Position numbers and translations under genes: made by a program
Shown: positions 1-64,000 of the stretch, one piece after another
How the letters are laid out: the number at the start of each line of letters is the position of its first letter
How positions within the stretch are numbered: the stretch's first letter is position 1
NCBI RefSeq assembly: GCF_964355755.1
Contig: NC_092677.1
Location: 20,358,101-20,422,100, forward strand
From: Antedon mediterranea
Taxonomy: Eukaryota; Animalia; Echinodermata
Reading direction: 5' to 3'
Length of the DNA: 64,000 nt
Notes under the pieces: model-generated
What the model was told of the DNA's origin: nothing
The model's database searches: none
The model's input: the letters and a program-made list of their open reading frames with translations, nothing else

Positions 1-404
1 TTATATGAAATGAATGATCAATCAATGAAAAATAATGCCATGCAACTTTGTTTCTGATTTTAAAAAAGGTTCACTTGTTTTGGCCTGACATTTACAACCC
101 TCAAAATATCTCACTTTCAAAAACAATATTTTTTCAATTAAAAAAAAAAAAGAAATAAAATATCAGTAGAGGTTCGAACCCACTAGTGAGAGCAATCAAA
201 CTTGAGCATTACCCGTTACGCCACAAACCAGTAGATGACTGAAGAGCTGATAATAGTCTATTTATATGAAATGAATGATCAATCAATGAAAAATAATGCC
301 ATACAACTTTGTTTCTGATTTTAAAAAAGGTTCACTTGTTTAGGCCTGATATTTACAACCCTCAAAATATCTCACTTTCAAAAACCATATTTATTTTCAA
401 TTTA

Positions 405-526
405 AAAAAAAAGAAAAAAAATATCCCTAGAGGTTCGACCCACTACTCAGAGCACTCAAACCTGAGCATTACCCGTTACGCCACAAACCAGTAGATGACT
501 GAAGAGCTGATAATAGTCTATTTATA
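405..526 (-). promoter_or_regulatory. Example monomer cassette: TATA box (519-526), A box-like TGGCGTAACGG, B box region, oligo-T terminator
   Basis: Reverse complement gives TATAAATA, 28 nt, then TGGTTTG TGGCGTAACGGGTAATGC ... GTGGGT(T)CGAACCTCTAGGGATA and a T-run. This copy has a 1-nt-deleted B box; many neighbours (e.g. 171-180, 951-960) have GGTTCGAACC intact. Confidence 0.6.
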
Positions 527-3500
527 TGAAATGAATGATCAATCAATGAAAATAATGCCATGCAACTTTGTTTCTGATTTTAAAAAAGGTCCACTTGTTT
601 AGGCCTGACATTTACAACCCTCAAAATATCTCACTTTCAAAAACAATATTTATTTTCAATTAAAATAAAAAGAAAAAAAATATTCGTAGAGGTTCGAACC
701 CACTACTCAGAGCACTCAAAACTGAGCATTACCCGTTACGCCACAAACCAGTAGATGACTGAAGAGCTGATAATAGTCTATTTATATGAAATTAAAAATA
801 AATCAATGAAAAATAATGCAATGCAACTTTGTTTCTGATTTTAAAAAAGGTTCACTTGTTTAGGCCTGACATTTACAACCCTCAAAATATTTCATTTTCA
901 AAAACAATATTTATTTTAAATAAAAAAAAAAGAAACAAAATATCCGTAGAGGTTCGAACCCACTAGTGAGAGCACTCAAACTTGAGCATTACCCGTTACG
1001 CCACAAACCAGTAGATGACTGAAGAGCTGATAATACTCTATTTATATGAAATAAATAATAAATCAATGAAAAATAATGCCATGCCACTTTGTTTCTGATT
1101 TTAAAAAAGGTCCACTTGTTTAGGCCTGATATTTACAACCCTCAAAATATCTCACTTTCAAAAACAATATTTATTTTAAATAAAAAAAAAAAAAATATCC
1201 GTAGAGGTTCGAACCCACTAGTGAGAACACTCAAACTTGAGCATTACCCGTTACGCCACAAACCAGTAGATAACTGAAGAGCTGATAATAGTCTATTTAT
1301 ATGAAATGAATGATCAATCAATGAAAAATAATGCCATGCAACTTTGTTTCTGATTTTAAAAAATGTCCACTTGTTTAGGCCTGACATTTACAACCCTCAA
1401 AATATCTCACTTTCAAAAACAATATTTTTTTCAATTAAAAAAAAAAAAGAAAAAAAATATTCGTAGAGGTTCGAACCCACTACTGCGAGAACTCAAACCT
1501 GAGCATTACCCGTTACGCCTCAAACCAGTAGATGACTGAAGAGCTGATAATACTCTATTTATATGAAATTAATAATAAATCAATGAAAAATAATGCCATG
1601 CAACTTTGTTTCTGATTTTAAAAAAGGTTCACTTGTTTAGGCCTGACATTTACAACCCTCAAAATATCTCACTTTCAAAAACAATATTTATTTTAAATAA
1701 TAAAAAAAAAAAAACAAAATACCCGTAGAGGTCCGAACCCACTAATGAGAGCACTCAAACTTGAGCATTACCCGTTACGCCACAAACCAGTAGATGACTG
1801 AAGAGCTGACAATACTCTATTTATATGAAATAAATAATAAATCAATGAAAAATAATGCCATGCAACTTTGTTTCTGATTTTAAAAAAGGTCCACTTGTTT
1901 AGGCCTGACATTTACAACCCTCAAAATATCTCACTTTCAAAATCCATATTTATTCTCAATTTAAAAAAAAAAGAAAAAAAATATCCTTAGAGGTTCGACC
2001 CACTACTCAGAGCACTCAAACCTGAGCATTACCCGTTACGCCACAAACCAGTAGATGACTGAAGAGCTGATAATAGTCTATTTATATGAAATGAATGATC
2101 AATCAATGAAAAATAATGCCATGCAACTTTGTTTCTGATTTTAAAAAATATCCATTTGTTTAGGCCTGACATTCACAACCCTAAAAAATATCTCATTTTC
2201 AAAAAAAATATTTATTTTCAATAAGAAAAAAAAAAGTAATATCCCTAGAGGTTCGAACCCACTACTGCGAGAACTCAAACCTGAGCATTACCCGTTACGC
2301 CTCAAACCAATAGATGACTGTAGAGCTGATAATACTCTATTTATATGAAATTAATAATAAATCAATGAAAAATAATGCCATGCAACTTTGTTTCTGATTT
2401 TAAAAAAGGTTCACTTGTTTAGGCCTGACATTTACAACCCTCAAAATATCTCACTTTCAAAAACAATATTTATTTTAAATAAAAAAAAAAAAAAAACAAA
2501 ATACCCGTAGAGGTCCGAACCCACTAGTGAGAGCACTCAAACTTGAGCATTACCCGTTACGCCACAAACCAGTAGATGACTGAAGAGCTGACAATACTCT
2601 ATTTATATGAAATAAATAATAAATCAATGAAAAATAATGCCATGCAACTTTGTTTCTGATTTTAAAAAAGGTCCACTTGTTTAGGCCTGACATTTACAAC
2701 CCTCAAAATATCTCACTTTCAAAATCCATATTTATTCTCAATTTAAAAAAAAAAGAAAAAAATATCCTTAGAGGTTCGACCCACTACTCAGAGCACTCAA
2801 ACCTGAGCATTACCCGTTACGCCACAAACCAGTAGATGACTGAAGAGCTGATAATAGTCTATTTATATGAAATGAATGATCAATCAATGAAAAATAATGC
2901 CATGCAACTTTGTTTCTGATTTTAAAAAATATCCATTTGTTTAGGCCTGACATTCACAACCCTAAAAAATATCTCATTTTCAAAAAAAATATTTATTTTC
3001 AATAAGAAAAAAAAAAGTAATATCCCTAGAGGTTCGAACCCACTACTGCGAGAACTCAAACCTGAGCATTACCCGTTACGCCTCAAACCAGTAGATGACT
3101 GTAGAGCTGATAATACTCTATTTATATGAAATTAATAATAAATCAATGAAAAATAATGCCATGCAACTTTGTTTCTGATTTTAAAAAAGGTTCAATTGTT
3201 TAGGCCTGACATTTACAACCCTCAAAATATCTCACTTTCAAAAACAATATTTATTTTAAATAAAAAAAAAAAAGAAACAAAATATCCGTAGAGGTTCGAA
3301 CCCACTAGTGAGAGCACTCAAACTTGAGCATTACCCGTTACGCCACAAACCAGTAGATGACTGAAGAGCTGATAATACTCTATTTATATGAAATAATTAA
3401 TAAATCAATGAAAAATAATGCCATGCAACTTTGTTTCTGATTTTAAAAAAGGTCCACTTGTTTAGGCCTGATATTTACAACCCTCAAAATATCTCACTTT

Positions 3501-6500
3501 CAAAAACCATATTTATTTTCAATTTAAAAAAAAAAGAAAAAAAATATCCCTAGAGGTTCGACCCACTACTCAGAGCACTCAAACCTGAGCATTACCCGTT
3601 ACGCCACAAACCAGTAGATGACTGAAGAGCTGATAATACTCTATTTATATGTAATTAATAATAAATCAATGAAAAATAATGCCATGCAACTTTGTTTCTG
3701 ATTTTAAAAAAGGTCCACTTGTTTAGGCCTGACATTTACAACCCTCAAAATATCTCACTTTCAAAAACAATATTTATTTTCAATTTAAAAAAAAAAATCC
3801 CTAGAGGTTCGAACCCACTACTGAGAGAACTCAAACCTGAGCATTATCCGTTACGCCACCAACCAGTAGGTGACTGAGGAGCTGATAATAGTCTATTTAT
3901 ATGAAATGAATGATCAATCAATGAAAAATAATGCCATGCAACTTTGTTTCTGATTTTAAAAAAGGTTCACTTGTTTTGGCCTGACATTTACAACCCTCAA
4001 AATATCTCACTTTCAAAAACAATATTTTTTCAATTAAAAAAAAAAAAATAATAAAATATTAGTAGAGGTTCGAACCCACTAGTGAGAGCACTCAAACTTG
4101 AGCATTACCCGTTACGCCACAAACCAGTAGATGACTGAAGAGCTGATAATACTCTATTTATATGAAATAAATAATAAATCAATGAAAAATAATGCCATGC
4201 AACTTTGTTTCTGATTTTAAAAAAGGTCCACTTGTTTAGGCCTGACATTTACAACCCTCAAACTATCTCACTTTCAAAAACCATATTTATTTTAAATTTA
4301 AAAAAAAAAGAAAAAAAATATTCGTAGAGGTTCGAACCCACCACTGCGAGAACTCAAACCTGAGCACTACCAGTTACGCTACAAACCAGTAGATGACTGA
4401 AGAGCTGATAATAGTCTATTTATATGAAATTAATAATAAATCAATGAAAAATAATGCCATGCAACTTTGTTTCTGATTTTAAAAAAGGTTCACTTGTTTA
4501 GGCCTGACATTTACAACCCTCAAAATATCTCACTTTCAAAAACAATATTTATTTTAAAAAAAAAAAGAAAAAGAAACAAAATATCCGTAGAGGTTCGAAC
4601 CCACTAGTGAGAGCACTCAAACTTGAGCATTACCCGTTACGCCACAAACCAGTAGATGACTGAAGAGCTGATAATACTCTATTTATATGAAATAAATAAT
4701 AAATCAATGAAAAATAATGCAATGCAACTTTTTTTCTGATTTTAAAAAAGGTCCACTTGTTTAGGCCTGATATTTACAACCCTCAAAATATCTCACTTTC
4801 AAAAACCATATTTATTTTCAATTTAAAAAAAAAAGAAAAAAATATCCCTAGAGGTTCGACCCCCTACTCAGAGCACTCAAACCTGAGCATTACCCGTTAC
4901 GCCACAAACCAGTAGATGACTGAAGAGCTGATAATAGTCTATTTATATGAAATGAATGATCAATCAATGAAAAATAATGCCATGCAACTTTGTTTCTGAT
5001 TTTAAAAAAGCTCCACTTGTTTAGGCCTGACATTTACAACCCTCAAAATATCTCACTTTCAAAAACCATATTTATTTTCAATTTAAAAAAAAAAGAAAAA
5101 AAATATCCCTAGAGGTTTGACCCACTACTCAGAGCACTCAAAACTGAGCATTACCCGTTACGCCACAAACCAGTAGATGACTGAAGAGGTGATAATAGTC
5201 TATTTATATGAAATGAATGATCAATCAATGAAAAATAATGCCATGCAACTTTGTTTCTGATTTAAAAAAAGGTTCACTTGTTTAGGCCTGACATTTACAA
5301 CCCTAAAAATATCTCACTTTCAAAAAAAATATTTATTTTAAATAAAAAAAAAAAGAAAGAAATATCCCTAGAGGTTCAAACCCACTACTGCGAGCACTCA
5401 AACTTGAGCATTACCCGTTACGCCTCAAACCAGTAGATGACTGAAGAGCTGATAATACTCTATTTATATGAAATAAATAATAAATCAATGAAAAATAATG
5501 CCATGCAACTTTGTTTCTGATTTTAAAAAAGGTCCACTTGTTTAGGCCTGATATTTACAACCCTCAAAATATCTCACTTTCAAAAACCATATTTATTTTC
5601 AATTTAAAAAAAAAAGAAAAAAAATATCCCTAGAGGTTCGACCCACTACTCAGAGCACTCAAACCTGACCATTACCCGTTACGCCACAAACCAGTAGATG
5701 ACTGAAGAGCTGATAATAGTCTATTTATATGAAATGAATGATCAATCAATGAAAAATAATGCCATGAAACTTTGTTTCTGATTTTAAAAAAGGTCCACTT
5801 GTTTAGGCCTGATATTTACAACCCTCAAAATATCTCACTTTCAAAAACCATATTTATTTTCAATTTAAAAAAAAAAGAAAAAAAATATCCCTAGAGGTTC
5901 GACCCACTACTCAGAGCACTCAAACCTGAGCATTACCCGTTACGCCACAAACCAGTAGATGACTGAAGAGCTGATAATAGTCTATTTATATGAAATGAAT
6001 GATCAATCAATGAAAAATAATGCCATGCAACTTTGTTTCTGATTTTAAAAAAGGTCCACTTGTTTAGGCCTGACATTTACAACCCTCAAAATATCTCACT
6101 TTCAAAAACCATATTTATTTTCAATTTAAAAAAAAAAGAAAAAAAATATCCCTAGAGGTTCGACCCACTACTCAGAGCACTCAAAACTGAGCATTACCCG
6201 TTACGCCACAAACCAGTAGATGACTGAAGAGCTGATAATAGTCTATTTATATGAAATGAATGATCAATCAATGAAAAATAATGCCATGCAACTTTGTTTC
6301 TGATTTAAAAAAAGGTTCACTTGTTTAGGCCTGACATTTACAACCCTAAAAATATCTCACTTTCAAAAACAATATTTCTTTTCAATTTAAAAAAAAAATC
6401 CCTAGAGGTTCGAACCCACTACTGAGAGAACTCAAACCTGAGCATTATCCGTTACGCCACCAACCAGTAGGTGACTGAGGAGCTGATAATAGTCTATTTA

Positions 6501-9500
6501 TATGAAATGAATGATCAATCAATGAAAAATAATGCCATGCAACTTTGTTTCTGATTTTAAAAAAGGTCCACTTGTTTAGGCCTGATATTTACAACCCTCA
6601 AAATATCTCACTTTCAAAAACAATATTTATTTAAAAAAAAAAAAAAAAAGAAACAAAATATCCGTAGAGGTTCGAACCCACTAGTGAGAGCACTCAAACT
6701 TGAGCTTTACCCGTTACGCCACAAACCAGTAGATGACTGAAGAGCTGATAATACTCTATTTATATGAAATAAATAATAAATCAATGAAAAATAATGTCAT
6801 GCAACTTTGTTTCTGATTTTAAAAAAGGTCCACTTGTTTAGGCCTGATATTTACAACCCTCAAAATATCTCACTTTCAAAAACCATATTTATTTTCAATT
6901 TAAAAAAAAAAGAAAAAAAATATCCCTAGAGGTTCGACCCACTACTCAGAGCACTCAAACCTGAGCATTACCCGTTACGCCACAAACCAGTAGATGACTG
7001 AAGAGCTGATAATAGTCTATTTATATGAAATGAATGATCAATCAATGAAAAATAATGCCATGCAACTTTGTTTCTGATTTTAAAAAAGGTCCACTTGTTT
7101 AGGCCTGATATTTACAACCCTCAAAATATCTCACTTTCAAAAACCATATTTATTTTCAATTTAAAAAAAAAAGAAAAAAAATATCCCTAGAGGTTCGACC
7201 CACTACTCAGAGCACTCAAACCTGAGCATTACCCGTTACGCCACAAACCAGTAGATGACTGAAGAGCTGATAATAGTCTATTTATATGAAATGAATGATC
7301 AATCAATGAAAAATAATGCCATGCAACTTTGTTTCTGATTTTAAAAAAGGTCCACTTGTTTAGGCCTGACATTTACAACCCTCAAAATATCTCACTTTCA
7401 AAAACAATATTTATTTTCAATAAGAAAAAAAAAAGCAATATCCCTAGAGGTTGGAACCCGCTACTGAGAGCACTCAAACCTGGGTATTACCCGTTACGCC
7501 ACAAACCAGTAGATGACTGAAGAGCTGATAATAGTCTATTTATATGAAATGAATGATCAATCAATGAAAAATAATGCCATGCAACTTTGTTTCTGATTTT
7601 AAAAAAGGTCCACTTGTTTAGGCCTGACATTTACAACCCTCAAAATATCTCACTTTCAAAAACAATATTTATTTTCAATTTTAAAAAAAAAGCCCTAGAG
7701 GTTCGAACCCACTACTGAGAGAACTCAAACCTGAGCATTATCCGTTACGCCACCAACCAGTAGGTGACTGAGGAGCTGATAATAGTCTATTTATATGAAA
7801 TGAATGATCAATCAATGAAAAATAATGCCATGCAACTTTGTTTCTGATTGAAAAAAAGGTTCACTTGTTTTGGCCTGACATTTACAACCCTCAAAATATC
7901 TCACTTTCAAAAACAATATTTTTTCAATTAAAAAAAAAAAAGAAATAAAATATCAGTAGAGGTTCGAACCCTCTAGTGAGAGCACTCAAACTTGAGCATT
8001 ACCCGCTACGCCACAAACCAGTAGATGACTGAAGAGCTGATAATACTCTATTTATATGAAATCAATAATAAATCAATGAAAAATAATGCCATGCAACTTT
8101 GTTTCTGATTTTAAAAAAGGTTCATTTGTTTAGGCCTGTCATTTACAACCCTCAAAATATCTCACCTTCAAAAAAAATATTTATTTTCAATAAAAAAAAA
8201 AAGAAAAGAAATATCCCTAGAGGTTCGAACCCACTACTGCGAGCACTCAAACTTGAGCATTACCCGTTACGCCTCAAACCAGTAGATGACTGAAGAGCTG
8301 ATAATACTCTATTTATATGAAATGAATAATAAATCAATCAAAAATAATGCCATGCAACTTTGTTTCTGATTTTAAAAAAGGTTCTCTTGTTTAGGCCTGA
8401 CATTTACAACCCTCAAAATATCTCACCTTCAAAAACAATATTTATTTTCAAATAAAAAAAAAAGAAAAAAAATATCCCTAGAAGTTCGAACCCACTATTG
8501 AAATCACTCAAACCTGAGCATTACCCGTTCGCCGCAAACCATTTTATGACTGAAGAGCTGATAATAGTCTACTTATATGAAATGGATGATCAATCAATGA
8601 AAAATAATGCCATGCAACTTTGTTTCTGATTTTAAAAAAGGTTCACTTGTTTAGGCCTGACAGTTGCAACCCTAAAAATATCTCACTTTCAAAAACAATA
8701 TTTATTTTCAATTAAAAAAAAAGAAAAAAAAATACCCGTATAGGTTCGAACCCACTACTGAGAGCACTCAAACCTGAGCATTACACGTTACGCCAAAAAC
8801 CAGTAGATGACTGAGGAGCTGATAATAGTCTATATATATGAAATGAATGATCAATCAATGAAAAATAATGCCATGCAACTTTGTTTCTGATTGAAAAAAA
8901 TGTTCACTTGTTTAGGCCTCACATTTACAACCCTCAAAATATCTCACTTTCAAAAACAATATTTTTTCAATTAAAAAAAAAAAGAAATAAAATATCAGTA
9001 GAGGTTCGAACCCACTAGTGAGAGCACTCAAACTTGAGCATTACCCGCTACGCCACAAACCAGTAGATGACTGAAGAGCTGATAATACTCTATTTATATG
9101 AAATAAATAATAAATCAATGAAAAATAATGCCATGCAACTTTGTTTCTGATTTTAAAAAAGGTCCACTTGTTTAGGCCTGATATTTACAACCCTCAAAAT
9201 ATCTCACTTTCAAAAACCATATTTATTTTCAATTTAAAAAAAAAGAAAAAAAATATCCCTAGAGGTTCGACCCACTACTCAGAGCACTCAAACCTGAGCA
9301 TTACCCGTTACGCCACAAACCAGTAGATGACTGAAGAGCTGATAATAGTCTATTTATATGAAATGAATGATCAATCAATGAAAAATAATGCCATGCAACT
9401 TTGTTTCTGATTTTAAAAAAGGTCCACTTGTTTAGGCCTGACATTTACAACCCTCAAAATATCTCACTTTTAAAAACCATATTTATTTTCAATGTAAAAA

Positions 9501-12500
9501 AAAAGAAAAAAAGTATCCCTAGAGGTTCGACCCACTACTCAGAGCACTCAAACCTGAGCATTACTCGTTACGCCACAAACCAGTAGATGACTGAAGAGCT
9601 GGTAATAGTCTATTTATATGAAATGAATTATCAATCAATGAAAAATAATGCCATGCAACTTTGTTTCTGATTTTAAAAAAGATCCATTTGTTTAGGCCTG
9701 ACATTTACAACCCTAAAAAATATCTCATTTTCAAAAAAAATATTTATTTTCAATAAGAAAAAAAAAGCAATATCCCTAGAGGTTGGAACCTGCTACTGAG
9801 AGCACTCAAACCTGGGTATTACCCGTTACGCCACAAACCAGTAGATGACTGAAGAGCTGATAATAGTCTATTTATATGAAATGAATGATCAATCAATGAA
9901 AAATAATGCCATGCAACTTTGTTTCTGATTTAAAAAAAGGTCCACTTGTTTAGGCCTGACATTTACAACCCTCAAAATATCTCACTTTCAAAAACAATAT
10001 TTATTTTCAATTTAAAAAAAAAATCCCTAGAGGTTCGAACCCACTACTGAGAGAACTCAACCCTCAAAATATCTCACTTTCAAAAACAATATTTTTTCAA
10101 TTTAAAAAAAAAAAGAAATAAAATATCAGTAGAGGTTCGAAGGTTCGAAGTGAGAGCACTCAAACTTGAGCATTACCCGCTACGCCACAAACCAGTAGAT
10201 GACTGAAGAGCTGATAATACTCTATTTATATGAAATAAATAATAAATCAATGAAAAATAATGCCATGCAACTTTGTTTCTGATTTTAAAAAAGGTTCATT
10301 TGTTCAGGCCTGTCATTTACAACCCTCAAAATATCTCACCTTCAAAAAAAATATTTATTTTCAATAAAAAAAAAAAAGAAAAGAAATATCCCTAGAGGTT
10401 CGAACCCATTACTGCGAGCACTCAAACTTGAGCATTACCCGTTACGCCTCAAACCAGTAGATGACTGAAGAGCTGATAATACTCTATTTATATGAAATGA
10501 ATAATAAATCAATCAAAAATAATGCCATGCAACTTTGTTTCTGATTTTAAAAAAGGTTCACTTGTTTAGGCTTGACATTTACAAACCTCAAAATATCTCA
10601 CCTTCAAAAACAATATTTATTTTCAAATAAAAAAAAAAGAAAAAAAATATCCCTAGAAGTTCGAACCCACTATTGAAATCACTCAAACCTGAGCATTACC
10701 CGTTCGCCGCAAACCATTTTATGACTGAAGAGCTGATAATAGTCTATTTATATGAAATGGATGATCAATCAATGAAAAATAATGCCATGCAACTTTGTTT
10801 CTGATTTTAAAAAAGGTTCACTTGTTTAGGCCTGACAGTTGCAACCCTAAAAATATCTCACTTTCAAAAACAATATTTATTTTCAATTAAAAAAAAAAGA
10901 AAAAAAAATACCCGTATAGGTTCGAACCCACTACTGAGAGCACTCAAACCTGAGCATTACACGTTACGCCACAAACCAGTAGATGACTGAGGAGCTGATA
11001 ATAGTCTATATATATGAAATGAATGATCAATCAATGAAAAATAATGCCATGCAACTTTGTTTCTGATTGAAAAAAATGTTCACTTGTTTAGGCCTGACAT
11101 TTACAACCCTCAAAATATCTCACTTTCAAAAACAATATTTATTTTCAAATAAAAAAAAAAAAAAAAATATCCCTAGAAGTTCGAACCCACTATTGAAATC
11201 ACTCAAAACTGAGCATTACCCGTTACGCCGCAAACCAGTATATAACTGAAGAGCTGATAATAGTCTATTTATATGAAATGGATGATCAACCAATGAAAAA
11301 TAATGCCATGCAACTTTGTTTCTGATTTTAAAAAAGATCCACTTGTTTAGGCCTGACATTTACAACCCTCAAAATATCTCACTTTCAAAAACAATATTTA
11401 TTTTCAATTTAAAAAAAAAAAAAAAACCCTAGAGGTTCGAACCCACTACTGAAAGCACTCAAACCTGAGCATTATCCGTTACGCCACAAACCAGTAGATG
11501 ACTGCGGAGCTGATAATAGTCCATTTATATGAAATGAATGATCAATCAATGAAAAATAATGCCATGCAACTTTGTTTCTGATTTTAAAAAAGGTCCACTT
11601 GTTTAGGCCTGACATTTACAACCCTCAAAATATCTCACTTTCAAAAACAATATTTATTTTCAATTAAAAAAAAAAGAAAAAAAAATATTCGTAGAGGTTC
11701 GAACCCACTACTGCGAGAACTCAAACCTGAGCACTACCGGTTACGCCACAAACCAGTAGATGACTGAAGAGCTGATAACAGTCTATTTATATGAAATGAA
11801 TGATCCATCAATGTAAAATGATGTTATGCAACTTTGTTTCTGATTTTAAAAAAAGGTCCACTTGGTTAGGCTTGACATTTAAAACCCTCAAAATATCTCA
11901 CTTTCAAAAACCATATTTATTTTCAATTTAAAAAAAAAGAAAAAAAATATCCCTTGAGGTTCGACCCACTACTCAGAGCACTCAAACCTGAGCATTACCC
12001 GTTACGCCACAAACCAGTAGATGACTGAAGAGCTGATAATAGTCTATTTATATGAAATAAATTATCAATCAATGAAAAATAATGCCATGCAACTTTGTTT
12101 CTGATTTTAAAAAAGGTCCACTTGTTTAGGCCTGACATTTACAACCCTCAAAATATCTCACTTTCAAAAACCATATTTATTTTCAATGTAAAAAAAAAGA
12201 AAAAAAGTATCCCTAGAGGTTCGACCCACTACTCAGAGCACTCAAACCTGAGCATTACTCGTTACGCCACAAACCAGTAGATGACTGAAGAGCTGGTAAT
12301 AGTCTATTTATATGAAATGAATTATCAATCAATGAAAAATAATGCCATGCAACTTTGTTTCTGATTTTAAAAAAGATCCATTTCTTTAGGCCTGACATTT
12401 ACAACCCTAAAAAATATCTCATTTTCAAAAAAAATATTTATTTTCAATAAGAAAAAAAAAAGCAATATCCCTAGAGTTTGGAACCCGCTACTGAGAGCAC

Positions 12501-14190
12501 TCAAACCTGAGCATTACCCGTTACGCCTCAAACCAGTAGATGACTGAAGAGCTGATAATACTCTATTTATATGAAATTAATAATAAATCAATGAAAAATA
12601 ATGCCATGCAACTTTGTTTCTGATTTTAAAAAAGGTTCACTTGTTTAGGCCTGACATTTACAACCCTCAAAATATCTCACTTTCAAAAACAATATTTATT
12701 TTAAATAAAAAAAAAAATATCCGTAGAGGTTCGAACCCACTAGTGAGAGCACACAAACTTGAGCATTACCCGTTACGCCACAAACCAGTAGATAACTGAA
12801 GAGCTGATAATAGTCTATTTATATGAAATGAATGACCAATCAATGAAAAATAATGCCATGCAACTTTGTTTCTGATTTTAAAAAAGGTCCACTTGTTTAG
12901 GCCTGACATTTACAACCCTCAAAATATCTCACTTTCAAAAACAATATTTTTTTCAATAAAAAAAAAAAAGAAAAAAAATATTCGTAGAGGTTCGAACCCA
13001 CTACTGCGAGAACTCAAACCTGAGCATTACCCGTTACGCCTCAAACCAGTAGATGAATGAAGAGCTGATAATACTCTATTTATATGAAATTCATAATAAA
13101 TCAATGAAAAATAATGCCATGCAACTTTGTTTCTGATTTTAAAAAAGGTTCACTTGTTTAGGCCTGACATTTCCAACCCTCAAAATATCTCACTTTCAAA
13201 AACAATATTTATTTTAAATAAAAAAAAAAAAAAGAAACAAAATATCCGTAGAGGTTCGAACCCACTAGTGAGAGCACTCAAACTTGAGCATTACCCGTTA
13301 CGCCACAAACCAGTAGATGACTGAAGAGCTGATAATACTCTATTTATATGAAATAAATAATAAATCAATGAAAAATAATGCCATACAACTTTGTTTCTGA
13401 TTTTAAAAAAGGTCCACTTGTTTAGGCCTGACATTTACAACCCTCAAAATATCTCACTTTCAAAAACAATATTTTTTTCAATAAAAAAAAAAAAAGAAAA
13501 AAAATATTCGTAGAGGTTCGAACCCACTACTGCGAGAACTCAAACCTGAGCATTACCCGTTACGCCTCAAACCAGTAGATGAATGAAGAGCTGATAATAC
13601 TCTATTTATATGAAATTAATAATAAATCAATGAAAAATAATGCCATGCAACTTTGTTTCTGATTTTAAAAAAGGTTCACTTGTTTAGGCCTGACATTTAC
13701 AACCCTAAAAAATATCTCACTTTCAAAAACAATATTTATTTTAAATAAAAAAAAAAAAAGAAACAAAATATCCGGAGAGGTTCGAACCCACTAGTGAGAG
13801 CACTCAAACTTGAGCATTACCCGTTACGCCACAAACCAGTAGATGACTGAAGAGCTGACAATACTCTATTTATATGAAATAAATAATAAATCAATGAAAA
13901 ATAATGCCATGCAACTTTGTTTCTGATTTTAAAAAAGGTCCACTTGTTTAGGCCTGACATTTACAACCCTCAAAATATCTCACTTTCAAAATCCATATTT
14001 ATTTTCAATTTAAAAAAAAAAGAAAAAAAATATCCCTAGAGGTTCGACCCACTACTCAGAGCACTCAAACCTGAGCATTACCCGTTACGCCACAAACCAG
14101 TAGATGACTGAAGAGCTGATAATAGTCTATTTATATGAAATGAATGATCAATCAATGAAAAATAATGCCATGCAACTTTGTTTCTGATTT

Positions 14191-14538
14191 AAACAAGCAC
14201 GAATGTGCAATACTCGGGGAACAGCGAAAGAAGCTGTAATGACGTCATAAGACCGGATGTAACGTCACATACACATCAAAAACCGCGCTACCAAATACGG
14301 CTATACGATACCATCTTCGAGACGTCATATGGCTGCATCCGGTATGAAATTAAAAAATCCGGCTCTCTATAGCTTTGAGGACATGTCCCTGTAGTATATT
14401 CATGCTAAATCCAAGCTCAATACTACAACGAATAAGGGAGGAGTAGTACTTTATAAATTGCACTTTTTGCTCAATAGTGTCCGGATGGAAGAAGAAGAGG
14501 AAAAGATGAGAGAGTCCTAGACTCAGGTACCCCGACTA
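14191..14538. mobile_element. Non-autonomous Helentron-type element (HINE/DINE-1-like)
   Basis: Begins AACAAG plus hairpin GCAC-GAAT-GTGC. Subterminal IR TACTCGGGGAAC (14211-14222) matches GTACCCCGACTA (14527-14538) in reverse complement with 2 mismatches. Distal hairpin GAGTC-CTA-GACTC. Starts at a TTT|AAA site with no TSD. Confidence 0.75.
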
Positions 14539-14607
14539 ATAAAACGATATATACTCTATATCATTTTACGTATACAGTATATTTCACCATAAAGTTAAAG
14601 AAAAATA

Positions 14608-14678
14608 GGTTTCGCCAGGGCTCGAACCGGGACCTTCTGCGAGTTAAGCAGACTTGACAACCACTACACTACGAAAGT
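14608..14678 (-). pseudogene. tRNA-Val(AAC)-like copy 1 (degenerate)
   Basis: rc ACTTTCGTAGTGTAGTGGTTGTCAAG TCTGC TTAACTC GCAGA AGGTCCCGGTTCGAGCCCTGGCGAAACC; acceptor and D stems damaged. Confidence 0.8.
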
Positions 14679-14886
14679 TCTTACACCAAAAATGTGGGTT
14701 ACACAAAGTTTTTTAATCCATTTAAATTACAAATAAATTATTATGTAATAAGCACAAAGCAAGATAAACATGTGTAAAAGTGATAATTACCGATTACACA
14801 AAATAAATATTTTTAAAAATAATAAAAATAAGATATACTGTATATCATAATACCTTATCAGTACTTACCATAAAGTTGAAAAAAAA

Positions 14887-14958
14887 GGTTTCGCCCGGGC
14901 TCGAACCGGGGACCATCTGCGTGTTAAGCAGACGTGATAACCACTACGCCAAGAAGCC
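14887..14958 (-). pseudogene. tRNA-Val(AAC)-like copy 2
   Basis: rc GGCTTCT TGGCGTAGTGGTTATCACG TCTGC TTAACAC GCAGA TGGTC CCCGG TTCGAGC CCGGG CGAAACC then T-run. Anticodon and T arms perfect; 2 acceptor-stem mismatches. Confidence 0.8.
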
Positions 14959-15110
14959 GCATATAACTACATAACGCTGTGTTGTGTGTCACACATTGTG
15001 GCTTCTTAATTAAACAAATTAATTAACAAAAAATCACGAATGTGCAATACTCGGGGTACAGCGAAAGAAGCTGTATACAGACGTATACAGTTAGAAAGTA
15101 AAGAAAAATA

Positions 15111-15181
15111 GGTTTCGCCAGGGCTCGAACCGGGACCTTCTGCGTGTTAAGCAGACTTGACAACCACTACACTACGAAACC
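15111..15181 (-). tRNA. tRNA-Val(AAC)-like copy 3 (probable pseudogene)
   Basis: Perfect acceptor stem GGTTTCG/CGAAACC and anticodon arm TCTGC-TTAACAC-GCAGA; D-stem and T-stem mismatches and 1 nt short. Confidence 0.6.
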
Positions 15182-15354
15182 TCTTACATTAAAAATGTGG
15201 GTTACAGAAAGTTTTTTAATCCATTTAAATTACAAATAAATGGTAATAAGCACAAAGCAAAATAAACATGTGTAAAAGTGATAATTACCGATTACACAAA
15301 ATAAGTATTAAAAAAAATAATAAAAATAAAATATACTCTGTATAATTATCATAT

Positions 15355-15685
15355 GTGAGGGCGTGTGGCGCAGTGTGTTGGACGTTGGACTACCGATCGT
15401 CAGACCTAGGTTCGAATCCAACTCTCGCCGCATTGCTTGTATCCGTATAGTAGGCAAGATACTTTACTTACGTTTCCTCTCTCCACCCAGGTGTATAAAT
15501 GGGTACCCAGTTAGATCTAGACACAACTGCACTGGTTACCGGCTGCATTATGGGAGTATGTTTCCATACGTGTTTGATCCCAAAAAATACTGGGGTAATA
15601 ATGCTTGTAAAGCGCATTTGAGCATGATTACTCATGAAAAGGGCGCTATATAAATCTGGTATTATTATATTATTATTATTATTAT
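15355..15685 (+). mobile_element. tRNA-headed SINE with CORE-like centre and L2-type 3' tail
   Basis: A box TGGCGCAGTG and B box GGTTCGAATCC (15409-15419). CORE-like GGCAAGATACTTTAC...TTTCCTC...TGTATAAATGGG. Tail TGTAAAGCGC...GCGCTATATAAAT followed by (TAT)n. Absent from the paralogous segment ~14830-14870. Confidence 0.85.
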
Positions 15686-15728
15686 ATTGCGTATACAGTA
15701 CTTTTCACCATAAAGTTTAAAAAAAAAA

Positions 15729-15800
15729 GGTTTCGTCCGGGCTCGAACCAGGTACCTTCTGCGTGTTAAGCAAACGTGATAACCACTACGCCAAGAAGCC
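15729..15800 (-). pseudogene. tRNA-Val(AAC)-like copy 4 (paralog of copy 2, more mutated)
   Basis: rc GGCTTCTTGGCGTAGTGGTTATCACGTTTGCTTAACACGCAGAAGGTACCTGGTTCGAGCCCGGACGAAACC followed by a T-run. Confidence 0.8.
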
Positions 15801-18800
15801 GCATATAACCATATAACTACATAACGCTGTGGTGTGTGTCACACATTGTGGCTTCTTAATTAAACAAATTAATTAACAAAAAATTAAAAATCCGGCTCTA
15901 TAGATTTGAGAACATGTCCCTGTAGTATATTCATGCCAAATCCCAGCTCAATACTACAACGAATAAGGGAGGAGTAGTACTTTAAAAGACTGAAGAGCTG
16001 ATAATACTCTATTTATATGAAATTAATAATAAATCAATGAAAAATAATGCCATGCAACTTTGTTTCTGATTTTAAAAAAGGTTCACTTGTTTAGGCCTGA
16101 CATTTACAACCCTCAAAATATCTCACTTTCAAAAACAATATTTATTTTAAATAAAAAAAAAAAGAAACAAAATATCCGTAGAGGTTCGAACCCACTAGTG
16201 AGAGCACTCAAACTTGAGCATTACCCGTTACGCCACAAACCAGTAGATGACTGAAGAGCTGATAATACTCTATTTATATGAAATAAATAATAAATCAATG
16301 AAAAATAATGCCATACAACTTTGTTTCTGATTTTAAAAAAGGTCCACTTGTTTAGGCCTGACATTTACAACCCTCAAAATATCTCACTTTCAAAAACCAT
16401 ATTTATTTTCAATTTAAAAAAAAAAGAAAAAAAATATCCCTAGAGGTTCGACCCACTACTCAGAGCACTCAAACCTGAGCATTACCCGTTACGCCACAAA
16501 CCAGTAGATGACTGAAGAGCTGATAATAGTCTATTTATATGGAATGAATGATCAATCAATGAAAAATAATGCCAAGCAACTTTGTTTCTGATTTTAAAAA
16601 AGGTCCACTTGTTTAGGCCTGACATTTACAACCCTCAAAATATCTCACTTTCAAAAACAATATTTATTTTCAATTTAAAAAAAAAAATCCCTAGAGGTTC
16701 GAACCCACTACTGAGAGAACTCAAACCTGAGCATTATCCGTTACGCCACCAACCAGTAGGTGACTGAGGAGCTGATAATAGTCTATTTATATGAAATGAA
16801 TGATCAATCAATGAAAAATAATGCCATGCAACTTTGTTTCTGATTTTAAAAAAGGTTCACTTGTTTTGGCCTGACATTTACAACCCTCAAAATATCTCAC
16901 TTTCAAAAACAATATTTTTTGAATTAAAAAAAAAAAAGAAATAAAATATCAGTAGAGGTTCGAACACCACCACTGCGAGAACACAAACCTGAACACTACC
17001 AGTTACGCTACAAACCAGTAGATGACTGAAGAGCTGATAATAGTCTATTTATATGAAATTAATAATAAATCAATGAAAAATAATGCCATGCAACTTTGTT
17101 TCTGATTTTAAAAAAGGTTCACTTGTTTAGGCCTGACATTTACAATCCTCAAAATATCTCACTTTCAAAAACAATATTTATTTAAAAAAAAAAAAAAAAG
17201 AAACAAAATATCCGTAGAGGTTCGAACCCACTAGTGAGAGAACTCAAACTTGAGCATTACCCGTTACGCCACAAACCAGTAGATGACTGAAGAGCTGATA
17301 ATACTCTATTTATATGAAATAAATAATAAATCAATGAAAAATAATGCCATGCAACTTTGTTTCTGATTTTAAAAAAGGTCCACTTGTTTAGGCCTGATAT
17401 TTACAACCCTCAAAATATCTCACTTTCAAAAACAATATTTATTTTAAATAAAAAAAAAAAAAGAAACAAAATATCCGTAGAGGTTCGAACCCACTAGTGA
17501 GAGGACTCAAACTTGAGCATTACCCGTTACGCCACAAACCAGTAGATGACTGAAGAGCTGATAATACTCTATTTATATGAAATAAATAATAAATCAATGA
17601 AAAATAATGCCATGCAACTTTGTTTCTGATTTTAAAAAAGGTTCACTTGTTTTGGCCTGACATTTACAACCCTCAAAATATCTCACTTTCAAAAACAATA
17701 TTTTTTCAATTAAAAAAAAAAAGAAATAAAATATCAGTAGAGGTTCGAACCGACTAGTGAGAGCACTCAAACTTGAGCATTACCCGTTACGCCACAAACC
17801 AGTAGATGACTGAAGAGCTGATAATAGTCTATTTATATGAAATGAATGATCAATCAATGAAAAATAATGCCATGCAACTTTGTTTCTGATTTTAAAAAAG
17901 GTTCACTTGTTTAGGCCTGATATTTACAACCCTCAAAATATCTCACTTTCAAAAACCATATTTATTTTCAATTTAAAAAAAAAAGAAAAAAAATATCCCT
18001 AGAGGTTCGACCCACTACTCAGAGCACTCAAACCTGAGCATTACCCGTTACGCCACAAACCAGTAGATGACTGAAGAGCTGATAATAGTCTATTTATATG
18101 AAATGAATGATCAATCAATGAAAATAATGCCATGCAACTTTGTTTCTGATTTTAAAAAAGGTCCACTTGTTTAGGCCTGACATTTACAACCCTCAAAATA
18201 TCTCACTTTCAAAAACAATATTTATTTTCAATTAAAAAAAAAAGAAAAAAAATATTCGTAGAGGTTCGAACCCACTACTGCGAGAACTCAAACCTGAGCA
18301 CTACCGGTTACGCCACAAACCAGTAGATGACTGAAGAGCTGATAACAGTCTATTTATTTGAAATGAATGATCCATCAATGTAAAATGATGTTATGCAACT
18401 TTGTTTCTGATTTAAAAAAAAGGTCCACTTGGTTAGGCTTGACATTTAAAACCCTCAAAATAACTCACTTTCAAAAACCATATTTATTTTCAATTTAAAA
18501 AAAAAGAAAAAAAATATCCCTTGAGGTTCGACCCACTACTCAGAGCACTCAAACCTGAGCATTACCCGTTACGCCACAAACCAGTAGATGACTGAAGAGC
18601 TGATAATAGTCTATTTATATGAAATGAATTATCAATCAATGAAAAATAATGCCATGCAACTTTGTTTCTGATTTTTAAAAAGGTTCATTTGTTTAGGCCT
18701 GACATTTACAACCCTCAAAATATCTCACTTTCAAAAAAAATATTTATTTTCAATTTAAAAAAAAAAGAAAAGAAATATCCCTAGAGGTTCGAACCCACTA

Positions 18801-20829
18801 CTGCGAGCACTCAAACCTGAGCATTACTCGTTACGCCACAAACCAGTAGATGACTGAAGAGCTGGTAATAGTCTATTTATATGAAATGAATTATCAATCA
18901 ATGAAAAATAATGCCATGCAACTTTGTTTCTGATTTTAAAAAAGATCCATTTGTTTAGGCCTGACATTTACAACCCTAAAAAATATCTCATTTTCAAAAA
19001 AAATATTTATTTTCAATAAGAAAAAAAAAGCAATATCCCTAGAGGTTGGAACCCGCTACTGAGAGCACTCAAACCTGGGTATTACCCGTTACGCCACAAA
19101 CCAGTAGATAACTGAAGAGCTGATAATAGTCTATTTATATGAAATTAATAATAAATCAATGAAAAATAATTCCACGCAACTTTGTTTCTGATTGAAAAAA
19201 GGTTCACTTGTTTAGGCCTGACATTTACAACCCTCAAAATATCTCACTTTCAAAAACAATATTTATTGTAAATAGAAAAAAAAAATAAACAAAATATCCG
19301 TAGAGGTTCGAACCCACTACTGAGAGCACTCAAAACTGAGCATTATCCGTTACGCCACAAACCAGTAGATGGCTGAAGAGCTGATAATAGTCTATTGGTA
19401 TGAAATGAATGATCAATCAATGAAAAATAATGCCATGCAACTTTGTTTCTGATTTTAAAAAAGGTTCACTTGTTTAGGCCTGACAGTTGCAACCCTCAAA
19501 ATATCTCACTTTCAAAAACAATATTTATTTTCAATTAAAAAAAAAAGAAAAAATATACCCGTATAGGTTCGAATCCACTACTGAGTGCACTCAAACCTGT
19601 GCATTACCCGTTACGCCACAAACCAGTAGATGACTTAAGAGCTGATAATAGTCTATATATATGAAATGAATGATCAATCAATGAAAAATAATGCCATGCA
19701 ACTTTGTTTCTGATTTTAAAAAATCTCCACTTGTTTAGGCCTGACAATTACAACCCTCAAAATATCTCACTTTTAAAAAACCATATTTATTTTTAATTTA
19801 AAAAAAAAGAAAAAAAAATATCCCTAGAGGTTCGACCCACTACTCAGAGCACACAAACCTGAGCATTACCCGTTACGCCACAAACCAGTAGATGACTGAA
19901 GAGCTGATAATAGTCTATTTATATGAAATGAATGATCAATCAATGAAAAATAATGCCATGCAACTTTGTTTCTGATTTTAAAAAAGATGCATTTGTTTAG
20001 GCCTGACATTCACAACCCTAAAAAATATCTCATTTTCAAAAAAAATATTTATTTTCAATAAGAAAAAAAAAAGCAATATCCCTAGAGGTTGGAACCCGCT
20101 AGTGAGAGCACTCAAACCTGGGTATTACCCGTTACGCCACAAACCAGTAGATAACTGAAGAGCTGATAATAGTCTATTTATATGAAATTAATGATCAATC
20201 AATGAAAAATAATGCCATGCAACTTTGTTTCTGATTTAAAAAAAGGTTCATTTGTTTAGGCCTGACATTTACAACCCTTAAAATATCTCAATTTCAAAAA
20301 AAATATTTATTTTCAATTAAAACAAAAAAGAAAAGAAATATCCCTAGAGGTTCGAACCCACTACTGAGAGCACTCAAACCTGAGCATTACCCGTTACGCC
20401 ACAAACCAGTAGATGACTGAGGAGCTGATAATAGTCTATATGAAATGAATGATCAATCAATGAAAAATAATGCCATGATACTTTTTTTCTGATTGAAAAA
20501 AATGTTCACTTGTTTAGGCCTGACATTTACAACTCTCAAAATATCTCATATTTATTTTCAAAAAAAAAAAAATATCCTTACAGGTTCGAACCCGCTACTG
20601 AGAGCACTCAAACCTGGGTATTACCCGTTACGCCACAAACCAGTAGATAACTGAAGAGCTGATAATACTCTATTTATATGAAATAAATAATAAATCAATG
20701 AAAAATAATGCCATGCAAGTTTGTTTCTGATTTTAAAAAAGGTTCATTTGTTTAGGCTTGACATTTACAACCCTCAAAATATCTCACTTTCAAAAAAAAT
20801 ATTTATTTTCAAATAAAAAAAAAATATCC

Positions 20830-22060
20830 TTACAGGTTCGAACCCACTACTGGGAGCACTCAAAACTGAGCATTACCCGTTATGCCATAAAGTAGTACAC
20901 GACAGAACAGTTTATAATAGTCTATTTATAAGTGTATTACGTAATTCATCATTAAGTCATAAATATCATATTAACCTTTTTAAAACCAAAATGGCCAGTT
21001 AGCGTCGTGTTGACAACACGTATGTCGTGGGTTTGATTCACACGCTGGTCGGTGGAATAGAGTTAAAGGTATGCGACCAACGGTGTTTGGGGTTCACAGA
21101 ATTTACGTCCCCCTTTCCACCACAAATCTTGAGAATGCACTAGCAATGGATCTGGTGATGATGTGGTGGAAACGACCCCAAGGCCGTGGCAGGGCCTTAG
21201 TGCTGAGGTAGGGAGAGCACATTTTAAATTTTTTTTTTGGCTTTCGCTACATGTATTTGATCTCGTAAATTTTATGTTTAGCGCCCTCAATTTAATGTAA
21301 AAAGAAATTAATTTATCTTCGTTACGTGTTTAGAAGAGAATGTATGTCTCACCGTAGTTTGGTATGCCATTTGTTATTATGCAAATGAGTTTTTGCAGGT
21401 GTAGTGGGAAAGATGGTATTGTTAGTAATTCGGTGTCAACACGCCACACTGTTGAATTTTGATGTTGTTAATCAACATTGCTACATTGGTAGCGAAATGT
21501 CCGATTCATGAAAGATATTGTATTGTAATATGTTCAAATATAGAACATTTACAAAGATCCCGATTTCCAGACTGATTTCGAAACTTAGACTAATTCCGCC
21601 GCCGGGCTAGGCCATAGGCATATACGAAGTCAAGTTTTTAAAGCAGAAAACTCTACCTAAACTTTGGAATTCGCATCTGGATAGTTGAATTTTTAACAAA
21701 TATCATAAATATCATAGGTGATTATGTATGGTAATAAGTATAAGTATAAGTGCAGTTCTGGGCTCTATTTTCATTATTAGCTCTGCCCCCCCCCCCCCCA
21801 AACATGGTGGGCTAGTAGTCCTACTGGAGACCTAATATTTAATTTCATATTTCAATGAATAGGTGCACTTTCCGGGGACAAGCTCTATTGTCCTTGTTAG
21901 TCTTATATATTTTGTTTCATATAATTTCAAATCATGTAAAGTACCATTTTCAGGCGGGACTCTGTGCAACACTATTTTTTTATTTTAAACAGTTTGGTAT
22001 GCCGTCGTGGTTGTTATGCAAATGAGCTTGTGCACGTGTATTATGGGGAAGATAATATGT
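20830..22060 (+). repeat. Segmental duplicate A: diverged terminal monomer plus non-satellite spacer (copy B at ~29488-30833)
   Basis: TATGCCATAAAGTAGTACACGACAGAACAG at 20881 and 29539; colinear to GGGGAAGATAATATGTT (~22060 and ~30833). Copy B has ~120 extra bp at ~30192-30314. Confidence 0.93.
20993..21051 (+). pseudogene. tRNA-Ile-like head with D arm deleted; possibly the 5' end of a ~245-nt SINE/Pol III unit ending at the T-run ~21228-21238
   Basis: GGCCAGTTAGCG TCGTG TTGACAA CACGT ATGTC GTGGG TTTGATT CACAC GCTGGTC. Acceptor stem GGCCAGT/GCTGGTC pairs; body resembles animal tRNA-Ile. Confidence 0.65.
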
Positions 22061-25000
22061 TAATCATTCGCGGTCAACACGCCACACTGTTAAATTTTGA
22101 TGCTGTTAATATTTACATTAGAATATTGTTCAAATCATGTAAATAAAACATTTTCCGGGCGGGAACCCAGCAGCTCTCGAAAAGAATTCCAGGTGTAAAA
22201 GAAGCTCACCCATAAGTACTGAATATGAAGGAGAACATTGGCATCTTTTGGAGGCTTTATGGCAGTCTTTTTACATGTATTTGATTTCAAAAACAATATT
22301 TATTTTCAATTTTAAAAAAAAGAAAAAAAATATTCCTAGAGGTTCGAACCCACTACTGAGAGAACTCAAACCTGAGCATTACCGGTTAAGCCACAAACCA
22401 GTAGGTGAGTGAAGAGCTGATAATAGTATATTTTTATGAAATGAATGATCCATCAATGTAAAATGATGTTATGCAACTTTGTTTCTGATTTAAAAAAAGG
22501 TCCAATTGGTTAGGCTTGACATTTAAAACCATAAAAATATCTCACTTTCAAAAACAATATTTATTTTCAAATAAAAAAATTAAGAAAAAAAATATCCCTA
22601 GAAGTTGGAACCCACTATTGAAATCACTCAAACCTGAGCATTACACGTTACGCCGCAAACCAGTATATGACTGAAGAGCTGATAATAGTCTATTTATATG
22701 AAATGGATGATCAATCAATGAAAAATAATGCCATGCAACTTTATTTCTGATTTTAAAAAAGGTTCAATTGTTTAGGCCTGACAGTTGCAACCCTCAAAAT
22801 ATCTCATTTTCAAAAACAATATTTATTTTCAATTAAAAAAAAAAGAAAAAAAATACCCGTATAAGTTCGAACCCACTACTGAGAGCACTCAAACCGGAGC
22901 ATTACCCGTTACGCCACAAACCAGTAGATGACTGAGCAGCTGATAATAGTCTATTTATATAAAATGAATGATCAATAAATGAAAAATAATGCCATGCAAC
23001 TTTGTTTCTGATTTTAAAAAAGGTCCACTTGTTTAGGCCTGACATTTACAACCCTCAAAATATCTCTCTTATAAAAACCATATTTATTTTCAGTTTAAAA
23101 AAAAAAGAAAAAAATTATCCCTAGAGGTTCGACCCACTACTCAGAGCACTCAAACTTGGGTATTACCCGTTACGCCACAAATCAGTAGATAACTGAAGAG
23201 CTGATAATAGTCTATTTATATGAAATGAATGATCAATCAATGAAAAATAATGCCATGCAACTTTGTTTCTGATTTTAAAAAAGATCCATTTGTTTAGGCC
23301 TGACATTCACAACCCTAAAAAAAATCTCATTTAAAAAAAAAAAAATCAATAAGAAAAAAAAAAGGCAATATCCCTAGAGGTTGGAACCCGCTACTGAGAG
23401 CACTCAAACCTGGGTATTACCCGTTACGCCACAAACCAGTAGATAACTGAAGAGCTGATAATAGTCTATTTATATGAAATTAATGATCAATCAATGAAAA
23501 ATAATGCCATGCAACTTTGTTTCTGATTTTTAAAAAGGTTCATTTGTTTAGGCCTGACATTTACAACCCTCAAAATATCTCACTTTCAAAAAAAATATTT
23601 ATTTTCAATTAAAAAAAAAATTTAAAAAAATACCCGTATAGGTTCGAACCCACTACTGAGAGCACTCAAACCTGAGCATTACCCGTTACGCCACAAACCA
23701 GTAGATGACTGAGGAGCTGATAATAGTCTATATATATGAAATGAATGATCAATCAATGAAAAATAATGCCATGCAACTTTGTTTCTGATTGAAAAAAATG
23801 TTCACTTGTTTAGGCCTGACATTTACAACCCTCAAAATATCTCACTTTCAAAAACAATATTTATTTTCAAATATAAAAAAAAAAAAAAAATATCCCTAGA
23901 AGTTCGAACCCACTATTGAAATCACTCAAAACTGAGCATTACCCGTTACGCCGCAAACCAGTAAATAACTGAAGAGCTGATAATAGTCTATTTATATGAA
24001 ATGGATGATCAACCAATGAAAAATAATGCCATGCCACTTTGTTTCTGATTTTAAAAAAGGTCCACTTGTTTAGGACTGACATTTACAACCCTCAAAATAT
24101 CTCACTTTCAAAAACAATATTTATTTTCAATTTAAAAAAAAAAACCCCTAGAGGTTCGAACCCACTACTGAAAGCACTCAAACCTGAGCATTATCCGTTA
24201 CGCCACAAACCAGTAGATGACTGCGGAGCTGATAATAGTCTATTTATATGAAATGAATGATCAATCAATGAAAATAATGCCATGCAACTTTGTTTCTGAT
24301 TTTAAAAAAGGTCCACTTGTTTAGGCCTGACGTTTACAACCCTCAAAATATCTCACTTTCAAAAACAATATTTATTTTCAATTAAAAAAAAAAGAAACAA
24401 AATATCCCTAGATGTTCGAACCCACTACTGCGAGAACTCAAACCAGAGCACTACCGGTTACGCCACAAACCAGTAGATGACAGACGAGCTGATAACAGTC
24501 TATTTATATGAAATGAATGATCAATCAATGAAAAATAATGCCATGCAACTTTGTTTCTGATTGAAAAAAATGTCCACTTGTTTAGGCCTGACATTTACAA
24601 CCCTCAAAATATCTCACTTTCAAAAAAAATATTTATTTTCAATTAAAAAAAAGAAAGAAAAAAAATATCGCTAGAGGTTCGAACCCACTACTGCGAGCAC
24701 TCAAACTTGAGCATTACCCGTTACGCCTCAAACCAGTAGATGACTGAAGAGCTGATAATACTCTATTTATATGAAATAAATAATAAATCAATGAAAAATA
24801 ATGCCATGCAACTTTGTTTCTGATTTTAAAAAAGGTCCACTTGTTTAGGCCTGATATTTACAACCCTCAAAATATCTCATTTTCAAAAACAATATTTATT
24901 TTCAATTGAAAAAAAAAAAATCCCTAGAGGTCCGAACCCACTTCTGCGAGCACTCAAACCTGAGTATTATCCGTTACGCCACAAACCAGTAGATGACTAA

Positions 25001-25215
25001 GGAGCTGATAATAGTCTATTTATATGAAATGAATGATCAATCAATGAAAAATAATGCATGTAACTTTGTTTCTGATTTTAAAAAAGATCCATTTGTTTAG
25101 GCCTGACATTCACAACCCTAAAAAAAATCTCATTTAAAAAAAAAAATTTATTTTCAATAAGAAAAAAAAAGGCAATATCCCTAGAGGTTGGAACCCGCTA
25201 CTGAGAGCACTCAAA

Positions 25216-26168
25216 GGGCGCGTTTATACAACACGCTATTACACGCATATTCTACACGCCTACGAGAAGTGTGTTGTATAACAACAAAGAGATTCCGTGT
25301 AATGAGATTTGAATTGTAAAAAAGGCTACTTGGCTGAATCCTAAAATTTGGTGGATTCCCGGTCGCCGTTACCGTGTTGGAAGTGTCCTCAGGGTATATT
25401 TTGACCTCTCGTTAAAACAGGTCGTAATATCAATCATGTCATGCGACGTTGCTAACAAGATTGGGCCCATTTATTGCTGCTTCGCTGCCAGCAATCATCC
25501 TCCTACCACGTCTTAAGCGTGGTTCCCACGCACTAGCGACGCAACACAAGGACGTAACGCAACGCAAGTGAATTGACCACCAATCACAATCGATGCTTTA
25601 TTCGCTTGTGATTGCTAACTGTCTATAACTTCGCTTGTCATTGGTTAAAACGCTTGCGTTGCGTTTACGTCCTTGCGTTACGTTCTAGTGGGAACCAAGC
25701 TTTACGCCTAGCTAGCCTAGTGGGGCCAACTCGTAGTGGTAGTAGGCCTCTATCGTTTCCCACTCCAAACAGAATAAAAAATAACATCGCAAAAATGGCA
25801 TCTTCTTCCATAGTGTATAGATGAAACAATGAAACTCTTAAAATAACTTTTATTAATTTAAATGAACCGAGAACAAAATAAACAACAATGCAAACGTGAA
25901 CGAATACAATAATGAAAATGGTAAAAACCGCGCGAATACATCGGACAACGCGGAGGCGACGATGATTGTTGACAACCCAGCCAATTCAAGCGATCAACGA
26001 TTTGACCTTTTATCCTAGCATGCACTGCGTGTTGATGAAACTTCCGGTATAACACGGTATCGTGATTTCTAGTATAACAGCAAACGTTAAGGTGGGTTGA
26101 CCTCGGTCCGAACAACACGCTAAAAATTAAAGCCGTGTTCAAATTTAGGGTGTTGTATAAACACGACC
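25216..26168. mobile_element. 953-bp non-autonomous TIR element (PIF/Harbinger-like MITE)
   Basis: 23-bp TIR GGGCGCGTTTATACAACACGCTA vs rc GGTCGTGTTTATACAACACCCTA (3 mismatches). 3-bp TSD AAA. The empty site GAGCACTCAAACCTGGGTATT is present at 23398-23418. Confidence 0.9.
25516..25701. mobile_element. 186-bp Harbinger-type MITE nested in the 953-bp element
   Basis: TSD TTA (25513-15 and 25702-04); ~50-bp imperfect TIRs AGCGTGGTTCCCAC...CAAGGACGTAACGCAACGCAAG. Confidence 0.9.
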
Positions 26169-29100
26169 AAACCTGGGTATTACCCGTTACGCCACAAACC
26201 AGTAGATAACTGAAGAGCTGATAATAGTCTATTTATATGAAATTAATGATCAATCAATGAAAAATAATGCCATGAAACTTTGTTTCTGATTTTTAAAAAG
26301 GTTCATTTGTTTAGGCCTGACATTTACAACCCTCAAAATATCTCACTTTCAAAAAAAATATTTATTTTCAATTAAAAAAAAAATTTTAAAAAATACCCGT
26401 ATAGGTTCGAACCCACTACTGAGAGCACTCAAACCTGAGGATTACCCGTTACGCCACAAACCAGTAGATGACTGAGGAGCTGATAATAGTCTATATATAT
26501 GAAATGAATGATCAATCAATGAAAAATAATGCCATGCAACTTTGTTTCTGATTGAAAAAAATGTTCAATTGTTTAGACCTGACATTTACAACCCTCAAAA
26601 TATCTCACTTTCAAAAACAATATTTATTTTCAAATATAAAAAAAAAAAAAAAATATCCCTAGAAGTTCGAACCCACTATTCAAATCACTCAAAACTGAGC
26701 ATTACCCGTTACGCCGCAAACCAGTAAATAACTGAAGAGCTGATAATAGTCTATTTATATGAAATGGATGATCAACCAATGAAAAATAATGCCATGCAAC
26801 TTTGTTTCTGATTTTAAAAAAGGTCCACTTGTTTAGGACTGACATTTACAACCCTCAAAATATCTCACTTTCAAAAACAATATTTATTTTCAATTTAAAA
26901 AAAAAAAACCCCTAGAGGTTCGAACCCACTACTGAAAGCACTCAAACCTGAGCATTATCCGTTACGCCACAAACCAGTATATGACTGCGGAGCTGATAAT
27001 AGTCTATTTATATGAAATGAATGATCAATCAATGAAAATAATGCCATGCAACTTTGTTTCTGATTTTAAAAAAGGTCCACTTGTTTAGGCCTGACATTTA
27101 CAACCCTCAAAATATCTCACTTTCAAAAACAATATTTATTTTCAATTAAAAAAAAAAGAAACAAAATATTCGTAGAGGTTCGAACCCACTACTGCGAGAA
27201 CTCAAACCTGAGCACTACCGGTTACGCCACAAACCAGTAGATGACTGAAGAGCTGATAACAGTCTATTTATATGAAATGAATGATCTATCAATGTAAAAT
27301 GATGTTATGCAACTTTGTTTCTGATTTTAAAAAAAGGTCCACTTGGTTAAGCTTGACATTTAAAACCCTCAAAATATCTCACTTTCAAAAACCATATTTA
27401 TTTTCAATTTAAAAAAAAGAAAAAAAATATCCCTAGAGGTTCGACCCACTACTCAGAGCACTCAAACCTGAGCATTACCCGTTACGCCACAAACCAGTAG
27501 ATGACTGAAGAGCTGATAATAGTCTATTTATATGAAATGAATTATCAATCAATGAAAAATAATGCCATGCAACTTTGTTTCTGATTTTAAAAAAGGTCCA
27601 CTTGTTTAGGCCTGACATTTACAACCCTCAAAATATCTCACTTTCAAAAACCATATTTATTTTCAATTTAAAAAAAAAAGAAAAAAAATATCCCTAGAGG
27701 TTCGACCCACTACTCAGAGCACTCAAACCTGAGCATTACTCGTTACGCCACAAACCAGTAGATGACTGAAGAGCTGGTAATAGTCTATTTATATGAAATG
27801 AATTTTCAATCAAAGAAAAATAATGCCATGCAACTTTGTTTCTGATTTTAAAAAAGATCCATTTGTTTAGGCCTGACATTTACAACCCTAAAAAATATCT
27901 CATTTTCAAAAAAAATATTTATTTTCAATAAGAAAAAAAAAAGCAATATCCCTAGAGGTTGGAACCCGCTACTGAGAGCACTCAAACCTGGGTATTACCC
28001 GTTACGCCACAAACCAGTAGATAACTGAAGAGCTGATAATAGTCTATTTATATGAAATTAATGATCAATCAATGAAAAATAATGCCATGCAACTTTGTTT
28101 CTGATTTTCAAAAAGGTTCACTTGTTTAGGCCTGACATTTACAACCCTCAAAATATCTCACTTTCAAAAACAATATTTATTTTCAAATAAAAAAAAAATA
28201 AAAAAAATATCCCTAGAAGTTCAAACCCACTATTGAAATCACTCAAAACTGAGCATTACCCGTTACGCCGCAAACCAGTATATGACTGAAGAGCTGATAA
28301 TAGTCTATATATATGAAATGGATGATCAACCAATGAAAAATAATGCCATGCAACTTAGTTTCTGATTTTAAAAAAGGTCCACTTGTTTAGGCCTGACATT
28401 TACAACCCTCAAAATATCTCACTTTCAAAAACAATATTTATTTTCAATTAAAAAAAAAATATCCTTACAGGTTGGAACCCGCTACTGAGAGCACTCAAAC
28501 CTGGGTTTTACCCGTTACACCACAAACCAGTAGATAACTGAAGAGCTGATAATAGTCTATTTATATGAAATTAATGATCAATCATGATTGATAATGCCAT
28601 GCAACTTTGTTTCTGACTTTCAAAAAGGTTCACTTGTTTAGGCCTGACATTTACAACCCTCAAAAAATATCTCACTTTCAAAAACAATATTATTTTCAAT
28701 TAAAAAAAAGAAAGAAACAAAATATCCCTAGAGGTTCGAACCCACTAGTGAGAGCACTCAAACTTGAGCATTACCCGTTACGCCACAAACCAGTAGATGA
28801 CTGAAGAGCTGATAATACTCTATTTAGATGAAATAAATAATAAATCAATGAAAAATAATGCCATGCAAGTTTGTTTCTTATTTTAAAAAAGGTTCATTTG
28901 TTTAGGCTTGACATTTACAACCCTCAAAATATCTCACTTTCAAAAAAAAACATTTATTTTCAATTAAAAAAAAAAGAAAAGAAATATCCCTAGAAGTCCA
29001 AACCCACTACTGGGAGCACTCAAACTTGCGCATTACCCGTTACGCCACAAACCAGTAGATGACTGAGGAACTGATAATAGTCTATTTATATGAAATAAAT

Positions 29101-29487
29101 GATCAATCTATGAAAAATTATGTCATGCAACTTTGTTTCTGATTTTAAAAAAGGTCCACTTGTTTAGGCCTGACATTTACAACCCTCAAAATATCTCACT
29201 TTCAAAAACAATATTTATTTTCAATTAAAAAAAAAAAGAAAAATAAGATTCGTAGATGTTCGAACCCACTACTGCGAGAACTCAAACCTGAGCACTACCG
29301 GTTACGCCACAAACCAGTAGATGACTGAAGAGCTGATAACAGTCTATTTATATGAAATGAATGATCAATCAATAAAAAATAATGCCATGCAACTTTGTTT
29401 CTGATTGAAAAAAATGTCCACTTGTTTAGGCCTGACATTTACAACCTTCAAAATATCTCACTTTCAAAAACAATATTTATTTTCTAA

Positions 29488-30833
29488 TTACAGGTTCGAA
29501 CCCACTACTGGGACCACTCAAAACTGAGCATTACCCGTTATGCCATAAAGTAGTACACGACAGAACAGTTTATAATAGTCTATTTATAAGTGTATTACGT
29601 AATTCATCATTACGTCATGAATATCATATTAACCTTTTTAAAACCAACATGGCCAGTTAGCTCAGACGACTGACACGTATGTCGTGGGTTCGATTCCCAC
29701 GCTGGTCAGTGAAATAGAGTTAAAGGTATGCGACCAACTGTGTTTGGGGTTCACAGAATTTACGTCCCCCTTTCCACCACACATCTTGAGAAGGCACTAG
29801 CAATGCATCTGGTGATGATGTCGTGGAAACGACCCCATGGCCGTGGCAGGGCCTTAGTGCTGAGGCAGGGAGAGCACATTTTAAAATTTTTTTTTGGCTT
29901 TCGCTACATATATTTGATCTCGTAAATTTTATGTTTAGCGCCCTCAATTTAATGTAAAAAGAAATTAATTTATCTTCGTTACGTGTTTAGAAGAGAATGT
30001 ATGTCTCACCGTAGTTTGGTTTGCCGTTTGTTATTATGCAAATGAGTTTTTGCAGGTGTAGTGGGAAAGATGGTATTGTTAGTAATTCGCGGTCAACACG
30101 CCACACTGTTGAATTTTGATTTTGTTAATCAATGTTGCTACATTGGTAGCGAAATGTTCGATTCATGCAAGATATTGAATTGTAATATGTTATGAATAAA
30201 CATTTATGGATGGTAGTTGGTATGTATGGCCGCACCGTCCCAGAATAAACATGTTTTAAACAGATAATTTGTCTTCGATGATTTTGGTATGGGGTTAATG
30301 GAGAGTGAAATAGATCAAATATAGAACATTTGCAAAGATGCCGATTTCCAGACTGATTTCGAAACTTAGACTAATTCCGCCGCCGGGCTAGGCCTTAGGC
30401 ATATACGAAGTCGAGTTTTTAAAGTAGAAAACTCTACCTAAACTTTTGAATTCGCATCTGGATAGTTGAATTTTTAACAAATATCATAAATATCATAGGT
30501 GATTATGTATGGTAATAAGTATAAGTATAAGTGCAATTCTGGGCTCTATTTTCATTATTAGCTCTGCCCCAAACATGATGGACTAGTAGGCCTACTGGAG
30601 ACCTAATATTTAATTTCATATTTCAATGAATAGGTGCACTTTCCGGGGACAAGCTCTATTGTCCTTGTTAGTCTTATATATTTTGTTTCATATAATTTCA
30701 AATTATGTAAAGTACCATTTTCAGGCGGGAGTCTGTGCAACTCTATTTTTTTTATTTTAAACAGTTTGGTATGCCGTCGTGGTTGTTATGCAAATGAGCT
30801 TGTGCACGTGTATTATGGGGAAGATAATATGTT
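29488..30833 (+). repeat. Segmental duplicate B
   Basis: Colinear with 20830-22060; homology ends abruptly at ~30833. Confidence 0.93.
29651..29708 (+). pseudogene. tRNA-Ile-like head with D-loop/anticodon arm deleted
   Basis: GGCCAGTTAGCTCAG...GTCGTGGGTTCGATTCCCACGCTGGTCA; start of A box, perfect T arm/B box and acceptor stem present. Confidence 0.7.
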
Positions 30834-31333
30834 CACCCGATTCTGCTACTGTCCACAGGTGCTATCTGTAAAACTATAGCAAGTTATACACGTTGCTGTC
30901 TGCTATAAATGCTGTACTTTTAACACACGGTACACTGTCTGTAGCACAGTGTGTGTTGACAATTTACAATGATGTACAACCATAGGCAGGTTTTCGTACT
31001 GCCATGCAAGAATGGATAGGTGTTTTCCGCCGCTTTTAGGCCTTCTAGTCAATTATTGTTATTATTATACGAATTACGTAATTAGTCTAGTAGCTCATCT
31101 ACCTTTTTAGCAGGACATAATGAATATTGTAGCTAGGCTAGGCCTACTAGTCTAGCGGGAAATCAACCAATTATTTGGTTGGATACGAGTTTAGGGTAGG
31201 AAGTTAAGTACGAGTAAAATGGATGGTTATGTGAACTGTGTATCTTGCCATAGGGTAACATGACAAACTGCATGGTATTAGCTGATCTATAGCCAGTGAT
31301 TCTTATTAATTAGTTACTTTTGTAACATTTGCA

Positions 31334-32386
31334 ATGTCTATAATGCGTGTAGTGTATATTTCTACCGTAATAACAACGGCAGTATCAGTTGGTATAGTGA
31401 AATGGAATGTTTACAATCCTAGCAGAATGCTAGGCCCACTGAGTCATCCAAGCATGCTTCAGAGTTATTGTTTTCCAGGCTACGGTGAGCTTCCTGCCCT
31501 GGAAATTTGTCAACACATGGACCCGGTTTATTCCGGGCAACGGCCTAAAAAATTTGGTAAATCAAGAATTCCATATACAAGCAATCATTCTTCAACATTC
31601 CAACTACTTCTTTCAAGGGACATTGACACAAATCCTGGACCAGATAGGCCTAGGTCTGTTCCAGTTATTCTACCACAACATGGTGGAAGCAACGGTAGTA
31701 ATGAAAGAAATGAACTTTCTGGAATGTTTTTCAATGCTAGAAGTATCAACAGTAAGACTCATACGCTAGAAATGTTCCTCAACAGTCAACGGTTTGATTT
31801 TATCTCTATTGTCGAAACTTGGTTGTCCTTGGATACTATTCTTCTCGTGAGTATGCCTTCAACCCACATCGTATTTTGGAGGGATCGTTCTAACAGGGGT
31901 GGTGGTATTCTCACTGCAGTACATACCTATCTTGCACCAATTCGTCTAAATGACCTTGAACCTGACGATCTTGAGCTGATATGGGTGATGTGCAGTGGTC
32001 ACAAATGTAAGTGGCTAATTGGCACCATATACCGTCCTCCGTCATCCACAGTTGCATACTGGGAGAAACTCCAAGTTGCATTAACCAACATCGAACACAA
32101 GCTTTACGACGTCACAGGTATCATCCTGCTTGGAGATCTTAACATCGACTGGTTGGTGAACACATCTGGCAAACGTCATTTAGTTGATATAACGGAAACA
32201 TATGGACTTCTTCAATTAGTCCCAACGTTCACTCGACCTTCATTGGATGATCCAACAGAAGGAACTCTTATTGATCACTTCTACATGAATCCGTCTGACA
32301 GTCTTTCGTTAATACAAACCGCAGACAATCCACTTGAATCTGACCACTGTCGAATACAAATTTCAAATGCAAAAAGCTCAACCTGA
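31334..32386 (+). pseudogene. LINE ORF N-terminal part: hydrophobic leader, 2A-like peptide, apurinic/apyrimidinic endonuclease domain
   Basis: Motifs FNARSINSK, IVETWL, DRSNRGGG, YRPP, LGDLN, LIDHF, SDH. Frame breaks just after SDHCR (~32355). Confidence 0.92.
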
Positions 32387-34447
32387 ACCAGCACTTATAA
32401 GGCAGTTTTTGTCTTATGCGAATAACGACACTAATCATCTTAACCAGTTATTGCACCTTGCCCCGTGGTGTATGGTGATTGACCATCAAGACATCAACTC
32501 ATCTTGGGAAGGCTGCCTGGACCTACTAGAGGCCGCGGTTAGAGACAGTGTCCCAGTGGTGATACGCAAGAAATCCAAGAACAAACCATGGATTACGATC
32601 GACATCTTACGGCTAGCCAACAAGAAACGAGCTCTGTTTAGAAAGTTTGTGAAGACTCAATCAATGGACATTTGGACTAAATATAAACAAATTAGAAATG
32701 ATTTAAAATACAAGACCAAAAGAGCGTATTATAATTATGTAAATAAGTTGTTTTCATCTCCTGACAACAAACGTAGATTCTGGGGACATGTCAGAATGAA
32801 ACGTAATTCTTCTTGTGCTAGTGTTTTCATGCTTGATGGAACACAAATTGAAAAGCCGGAAGATATCGCTCAGTGCTTTCAAAATGTCTTTTCGTCCGTT
32901 TTTAATTATTCTGAGAATATTCCAGATACTCATTTACCTTGTTTATATCCACTACCAACCTTATCTAATGTTTATTTTTCTGTTTCAAAAATCACTAGCA
33001 TGTTGCAGAAACTTAAAACAAACAAGGCTGCAGGCCCAGACAACTTATCTCCCAAGCTTCTCCAGCTCTGTGCCCCGACATTTGCCCCAGTTCTTTACGA
33101 GTTGTTTAAAATTTCTATTTCATCAGGTTGTGTGCCAGAAGGTTGGAAGAGGGCACATGTCACCCCTATCTTTAAGAAAGGAGTGACTACCGATTTTAAC
33201 AACTACCGCCCGGTGGCTTTAACATCTGTTGTCGGTAAATTGCTGGAGAGGCTTGTGGTGCAAGCACTTCTAAAACATGCTACTGAAAATTGCTTGTTTA
33301 TCGAAAACCAACATGGGTTTTTACCTAATAAATCATGTGCCACGCAACTTGCAACTATTATCCATGACTGGTCCTCTATTTTAGATAAAAGATCTCCACC
33401 CCATATTGATGCCATTTTTTTAGATATCTCGAAGGCCTTTGACCGGATGCCTCATGACATTCTCCTCAATAGGCTTTCCCAGCAATTTAACATTACTGGT
33501 GATATATGGTACTGGTTAAAGTCTTTTTTAATTGAAAGATACCAAAAGGTTCAATTTAAAGGGTCTTCATCTAACTGGGTGGAGGTAACCAGTGGGGTAC
33601 CTCAAGGTAGTGTACTTGGTCCCATTCTTTTTAACTTTTTTATTAACGATATTATTTGTTCACTTAAATGTAAAACTGCTATTTTTGCTGACGATACTCT
33701 TATTTATAATGCAATTAACTCTCTTCAGGATTCTCTAAACCTTCAAGCTGATCTGGACCGACTTGGTCTGTGGAGCCAAGCAAATCGCATGCCTTTCAAT
33801 GTTATGAAGACGAATATCCTGCATGTCACACGTTTGCGTAACAGACAGTTGTCTAAATACCTTTTGTTTGGCTCTCATATTAGTCCGGTGACATCTTTTA
33901 AATATCTTGGTGTTACTTTTAACTCAAAATTGACCTGGGATGACCATGTCCATGTCATTGTTTCCAAAGCTAAACGTATGTTGGGCTTTGTTTGGAGTGT
34001 GGCTGGACATGCTTCGACCAGTGCATTTTTGTCTTTGTACAAAAGTCTTGTTTTGCCCGATCTAGAGTATGCGCAACCTGCTTGGTTTCCATGGACAAAG
34101 TCTTTGTCAGATCAGCTTGAGGGGGTCCATAGGAGAGCAACTCGTCTTGCTCTCAAACAGCATCGTGGAAAGATGTGCTGTGAGGAGAGGTTAAATTTGC
34201 TTTCAGTTTCATCTTTGTCTGTTAGAAGAGATAAATTTCTTATTATATTTTGTTTTAAGGTTCTGGTGGGTTTCTGGACTGCAGCACAGTTCATGACTGT
34301 ATTTTAACACAGGCTTTTTTTCATTCTATAGCAATCAGGTTACCCCGTGTCTGGGACCAGCTTCCCAGACCGTTGACAGATGCTGCAGTCCTAGAAAGCC
34401 CATCAGCCTTCATTAGAAAAGTTCATATTCATTTTGATTCGCTGTAA
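32334..34447 (+). pseudogene. LINE reverse transcriptase domain (ORF to 34307; C-terminus continues in a shifted frame to TAA at 34447)
   Basis: Motifs KAAGPD, YRPVALTS, QHGF, FLDISKAFD, GVPQGSVLGP, FADD, KYLG. Shifted tail FFHSIAIRLPRVWDQLP...SPSAF resembles the usual R..WN.LP C-terminus. Confidence 0.95.
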
Positions 34448-34621
34448 CTGTTTTTTGTCTTTGTGTCTTTTATGTGTAAACTGACTTTGGGGTTGGGTCA
34501 ACCGGCTCAGCTACAGTGATTAAGTTCACTTAGGTTGACCCTGGTCTCCCCAATTTCAGTTTTTTTTGTTTTGTATATACTTAAATAGACCAAATAAATA
34601 ATGAAATGAAATGAAATGAAA

Positions 34622-35120
34622 GTTGGCATGGGTACGAGTCGACCAGGGGTGAATCGACCAGAGTACACCCGGCCGCCCTACTAGAGCATAGGCTACAGGC
34701 CTGCAGGAATGGGAAATCTGCTCTAGCTATAGGCATAGGCCTACATTGGGACGCCCAAAAAAGCCATCCTATGAGCATAAAAAGGCCTCGTTGAGCAAGA
34801 CATGTTAACATATACTACACAGTACTAGTACGTCTACCATTTATTATAGTTCCATGGTACTACGGATCACTACTATCTAGGTCTAGTAGGCTAGGGTAGG
34901 TTTCCAGTAATTTTTTCAGGAGGGCATGTGAGAGGTGAGGTAGGTTAGCCCAGCCAGGCTAAACTAACATGTAAGTAGTATTCTACCATGGGATGGGAAC
35001 GAGTCGGCATGGGGGTACGGGTTGATTTTTATCCGTGGGGCTGGTCAACCCGCAACGTACCCATGTCAACTCGTACCAAACTTGGCTAACTCGTACCCAA
35101 ATAATTGGTCAACTCGTACC
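34622..35120. mobile_element. Remnants of a DNA element with GGTCAACTCGTACC-type short repeats in both orientations
   Basis: GGGTACGAGTCGACC (34630) and GGGTACGGGTTGA (~35013) vs TCAACTCGTACC, CTAACTCGTACCC and GGTCAACTCGTACC (35066-35120). No TSD identified. Confidence 0.5.
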
Positions 35121-36726
35121 AATAGCTTTATAGCTTTATTGATAGTTTATTGATGTTTTTTGTATATGTTTTTAAGCAAAATTCTATCCATAACCCTAAT
35201 TTTTAATGTTCAATGTGATATTTATTGAAGTGCTTTGAATACGTTGACGAAATTTGGAGGTATGACACCTTGTTAGGAGTAGAATCAGCTTCCAGCATTA
35301 AATGTTAAAAATAAGTTTATATTACTCATTAATTAATAATAATTATTAATAAATTAATAGAAAACTAGCGAGGGCGCTTTTCGACAAGGAAATGAATGAT
35401 TTTTTATGTGTGTTATTTTTCCGCTCGAGTTTATTCAATGTAGTGTAATATACACTGTTACATATTATTTTATTGGGAAGTAATTATTTTTGTGTGAATC
35501 TTCTTGGAGTTGTTTGAAAGCCTATCCACTTATTTCTTTTCTTCAGAAAACATCTAATTTAGGTCTTAAAGTGACAAAAATACACCTCACATCACCAACC
35601 TCCAACACACCAGATTCTACCAACACACACTTCATCTCCTGAACTAACATAGTACAGTATAAATCAAATTAATTGTTTAAAATTTTTTTATTGAAATCAA
35701 TCTGCCTCAAAAAATATTATAATAGTAACAATAACAGAAAGGTAGATAGGTATTTTAATAATTTTTAAACTTAAAAATGTAAAAAAATACTGAATAAAAA
35801 TGTATACATACATTATAAATGAAATAAAATAACTACTATTTTAGTAATGCATACACAAGTACAGAATATCAGAAATCAATGAATTATGTTTCTAAATATG
35901 GCATTATTAGGCTAATTTGATTTGAGAAAACATTAATGCCATTGGCCTATACGAAAAATCAATGCAATTAGACAAAATAGTTACATAAACAATTAATACT
36001 AATATTGGTAGGCATAAAATAATAGTGTATATCAACTTTCCTTAAATATAAACAGTATAGGGCCTTACCAATTTATTTAATACATACATAATAAAACTTG
36101 TTAACATAAAAACACAAAAGAGCTTCAAATCGCATTTGCAGACGTTTTAGACCCTTTTGTGCATTTCGATGAAACTTGGTTACACAAAAACATCACATTA
36201 GAAACCGTATTAGACCATTTTGAGCATTTCGTTAAAACTTTTCACACAAAAACATCAAAGTCCACAAAATAGCTTCATATCGTATTTAAAAACGTTTTAG
36301 ACCATTTTGAGCATTTCGAAAAAACTTTTTCACACAAAACATCAAAGTTTACAAAATAGCTTCAAATCGCATTTGGAGACGTTTTAGACCATTTTGTGAT
36401 TTTCGAAAAAAATTGTTAACATAAAAACACCAAAGTGCTCAGAATACCTTCAAATCGCATTTTGAGACGTTTTAGACCATTTTGTGATTTTCGAAAAAAC
36501 TTGTTAACATAAAAACACCAAAGTGCTCAGAATACCTTCAAATCGTATTTTGAGACGTTTTAGACCATTTTCTGATTTTCGAAAAAACTTGTTAACATAA
36601 AAATACCAAAGTGCTTAGAAAAGCTTCAAATCGCATTTGAAGACGTTTTAGACCATTTTGTTCATTTCGATGAAACTTGGTTACACAAAAACATCAAAGA
36701 GCACAAAAGAGCTTAATATCGTATTT

Positions 36727-37551
36727 AACAAGGCCAACAGCCATTAAGTCGCGTGCTACAATGCATAGTGATACCGGACCGACAGACAAACAGACCGACA
36801 GACAGACAGACCGACAGACCGACAGACCGACAGACAGACGGACCGACCGACATAGTGAACTATACTGACCGAAATTACTGAACATGTTTAAAAATGTTGA
36901 AATGTTTAAAAAAATTTATATTTTTTTAATTTACACGTGCGTAGCCTGTCACTTTTGACGTGCTCGTATAACGTAATTTCGAGTTGAAAAGTAAGTCAAG
37001 AAAACAGAAATCGGGCAAAAAGAGTGCGCAATAACATTTAACGCGCAGTGCGCGCGCAAAAATCTGCGCACTCATGGCAATTTTGTAAACGCTTAAAATT
37101 GCCAGAAACGTACTCTTATTTCATCGAAAATAAATTTTGAAAATTTTAGGCGCGCGTACGCATGCGTTACATGCGCTACGCACGTAATTGTATTGCCATA
37201 TGATGATTTATGCCCTGAAATTTATGAGTACCAAATTTTATTTAATTGTGATTCATGGTTGTTAAGATATGATTACAAACGTGATTTCGTTAAATCGTGC
37301 GTAGACCGCGTAATTTTTTATTGCGCACCGTGAAATCATAACCACATCGATTCCTGGCCATAAGGAATATTCTGTGAAAAATTGATTTAGCTAGATTAAA
37401 CTGATATCAAGATAAGGTCATAAAGCGATAAAACGCATAGTGATACCGGACCGACAGACAGACAGACCGACAGACAGACCGACAGACAGACAGACAGACA
37501 GACAGACCGACCGACCGACATAGTGAACTATAGAGTCGCTTCCACGCGACT
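36727..37551. mobile_element. 825-bp non-autonomous Helentron-type element (HINE/DINE-1-like) with (GACA/GACC)n microsatellites
   Basis: AACAAG plus hairpin GGC-CAACA-GCC; subterminal IR AGTCGCGTG / CACGCGACT; terminal hairpin AGTCGC-TTCCAC-GCGACT. Removing it restores GTATTT|AAAAACGTT with no TSD. Confidence 0.88.
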
Positions 37552-40500
37552 AAAAACGTTTTAGACCATTTTGAGCATTTCGAAAAAACTTTTTCACACA
37601 AAACATCAAAGTTTACAAAATAGCTTCAAATCGCATTTGGAGACGTTTTAGACCATTTTGTGATTTTCGAAAAAACTTGTTAACATAAAAACACCAAAGT
37701 GCTTAGAAAAGCTTCAAATCGCATTTGAAGACGTTTTAGACCATTTTGTTCATTTCGATGAAACTTGGTTACACAAAAACATCAAAGTGCTTAAAATCAC
37801 ATTTTGAGCATTTCGTTAAAACTTTTCACACAAAAACATCAAAGAGTAAAAAATAGCTTAATATCGTATTTAAAAACGTTTTAGACCATTTTGAGCGTTT
37901 CGAAAAAACTTTTTCACACAAAACATCAAAGTGTACAAAATAGCTTCAAATCGCATTTGGAGACGTTTTAGACAATTTTGTGATTTTCGAAAAAACTTGT
38001 TTACATAAAAACACCAAAGTGCTAAGAATAGCTTCCAATCGCATTTGGAGACGTTTTAGACCCTTTTGTGCATTTCGATGAAACTTGGTTACACAAAAAC
38101 ATCAAAGTGCTTAAAATCACATTAGAAACCGTTTTAGACCATTTTGAGCATTTCGTTAAAATTTTTCACAGAAAAACATCAAAGAGCAAAAAATAGCTTA
38201 ATATCGTATTTAAAAACGTTTTAGACCATTTTGAGCATTCCGACAAAACTTTTTCACACAAAACATCAAAGTGTACAGAATAGCTTCAAATCGCATTTGG
38301 AGACGTTTTAAACCATTTTGAGCATTTCGATAAAATTTTACACACAAAAACATCAAAGTGCACAAAATAGCTTAATATGGTATTTAAAAACGTTTTAGAC
38401 CATTTTGAGCATTTCAACAAAACTTTTTCTCACAAAACATCAAAGTGTACAGAATAGCTTCAAATCGCATTTGGAGACGTTTTAGACCATTTTGTGCATT
38501 TCGATGAAACTAGGTTACACAAAAACATCAAAGTGCTTAAAATCACATTTTGAGCATTTCGAAAAAAACTTTTCACACAAAAACATCAAAGTCCACAAAA
38601 TAGCTTAATATAGTATTTAAAAACGTTTTAGACCATTTTGAGCGTTTTGAAAAAACTTTTTCACACAAAACATCAAAGTTTACAAAATAGCTTCAAATCG
38701 CATTTGGAGACGTTTTAGACCATTTTGTGATTTTCGAAAAAACTTGTTAACATAAAAACACCAAAGTGCTCAGAATACCTTCAAATCGCATTTTGAGACG
38801 TTTTAGGCCATTTTGTGATTTTCGAAAAAACTTGTTAACATAAAAACACCAAAGTGCTTAGAAAAGCTTCAAATCGCATTTGGAGACGTTTTAGACCATT
38901 TTGTTCATTTCGATGAAACTTGGTTACACAAAAACATCAAAGAGCACAAAAGAGCTTAATATCGTATTTAAAAACGTTTTAGACCATTTTGAGCATTTCG
39001 ACAAAACTTTTTCACACAAAACATCAAAGTGTACAGAATAGCTTTAAATCGCATTTGGAGACGTTTTAGACCATTTTGTAGTTTTCGAAAAAACTTGTTA
39101 ACATAAAAACACAAAAGAGCTTTAAATCGCATTTGGAGACGTTTTAGACCCTTTTGTGCATTTCGATGAAACTTGGTTACACAAAAACATCAAAGTGGTT
39201 AAAATCACATTAGAAACCGTTTTAGACCATTTTGAGCATTTCGTTAAAACTTTTCACACAAAAACATCAAAGTCCACAAAATAGCTTAATATCGTATTTA
39301 AAAACGTTTTAGACCATTTTGAGCATTTCGAAAAAACTTTTTCACACAAAACATCAAAGTTTACAAAATAGCTTCAAATCGCATTTGGAGACGTTTTAGA
39401 CCATTTTGTGATTTTCGAAAAAACTTGTTAACATAAAAACACCAAAGTGCTCAGAATACCTTCAAATCGCATTTTGAGACGTTTTAGACCATTTTGTGAT
39501 TTTCCAAAAAACTTGTTAACATAAAAACACCAAAGTGCTCAGAATACCTTCACATCGCATTTTGAGACGTTTTAGACCATTTTGTGATTTTCGAAAAAAC
39601 TTGTTAACATAAAAACACCAAAGTGCTTAGAAAAGCTTCAAATCGCATTTGGAGACGTTTTAGACCATTTTGTGCATTTCGATGAAACTTGGTTACACAA
39701 AAACATCAAAGTGCTTAAAATCACATTTTGAGCATTTCGTTAAAACTTTTCACACAAAAACATCAAAGAGTAAAAAATAGCTTAATATCGTATTTAAAAA
39801 CGTTTTAGACCATTTTGAGCATTTCGACAAAACTTTTTCACACAAAACATCAAAGTGTACAAAATAGCTTTAAATCGCATTTGGAGACGTTTTGGACCAT
39901 TTTGTAGTTTTCGAAAAAACTTGTTAACATAAAAACACAAAAGAGCTTCAAATCGCATTTGGAGACGTTTTAGACCCTTTTGTGCATTTCGATGAAACTT
40001 GGTTACACAAAAACATCAAAGTGCTTAAAATCACATTAGAAACCGTTTTAGACCATTTTGAGCATTTCGTTAAAACTTTTCACACAAAAACATCAAAGTC
40101 CACAAAATAGCTTCATATCGTATTTAAAAACGTTTTAGACCATTTTGAGCATTTCGAAAAAACTTTTTCACACAAAACATCAAAGTTTACAAAATACCTT
40201 CAAATCGCATTTTGAGACGTTTTAGACCATTTTGTGATTTTCGAAAAAACTTGTTAACATAAAAACACCAAAGTGCTCAGAATACCTTCAAATCGTATTT
40301 TGAGACGTTTTAGACCATTTTGTGATTTTCGAAAAAACTTGTTAACATAAAAACACCAAAGTGCTTAAAAAAGCTTCAAATCGCATTTGGAGACGTTTTA
40401 GACCATTTTGTGATTTTCGATGAAACTTGGTTACACAAAAACATCAAAGTGCTTAAAATCACATTTTGAGCATTTCGTTAAAACTTTTCACACAAAAACA

Positions 40501-43500
40501 TCAAAGAGTAAAAAATAGCTTAATATCGTATTTAAAAACGTTTTAGACCATTTTGAGCATTTCGAAAAAACTTTTTCACACAAAACATCAAAGTCCACAA
40601 AATAGCTTAATATAGTATTTAAAAACGTTTTAGACCATTTTGTGCGTTTTGAAAAAACTTTTTCACACAAAACATCAAAGTTTACAAAATAGCTTCAAAT
40701 CGCATTTGGAGACGTTTTAGACCATTTTGTGATTTTCGAAAAAACTTGTTAACATAAAAACACCAAAGTGCTCAGAATACCTTCAAATCGCATTTTGAAA
40801 CGTTTTAGACCATTTTGTGATTTTCGAAAAAACTTGTTAACATAAAAACACCAAAGTGCTCAGAATACCTTCAAATCGTATTTTGAGACGTTTTAGACCA
40901 TTTTGTGATTTTCGAAAAAACTTGTTAACATAAAAACACCAAAGTGCTTAGAAAAGCTTCAAATCGCATTTGGAGACGTTTTAGACCATTTTGTTCATTT
41001 CGATGAAACTTGGTTACACAAAAACATCAAAGAGCACAAAAGATCTTAATATCGTATTTAAAAACGTTTTAGACCATTTTGAGCATTTCGAAAAAAACTT
41101 TTTCACACAAAACATCAAAGTGTACAAAATAGCTTCAAATCGCATTTGGAGACGTTTAGACAATTTTGTGATTTTCGAAAAAACTTGTTTACATAAAAAC
41201 ACCAAAGTGCTAAGAATAGCTTCCAATCGCATTTGGAGACGTTTTAGACCCTTTTGTGCATTTCGATGAAACTTGGTTACACAAAAACATCAAAGTGCTT
41301 AAAATCACATTAGAAACCATTTTAGACCATTTTGAGCATTTCGTTAAAATTTTTCACAGAAAAACATCAAAGAGCAAAAAATAGCTTAATATCGTATTTA
41401 AAAACGTTTTAGACCATTTTGAGCATTTCGACAAAACTTTTTCACACAAAACATCAAAGTGTACAGAATAGCTTCAAATCGCATTTGGAGACGTTTTAAA
41501 CCAGTTTGAGCATTTCGATAAAATTTTACACACAAAAACATCAAAGTGCACAAAATAGCTTAATATGGTATTTAAAAACGTTTTAGACCATTTTGAGCAT
41601 TTCGACAAAACTTTTTCTCACAAAACATCAAAGTGTACAGAATAGCTTCAAATCGCATTTGGAGACGTTTTAGACCATTTTGTGCATTTCGATGAAACTT
41701 GGTTACACAAAAACATCAAAGTGCTTAAAATCACATTTTGAGCATTTCGTTAAAACTTTTCACACAAAAACATCAAAGTCCACAAAATAGCTTAATATAG
41801 TATTTAAAAACGTTTTAGACCATTTTGAGCGTTTCGAAAAAACTTTTTCACACAAAACATCAAAGTTTACAAAATAGCTTCAAATCGCATTTGGAGACGT
41901 TTTAGACCATTTTGTGATTTTCGAAAAAACTTGTTAACATAAAAACACCAAAGTGCTCAGAATATCTTCAAATCGCATTTTGAGACGTTTTAGACCATTT
42001 TGTGATTTTCGAAAAAACTTGTTAACATAAAAACACCAAAGTGCTTAGAAAAGCTTCAAATCGCATTTGGAGACGTTTTAGACCATTTTGTTCATTTCGA
42101 TGAAACTTAGTTACACAAAAACATCAAAGAGCACAAAAGAGATATAATATCGTATTTAAAAACGTTTTAGACCATTTTGAGCATTTCGACAAAACTTTTT
42201 CACACAAAACATCAAAGTGTACAGAATAGCTTTAAATCGCATTTGGAGACGTTTTAGACCATTTTGTAGTTTTCGAAAAAACTTGTTAACATAAAAACAC
42301 AAAAGAGCTAAGAATAGCTTCAAATCGCATTTGGAGACGTTTTAGACCCTTTTGTGCATTTCGATGAAACTTGGTTACACAAAAACATCAAAGTGCTTAA
42401 AATCACATTAGAAACCGTTTTAGACCATTTTGAGCATTTCGTTAAAACTTTTCACACAAAAACATCAAAGTCCACAAAATAGCTTAATATCGTATTTAAA
42501 AACGTTTTAGACCATTTTGAGCATTTCGAAAAAACTTTTTCACACAAAACATCAAAGTTTACAAAATAGCTTCAAATCGCATTTGGAGACGTTTTAGACC
42601 ATTTTGTGATTTTCGAAAAAACTTGTTAACATAAAAACACCAAAGTGCTCAGAATACCTTCAAATCACATTTTGAGACGTTTTAGACCATTTTGTGATTT
42701 TCGAAAAAACTTGTTAACATAAAAACACCAAAGTGCTTAGAAAAGCTTCAAATCGCATTTGGAGACGTTTTAGACCATTTTGTGCATTTCGATGAAACTT
42801 GGTTACACAAAAACATCAAAGTGCTTAAAATCACATTTTGAGCATTTCGTTAAAACTTTTCACACAAAAACATCAAAGAGCAAAAAATAGCTTAATATCG
42901 TATTTAAAAACGTTTTAGACCATTTTGAGCATTTCGACAAAACTTTTTCACACAAAACATCAAAGTTTACAAAAAAGCTTCAAATCGCATTTGGAGACGT
43001 TTTAGACCATTTTGTGATTTTCGAAAAAACTTGTTAACATAAAAACACCAAAGTGCTTAGAAAGGCTTCAAATCGCATTTGGATACGTTTTAGACCATTT
43101 TGTTCATTTCGATGAAACTTGGTTACACAAAAACATCAAAGAGCACAAAAGTATTTAAAAACGTTTTACACCATTTTGAGCATTCCGACAAAACTTTTTC
43201 ACACAAAACATCAAAGTGTACAGAATAGCTTTAAATCGCATTTGGAGACGTTTTAGACCATTTTGTAGTTTTCGAAAAAACTTGTTAACATAAAAACACA
43301 AAAGAGCTTCAAATCGCATTTGGAGACGTTTTAGACCCTTTTGTGCATTTCGATGAAACTTGGTTACACAAAAACATCAAAGTGCTTAAAATCACATTAG
43401 AAACCGTTTTAGACCATTTTGAGCATTTCGTTAAAACTTTTCACACAAAAACATCAAAGTCCACAAAATAGCTTAATATCGTATTTAAAAACGTTTTAGA

Positions 43501-46500
43501 CCATTTTGAGCATTTCGAAAAAACTTTTTCACACAAAACATCAAAGTTTACAAAATAGCTTCAAATCGCATTTGGAGACGTTTTAGACCATTTTGTGATT
43601 TTCGAAAAAACTTGTTAACATAAAAACACCAAAGTGCTCAGAATACCTTCACATCGCATTTTGAGACGTTTTAGACCATTTTGTGATTTTCGAAAAAACT
43701 TGTTAACATAAAAACTCCAATGTGCTTAGAAAAGCTTCAAATTGCATTTGGAGACGTTTTAGACCATTTTGTGCATTTCGATGAAACTTAGTTACACAAA
43801 AACATCAAAAAGCACAAAAGAGCTTAATATCGTATTTAAAAACGTTTTAGACCATTTTGAGCATTTCGAAAAAACTTTTTCACACAAAACATCAAAGTTT
43901 ACAAAATAGCTTCAAATCGCATTTGGAGACGTTTTAGACCATTTTGTGATTTTCGAAAAAACTTGTTAACATAAAAACACCAAAGTGCTCAGAATACCTT
44001 CAAATCGTATTTTGAGACGTTTTAGACCATTTTGTGATTTTCGAAAAAACTTGTTAACATAAAAACACCAAAGTGCTTAGAAAAGCTTCAAATCGCATTT
44101 GGAGACGTTTTAGACAATTTTGTGCATTTCGATGAAACTTGGTTACACAAAAACATCAAAGAGCACAAAAGAGCTTAATATCGTATTTAAAAACGTTTTA
44201 GACCATTTTGAGCATTTCGACAAAACTTTTTCACACAAAACATCAAAGTCCACAAAATAGCTTAATATCGTATTTAAAAACGTTTTAGACCATTTTGAGC
44301 ATTTAGAAAAAACTTTTTCACACAAAACATTAAAGTTTACAAAATAGCTTCAAATCGCATTTGGAGACGTTTTAGACCATTTTGTGATTTTCGAAAAAAC
44401 TTGTTAACATAAAAACACCAAAGTGCTCAGAATACCTTCAAATCGCATTTTGAGACGTTTTAGACCATTTTGTGATTTTCGAAAAAACTTGTTAACATAA
44501 AAACACCAAAGTGCTTAGAAAAGCTTCAAATCGCATTTGGAGACGTTTTAGACCATTTTGAGCATTTCGATAAAATTTTACACACAAAAACATCAAAGAT
44601 TTCGATGAAACTTGGTTACACAAAAACATCAAAGAGCACAAAAGAGCTTAATATCGTATTTAAAAACGTTTGAGACCATTTTGAGCATTTCGACAAAACT
44701 TTTTCACACAAAACATCAAAGTGTACAGAATAGCTTTAAATCGCATTTGGAGACGTTTTAGACCATTTTGTAGTTTTCGAAAAAACTTGTTAACATAAAA
44801 ACACAAAAGAGCTAAGAATAGCTTCAAATCGCATTTTTAGACGTTTTAGACCCTTTTGTGCATTTCGATGAAACTTGGTCACACAAAAACATCAAAGTGC
44901 TTAAAATCACATTAGAAACCGTTTTAGACCATTTTGAGCATTTCGAAAAAACTTTTTCACACAAAACATCAAAGTTTACAAAATAGCTTCAAATCACATT
45001 TGGAGACGTTCTAGACCATTTTGTGATTTTCAAAAAAACTTGTTAACATAAAAACACCAAAGTGCTCAGAATACCTTCAAATCACATTTGGAGACGTTTT
45101 AGACCCTTTTGTGCATTTCGATTAAACTTGGTTACACAAAAACATCAAAGTGCTTAAAATCACATTAGAAACCGTTTTAGACCATTTTGAGCATTTCGTT
45201 AAAACTTTTCACACAAAAACATCAAAGTCCACAAAATAGCTTAATATCGTATTTAAAAACGTTTTAGACCATTTTGAGCATTTCGAAAAAACTTTTTCAC
45301 ACAAAACATCAAAGTGTACAGAAAAGCTTCAAATAGCATTTGGAGACGTTTTAGACCATTTTGTTCATTTCGATGAAACTTGGTTACACAAAAACATCAA
45401 AGAGCACAAAAGAGCTTAATATCGTATTTAAAAACGTTTTAGACCATTTTGAACGTTTCGAGAAAACTTTTTCACACAAAACTTCAAAGTGTACAGAATA
45501 GCTTCAAATCGCATTAGAAACCGTTTTAGACCATTTTGAGCATTTCGAAAAAACTTTTTCACACAAAACATGACATCAAAGTTTACAAAATAGCTTCAAA
45601 TCGCATTTGGAGACGTTTTAGACCATTTAGTGATTTTCGAAAAAACTTGTTAACATAAAAACACCAAAGTGCTCAGAATACCTTCAAATCGTATTTTGAG
45701 ACGTTTTAGACCATTTTGTGATTTTCGAAAAAACTTGTTGACATAAAAACACCAAAGTGCTCAGAATACCTTCAAATCGTGTTTTGAGACGTTTTAGACC
45801 ATTTTGTGATTTTCGAAAAAACTTGTTAACATAAAAACACCAAAGTGCTTAGAAAAGCTTCAAATCGCATTTGGAGACGTTTTAGACCATTTTGTTCATT
45901 TCGATGAAACTTGGTTACACAAAAACATCAAAGAGCACAAAAGATCTTAATATCGTATTTAAAAACGTTTTAGACCATTTTGAGCATTTCGAAAAAACTT
46001 TTTCACACAAAACATCAAAGTGTACAAAATAGCTTCAAATCGCATTTGGAGACGTTTTAGACAATTTTGTGATTTTCGAAAAAACTTGTTTACATAAAAA
46101 CACCAAAGTGCTTAGAAAAGCTTCAAATCGCATTTGGAGACGTTTTAAACCATTTTGTTCATTTCGATGAAACTTGGTTACACAAAAACATCAAAGAGCA
46201 CAAAAGTATTTAAAAACGTTTTAGACCATTTTGAGCATTCCGACAAAACTTTTTCACACAAAACATCAAAGTGTACAGAATAGCTTTAAATCGCATTTGG
46301 AGACGTTTTAGACCATTTTGTATTTTTCGAAAAAACTTGTTAACATAAAAACACAAAAGAACTTCAAATCGCATTTGGAGACGTTTTAGACCCTTTTGTG
46401 CATTTCGATGAAACTTGGTTACACAAAAACATCAAAGTGCTTAAAATCACATTAGAAACCGTTTTAGACCATTTTGAGCATTTCGTTAAAACTTTACACA

Positions 46501-49500
46501 CAAAAACATCAAAGTCCACAAAATAGCTTAATATCGTATTTAAAAACGTTTTAGACCATTTTGAGCATTTCGAAAAAACTTTTTCACACAAAACATCAAA
46601 GTTTATAAAATAGCTTCAAATCGCATTTGGAGACGTTTTAGACCATTTTGTGATTTTCGAAAAAACTTGTTAACATAAAAACACCAAAGTGCTCAGAATA
46701 CCTTCAAATCGCATTTTGAGACGTTTTAGACCATTTTGTGATTTTCGAAAAAACTTAACATAAAAACACCAAAGTGCTCAGAATACCTTCAAATCGCATT
46801 TGGAGACGTTTTAGACCATTTTGTGATTTTCGAAAAAACTTGTTAACATAAAAACACCAAAGTGCTCAGAATACCTTCAAATCGTATTTTGAGACGTTTT
46901 AGACAATTTTGTGATTTTCGAAAAAAACTTGTTAACATAAAAACACCAAAGTGCTTAGAAAAGCTTCAAATCGCATTTGGAGACGTTTTAGACCATTTTG
47001 TGCATTTCGATGAAACTTGGTTACACAAAAACATCAAAGTGTACAGAATAGCTTCAAATCGCATTAGAAACCGTTTTAGACCATTTTGAGCATTTCGAAA
47101 AAACTTTTTCACACAAAACATCAAAGTGTACAAAATAGCTTCAAATCGCATTTGGAGACGTTTTAGACAATTTTGTGATTTTCGAAAAAACTTGTTTACA
47201 TAAAAACACCAAAGTGCTAAGAATAGCTTCCAATCGCATTTGGAGACGTTTTAGACCCTTTTGTGCATTTCGATGAAACTTGGTTACACAAAAACATCAA
47301 AGTGCTTAAAATCACATTAGAAACCGTTTTAGACCATTTTGAGCATTTCGTTGAAATTTTTCACAGAAAAACATCAAAGAGCAAAAAATAGCTTAATATC
47401 GTATTTAAAAACGTTTTAGACCATTTTGAGCATTTCGACAAAATTTTTTCACACAAAACATCAAAGTGTACAGAATAGCTTCAAATCGCATTTGGAGACG
47501 TTTTAAACCATTTTGAGCATTTCGATAAAATTTTACACACAAAAACATCAAAGTGCACAAAATAGCTTAATATGGTATTTAAAAACGTTTTAGACCATTT
47601 TGAGCATTTCAACAAAACTTTTTCTCACAAAACATCAAAGTGTACAGAATAGCTTCAAATCGCATTTGGAGACGTTTTAGACCATTTTGTGCATTTCGAT
47701 GAAACTTGGTTACACAAAAACATCAAAGTGCTTAAAATCACATTTTGAGCATTTCGTTAAAACTTTTCACACAAAAACATCAAAGTCCACAAAATAGCTT
47801 AATATCGTATTTAAAAACGTTTTAGACCATTTTGAGCATTTCGAAAAAACTTTTTCACACAAAACATCAAAGTTTACAAAATAGCTTCAAATCGCATTTG
47901 GAGACGTTTTAGACCATTTTGTGATTTTCGAAAAAACTTGTTAACATAAAAACACCAAAGTGCTCAGAATACCTTCAAATCGCATTTGGAGACGTTTTAG
48001 ACCATTTTGTGATTTTCGAAAAAACTTGTTAACATAAAAACACCAAAGTGCTTAGAAAAGCTTCAAATCGCATTTGGAGACGTTTTAGACCATTTTGTGC
48101 ATTTCGATGAAACTTGGTTACACAAAAACATCAAAGTGCTTAAAATCACATTTTGAGCATTTCGTTAAAACTTTTCACACAAAAACATCAAAGAGCAAAA
48201 AATAGCTTAATATCGTATTTAAAAACGTTTTAGACCATTTTGAGCATTTCGACAAAACTTTTTCACACAAAACATCAAAGTTTACAAAATAGCTTCAAAT
48301 CGCATTTGGAGACGTTTTAGACCATTTTTTGATTTTCGAAAAAACTTGTTAACATAAAAACACCAAAGTGCTTAGAAAAGCTTCAAATCGCATTTGGAGA
48401 CGTTTTAGACCATTTTGTTCATTTCGATGAAACTTGGTTACACAAAAACATCAAAGAGCACAAAAGATCTTAATATCGTATTTAAAAACGTTTTAGACCA
48501 TTTTGAGCATTTCGAAAAAACTTTTTCACACAAAACATCAAAGTGTACAAAATAGCTTCAAATCGCATTTGGAGACGTTTTAGACAATTTTGTGATTTTC
48601 GAAAAAACTTGTTTACATAAAAACACCAAAGTGCTCAGAATACCTTCAAATCGCATTTGGAGACGTTTTAGACCATTTTGTGATTTTCGAAAAAACTTGT
48701 TAACATAAAAACACCAAAGTGCTTAGAAAAGCTTCAAATCGCATTTGGAGACGTTTTAGACCATTTTGTGCATTTCGATGAAACTTGGTTACACAAAAAC
48801 ATCAAAGTGCTTAAAATCACATTTTGAGCATTTCGTTAAAACTTTTCACACAAAAACATCAAAGAGCAAAAAATAGCTTAATATCGTATTTAAAAACGTT
48901 TTAGACCATTTTGAGCATTTCGACAAAACTTTTTCACACAAAACATCAAAGTTTACAAAATAGCTTCAAATCGCATTTGGAGACGTTTTAGACCATTTTT
49001 TGATTTTCGAAAAAACTTGTTTACATAAAAACACCAAAGTGCTTAGAAAAGCTTCAAATCGCATTTGGAGACGTTTTAGACCATTTTGTTCATTTCGATG
49101 AAACTTGGTTACACAAAAACATCAAAGAGCACAAAAGAGCTTAATATCGTATTTAAAAACGTTTTAGACCATTTTGAGCATTTCGACAAAACTTTTTCAC
49201 ACAAAACATCAAAGTGTACAGAATAGCTTTAAATCGCATTTTGAGACGTTTTAGACCATTTTGGGATTTTCGAAAAAACTTGTTAACATAAAAACACCAA
49301 AGTGCTCAGAATACCTTCAAATCGCATTTGGAGACGTTTTAGACCCTTTTGTGCATTTCGATGAAACTTGGTTACACAAAAACATCAAAGTGCTTAAAAT
49401 CACATTAGAAACCGTTTTAGACCATTTTGCGCATTTCGTTAAAACTTTTCACACAAAAACATCAAAGTCCACAAAATAGCTTAATATCGTATTTAAAAAC

Positions 49501-50250
49501 GTTTTAGACCATTTTGAGCATTTCGAAAAAACTTTTTCACACAAAACATCAAAGTTTACAAAATAGCTTCAAATCGCATTTGGAGACGTTTTAGACCATT
49601 TTGTGATTTTCGAAAAAACTTGTTAACATAAAAACACCAAAGTGCTCAGAATACCTTCAAATCGCATTTGGAGACGTTTTAGACCATTTTGTGATTTTTG
49701 AAAAAACTTGTTAACATAACACAGCTGTTCCAGAAATATGAATTAAGTGTAGCGCCCCCAACGTTTCATAGCGTTTTATGGAGTAGCGATTCCGAAAACA
49801 TATTGTATACGAACCCCATGAGGAATCCGGAAGCAATCAAGCATAAAACGACTGTTTTTTAATAGCCAATAAAAACAAATAAAGACCGCGAAAGTCAGAA
49901 AAATAATGAATATTCATTAGAACAACCCTGGATGAAGGTGAAAAACATGTTGTCGTCGTTTTATCACGTGGATTTTAAGAGGTAATGTAATTGAAAATTG
50001 TACACCCAACGCCAGTTTTTTTCTCAAGCGATACATTTAAAAAGTAGGTATAAATGTTGTTTTCCATATCAGTTTAAAAATAATTTTTTCTGTTGAATTC
50101 TTTGATTTAGTTGGATACTTTAGTTATCCTTGAATGTTTTAACAAGGATCGTATTCATATTGCCTGGCTGGATTTTTTCCTATGCTAGCTTATAATAGGC
50201 TATGCCCAGGCCCCATTGCGTGGTTAAAACCAGCTGTGTAAGACTAATGG

Positions 50251-51182
50251 CTGTTTATTTTTAACACGTAAACATGTATATTCGGAGGGCCTGAGTGACA
50301 GTTGACCTGTTATAAAGCTGATTAATTACTTGTTCCTGGTCCTAATTAAAAATTAGGCCTAGTCTAGCCCCAAGCTTTTTTAATAATCATTCATATTGGG
50401 AGAGGAGTACAGAGTAGGCCAGGCTACAGGCCTAGCCTAGTAGCCTAGCTAGGCCTATATAATAGGCTAGGCTACATCATCAGCAGGTTAAAGGCTAGCA
50501 GCCTACCTAGCATGTCTTAGTCAAAGATCTGTAATATATTAATAGAAAGAAGATATAGAGTACTGTGACATTAGATATTTAATCATAAATGCATATTTCT
50601 TTCATATTTGTATTGACTATTGTATATTTATTATTTTGATATGCAATCACAATCTAAATCAGTAAATAACATCAATTTCCGTTATCAATCAATAATTATT
50701 AATATATAAACCAAATTAAAATAAAATAACTGTTTATTTTTAACACGTCAACATGTCTATTCGGGGGCCTGAGTGACAGTTGACCTGTTATAAAGCTGAT
50801 TAATTACTTGTTCCTGGTCCTAATTAAAAATTAGGCCTAGCCTAGGCCTAAGCTTTTTTAATAATCATTCATATTGGGAGAGAGGAGTACAGAGTAGGCC
50901 AGGTTACAGGCCTAGCCTAGCTAGGCCTATACTATATATATGCTAGGCTACATCATCAGCAGGTTAAAGACTAGCAGCCTACCTAGCATGTCTTAGTCAA
51001 AGATCTGTAATATATTAATAGAAAGAAGCTATAGAGTACTGTGACATTAGATATTTAATTATAAATGCATATTTCTTTCATATTTGTATTGTATTATATA
51101 TGCAATCACAATCTAAATCACTAAATAACATCAATTTCCGTTATCAATCAATAATATATATAAACCAAATTAAAATAAAATA
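50251..51182. repeat. Internal tandem duplication (~479-bp period) in the transposon
   Basis: CTGTTTATTTTTAACACGT at 50251 and 50730; both copies end CCAAATTAAAATAAAATA. Confidence 0.92.
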
Positions 51183-51389
51183 GCTTCCAAAAAATTAAAT
51201 TCATTTACAATTCATATACCATTTGTTAAATATTTACAAAATCATTGTTCTAGCAATAACACAAAAAAATACTACCATTCATACAGTATACTGTACATAA
51301 TAATATGCAATACTGTAACAATTAACTGAGAAATAGCAAACTATTCCTCAACTTTTCTCCACTTAGTTACTTCATGCTGGATCTCAGGT

Positions 51390-52546
51390 GAAATAAACGT
51401 CAGATGTGACTTCATGATTTCCCACAAAACTTTTTCCATGGTACTGCTGTCGAGGAATTAATTTTTTCTAAATACCTCGTCCATTTTTGTACATAGAGGT
51501 CCAGTTTCAAATCTCTTGGTTCATAGTAGTTCACTATATAAAATATATAAAAGAAATATGGCATTAATTTTTATAGTATTTGCATGTTTTAGACAAAATT
51601 TTAAAGGTGTATAATGTAGGACTGACCAAGTCTTTGACCTCTTGTTCTTTTAGATTTAGTCTGTGGCCAGTCTCTGCAATCTTACTATGCTGTTTTGTCA
51701 CAAGTGACACTGAGAGTTCATTTCTTAAATGCTCAAGATTCTCTTCTAAAGACTGGATTTTAATCATTGTACTTTGTAGCATGTCGATGTGCTGCAGCTT
51801 CTGATTTTCTCTTTCTGCTAGATGATCACCTGAGATTAAACAATATTGGTCAACCAAATAAACGTCAATCTGCATAAAAAATGAGCATCAAAATTATTAT
51901 ATTTAAAAAATGTTAACAACTATTTCTTGTAGCAGATAATGATATGGATAATTCATAGGAAAATAAGTTCCAGCCAAAGGTTTGCTTTATTATGCATAAA
52001 AACAGGATAAACAATTTTGAAATTCTATGCTCAAAGGGACAATGTATATTTAAAGAGCAACTTGACCAATTGAGTTATTATGTAATGTCAATGTAAAGTT
52101 GAAACAACATTTGAATTTACCAGTCAAGATGTCAGCATCCTGTCGCATGTTGAATATTATAACATATTGACACCTGGAAAAATAGTTGATTGAGGAAATA
52201 TTTAATAAAGAAAAGAGGTATATTTATAAATTACTGTAACAATTGTTTGTTTCGACAGTTATTTTATACTAACATTGTTCTTTAATATGAAGTACAAACA
52301 CACATTTCATTGTTTGGAGTGTGTATTAAACTTTTTAAAGAGGTGGTTATGATTATTTACCTATCCTGTTTAATTCAATGTCTACCAGGTATGGCCTAAC
52401 AACGCTGTGCGATATTGTTTTGCTTCTTTTTTTCACTGCCATGGTCTACAAAAGACTTGTAGGCCTTGATATATCTACAGGCTTGAGGAACATTGTTGGT
52501 TCTGATGTCATCTTGATTACAAAAACAATAGATGCAACTGTACTTT
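51390..52546 (-). pseudogene. Intron-split, frameshifted transposase fragments
   Basis: Putative exons: ~52546-52361 KYSCIYCFCNQDDI...FVDHGSEKK/AKQY/SVVRPYLVDIELNR; a short piece ~52173-52121; ~51869-51626 coiled coil IDVYLVDQ...KEQEVKDL; ~51533-51390 GPLCTKMDEV/IPRQQYHGKSFVGNH. AG/GT boundaries are visible. Confidence 0.7.
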
Positions 52547-53471
52547 CTTTTAAAAATAAATCAATTTTTAAATCTACAGTACTTCAAATTTTGTGTCCAA
52601 ACAAATCCAAACAAGAGAGCTAATAGCCAAAATATTAAACCATTATTATGCTGTAAAAATGTATTAATATTATTAAGGCCTAGCCTAGGCTGTGACTGTC
52701 ACTTCAGTCACACCAGCTAGCCTAAAAATGCACCAGGAAAGCAATAATTATTATTATAAACACATGCCATTAATTATTTGGTAACAGTTATAATGATTAC
52801 ATTTAGGATTAAGGTAATTAAAGGTTTAACTATTACGAATTTTCTATGTTTCGGCCTAGCTTCATTCTAGGCCCACATTACTGTCACGGTCATCGCGGGC
52901 GTCAACGCACTTTCTAAGCCTATCGCCAAACCGTTAATAATAATAATGCATAAAAGAGTTGCAAAATATGCGAGTTTTACTAAAAACTGAACCAGGCTAT
53001 ATTAACAAAACTAGTATTATTTTGTTTATATAATAATGATGGACTATATTCTAGTTCGTTCTTTTTCTAAAAAAATGAATTATATCCAAAAATAAAGTAA
53101 AGAATACAATGATATTTTCTACTTACGATTGTTTACTATTTCATTACACAGTTTATCTCAACTTCCTGGTTTATGTGCGGGAGAGTATTTCAGTAAAATG
53201 GACAATATCCTCGTTTATTTATTAATTTATAGTAAAGAAACAATAAAATATTTATTTTTTAATTGAACATACACTTTTTTTAATCGTTTAGTTTTGTATA
53301 AAATGTTTTTACTACATAAAAACTGACGATAGCGAAATTTAATTTGGCGTTCGCGAAATAATGGTTTGTAAACAAAAATTATATGTCCGCGCGACTCGGG
53401 GGAGCCTCGTCTGCTAACACTGAGGGCGCTTGACTTTTTCTGATACCTTAACACTAGTTGAAACAGCTGTG

Positions 53472-56400
53472 ATAAAAACACCAAAGTGCTTAGAAAATCT
53501 TCAAATCGCATTTGGAGACGTTTTAGACCATTTTGTGCATTTCGATGAAACTTGGTTACACAAAAACATCAAAGTGCTTAAAATCACATTTTGAGCATTT
53601 CGTTAAAACTTTTCACACAAAAACATCAAAGTCCACAAAATAGCTTAATATCGTATTTAAAAACGTTTTAGACCATTTTGAGCATTTCGAAAAAACTTTT
53701 CCACACAAAACATCAAAGTTTACAAAATAGCTTCAAATCGCATTTGGAGACGTTTTAGACCATTTTGTGATTTTCGAAAAAACTTGTTAACATAAAAACA
53801 CCAAAGTGCTCAGAATACCTTCAAATCGTGTTTTGAGACGTTTTAGACAATTTTGTAATTTTCGAAAAAACTTGTTAACATAAAAACACCAAAGTGCTCA
53901 GAATACCTTCACATCGCATTTTGAGACGTTTTAGACCATTTTGTGATTTTCGAAAAAACTTGTTAACATAAAAACACCAAAGTGCTTAGAAAAGCTTGAA
54001 ATCGCATTTGGAGACGTTTTAGACCATTTTGTGCATTTCGATGAAACTTGGTTACACAAAAACATCAAAGTGCTTAAAATCACATTTTGAGCATTTCGTT
54101 AAAACTTTTCACACAAAAACATCAAAGAGTAATAAATAGCTTAATATGGTATTTAAAAACGTTTTAGACCATTTTGAGCATTTCAACAAAACTTTTTCTC
54201 ACAAAACATCAAAGTGTACAGAATAGCTTCAAATCGCATTTGGAGACGTTTTAGACCATTTTGTGCATTTCGATGAAACTTGGTTACACAAAAACATCAA
54301 AGTGCTTAAAATCACATTTTGAGCATTTCGTTAAAACTTTTCACACAAAAACATCAAAGTCCACAAAATAGCTTAATATCGTATTTAAAAACGTTTTAGA
54401 CCATTTTGAGCATTTCGAAAAAACTTTTCCACACAAAACATCAAAGTTTACAAAATAGCTTCAAATCGCATTTGGAAACGTTTTAGACCATTTTGTGATT
54501 TTCGAAAAAACTTGTTAACATAAAAACACCAAAGTGCTCAGAATACCTTCAAATCGTGTTTTGAGACGTTTTAGACCATTTTGTAATTTTCGAAAAAACT
54601 TGTTAACATAAAAACACCAAAGTGCTCAGAATACCTTCACATCGCATTTTGAGACGTTTTAGACCATTTTGTGATTTTCGAAAAAACTTGTTAACATAAA
54701 AACACCAAAGTGCTTAGAAAAGCTTGAAATCGCATTTGGAGACGTTTTAGACCATTTTGTGCATTTCGATGAAACTTGGTTACACAAAAACATCAAAGTG
54801 CTTAAAATCACATTTTGAGCATTTCGTTAAAACTTTTCACACAAAAACATCAAAGAGTAATAAATAGCTTAATATGGTATTTAAAAACGTTTTAGACCAT
54901 TTTGAGCATTTCAACAAAACTTTTTCTCACAAAACATCAAAGTGTACAGAATAGCTTCAAATCGCATTTGGAGACGTTTTAGACCATTTTGTGCATTTCG
55001 ATGAAACTTGGTTACACAAAAACATCAAAGTGCTTAAAATCACATTTTGAGCATTTCGTTAAAACTTTTCACACAAAAACATCAAAGTCCACAAAATAGC
55101 TTAATATCGTATTTAAAAACGTTTTAGACCATTTTGAGCATTTCGAAAAAACTTTTTCACACAAAACATCAAAGTTTACAAAATAGCTTCAAATCGCATT
55201 TGGAAACGTTTTAGACCATTTTGTGATTTTCGAAAAAACTTGTTAACATAAAAACACCAAAGTGCTCAGAATACCTTCAAATCGTGTTTTGAGACGTTTT
55301 AGACCATTTTGTAATTTTCGAAAAAACTTGTTAACATAAAAACACCAAAGTGCTCAGAATACCTTCACATCGCATTTTGAGACGTTTTAGACCATTTTGT
55401 GATTTTCGAAAAAACTTCTTAACATAAAAACACCAAAGTGCTTAGAAAAGCTTGAAATCGCATTTGGAGACGTTTTAGACCATTTTGTGCATTTCGATGA
55501 AACTTGGTTACACAAAAACATCAAAGTGCTTAAAATCACATTTTGAGCATTTCGTTAAAACTTTTCACACAAAAACATCAAAGAGTAATAAATAGCTTAA
55601 TATCGTATTTAAAAACGTTTTAGACCATTTTGAGCATTTCAACAAAACTTTTTCTCACAAAACATCAATGTGTACAGAATAGCTTCAAATCGCATTTGGA
55701 GACGTTTTAGACCATTTTGTGCATTTCGATGAAACTTGGTTACACAAAAACATCAAAGTGCTTAAAATCACATTTTGAGCATTTCGTTAAAACTTTTCAC
55801 ACAAAAACATCAAAGTCCACAAAATAGCTTAATATCGTATTTAAAAACGTTTTAGACCATTTTGAGCATTTCGAAAAAACTTTTCCACACAAAACATCAA
55901 AGTTTACAAAATAGCTTCAAATCGCATTTGGAGACGTATTAGACCATTTTGTGATTTTCGAAAAAACTTGTTAACATAAAAACACCAAAGTGCTCAGAAT
56001 ACCTTCAAATCGCATTTGGAGACGTTTTAGACCCTTTTGTGCATTTCGATGAAACTTGGTTACACAAAAACATCAAAGTGCTTAAAATCACATTAGAAAC
56101 CGTTTTAGACCATTTTGAGCATTTCGTTAAAATTTTTCATAGAAAAACATCAAAGAGCAAAAAATAGCTTAATATCGTATTTAAAAACGTTTTAGACCAT
56201 TTTGAGCATTTCGACAAAACTTTTTCACACAAAACATCAAAGTGTACAGAATAGCTTCAAATCGCATTTGGAGACGTTTTAACCCATTTTGAGCATTTCG
56301 GTAAAATTTTACACACAAAAACATCAAAGTGCACAAAATAGCTTAATATGGTATTTAAAAACGTTTTAGACCATTTTGAGCATTTCAACAAAACTTTTTC

Positions 56401-59250
56401 TCACAAAACATCAAAGTGTACAGAATAGCTTCAAATCGCATTTGGAGACGTTTTAGACCATTTTGTGCATTTCGATGAAACTTGGTTACACAAAAACATC
56501 AAAGTGCTTAAAATCACATTTTGAGCATTTCGTTAAAACTTTACACACAAAAACATCAAAGTCCACAAAATAGCTTAATATCGTATTTAAAAACGTTTTA
56601 GACCATTTTGAGCATTTCGAAAAAACTTTTCCACACAAAACATCAAAGTTTACAAAATAGCTTCAAATCGCATTTGGAAACGTTTTAGACCATTTTGTGA
56701 TTTTCGAAAAAACTTGTTAACATAAAAACACCAAAGTGCTCAGAATACCTTCAAATCTCATTTGGAGACGTTTTAGACCCTTTTGTGCATTTCGATGAAA
56801 CTTGGTTACACAAAAACATCAAAGTGCTTAAAATCACATTAGAAACCGTTTTAGACCATTTTGAGCATTTCGTTAAAATTTTTCACAGAAAAACATCAAA
56901 GAGCAAAAAATAGCTTAATATCGTATTTAAAAACGTTTTAGACCATTTTGAGCTTTTCGACAAAACTTTTTCACACAAAACATCAAAGTGTACAGAATAG
57001 CTTCAAATCGCATTTGGAGACGTTTTAACCCATTTTGAGCATTTCGATAAAATTTTACACACAAAAACATCAAAGTGCACAAAATAGCTTAATATGGTAT
57101 TTAAAAACGTTTTAGACCATTTTGAGCATTTCAACAAAACTTTTTCTCACAAAACATCAAAGTGTACAGAATAGCTTCAAATCGCATTTGGAGACGTTTT
57201 AGACCATTTTGTGCATTTCGATGAAACTTGGTTACACAAAAACATCAAAGTGCTTAAAATCACATTTTGAGCATTTCGTTAAAACTTTTCACACAAAAAC
57301 ATCAAAGTCCACAAAATAGCTTAATATCGTATTTAAAAACGTTTTAGACCATTTTGAGCATTTCGAAAAAACTTTTCCACACAAAACATCAAAGTTTACA
57401 AAATAGCTTCAAATCGCATTTGGAGACGTTTTAGACCATTTTGTGATTTTCGAAAAAACTTGTTAACATAAATACACCAAAGTGCTCAGAATACCTTCAA
57501 ATCGTGTTTTGAGACGTTTTAGACAATTTTGTAATTTTCGAAAAAACTTGTTAACATAAAAACACCAAAGTGCTCAGAATACCTTCACATCGCATTTTGA
57601 GACGTTTTAGACCATTTTGTGATTTTCGAAAAAACTTGTTAACATAAAAACACCAAAGTGCTTAGAAAAGCTTGAAATCGCATTTGGAGACGTTTTAGAC
57701 CATTTTGTGCATTTCGATGAAACTTGGTTACACAAAAACATCAAAGTGCTTAAAATCACATTTTGAGCATTTCGTTAAAACTTTTCACACAAAAACATCA
57801 AAGAGTAATAAATAGCTTAATATGGTATTTAAAAACGTTTTAGACCATTTTGAGCATTTCAACAAAACTTTTTCTCACAAAACATCAAAGTGTACAGAAT
57901 AGCTTCAAATCGCATTTGGAGACGTTTTAGACCATTTTGTGCATTTCGATGAAACTTGGTTACACAAAAACATCAAAGTGCTTAAAATCACATTTTGAGC
58001 ATTTCGTTAAAACTTTTCACACAAAAACATCAAAGTCCACAAAATAGCTTAATATCGTATTTAAAAACGTTTTAGACCATTTTGAGCATTTCGAAAAAAC
58101 TTTTCCACACAAAACATCAAAGTTTACAAAATAGCTTCAAATCGCATTTGGAAACGTTTTAGACCATTTTGTGATTTTCGAAAAAACTTGTTAACATAAA
58201 AACACCAAAGTGCTCAGAATACCTTCAAATCGTGTTTTGAGACGTTTTAGACCATTTTGTAATTTTCGAAAAAACTTGTTAACATAAAAACACCAAAGTG
58301 CTCAGAATACCTTCACATCGCATTTTGAGACGTTTTAGACCATTTTGTGATTTTCGAAAAAACTTCTTAACATAAAAACACCAAAGTGCTTAGAAAAGCT
58401 TGAAATCGCATTTGGAGACGTTTTAGACCATTTTGTGCATTTCGATGAAACTTGGTTACACAAAAACATCAAAGTGCTTAAAATCACATTTTGAGCATTT
58501 CGTTAAAACTTTTCACACAAAAACATCAAAGAGTAATAAATAGCTTAATATCGTATTTAAAAACGTTTTAGACCATTTTGAGCATTTCAACAAAACTTTT
58601 TCTCACAAAACATCAAAGTGTACAGAATAGCTTCAAATCGCATTTGGAGACGTTTTAGACCATTTTGTGCATTTCGATGAAACTTGGTTACACAAAAACA
58701 TCAAAGTGCTTAAAATCACATTTTGAGCATTTCGTTAAAACTTTTCACACAAAAACATCAAAGTCCTCAAAATAGCTTAATATCGTATTTAAAAACGTTT
58801 TAGACCATTTTGAGCATTTCGAAAAAACTTTTCCACACAAAACATCAAAGTTTACAAAATAGCTTCAAATCGCATTTGGAGACGTTTTAGACCATTTTGT
58901 GATTTTCGAAAAAACTTGTTAACATAAAAACACCAAAGTGCTCAGAATACCTTCAAATCGCATTTGGAGACGTTTTAGACCCTTTTGTGCATTTCGATGA
59001 AACTTGGTTACACAAAAACATCAAAGTGCTTAAAATCACATTAGAAACCGTTTTAGACCATTTTGAGCATTTCGTTAAAATTTTTCACAGAAAAACATCA
59101 AAGAGCAAAAAATAGCTTAATATCGTATTTAAAAACGTTTTAGACCATTTTGAGCATTTCGACAAAACTTTTTCACACAAAACATCAAAGTGTACAGAAT
59201 AGCTTCAAATCGCATTTGGAGACGTTTTAACCCATTTTGAGCATTTCGAT
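53472..59250. repeat. 728-bp higher-order repeat (9 monomers) inside a larger ~2.9-3.7-kb duplication
   Basis: Diagnostic GAGTAATAAATAGC at 54127, 54855, 55583, 57803 and 58531 (steps of 728 within each cluster). Variant ACTTCTTAAC at ~55413 and ~58362. Confidence 0.88.
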
Positions 59251-62200
59251 AAAAATTTTCCACACAAAACATCAAAGTTTACAAAATAGCTTCAAATCGC
59301 ATTTGGAGACGTTTTAGACCATTTTGTTCATTTCGATGAAACAAAAACACAAAAACATCAAATTGCACAAAATGGCTTAATATGATATGGGAAAACGTTT
59401 TAGACCATTTTGAACATTTCGTTAAAAGTTTTCACACAAAAACATCAAAGTCCACAAAATAGCTTAATATCGTATTTAAAAACGTTTTAGACCATTTTGA
59501 GCATTTCGAAAAAACTTTTTCACACAAAACATCAAAGTTTACAAAATAGCTTCAAATCGCATTTGGAGACGTTTTAGACCATTTTGTGATTTTCGAAAAA
59601 ACTTGTTAACATAAAAACACCAAAGTGCTCAGAATACCTTCAAATCGCATTTTGAGACGTTTTAGACCATTTTGTGATTTTCGAAAAAACTTGTTAACAT
59701 AAAAACACCAAAGTGCTCAGAATACCTTCAAATCGTGTTTTGAGACGTTTTAGACCATTTTGTGATTTTGGAAAAACTTGTTAACATAAAAACACCAAAG
59801 TGCTCAGAATACCTTCAAATCGCATTTGGAGACGTTTTAGACCATTTTGTGATTTTCGAAAAAACTTGTTAACATAAAAACACCAAAGTGCTCAGAATAC
59901 CTTCAAATCGTGTTTTGAGACGTTTTAGACCATTTTGTGATTTTGGAAAAACTTGTTAACATAAAAACACCAAAGTGCTCAGAATACCTTGAAATCGCAT
60001 TTGGAGACGTTTTAGACCATTTTGTGATTTTCGAAAAAACTTGTTAACATAAAAACACCAAAGTGCTCAGAAAAGCTTTAAATCGCAATTGGAGACGTTT
60101 TAAACCATTTTGTTCATTTCGATGAAACTTGGTTACACAAAAACATCAAATTGCACAAAATGGCTTAATATGGTATGGGAAAACGTTTTAGACCATTTTG
60201 AACATTTCGAGAAAACTTTTTCACACAAAACTTCAAAGTGTACAGAATAGCTTCAAATCGCATTAGAAACCGTTTTAGACCATTTTGAGAATTTCGAAAA
60301 AACTTTTTCACACAAAACATCAAAGTTTACAAAATAGCTTCAAATCACATTTGGAGACATTTTAGACCATTTTGTGATTTTCAAAAAAACTTGTTAACAT
60401 AAAAACACCAAAGTGCTCAGAATACCTTCAAATCGCATTTTGAGACGTTTTAGACTATTTTGTGATTTTCGGAAAAACTTGTTAACATAAAAACACCAAA
60501 GTGCTTAGAAAAGCTTCAAATCGCATTTGGAGACGTTTTAGACCATTTTGTAATTTTCGAAAAAACTTGTTAACATAAAAACACCAAAGTGCTCAGAATA
60601 CCTTCACATCGCATTTTGAGACGTTTTAGACCATTTTGTGATTTTCGAAAAAACTTGTTAACATAAAAACACCAAAGTGCTTAGAAAAGCTTGAAATCGC
60701 ATTTGGAGACGTTTTAGACCATTTTGTGCATTTCGACAAAATTTTTTCACACAAAACATCAAAGTGTACAGAATAGCTTTAAATCGCATTTGGAGACGTT
60801 TTAGACCATTTTGTTCATTTCGATGAAACAAAAACACAAAAACATCAAATTGCACAAAATGGCTTAATATGATATGGGAAAACGTTTTAGACCATTTTGA
60901 ACATTTCGTTAAAAGTTTTCACACAAAAACATCAAAGTCCACAAAATAGCTTAATATCGTATTTAAAAACGTTTTAGACCATTTTGAGCATTTCGAAAAA
61001 ACTTTTTCACACAAAACATCAAAGTTTACAAAATAGCTTCAAATCGCATTTGGAGACGTTTTAGACCATTTTGTGATTTTCGAAAAAACTTGTAAACATA
61101 AAAACACCAAAGTGCTCAGAATACCTTCAAATCGCATTTTGAGACGTTTTAGACCATTTTGTGATTTTCGAAAAAACTTGTTAACATAAAAACACCAAAG
61201 TGCTCAGAATACCTTCAAATCGTGTTTTGAGACGTTCTAGACCATTTTGTGATTTTCGAAAAAACTTGTTAACATAAAAACACCAAAGTGCTTAGAAAAG
61301 CTTGAAATCGCATTTGGAGACGTTTTAGACCATTTTGTGCATTTCGATGAAACTTGGTTACACAAAAACATCAAAGTGCTTAAAATCACATTTTGAGCAT
61401 TTCGTTAAAACTTTTCACACAAAAAAAAATTGAGTAAAAAATAGCTTAATATCGTATTTAAAAACGTTTTAGACCATTTTGAGCATTTCGACAAAATTTT
61501 TTCACACAAAACATCAAATTGTACAGAATAGCTTTAAATCGCATTTGGAGACGTTTTAGACCATTTTGTTCATTTCGATGAAACAAAAACACAAAAACAT
61601 CAAATTGCACAAAATGGCTTAATATGATATGGGAAAACGTTTTAGACCATTTTGAACATTTCGTTAAAAGTTTTCCCACAAAAACATCAAATTCCACAAA
61701 ATAGCTTAATATCGTATTTAAAAACGTTTTAGACCATTTTGAGCATTTCGAAAAAACTTTTTCACACAAAACATCAAAGTTTACAAAATAGCTTCAAATC
61801 GCATTTGGAGACGTTTTAGACCATTTTGTGATTTTCGAAAAAACTTGTTAACATAAAAACACCAAAGTGCTCAGAATACCTTGAAATCGCATTTGGAGAC
61901 GTTTTAGACCATTTTGTGATTTTCGAAAAAACAACATAAAAACACCAAAGTGCTCAGAATACCTTCAAATCGCATTTGGAGACGTTTTAGACCATTTTGT
62001 GATTTTCGAAAAAACTTGTTAACATAAAAACACCAAAGTGCTCAGAATAACTTCAAATCGTATTTTGAGACGTTTTAGACAATTTTGTGATTTTCGAAAA
62101 AACTTGTTAACATAAAAACACCAAAGTGCTTAGAAAAGCTTCAAATCGCATTTGGAGACGTTTTAGACCATTTTGTGCATTTCGATGAAACTTGGTTACA

Positions 62201-64000
62201 CAAAAACATCAAAGTGTACAGAATAGCTTCAAATCCCATTAGAAACCGTTTTAGACCATTTTGAGCATTTCGAAAAAACTTTTTCACACAAAACATCAAA
62301 GTGTACAGAATAGCTTCAAATCGCATTTGGAGACGTTTTAACCCATTTTGACAATTTCGATAAAATTTTACACACAAAAACATCAAAGTGCACAAAATAG
62401 CTTAATATGGTATTTAAAAACGTTTTAGACCATTTTGAGCATTTCAACAAAACTTTTTCTCACAAAACATCAAAGTGTACAGAATAGCTTCAAATCGCAT
62501 TTGGAGACGTTTTAGACCATTTTGTGCATTTCGATGAAACTTGGTTACACAAAAACATCAAAGTGCTTAAAATCACATTTTGAGCATTTCGTTAAAACTT
62601 TTCACACAAAAACATCAAAGTCCACAAAATAGCTTAATATCGTATTTAAAAACGTTTTAGACCATTTTGAGCATTTCGAAAAAACTTTTCCACACAAAAC
62701 ATCAAAGTTTACAAAATAGCTTCAAATCGCATTTGGAGACGTTTTAGACCATTTTGTGATTTTCGAAAAAACTTGTTAACATAAAAACACCAAAGTGCTC
62801 AGAATACCTTCAAATCGCATTTGGAGACGTTTTAGACCATTTTGTGATTTTCGAAAAAACTTGTTAACATAAAAACACCAAAGTGCTCAGAATACCTTCA
62901 AATCGTGTTTTGAGACGTTTTAGACCATTTTGTGATTTTCGAAAAAACTTGTTAACATAAAAACACCAAAGTGCTTAGAAAAGCTTCAAATCGCATTTGG
63001 AGACGTTTTAGACCATTTAGTTCATTTCGATGAAACTTGGTTACACAAAAACATCAAAGAGCACAAAAGATCTTAATATCGTATTTAAAAACGTTTTAGA
63101 CCATTTTGAGCATTTCGAAAAAACTTTTTCACACAAAACATCAAAGTGTACAAAATAGCTTCAAATCGCATTTGGAGACGTCTTAGACAATTTTGTGATT
63201 TTCGAAAAAACTTGTTTACATAAAAACACCAAAGTGCTTAGAAAAGCTTCAAATCGCATTTGGAGACGTTTTAAACCATTTTGTTCATTTCGATGAAACT
63301 TGGTTACACAAAAACATCAAAGAGCACAAAAGTATTTAAAAACGTTTTAGACCATTTTGAGCATTCCGACAAAACTTTTTCACACAAAACATCAAAGTGT
63401 ACAGAATAGCTTTAAATCGCATTTGGAGACGTTTTAGACCATTTTTTTAGTTTTCGAAAAACTTGTTAACATAAAAACACAAAAGAGCTTCAAATCGCAT
63501 TTGGAGACGTTTTAGACCCTTTTGTGCATTTCGATGAAACTTGGTTACACAAAAACATCAAAGTGCTTAAAATCACATTAGAAACCGTTTTAGACTTTTT
63601 TGAGCATTTCGTTAAAACTTTTCACACAAAAACATCAAAGTCCACAAAATAGCTTAATATCGTATTTAAAAACGTTTTAGACCATTTTGTGATTTTCGAA
63701 AAAACTTGTTAACATAAAAACACCAAAGTGCTCAGAATACCTTCAAATCGCATTTTGAGACGTTTTAGACCATTTTGTGATTTTCGAAAAAACTTGTTAA
63801 CATAAAAACACCAAAGTGCTCAGAATACCTTCAAATCGTGTTTTGAGACGTTTTAGACCATTTTGTGATTTTGGAAAAACTTGTTAACATAAAAACACCA
63901 AAGTGCTCAGAATACCTTGAAATCGCATTTGGAGACGTTTTAGACCATTTTGTGCATTTCGATGAAACTTGGTTACACAAAAACATCAAAGTGCTTAAAA

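What the first reader, a model, noticed from the sequence alone, without database searches (positions are those of the whole stretch)
49720..53471. Transposon with RSS-like asymmetric bipartite ends differing by one helical turn
Seen: both ends start CACAGCTGTTYCA (the RSS heptamer is CACAGTG), diverge, then share the decamer AGCGCCCYCA at position 32 on the left (49751) and position 42 on the right (53430-53421). Spacers after the heptamer are therefore 24 and 34 bp. Known: V(D)J RSSs use 12/23 spacers, and RAG-like transposons have bipartite asymmetric TIRs with 5-bp TSDs, whereas Chapaev elements have CAC termini and 4-bp TSDs. Inference: a 4-bp-TSD lineage with a 12/23-like end-pairing geometry, relevant to the origin of RAG recognition rules.
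Basis: partly seen in the sequence, partly recalled or inferred. Interest (0 to 1): 0.85.

Follow-up and report, generated by a model that had tools for sequence, protein, structure and literature searches.

The report
Jumping gene with long/short ends
This is a real jumping-DNA element with no transposase gene, sitting in satellite DNA of what is likely an animal genome; its two ends carry the same internal signal 10 bases (one DNA turn) apart, likely a docking site for the unseen enzyme that moves it, a layout already known in relatives of the antibody-gene recombinase but not found described for this likely Chapaev-type group in the papers searched.

Summary
49720-53471 is a 3,752-bp insertion in an 88-bp satellite, with CAC..GTG ends, a 13-bp terminal repeat (12/13) and a 4-bp ATAA duplication shown by an empty site. 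The decamer alone is weak (191 of 3,000 shuffles). It lies in a 21-bp block shared by both ends (16/21; 2 of 3,000) at positions 26 and 36. In public contigs of three coded organisms the right-end block is kept by elements with four other internal sequences. One of these has a largely replaced spacer of nearly the same length. The left end, and so the offset itself, was not tested in relatives. No transposase was found, so Chapaev membership rests on the ends alone. The element carries a broken, spliced, unassigned minus-strand gene. The ends are not RSSs: heptamer 5/7, GC-rich distal block, 4-bp duplication. Similar long/short ends are published for Transib, AanRAGL, PflRAGL-A and P elements. 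Verdict: a likely Chapaev-type non-autonomous element with bipartite, one-turn-offset ends; a 12/23-like pairing rule is plausible but untested. Moderate interest.

The parts
49720..53471 (.). Non-autonomous DNA transposon, 3,752 bp, CAC..GTG termini
   Evidence: pieces along its whole length found in public contigs of coded organisms A and B, 26 of 30 bins in C
49716..49719 (+). Left copy of the 4-bp target-site duplication ATAA
   Evidence: empty site
53472..53475 (+). Right copy of the 4-bp target-site duplication ATAA
49720..49732 (+). Left 13-bp terminal inverted repeat
53459..53471 (-). Right 13-bp terminal inverted repeat (12/13 identical to the left)
   Evidence: other flanks begin right after 53471 in 2 contigs of X2 and 3 of X8
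49733..49744 (+). Short spacer, 12 bp
53437..53458 (-). Long spacer, 22 bp; sequence largely replaced in a related family
49745..49765 (+). Left distal block (positions 26-46), holding the decamer at 49751-49760
53416..53436 (-). Right distal block (positions 36-56), holding the decamer at 53430-53421
53409..53438 (-). Right-end conserved island of about 30-37 bp, shared with elements that have other internal sequences
   Evidence: records 4, 5, 17 and loose ends before 53402, 53407, 53408, 53409
51341..52510 (-). Broken spliced gene of unknown family read from the right end: exons about 52510(start uncertain)-52365, 52173-52121, 51829-51627 (coiled-coil-like), 51533-51341 (three predicted helices, low confidence)
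   Evidence: splice signals; joint 52173/52365 and the exon-4 loose end at 51627 listed only for run X3, whose RNA label is a guess; no family or homologue; model pLDDT 57
50043..51654 (+). GT..AG joint (1,610 nt skipped) of a likely plus-strand RNA from the left part of the element
   Evidence: 3 contigs in X3, none in X2, X6, X9; splice signals
50251..51182 (.). Internal tandem duplication of about 480 bp, 91% identical
36091..64000 (.). 88-bp satellite array that holds the insertion

Best explanation
It is a transposase-less cut-and-paste DNA transposon, likely of the Chapaev type, whose ends each carry a 13-bp terminal repeat, a spacer (12 bp left, 22 bp right) and a shared 21-bp block that is likely a second docking site for a transposase supplied from elsewhere in the genome. 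Shown: the insertion, the 4-bp duplication, the repeat, the block, the 10-bp offset, and conservation of the right-end block across families. Inferred: a DDE transposase of the CACTA-Mirage-Chapaev-Transib group cuts at the CAC ends while a flexibly linked domain holds the distal block; one helical turn keeps that block on the same face of the DNA at both ends; strand transfer with a 4-nt stagger into AT-rich DNA gives the duplication. A preference for pairing one short with one long end, as in the 12/23 rule, is the likely reason for the offset if it is functional, but is untested (about even odds within this explanation). The spliced minus-strand gene is likely a retained accessory or captured gene facing a deleted transposase gene.
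For: Ends, duplication and empty site. Block 16/21 in 2 of 3,000 shuffles; MAFFT also puts a 10-column gap between the ends. (17 of 23 laid records listed): four other internal sequences join the right-end block, three seen in both X2 and X8 and one in X9. Of 10 listed records running from the block to the terminus, 9 have no net length change (1 to 12 substitutions) and 1 is 3 nt shorter. One further family (record 4, loose end behind 53438 in X2 and X8) matches the block at 34 of 37, the terminal repeat at 10 of 11 shown letters, and the spacer at only 8 of 19 without gaps (counted by eye), with a spacer 1 nt shorter (last two letters inferred from a 32-letter loose end). CAC..GTG with a 3-4-bp duplication is the stated Chapaev hallmark (PMC4079192); Transib and RAGL give 5 bp. 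In the Chapaev3 ends printed in PMC4079192 Fig. S6, a shared 7-mer is offset by 9 and 10 bp in 2 of 4 Merrow families (by eye).
Against: No transposase or remnant: no Pfam hit above cut-off in stop-free stretches or in nine read-through frames, and the one HMMER search with the left-end frame gave 2 unrelated repeat proteins. Left ends of relatives were not examined, so conservation of the offset itself is untested. One search finds only sequences at 80% or more, favours gap-free matches and does not print where most substitutions lie. A 9-11 offset arises in 10% of shuffles. The AGCGCCCY core occurs 3 times in 13.7 kb of other non-satellite DNA of this window (0.14 expected; 0 of 300 shuffles), once as a perfect copy of the right decamer far from any CAC end, so it is not specific to these ends. 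The other 2 of 4 Merrow families show offsets of 0 and 1. Duplication length is labile within Transib.
Confidence: 0.5

Rival explanations
1. The shared block is a host transcription-factor or promoter motif that drives the inward-reading transcripts from each end. The transposase needs only the 13-bp repeat and the 10-bp offset is incidental.
For: The core motif is enriched in unrelated repeats of the window. Joints consistent with spliced RNA from both strands are listed for run X3 only. The right-end island is 30-37 bp, longer than the part shared with the left end. The offset has a 10% chance rate.
Against: The other occurrences share only the 8-10-bp core, not the 21-bp block; one of the three resembles a LINE/SINE tail motif (recalled, not tested). 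The island keeps its distance from the terminus within 0 to 3 nt in 11 of 11 cases seen, and is kept by families with unrelated interiors. X3's RNA label is a guess.
Confidence: 0.22
2. Both ends descend from one longer imperfect inverted repeat of about 50 bp; a single 10-bp insertion or deletion arose once and was tolerated. The block may be bound, but there is no phasing or pairing rule.
For: A single gap aligns the ends. Related families share ancestry, so similar spacer lengths need no selection. One right-end record is 3 nt shorter (record 8). Merrow families vary between offset and near-symmetric ends.
Against: The spacer has diverged to 8 of 19 in one family while its length changed by 1 nt, and records with 11-12 substitutions in 64-66 nt have no gaps. 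The short record is of low depth and may be a decayed copy.
Confidence: 0.15
3. It is a non-autonomous Transib or RAG-like element with an atypical 4-bp duplication rather than a Chapaev.
For: 13-bp CAC repeats and convergent genes are RAGL features. AanRAGL has a 13-bp plus 10-bp layout with 4/13-bp spacers. RAG makes some 4-bp duplications and some Transibs depart from 5 bp.
Against: The target is AT-rich and 4 bp, against GC-rich 5 bp. There is no A-rich stretch at positions 8-10 and no A-rich nonamer. The minus-strand gene gave no kelch or PHD match.
Confidence: 0.12

Closest known systems
Chapaev transposons (CMC/CMCT group; PMC4079192, PMC4411706, passages and supplements read; the defining Repbase Reports were not read)
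   Same: CAC..GTG termini, short terminal repeat, 4-bp duplication within the stated 3-4 bp.
   Different: No transposase or Chapa domain found here. Bipartite ends with a one-turn offset and a convergent second gene were not found described for Chapaev in searches.
AanRAGL of Aureococcus (PMC9435367, passages)
   Same: 13-bp terminal element plus a distal block that is not A-rich; spacers differ by about one turn (4/13 bp).
   Different: 5-bp duplication, RAG1L and RAG2L genes, much shorter spacers, different sequences.
PflRAGL-A (10.1101/2023.08.20.553239, passages) and 12/23-like Transib families Transib5, Transib2_AG, TransibN1-N3_AG (PMC1131882, passages)
   Same: CAC ends with a distal motif and a length asymmetry of about 10-11 bp; non-autonomous members exist.
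   Different: AT-rich nonamer-like motif and 5-bp duplications; here the block is GC-rich and the duplication 4 bp.
V(D)J recombination signals (12/23 RSS)
   Same: CACAG start; a difference of about one helical turn.
   Different: Heptamer 5 of 7; no A-rich nonamer; block starts at 26/36 against nonamer at 20/31; no recombinase shown.
ProtoRAG (PMC8289069, passages)
   Same: Bipartite asymmetric ends with a tested moderate preference for unlike pairs.
   Different: 27/31-bp spacers (4-bp difference), RAG1L/RAG2L genes.
Drosophila P element (PMC7776569, passages)
   Same: Terminal repeat plus an internal 10-bp transposase site spaced differently at the two ends (9 and 21 bp), already likened to 12/23.
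   Different: Separate superfamily (recalled), 31-bp repeats, 8-bp duplication; shows that the geometry need not mean RAG ancestry.

Membership tests
Chapaev | [quoted passage not shown] | tested here: met
   feature
Chapaev | 3- to 4-bp target-site duplication | tested here: met
   4-bp ATAA with empty site, one insertion only
Chapaev | DDE transposase with C(2)C and H(3-4)H motifs | tested here: inconclusive
   none in this copy; expected for a non-autonomous element; no genome held to seek the partner
Chapaev | N-terminal Chapa zinc-finger domain | tested here: inconclusive
   two short peptides near 49960-50015 resemble the alignment by eye but lie in different frames and wrong spacing; no support
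Chapaev | Transposase phylogeny | not testable with these tools
   no transposase sequence obtained
Transib / RAG-like (RAGL) | 5-bp, usually GC-rich duplication | tested here: not met
   4-bp ATAA; feature; exceptions
Transib / RAG-like (RAGL) | RAG1L and kelch/PHD RAG2L genes, or a Transib transposase | tested here: not met
   no such match; the minus-strand gene is coiled-coil-like and unassigned
Transib / RAG-like (RAGL) | Bipartite asymmetric CAC ends | tested here: met
12/23 RSS | CACAGTG heptamer | tested here: not met
   5 of 7 in register; the first three letters are kept
12/23 RSS | A-rich nonamer after 12 or 23 bp | tested here: not met
   distal block is GC-rich and starts at 26/36
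12/23 RSS | Cleavage needs one short and one long end | not testable with these tools
   needs the enzyme and an assay
EnSpm/CACTA, Mirage | CAC ends with 2-3-bp duplication (3 bp for EnSpm; Mirage value recalled) | tested here: not met
   4 bp if the ends are CAC..GTG

The most novel reading that the evidence does not exclude
Chapaev-type transposons obey a 12/23-like rule: the transposase pairs one short with one long end, one helical turn apart. The rule would then predate the split of Chapaev from Transib and RAG, and the convergent spliced second gene would be an unrecognised, non-kelch partner subunit placed where RAG2 sits in RAG transposons.
Probability: 0.2. Interest if true: 0.75.

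Novelty: new variant of a known kind. Interest (0 to 1): 0.42.

Why it matters
Where the 12/23 rule came from is debated in terms of Transib and RAG-like ends. Chapaev transposases share RAG1's N-terminal zinc finger, but their ends were not found analysed in the papers searched. If long/short ends are general and functional in Chapaev, end asymmetry is older than RAG2 capture and is a shared design of the wider group; this family's many related ends give a ready test set. If the block is a promoter motif or the offset is incidental, this is an ordinary non-autonomous transposon.

Tried and rejected
No whole genome is held, so copies and the autonomous partner could not be retrieved. Pattern scans for related ends: 35 loci and 1 locus in viral contigs, 61 in metagenome contigs, 1 in prokaryote genomes. 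The 61 showed motif positions scattered from 19 to 49, mostly GC-rich; none of the 98 loci had a blastn match to the element at E 0.001; all treated as chance. Protein searches: Pfam on 14 stretches and on 10 read-through proteins, nothing above cut-off; three word-index searches, no hit at E 0.01 (weak for short queries); HMMER on 1.84 billion representatives with the 56-residue left-end frame, 2 unrelated repeat proteins; PDB by sequence, only GCN4 coiled-coil constructs at E 0.02 or weaker. The exon-4 model had pLDDT 57 and no fold match. The protein atlas gave no result. Rfam: 1 hit at E 0.069, far below its cut-off. A Chapa-domain remnant at the left end was considered and left unsupported: it needs at least two indels, and a diverged contig in X9 keeps the DNA hexamer but has a stop after it in that frame (by eye). 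A 2-, 3- or 5-bp duplication was rejected because each needs unequal or mismatched termini. Run X14 laid 0 contigs on the right end (no proof of absence). No holder is on record as RNA. The N-RAG-TP paper was not held under the identifier tried. Summed contig depth was not used as a copy number.

Full report
1. What is in the sequence. The window is mostly two satellite arrays with insertions, about 31% GC. Spliceosomal introns and a LINE-like insert point to an animal (inference). No whole genome is held. Positions 49720-53471 interrupt the 88-bp satellite. Both ends start CACAGCTGTTYCA (12 of 13) and ATAA flanks both sides. The flanks joined with one ATAA match an uninterrupted satellite stretch at 99.3% over 300 nt without gaps. 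The insertion and its 4-bp duplication are therefore shown, for this one copy.

2. The bipartite ends. The decamer is at 32 and 42 as reported, but a 9/10 match at some offset arises in 107 of 2,000 and 191 of 3,000 shuffles. It lies within a 21-bp block, left 26-46 and right 36-56, 16 of 21 identical, reached in 2 of 3,000 shuffles (length chosen after looking). Offset 10 is the only offset besides 0 with a long run of high-identity windows, with weaker ones at 13 and 18, and MAFFT inserts a 10-column gap. The spacers between repeat and block are 12 and 22 bp. An offset of 9-11 comes by chance in 10% of shuffles. In register the end matches the RSS heptamer at 5 of 7, and the block is GC-rich, unlike a nonamer.

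3. Relatives. Fifteen runs of 6 studies and four coded organisms hold part of the element, 5 of them half or more of its words; the best holders may be the window's own sample. Laid on the whole element, runs X3 and X2 (organism A) and X6 (B) cover 30 of 30 bins and X9 (C) 26 of 30. Laid on the right end (23 records laid, 17 listed, X14 none), four other internal sequences join the end at 53402, 53407, 53408 and 53409. Three local matches cover little more than 53409-53438, which marks a conserved island of 30-37 bp. Of 10 listed records running from the block to the terminus, 9 have no net length change (1 to 12 substitutions) and 1 is 3 nt shorter. One more family, seen in X2 and X8, matches the island at 34 of 37, the terminal repeat at 10 of 11 shown letters and the spacer at 8 of 19 without gaps (by eye), with a spacer 1 nt shorter. 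Other flanks start right after 53471 in 2 and 3 contigs. This is the pattern expected of a bipartite site. Pattern scans of viral, metagenome and prokaryote contigs gave 98 loci, none matching the element.

4. Coding content. There is no open frame over 113 codons in or overlapping the element and no transposase match. A minus-strand gene has four likely exons with standard splice signals, except the intron-1 donor, which the window copy has lost and all four runs retain. Run X3, whose RNA label is a guess, alone lists the intron-1 joint and a loose end at the intron-3 boundary equal to exon 4 at 17 of 18 letters, and also a plus-strand GT..AG joint from 50043 to 51654. These suggest RNA read inward from both ends. 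The product is a coiled-coil-like stretch plus three predicted helices (pLDDT 57), with no homologue or fold match. A Chapa-like remnant near the left end was seen by eye against the alignment but found no support.

5. Mechanism. Most likely (0.5) a transposase supplied in trans cuts at the CAC ends and holds the distal block with a flexibly linked domain, the one-turn offset keeping it on the same face of the helix; a 4-nt staggered joining gives the duplication. Binding, enzyme identity and any short-with-long pairing rule are inferred. The main rival (0.22) is a host or promoter motif: the core occurs 3 times in 13,687 other non-satellite bases of the window against 0.14 expected (0 of 300 shuffles; one duplicated insert was counted once). 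Other rivals are a tolerated 10-bp indel in a once longer repeat (0.15) and an atypical Transib or RAG-like element (0.12).

6. Comparison with known systems. CAC..GTG ends with 3-4-bp duplications are the Chapaev hallmark (PMC4079192, passages and supplement parts 1-2 of 3), so Chapaev is the best fit, on the ends alone. It fails the Transib/RAGL tests of a 5-bp duplication and RAG genes (PMC7204232 and PMC1131882, passages), though duplication length varies within Transib (10.64898/2026.08.26.747230, passages). Long/short ends are published for five Transib families, AanRAGL with 4/13-bp spacers (PMC9435367, passages), PflRAGL-A with a 10-bp asymmetry (10.1101/2023.08.20.553239, passages), ProtoRAG with 27/31 (PMC8289069, passages) and P elements with 9/21 (PMC7776569, passages). 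PMC8355894, PMC3014272, PMC12730594, PMC4411706 and 10.64898/2026.01.24.700457 were read as passages, with part 1 of 2 of one supplement. Printed Chapaev3 Merrow ends show offsets of 9 and 10 in two families and 0 and 1 in two (by eye), which cuts both ways. An earlier unchecked note of this scan (e1-8149024) reports long/short ends in a Chapaev element with a transposase from another genome; it agrees but was not tested here and is not counted as support. Look-ups returned nothing.

7. Verdict. Observation confirmed; interpretation partly supported. A real non-autonomous element, likely Chapaev-type, with a statistically solid and, at the right end, conserved bipartite structure. The geometry is a known kind seen in a group where it was not found described; the link to RAG rules is unproven. 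Novelty: new variant of a known kind. Interest 0.42; the boldest reading has probability 0.2 and would merit 0.75.

Noticed in passing
window 51341-52510 (-): Spliced gene inside the element. The window copy differs from all four runs laid at the intron-1 donor (52364) and at an exon-4 stop (51460), so other copies may hold a more intact frame. No homologue found.
   Followed up: partly
window 50043/51654 (+): GT..AG joint listed only for run X3: a likely plus-strand RNA that would be antisense to exon 3 of the minus-strand gene.
   Followed up: partly
runs X2, X6, X9 laid on window 49720-53471: Three coded organisms hold close copies (for example 782 letters with 15 substitutions in X6, 496 with 15 in X9): close kin or horizontal transfer, not resolved.
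   Followed up: no
records 7 and 12 (window 53408-53471): A deep-coverage family matches the right end with 11-12 substitutions and runs on about 50-60 letters past the terminus in one contig, as if the end were embedded in a larger repeat.
   Followed up: no
window 1-29588 and 36091-64000: Two satellite arrays, 261-bp and 88-bp units (the latter with higher-order repeats), meet through a 6.5-kb insertion.
   Followed up: no
window 20931-22284 and 29589-30833: Two copies (94-95%) of one insert at the same position of the 261-bp satellite; each holds a perfect copy of the right-end decamer about 350 bp inside.
   Followed up: partly
window 31310-34307 (+): Two overlapping long frames that look like the endonuclease and reverse transcriptase of a LINE (family recalled, not searched).
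   Followed up: no
window 25216-26167: 952-bp insert with inverted ends and an apparent 3-bp AAA duplication, Harbinger-like by recall.
   Followed up: no
window 36729-37550: 822-bp insert with GACA microsatellites near both ends, Helitron2/DINE-like by recall.
   Followed up: no
window 14198-15987: 1.8-kb insert with internal repeats and a LINE/SINE-tail-like motif near 15641 (label recalled).
   Followed up: no
PMC4079192 supplement, Fig. S6: Chapaev3 Merrow ends: a shared T-rich 7-mer is offset by 9 and 10 bp in two families and by 0 and 1 bp in the two lamprey families; counted by eye from PDF text, not remarked on in the passages read.
   Followed up: partly
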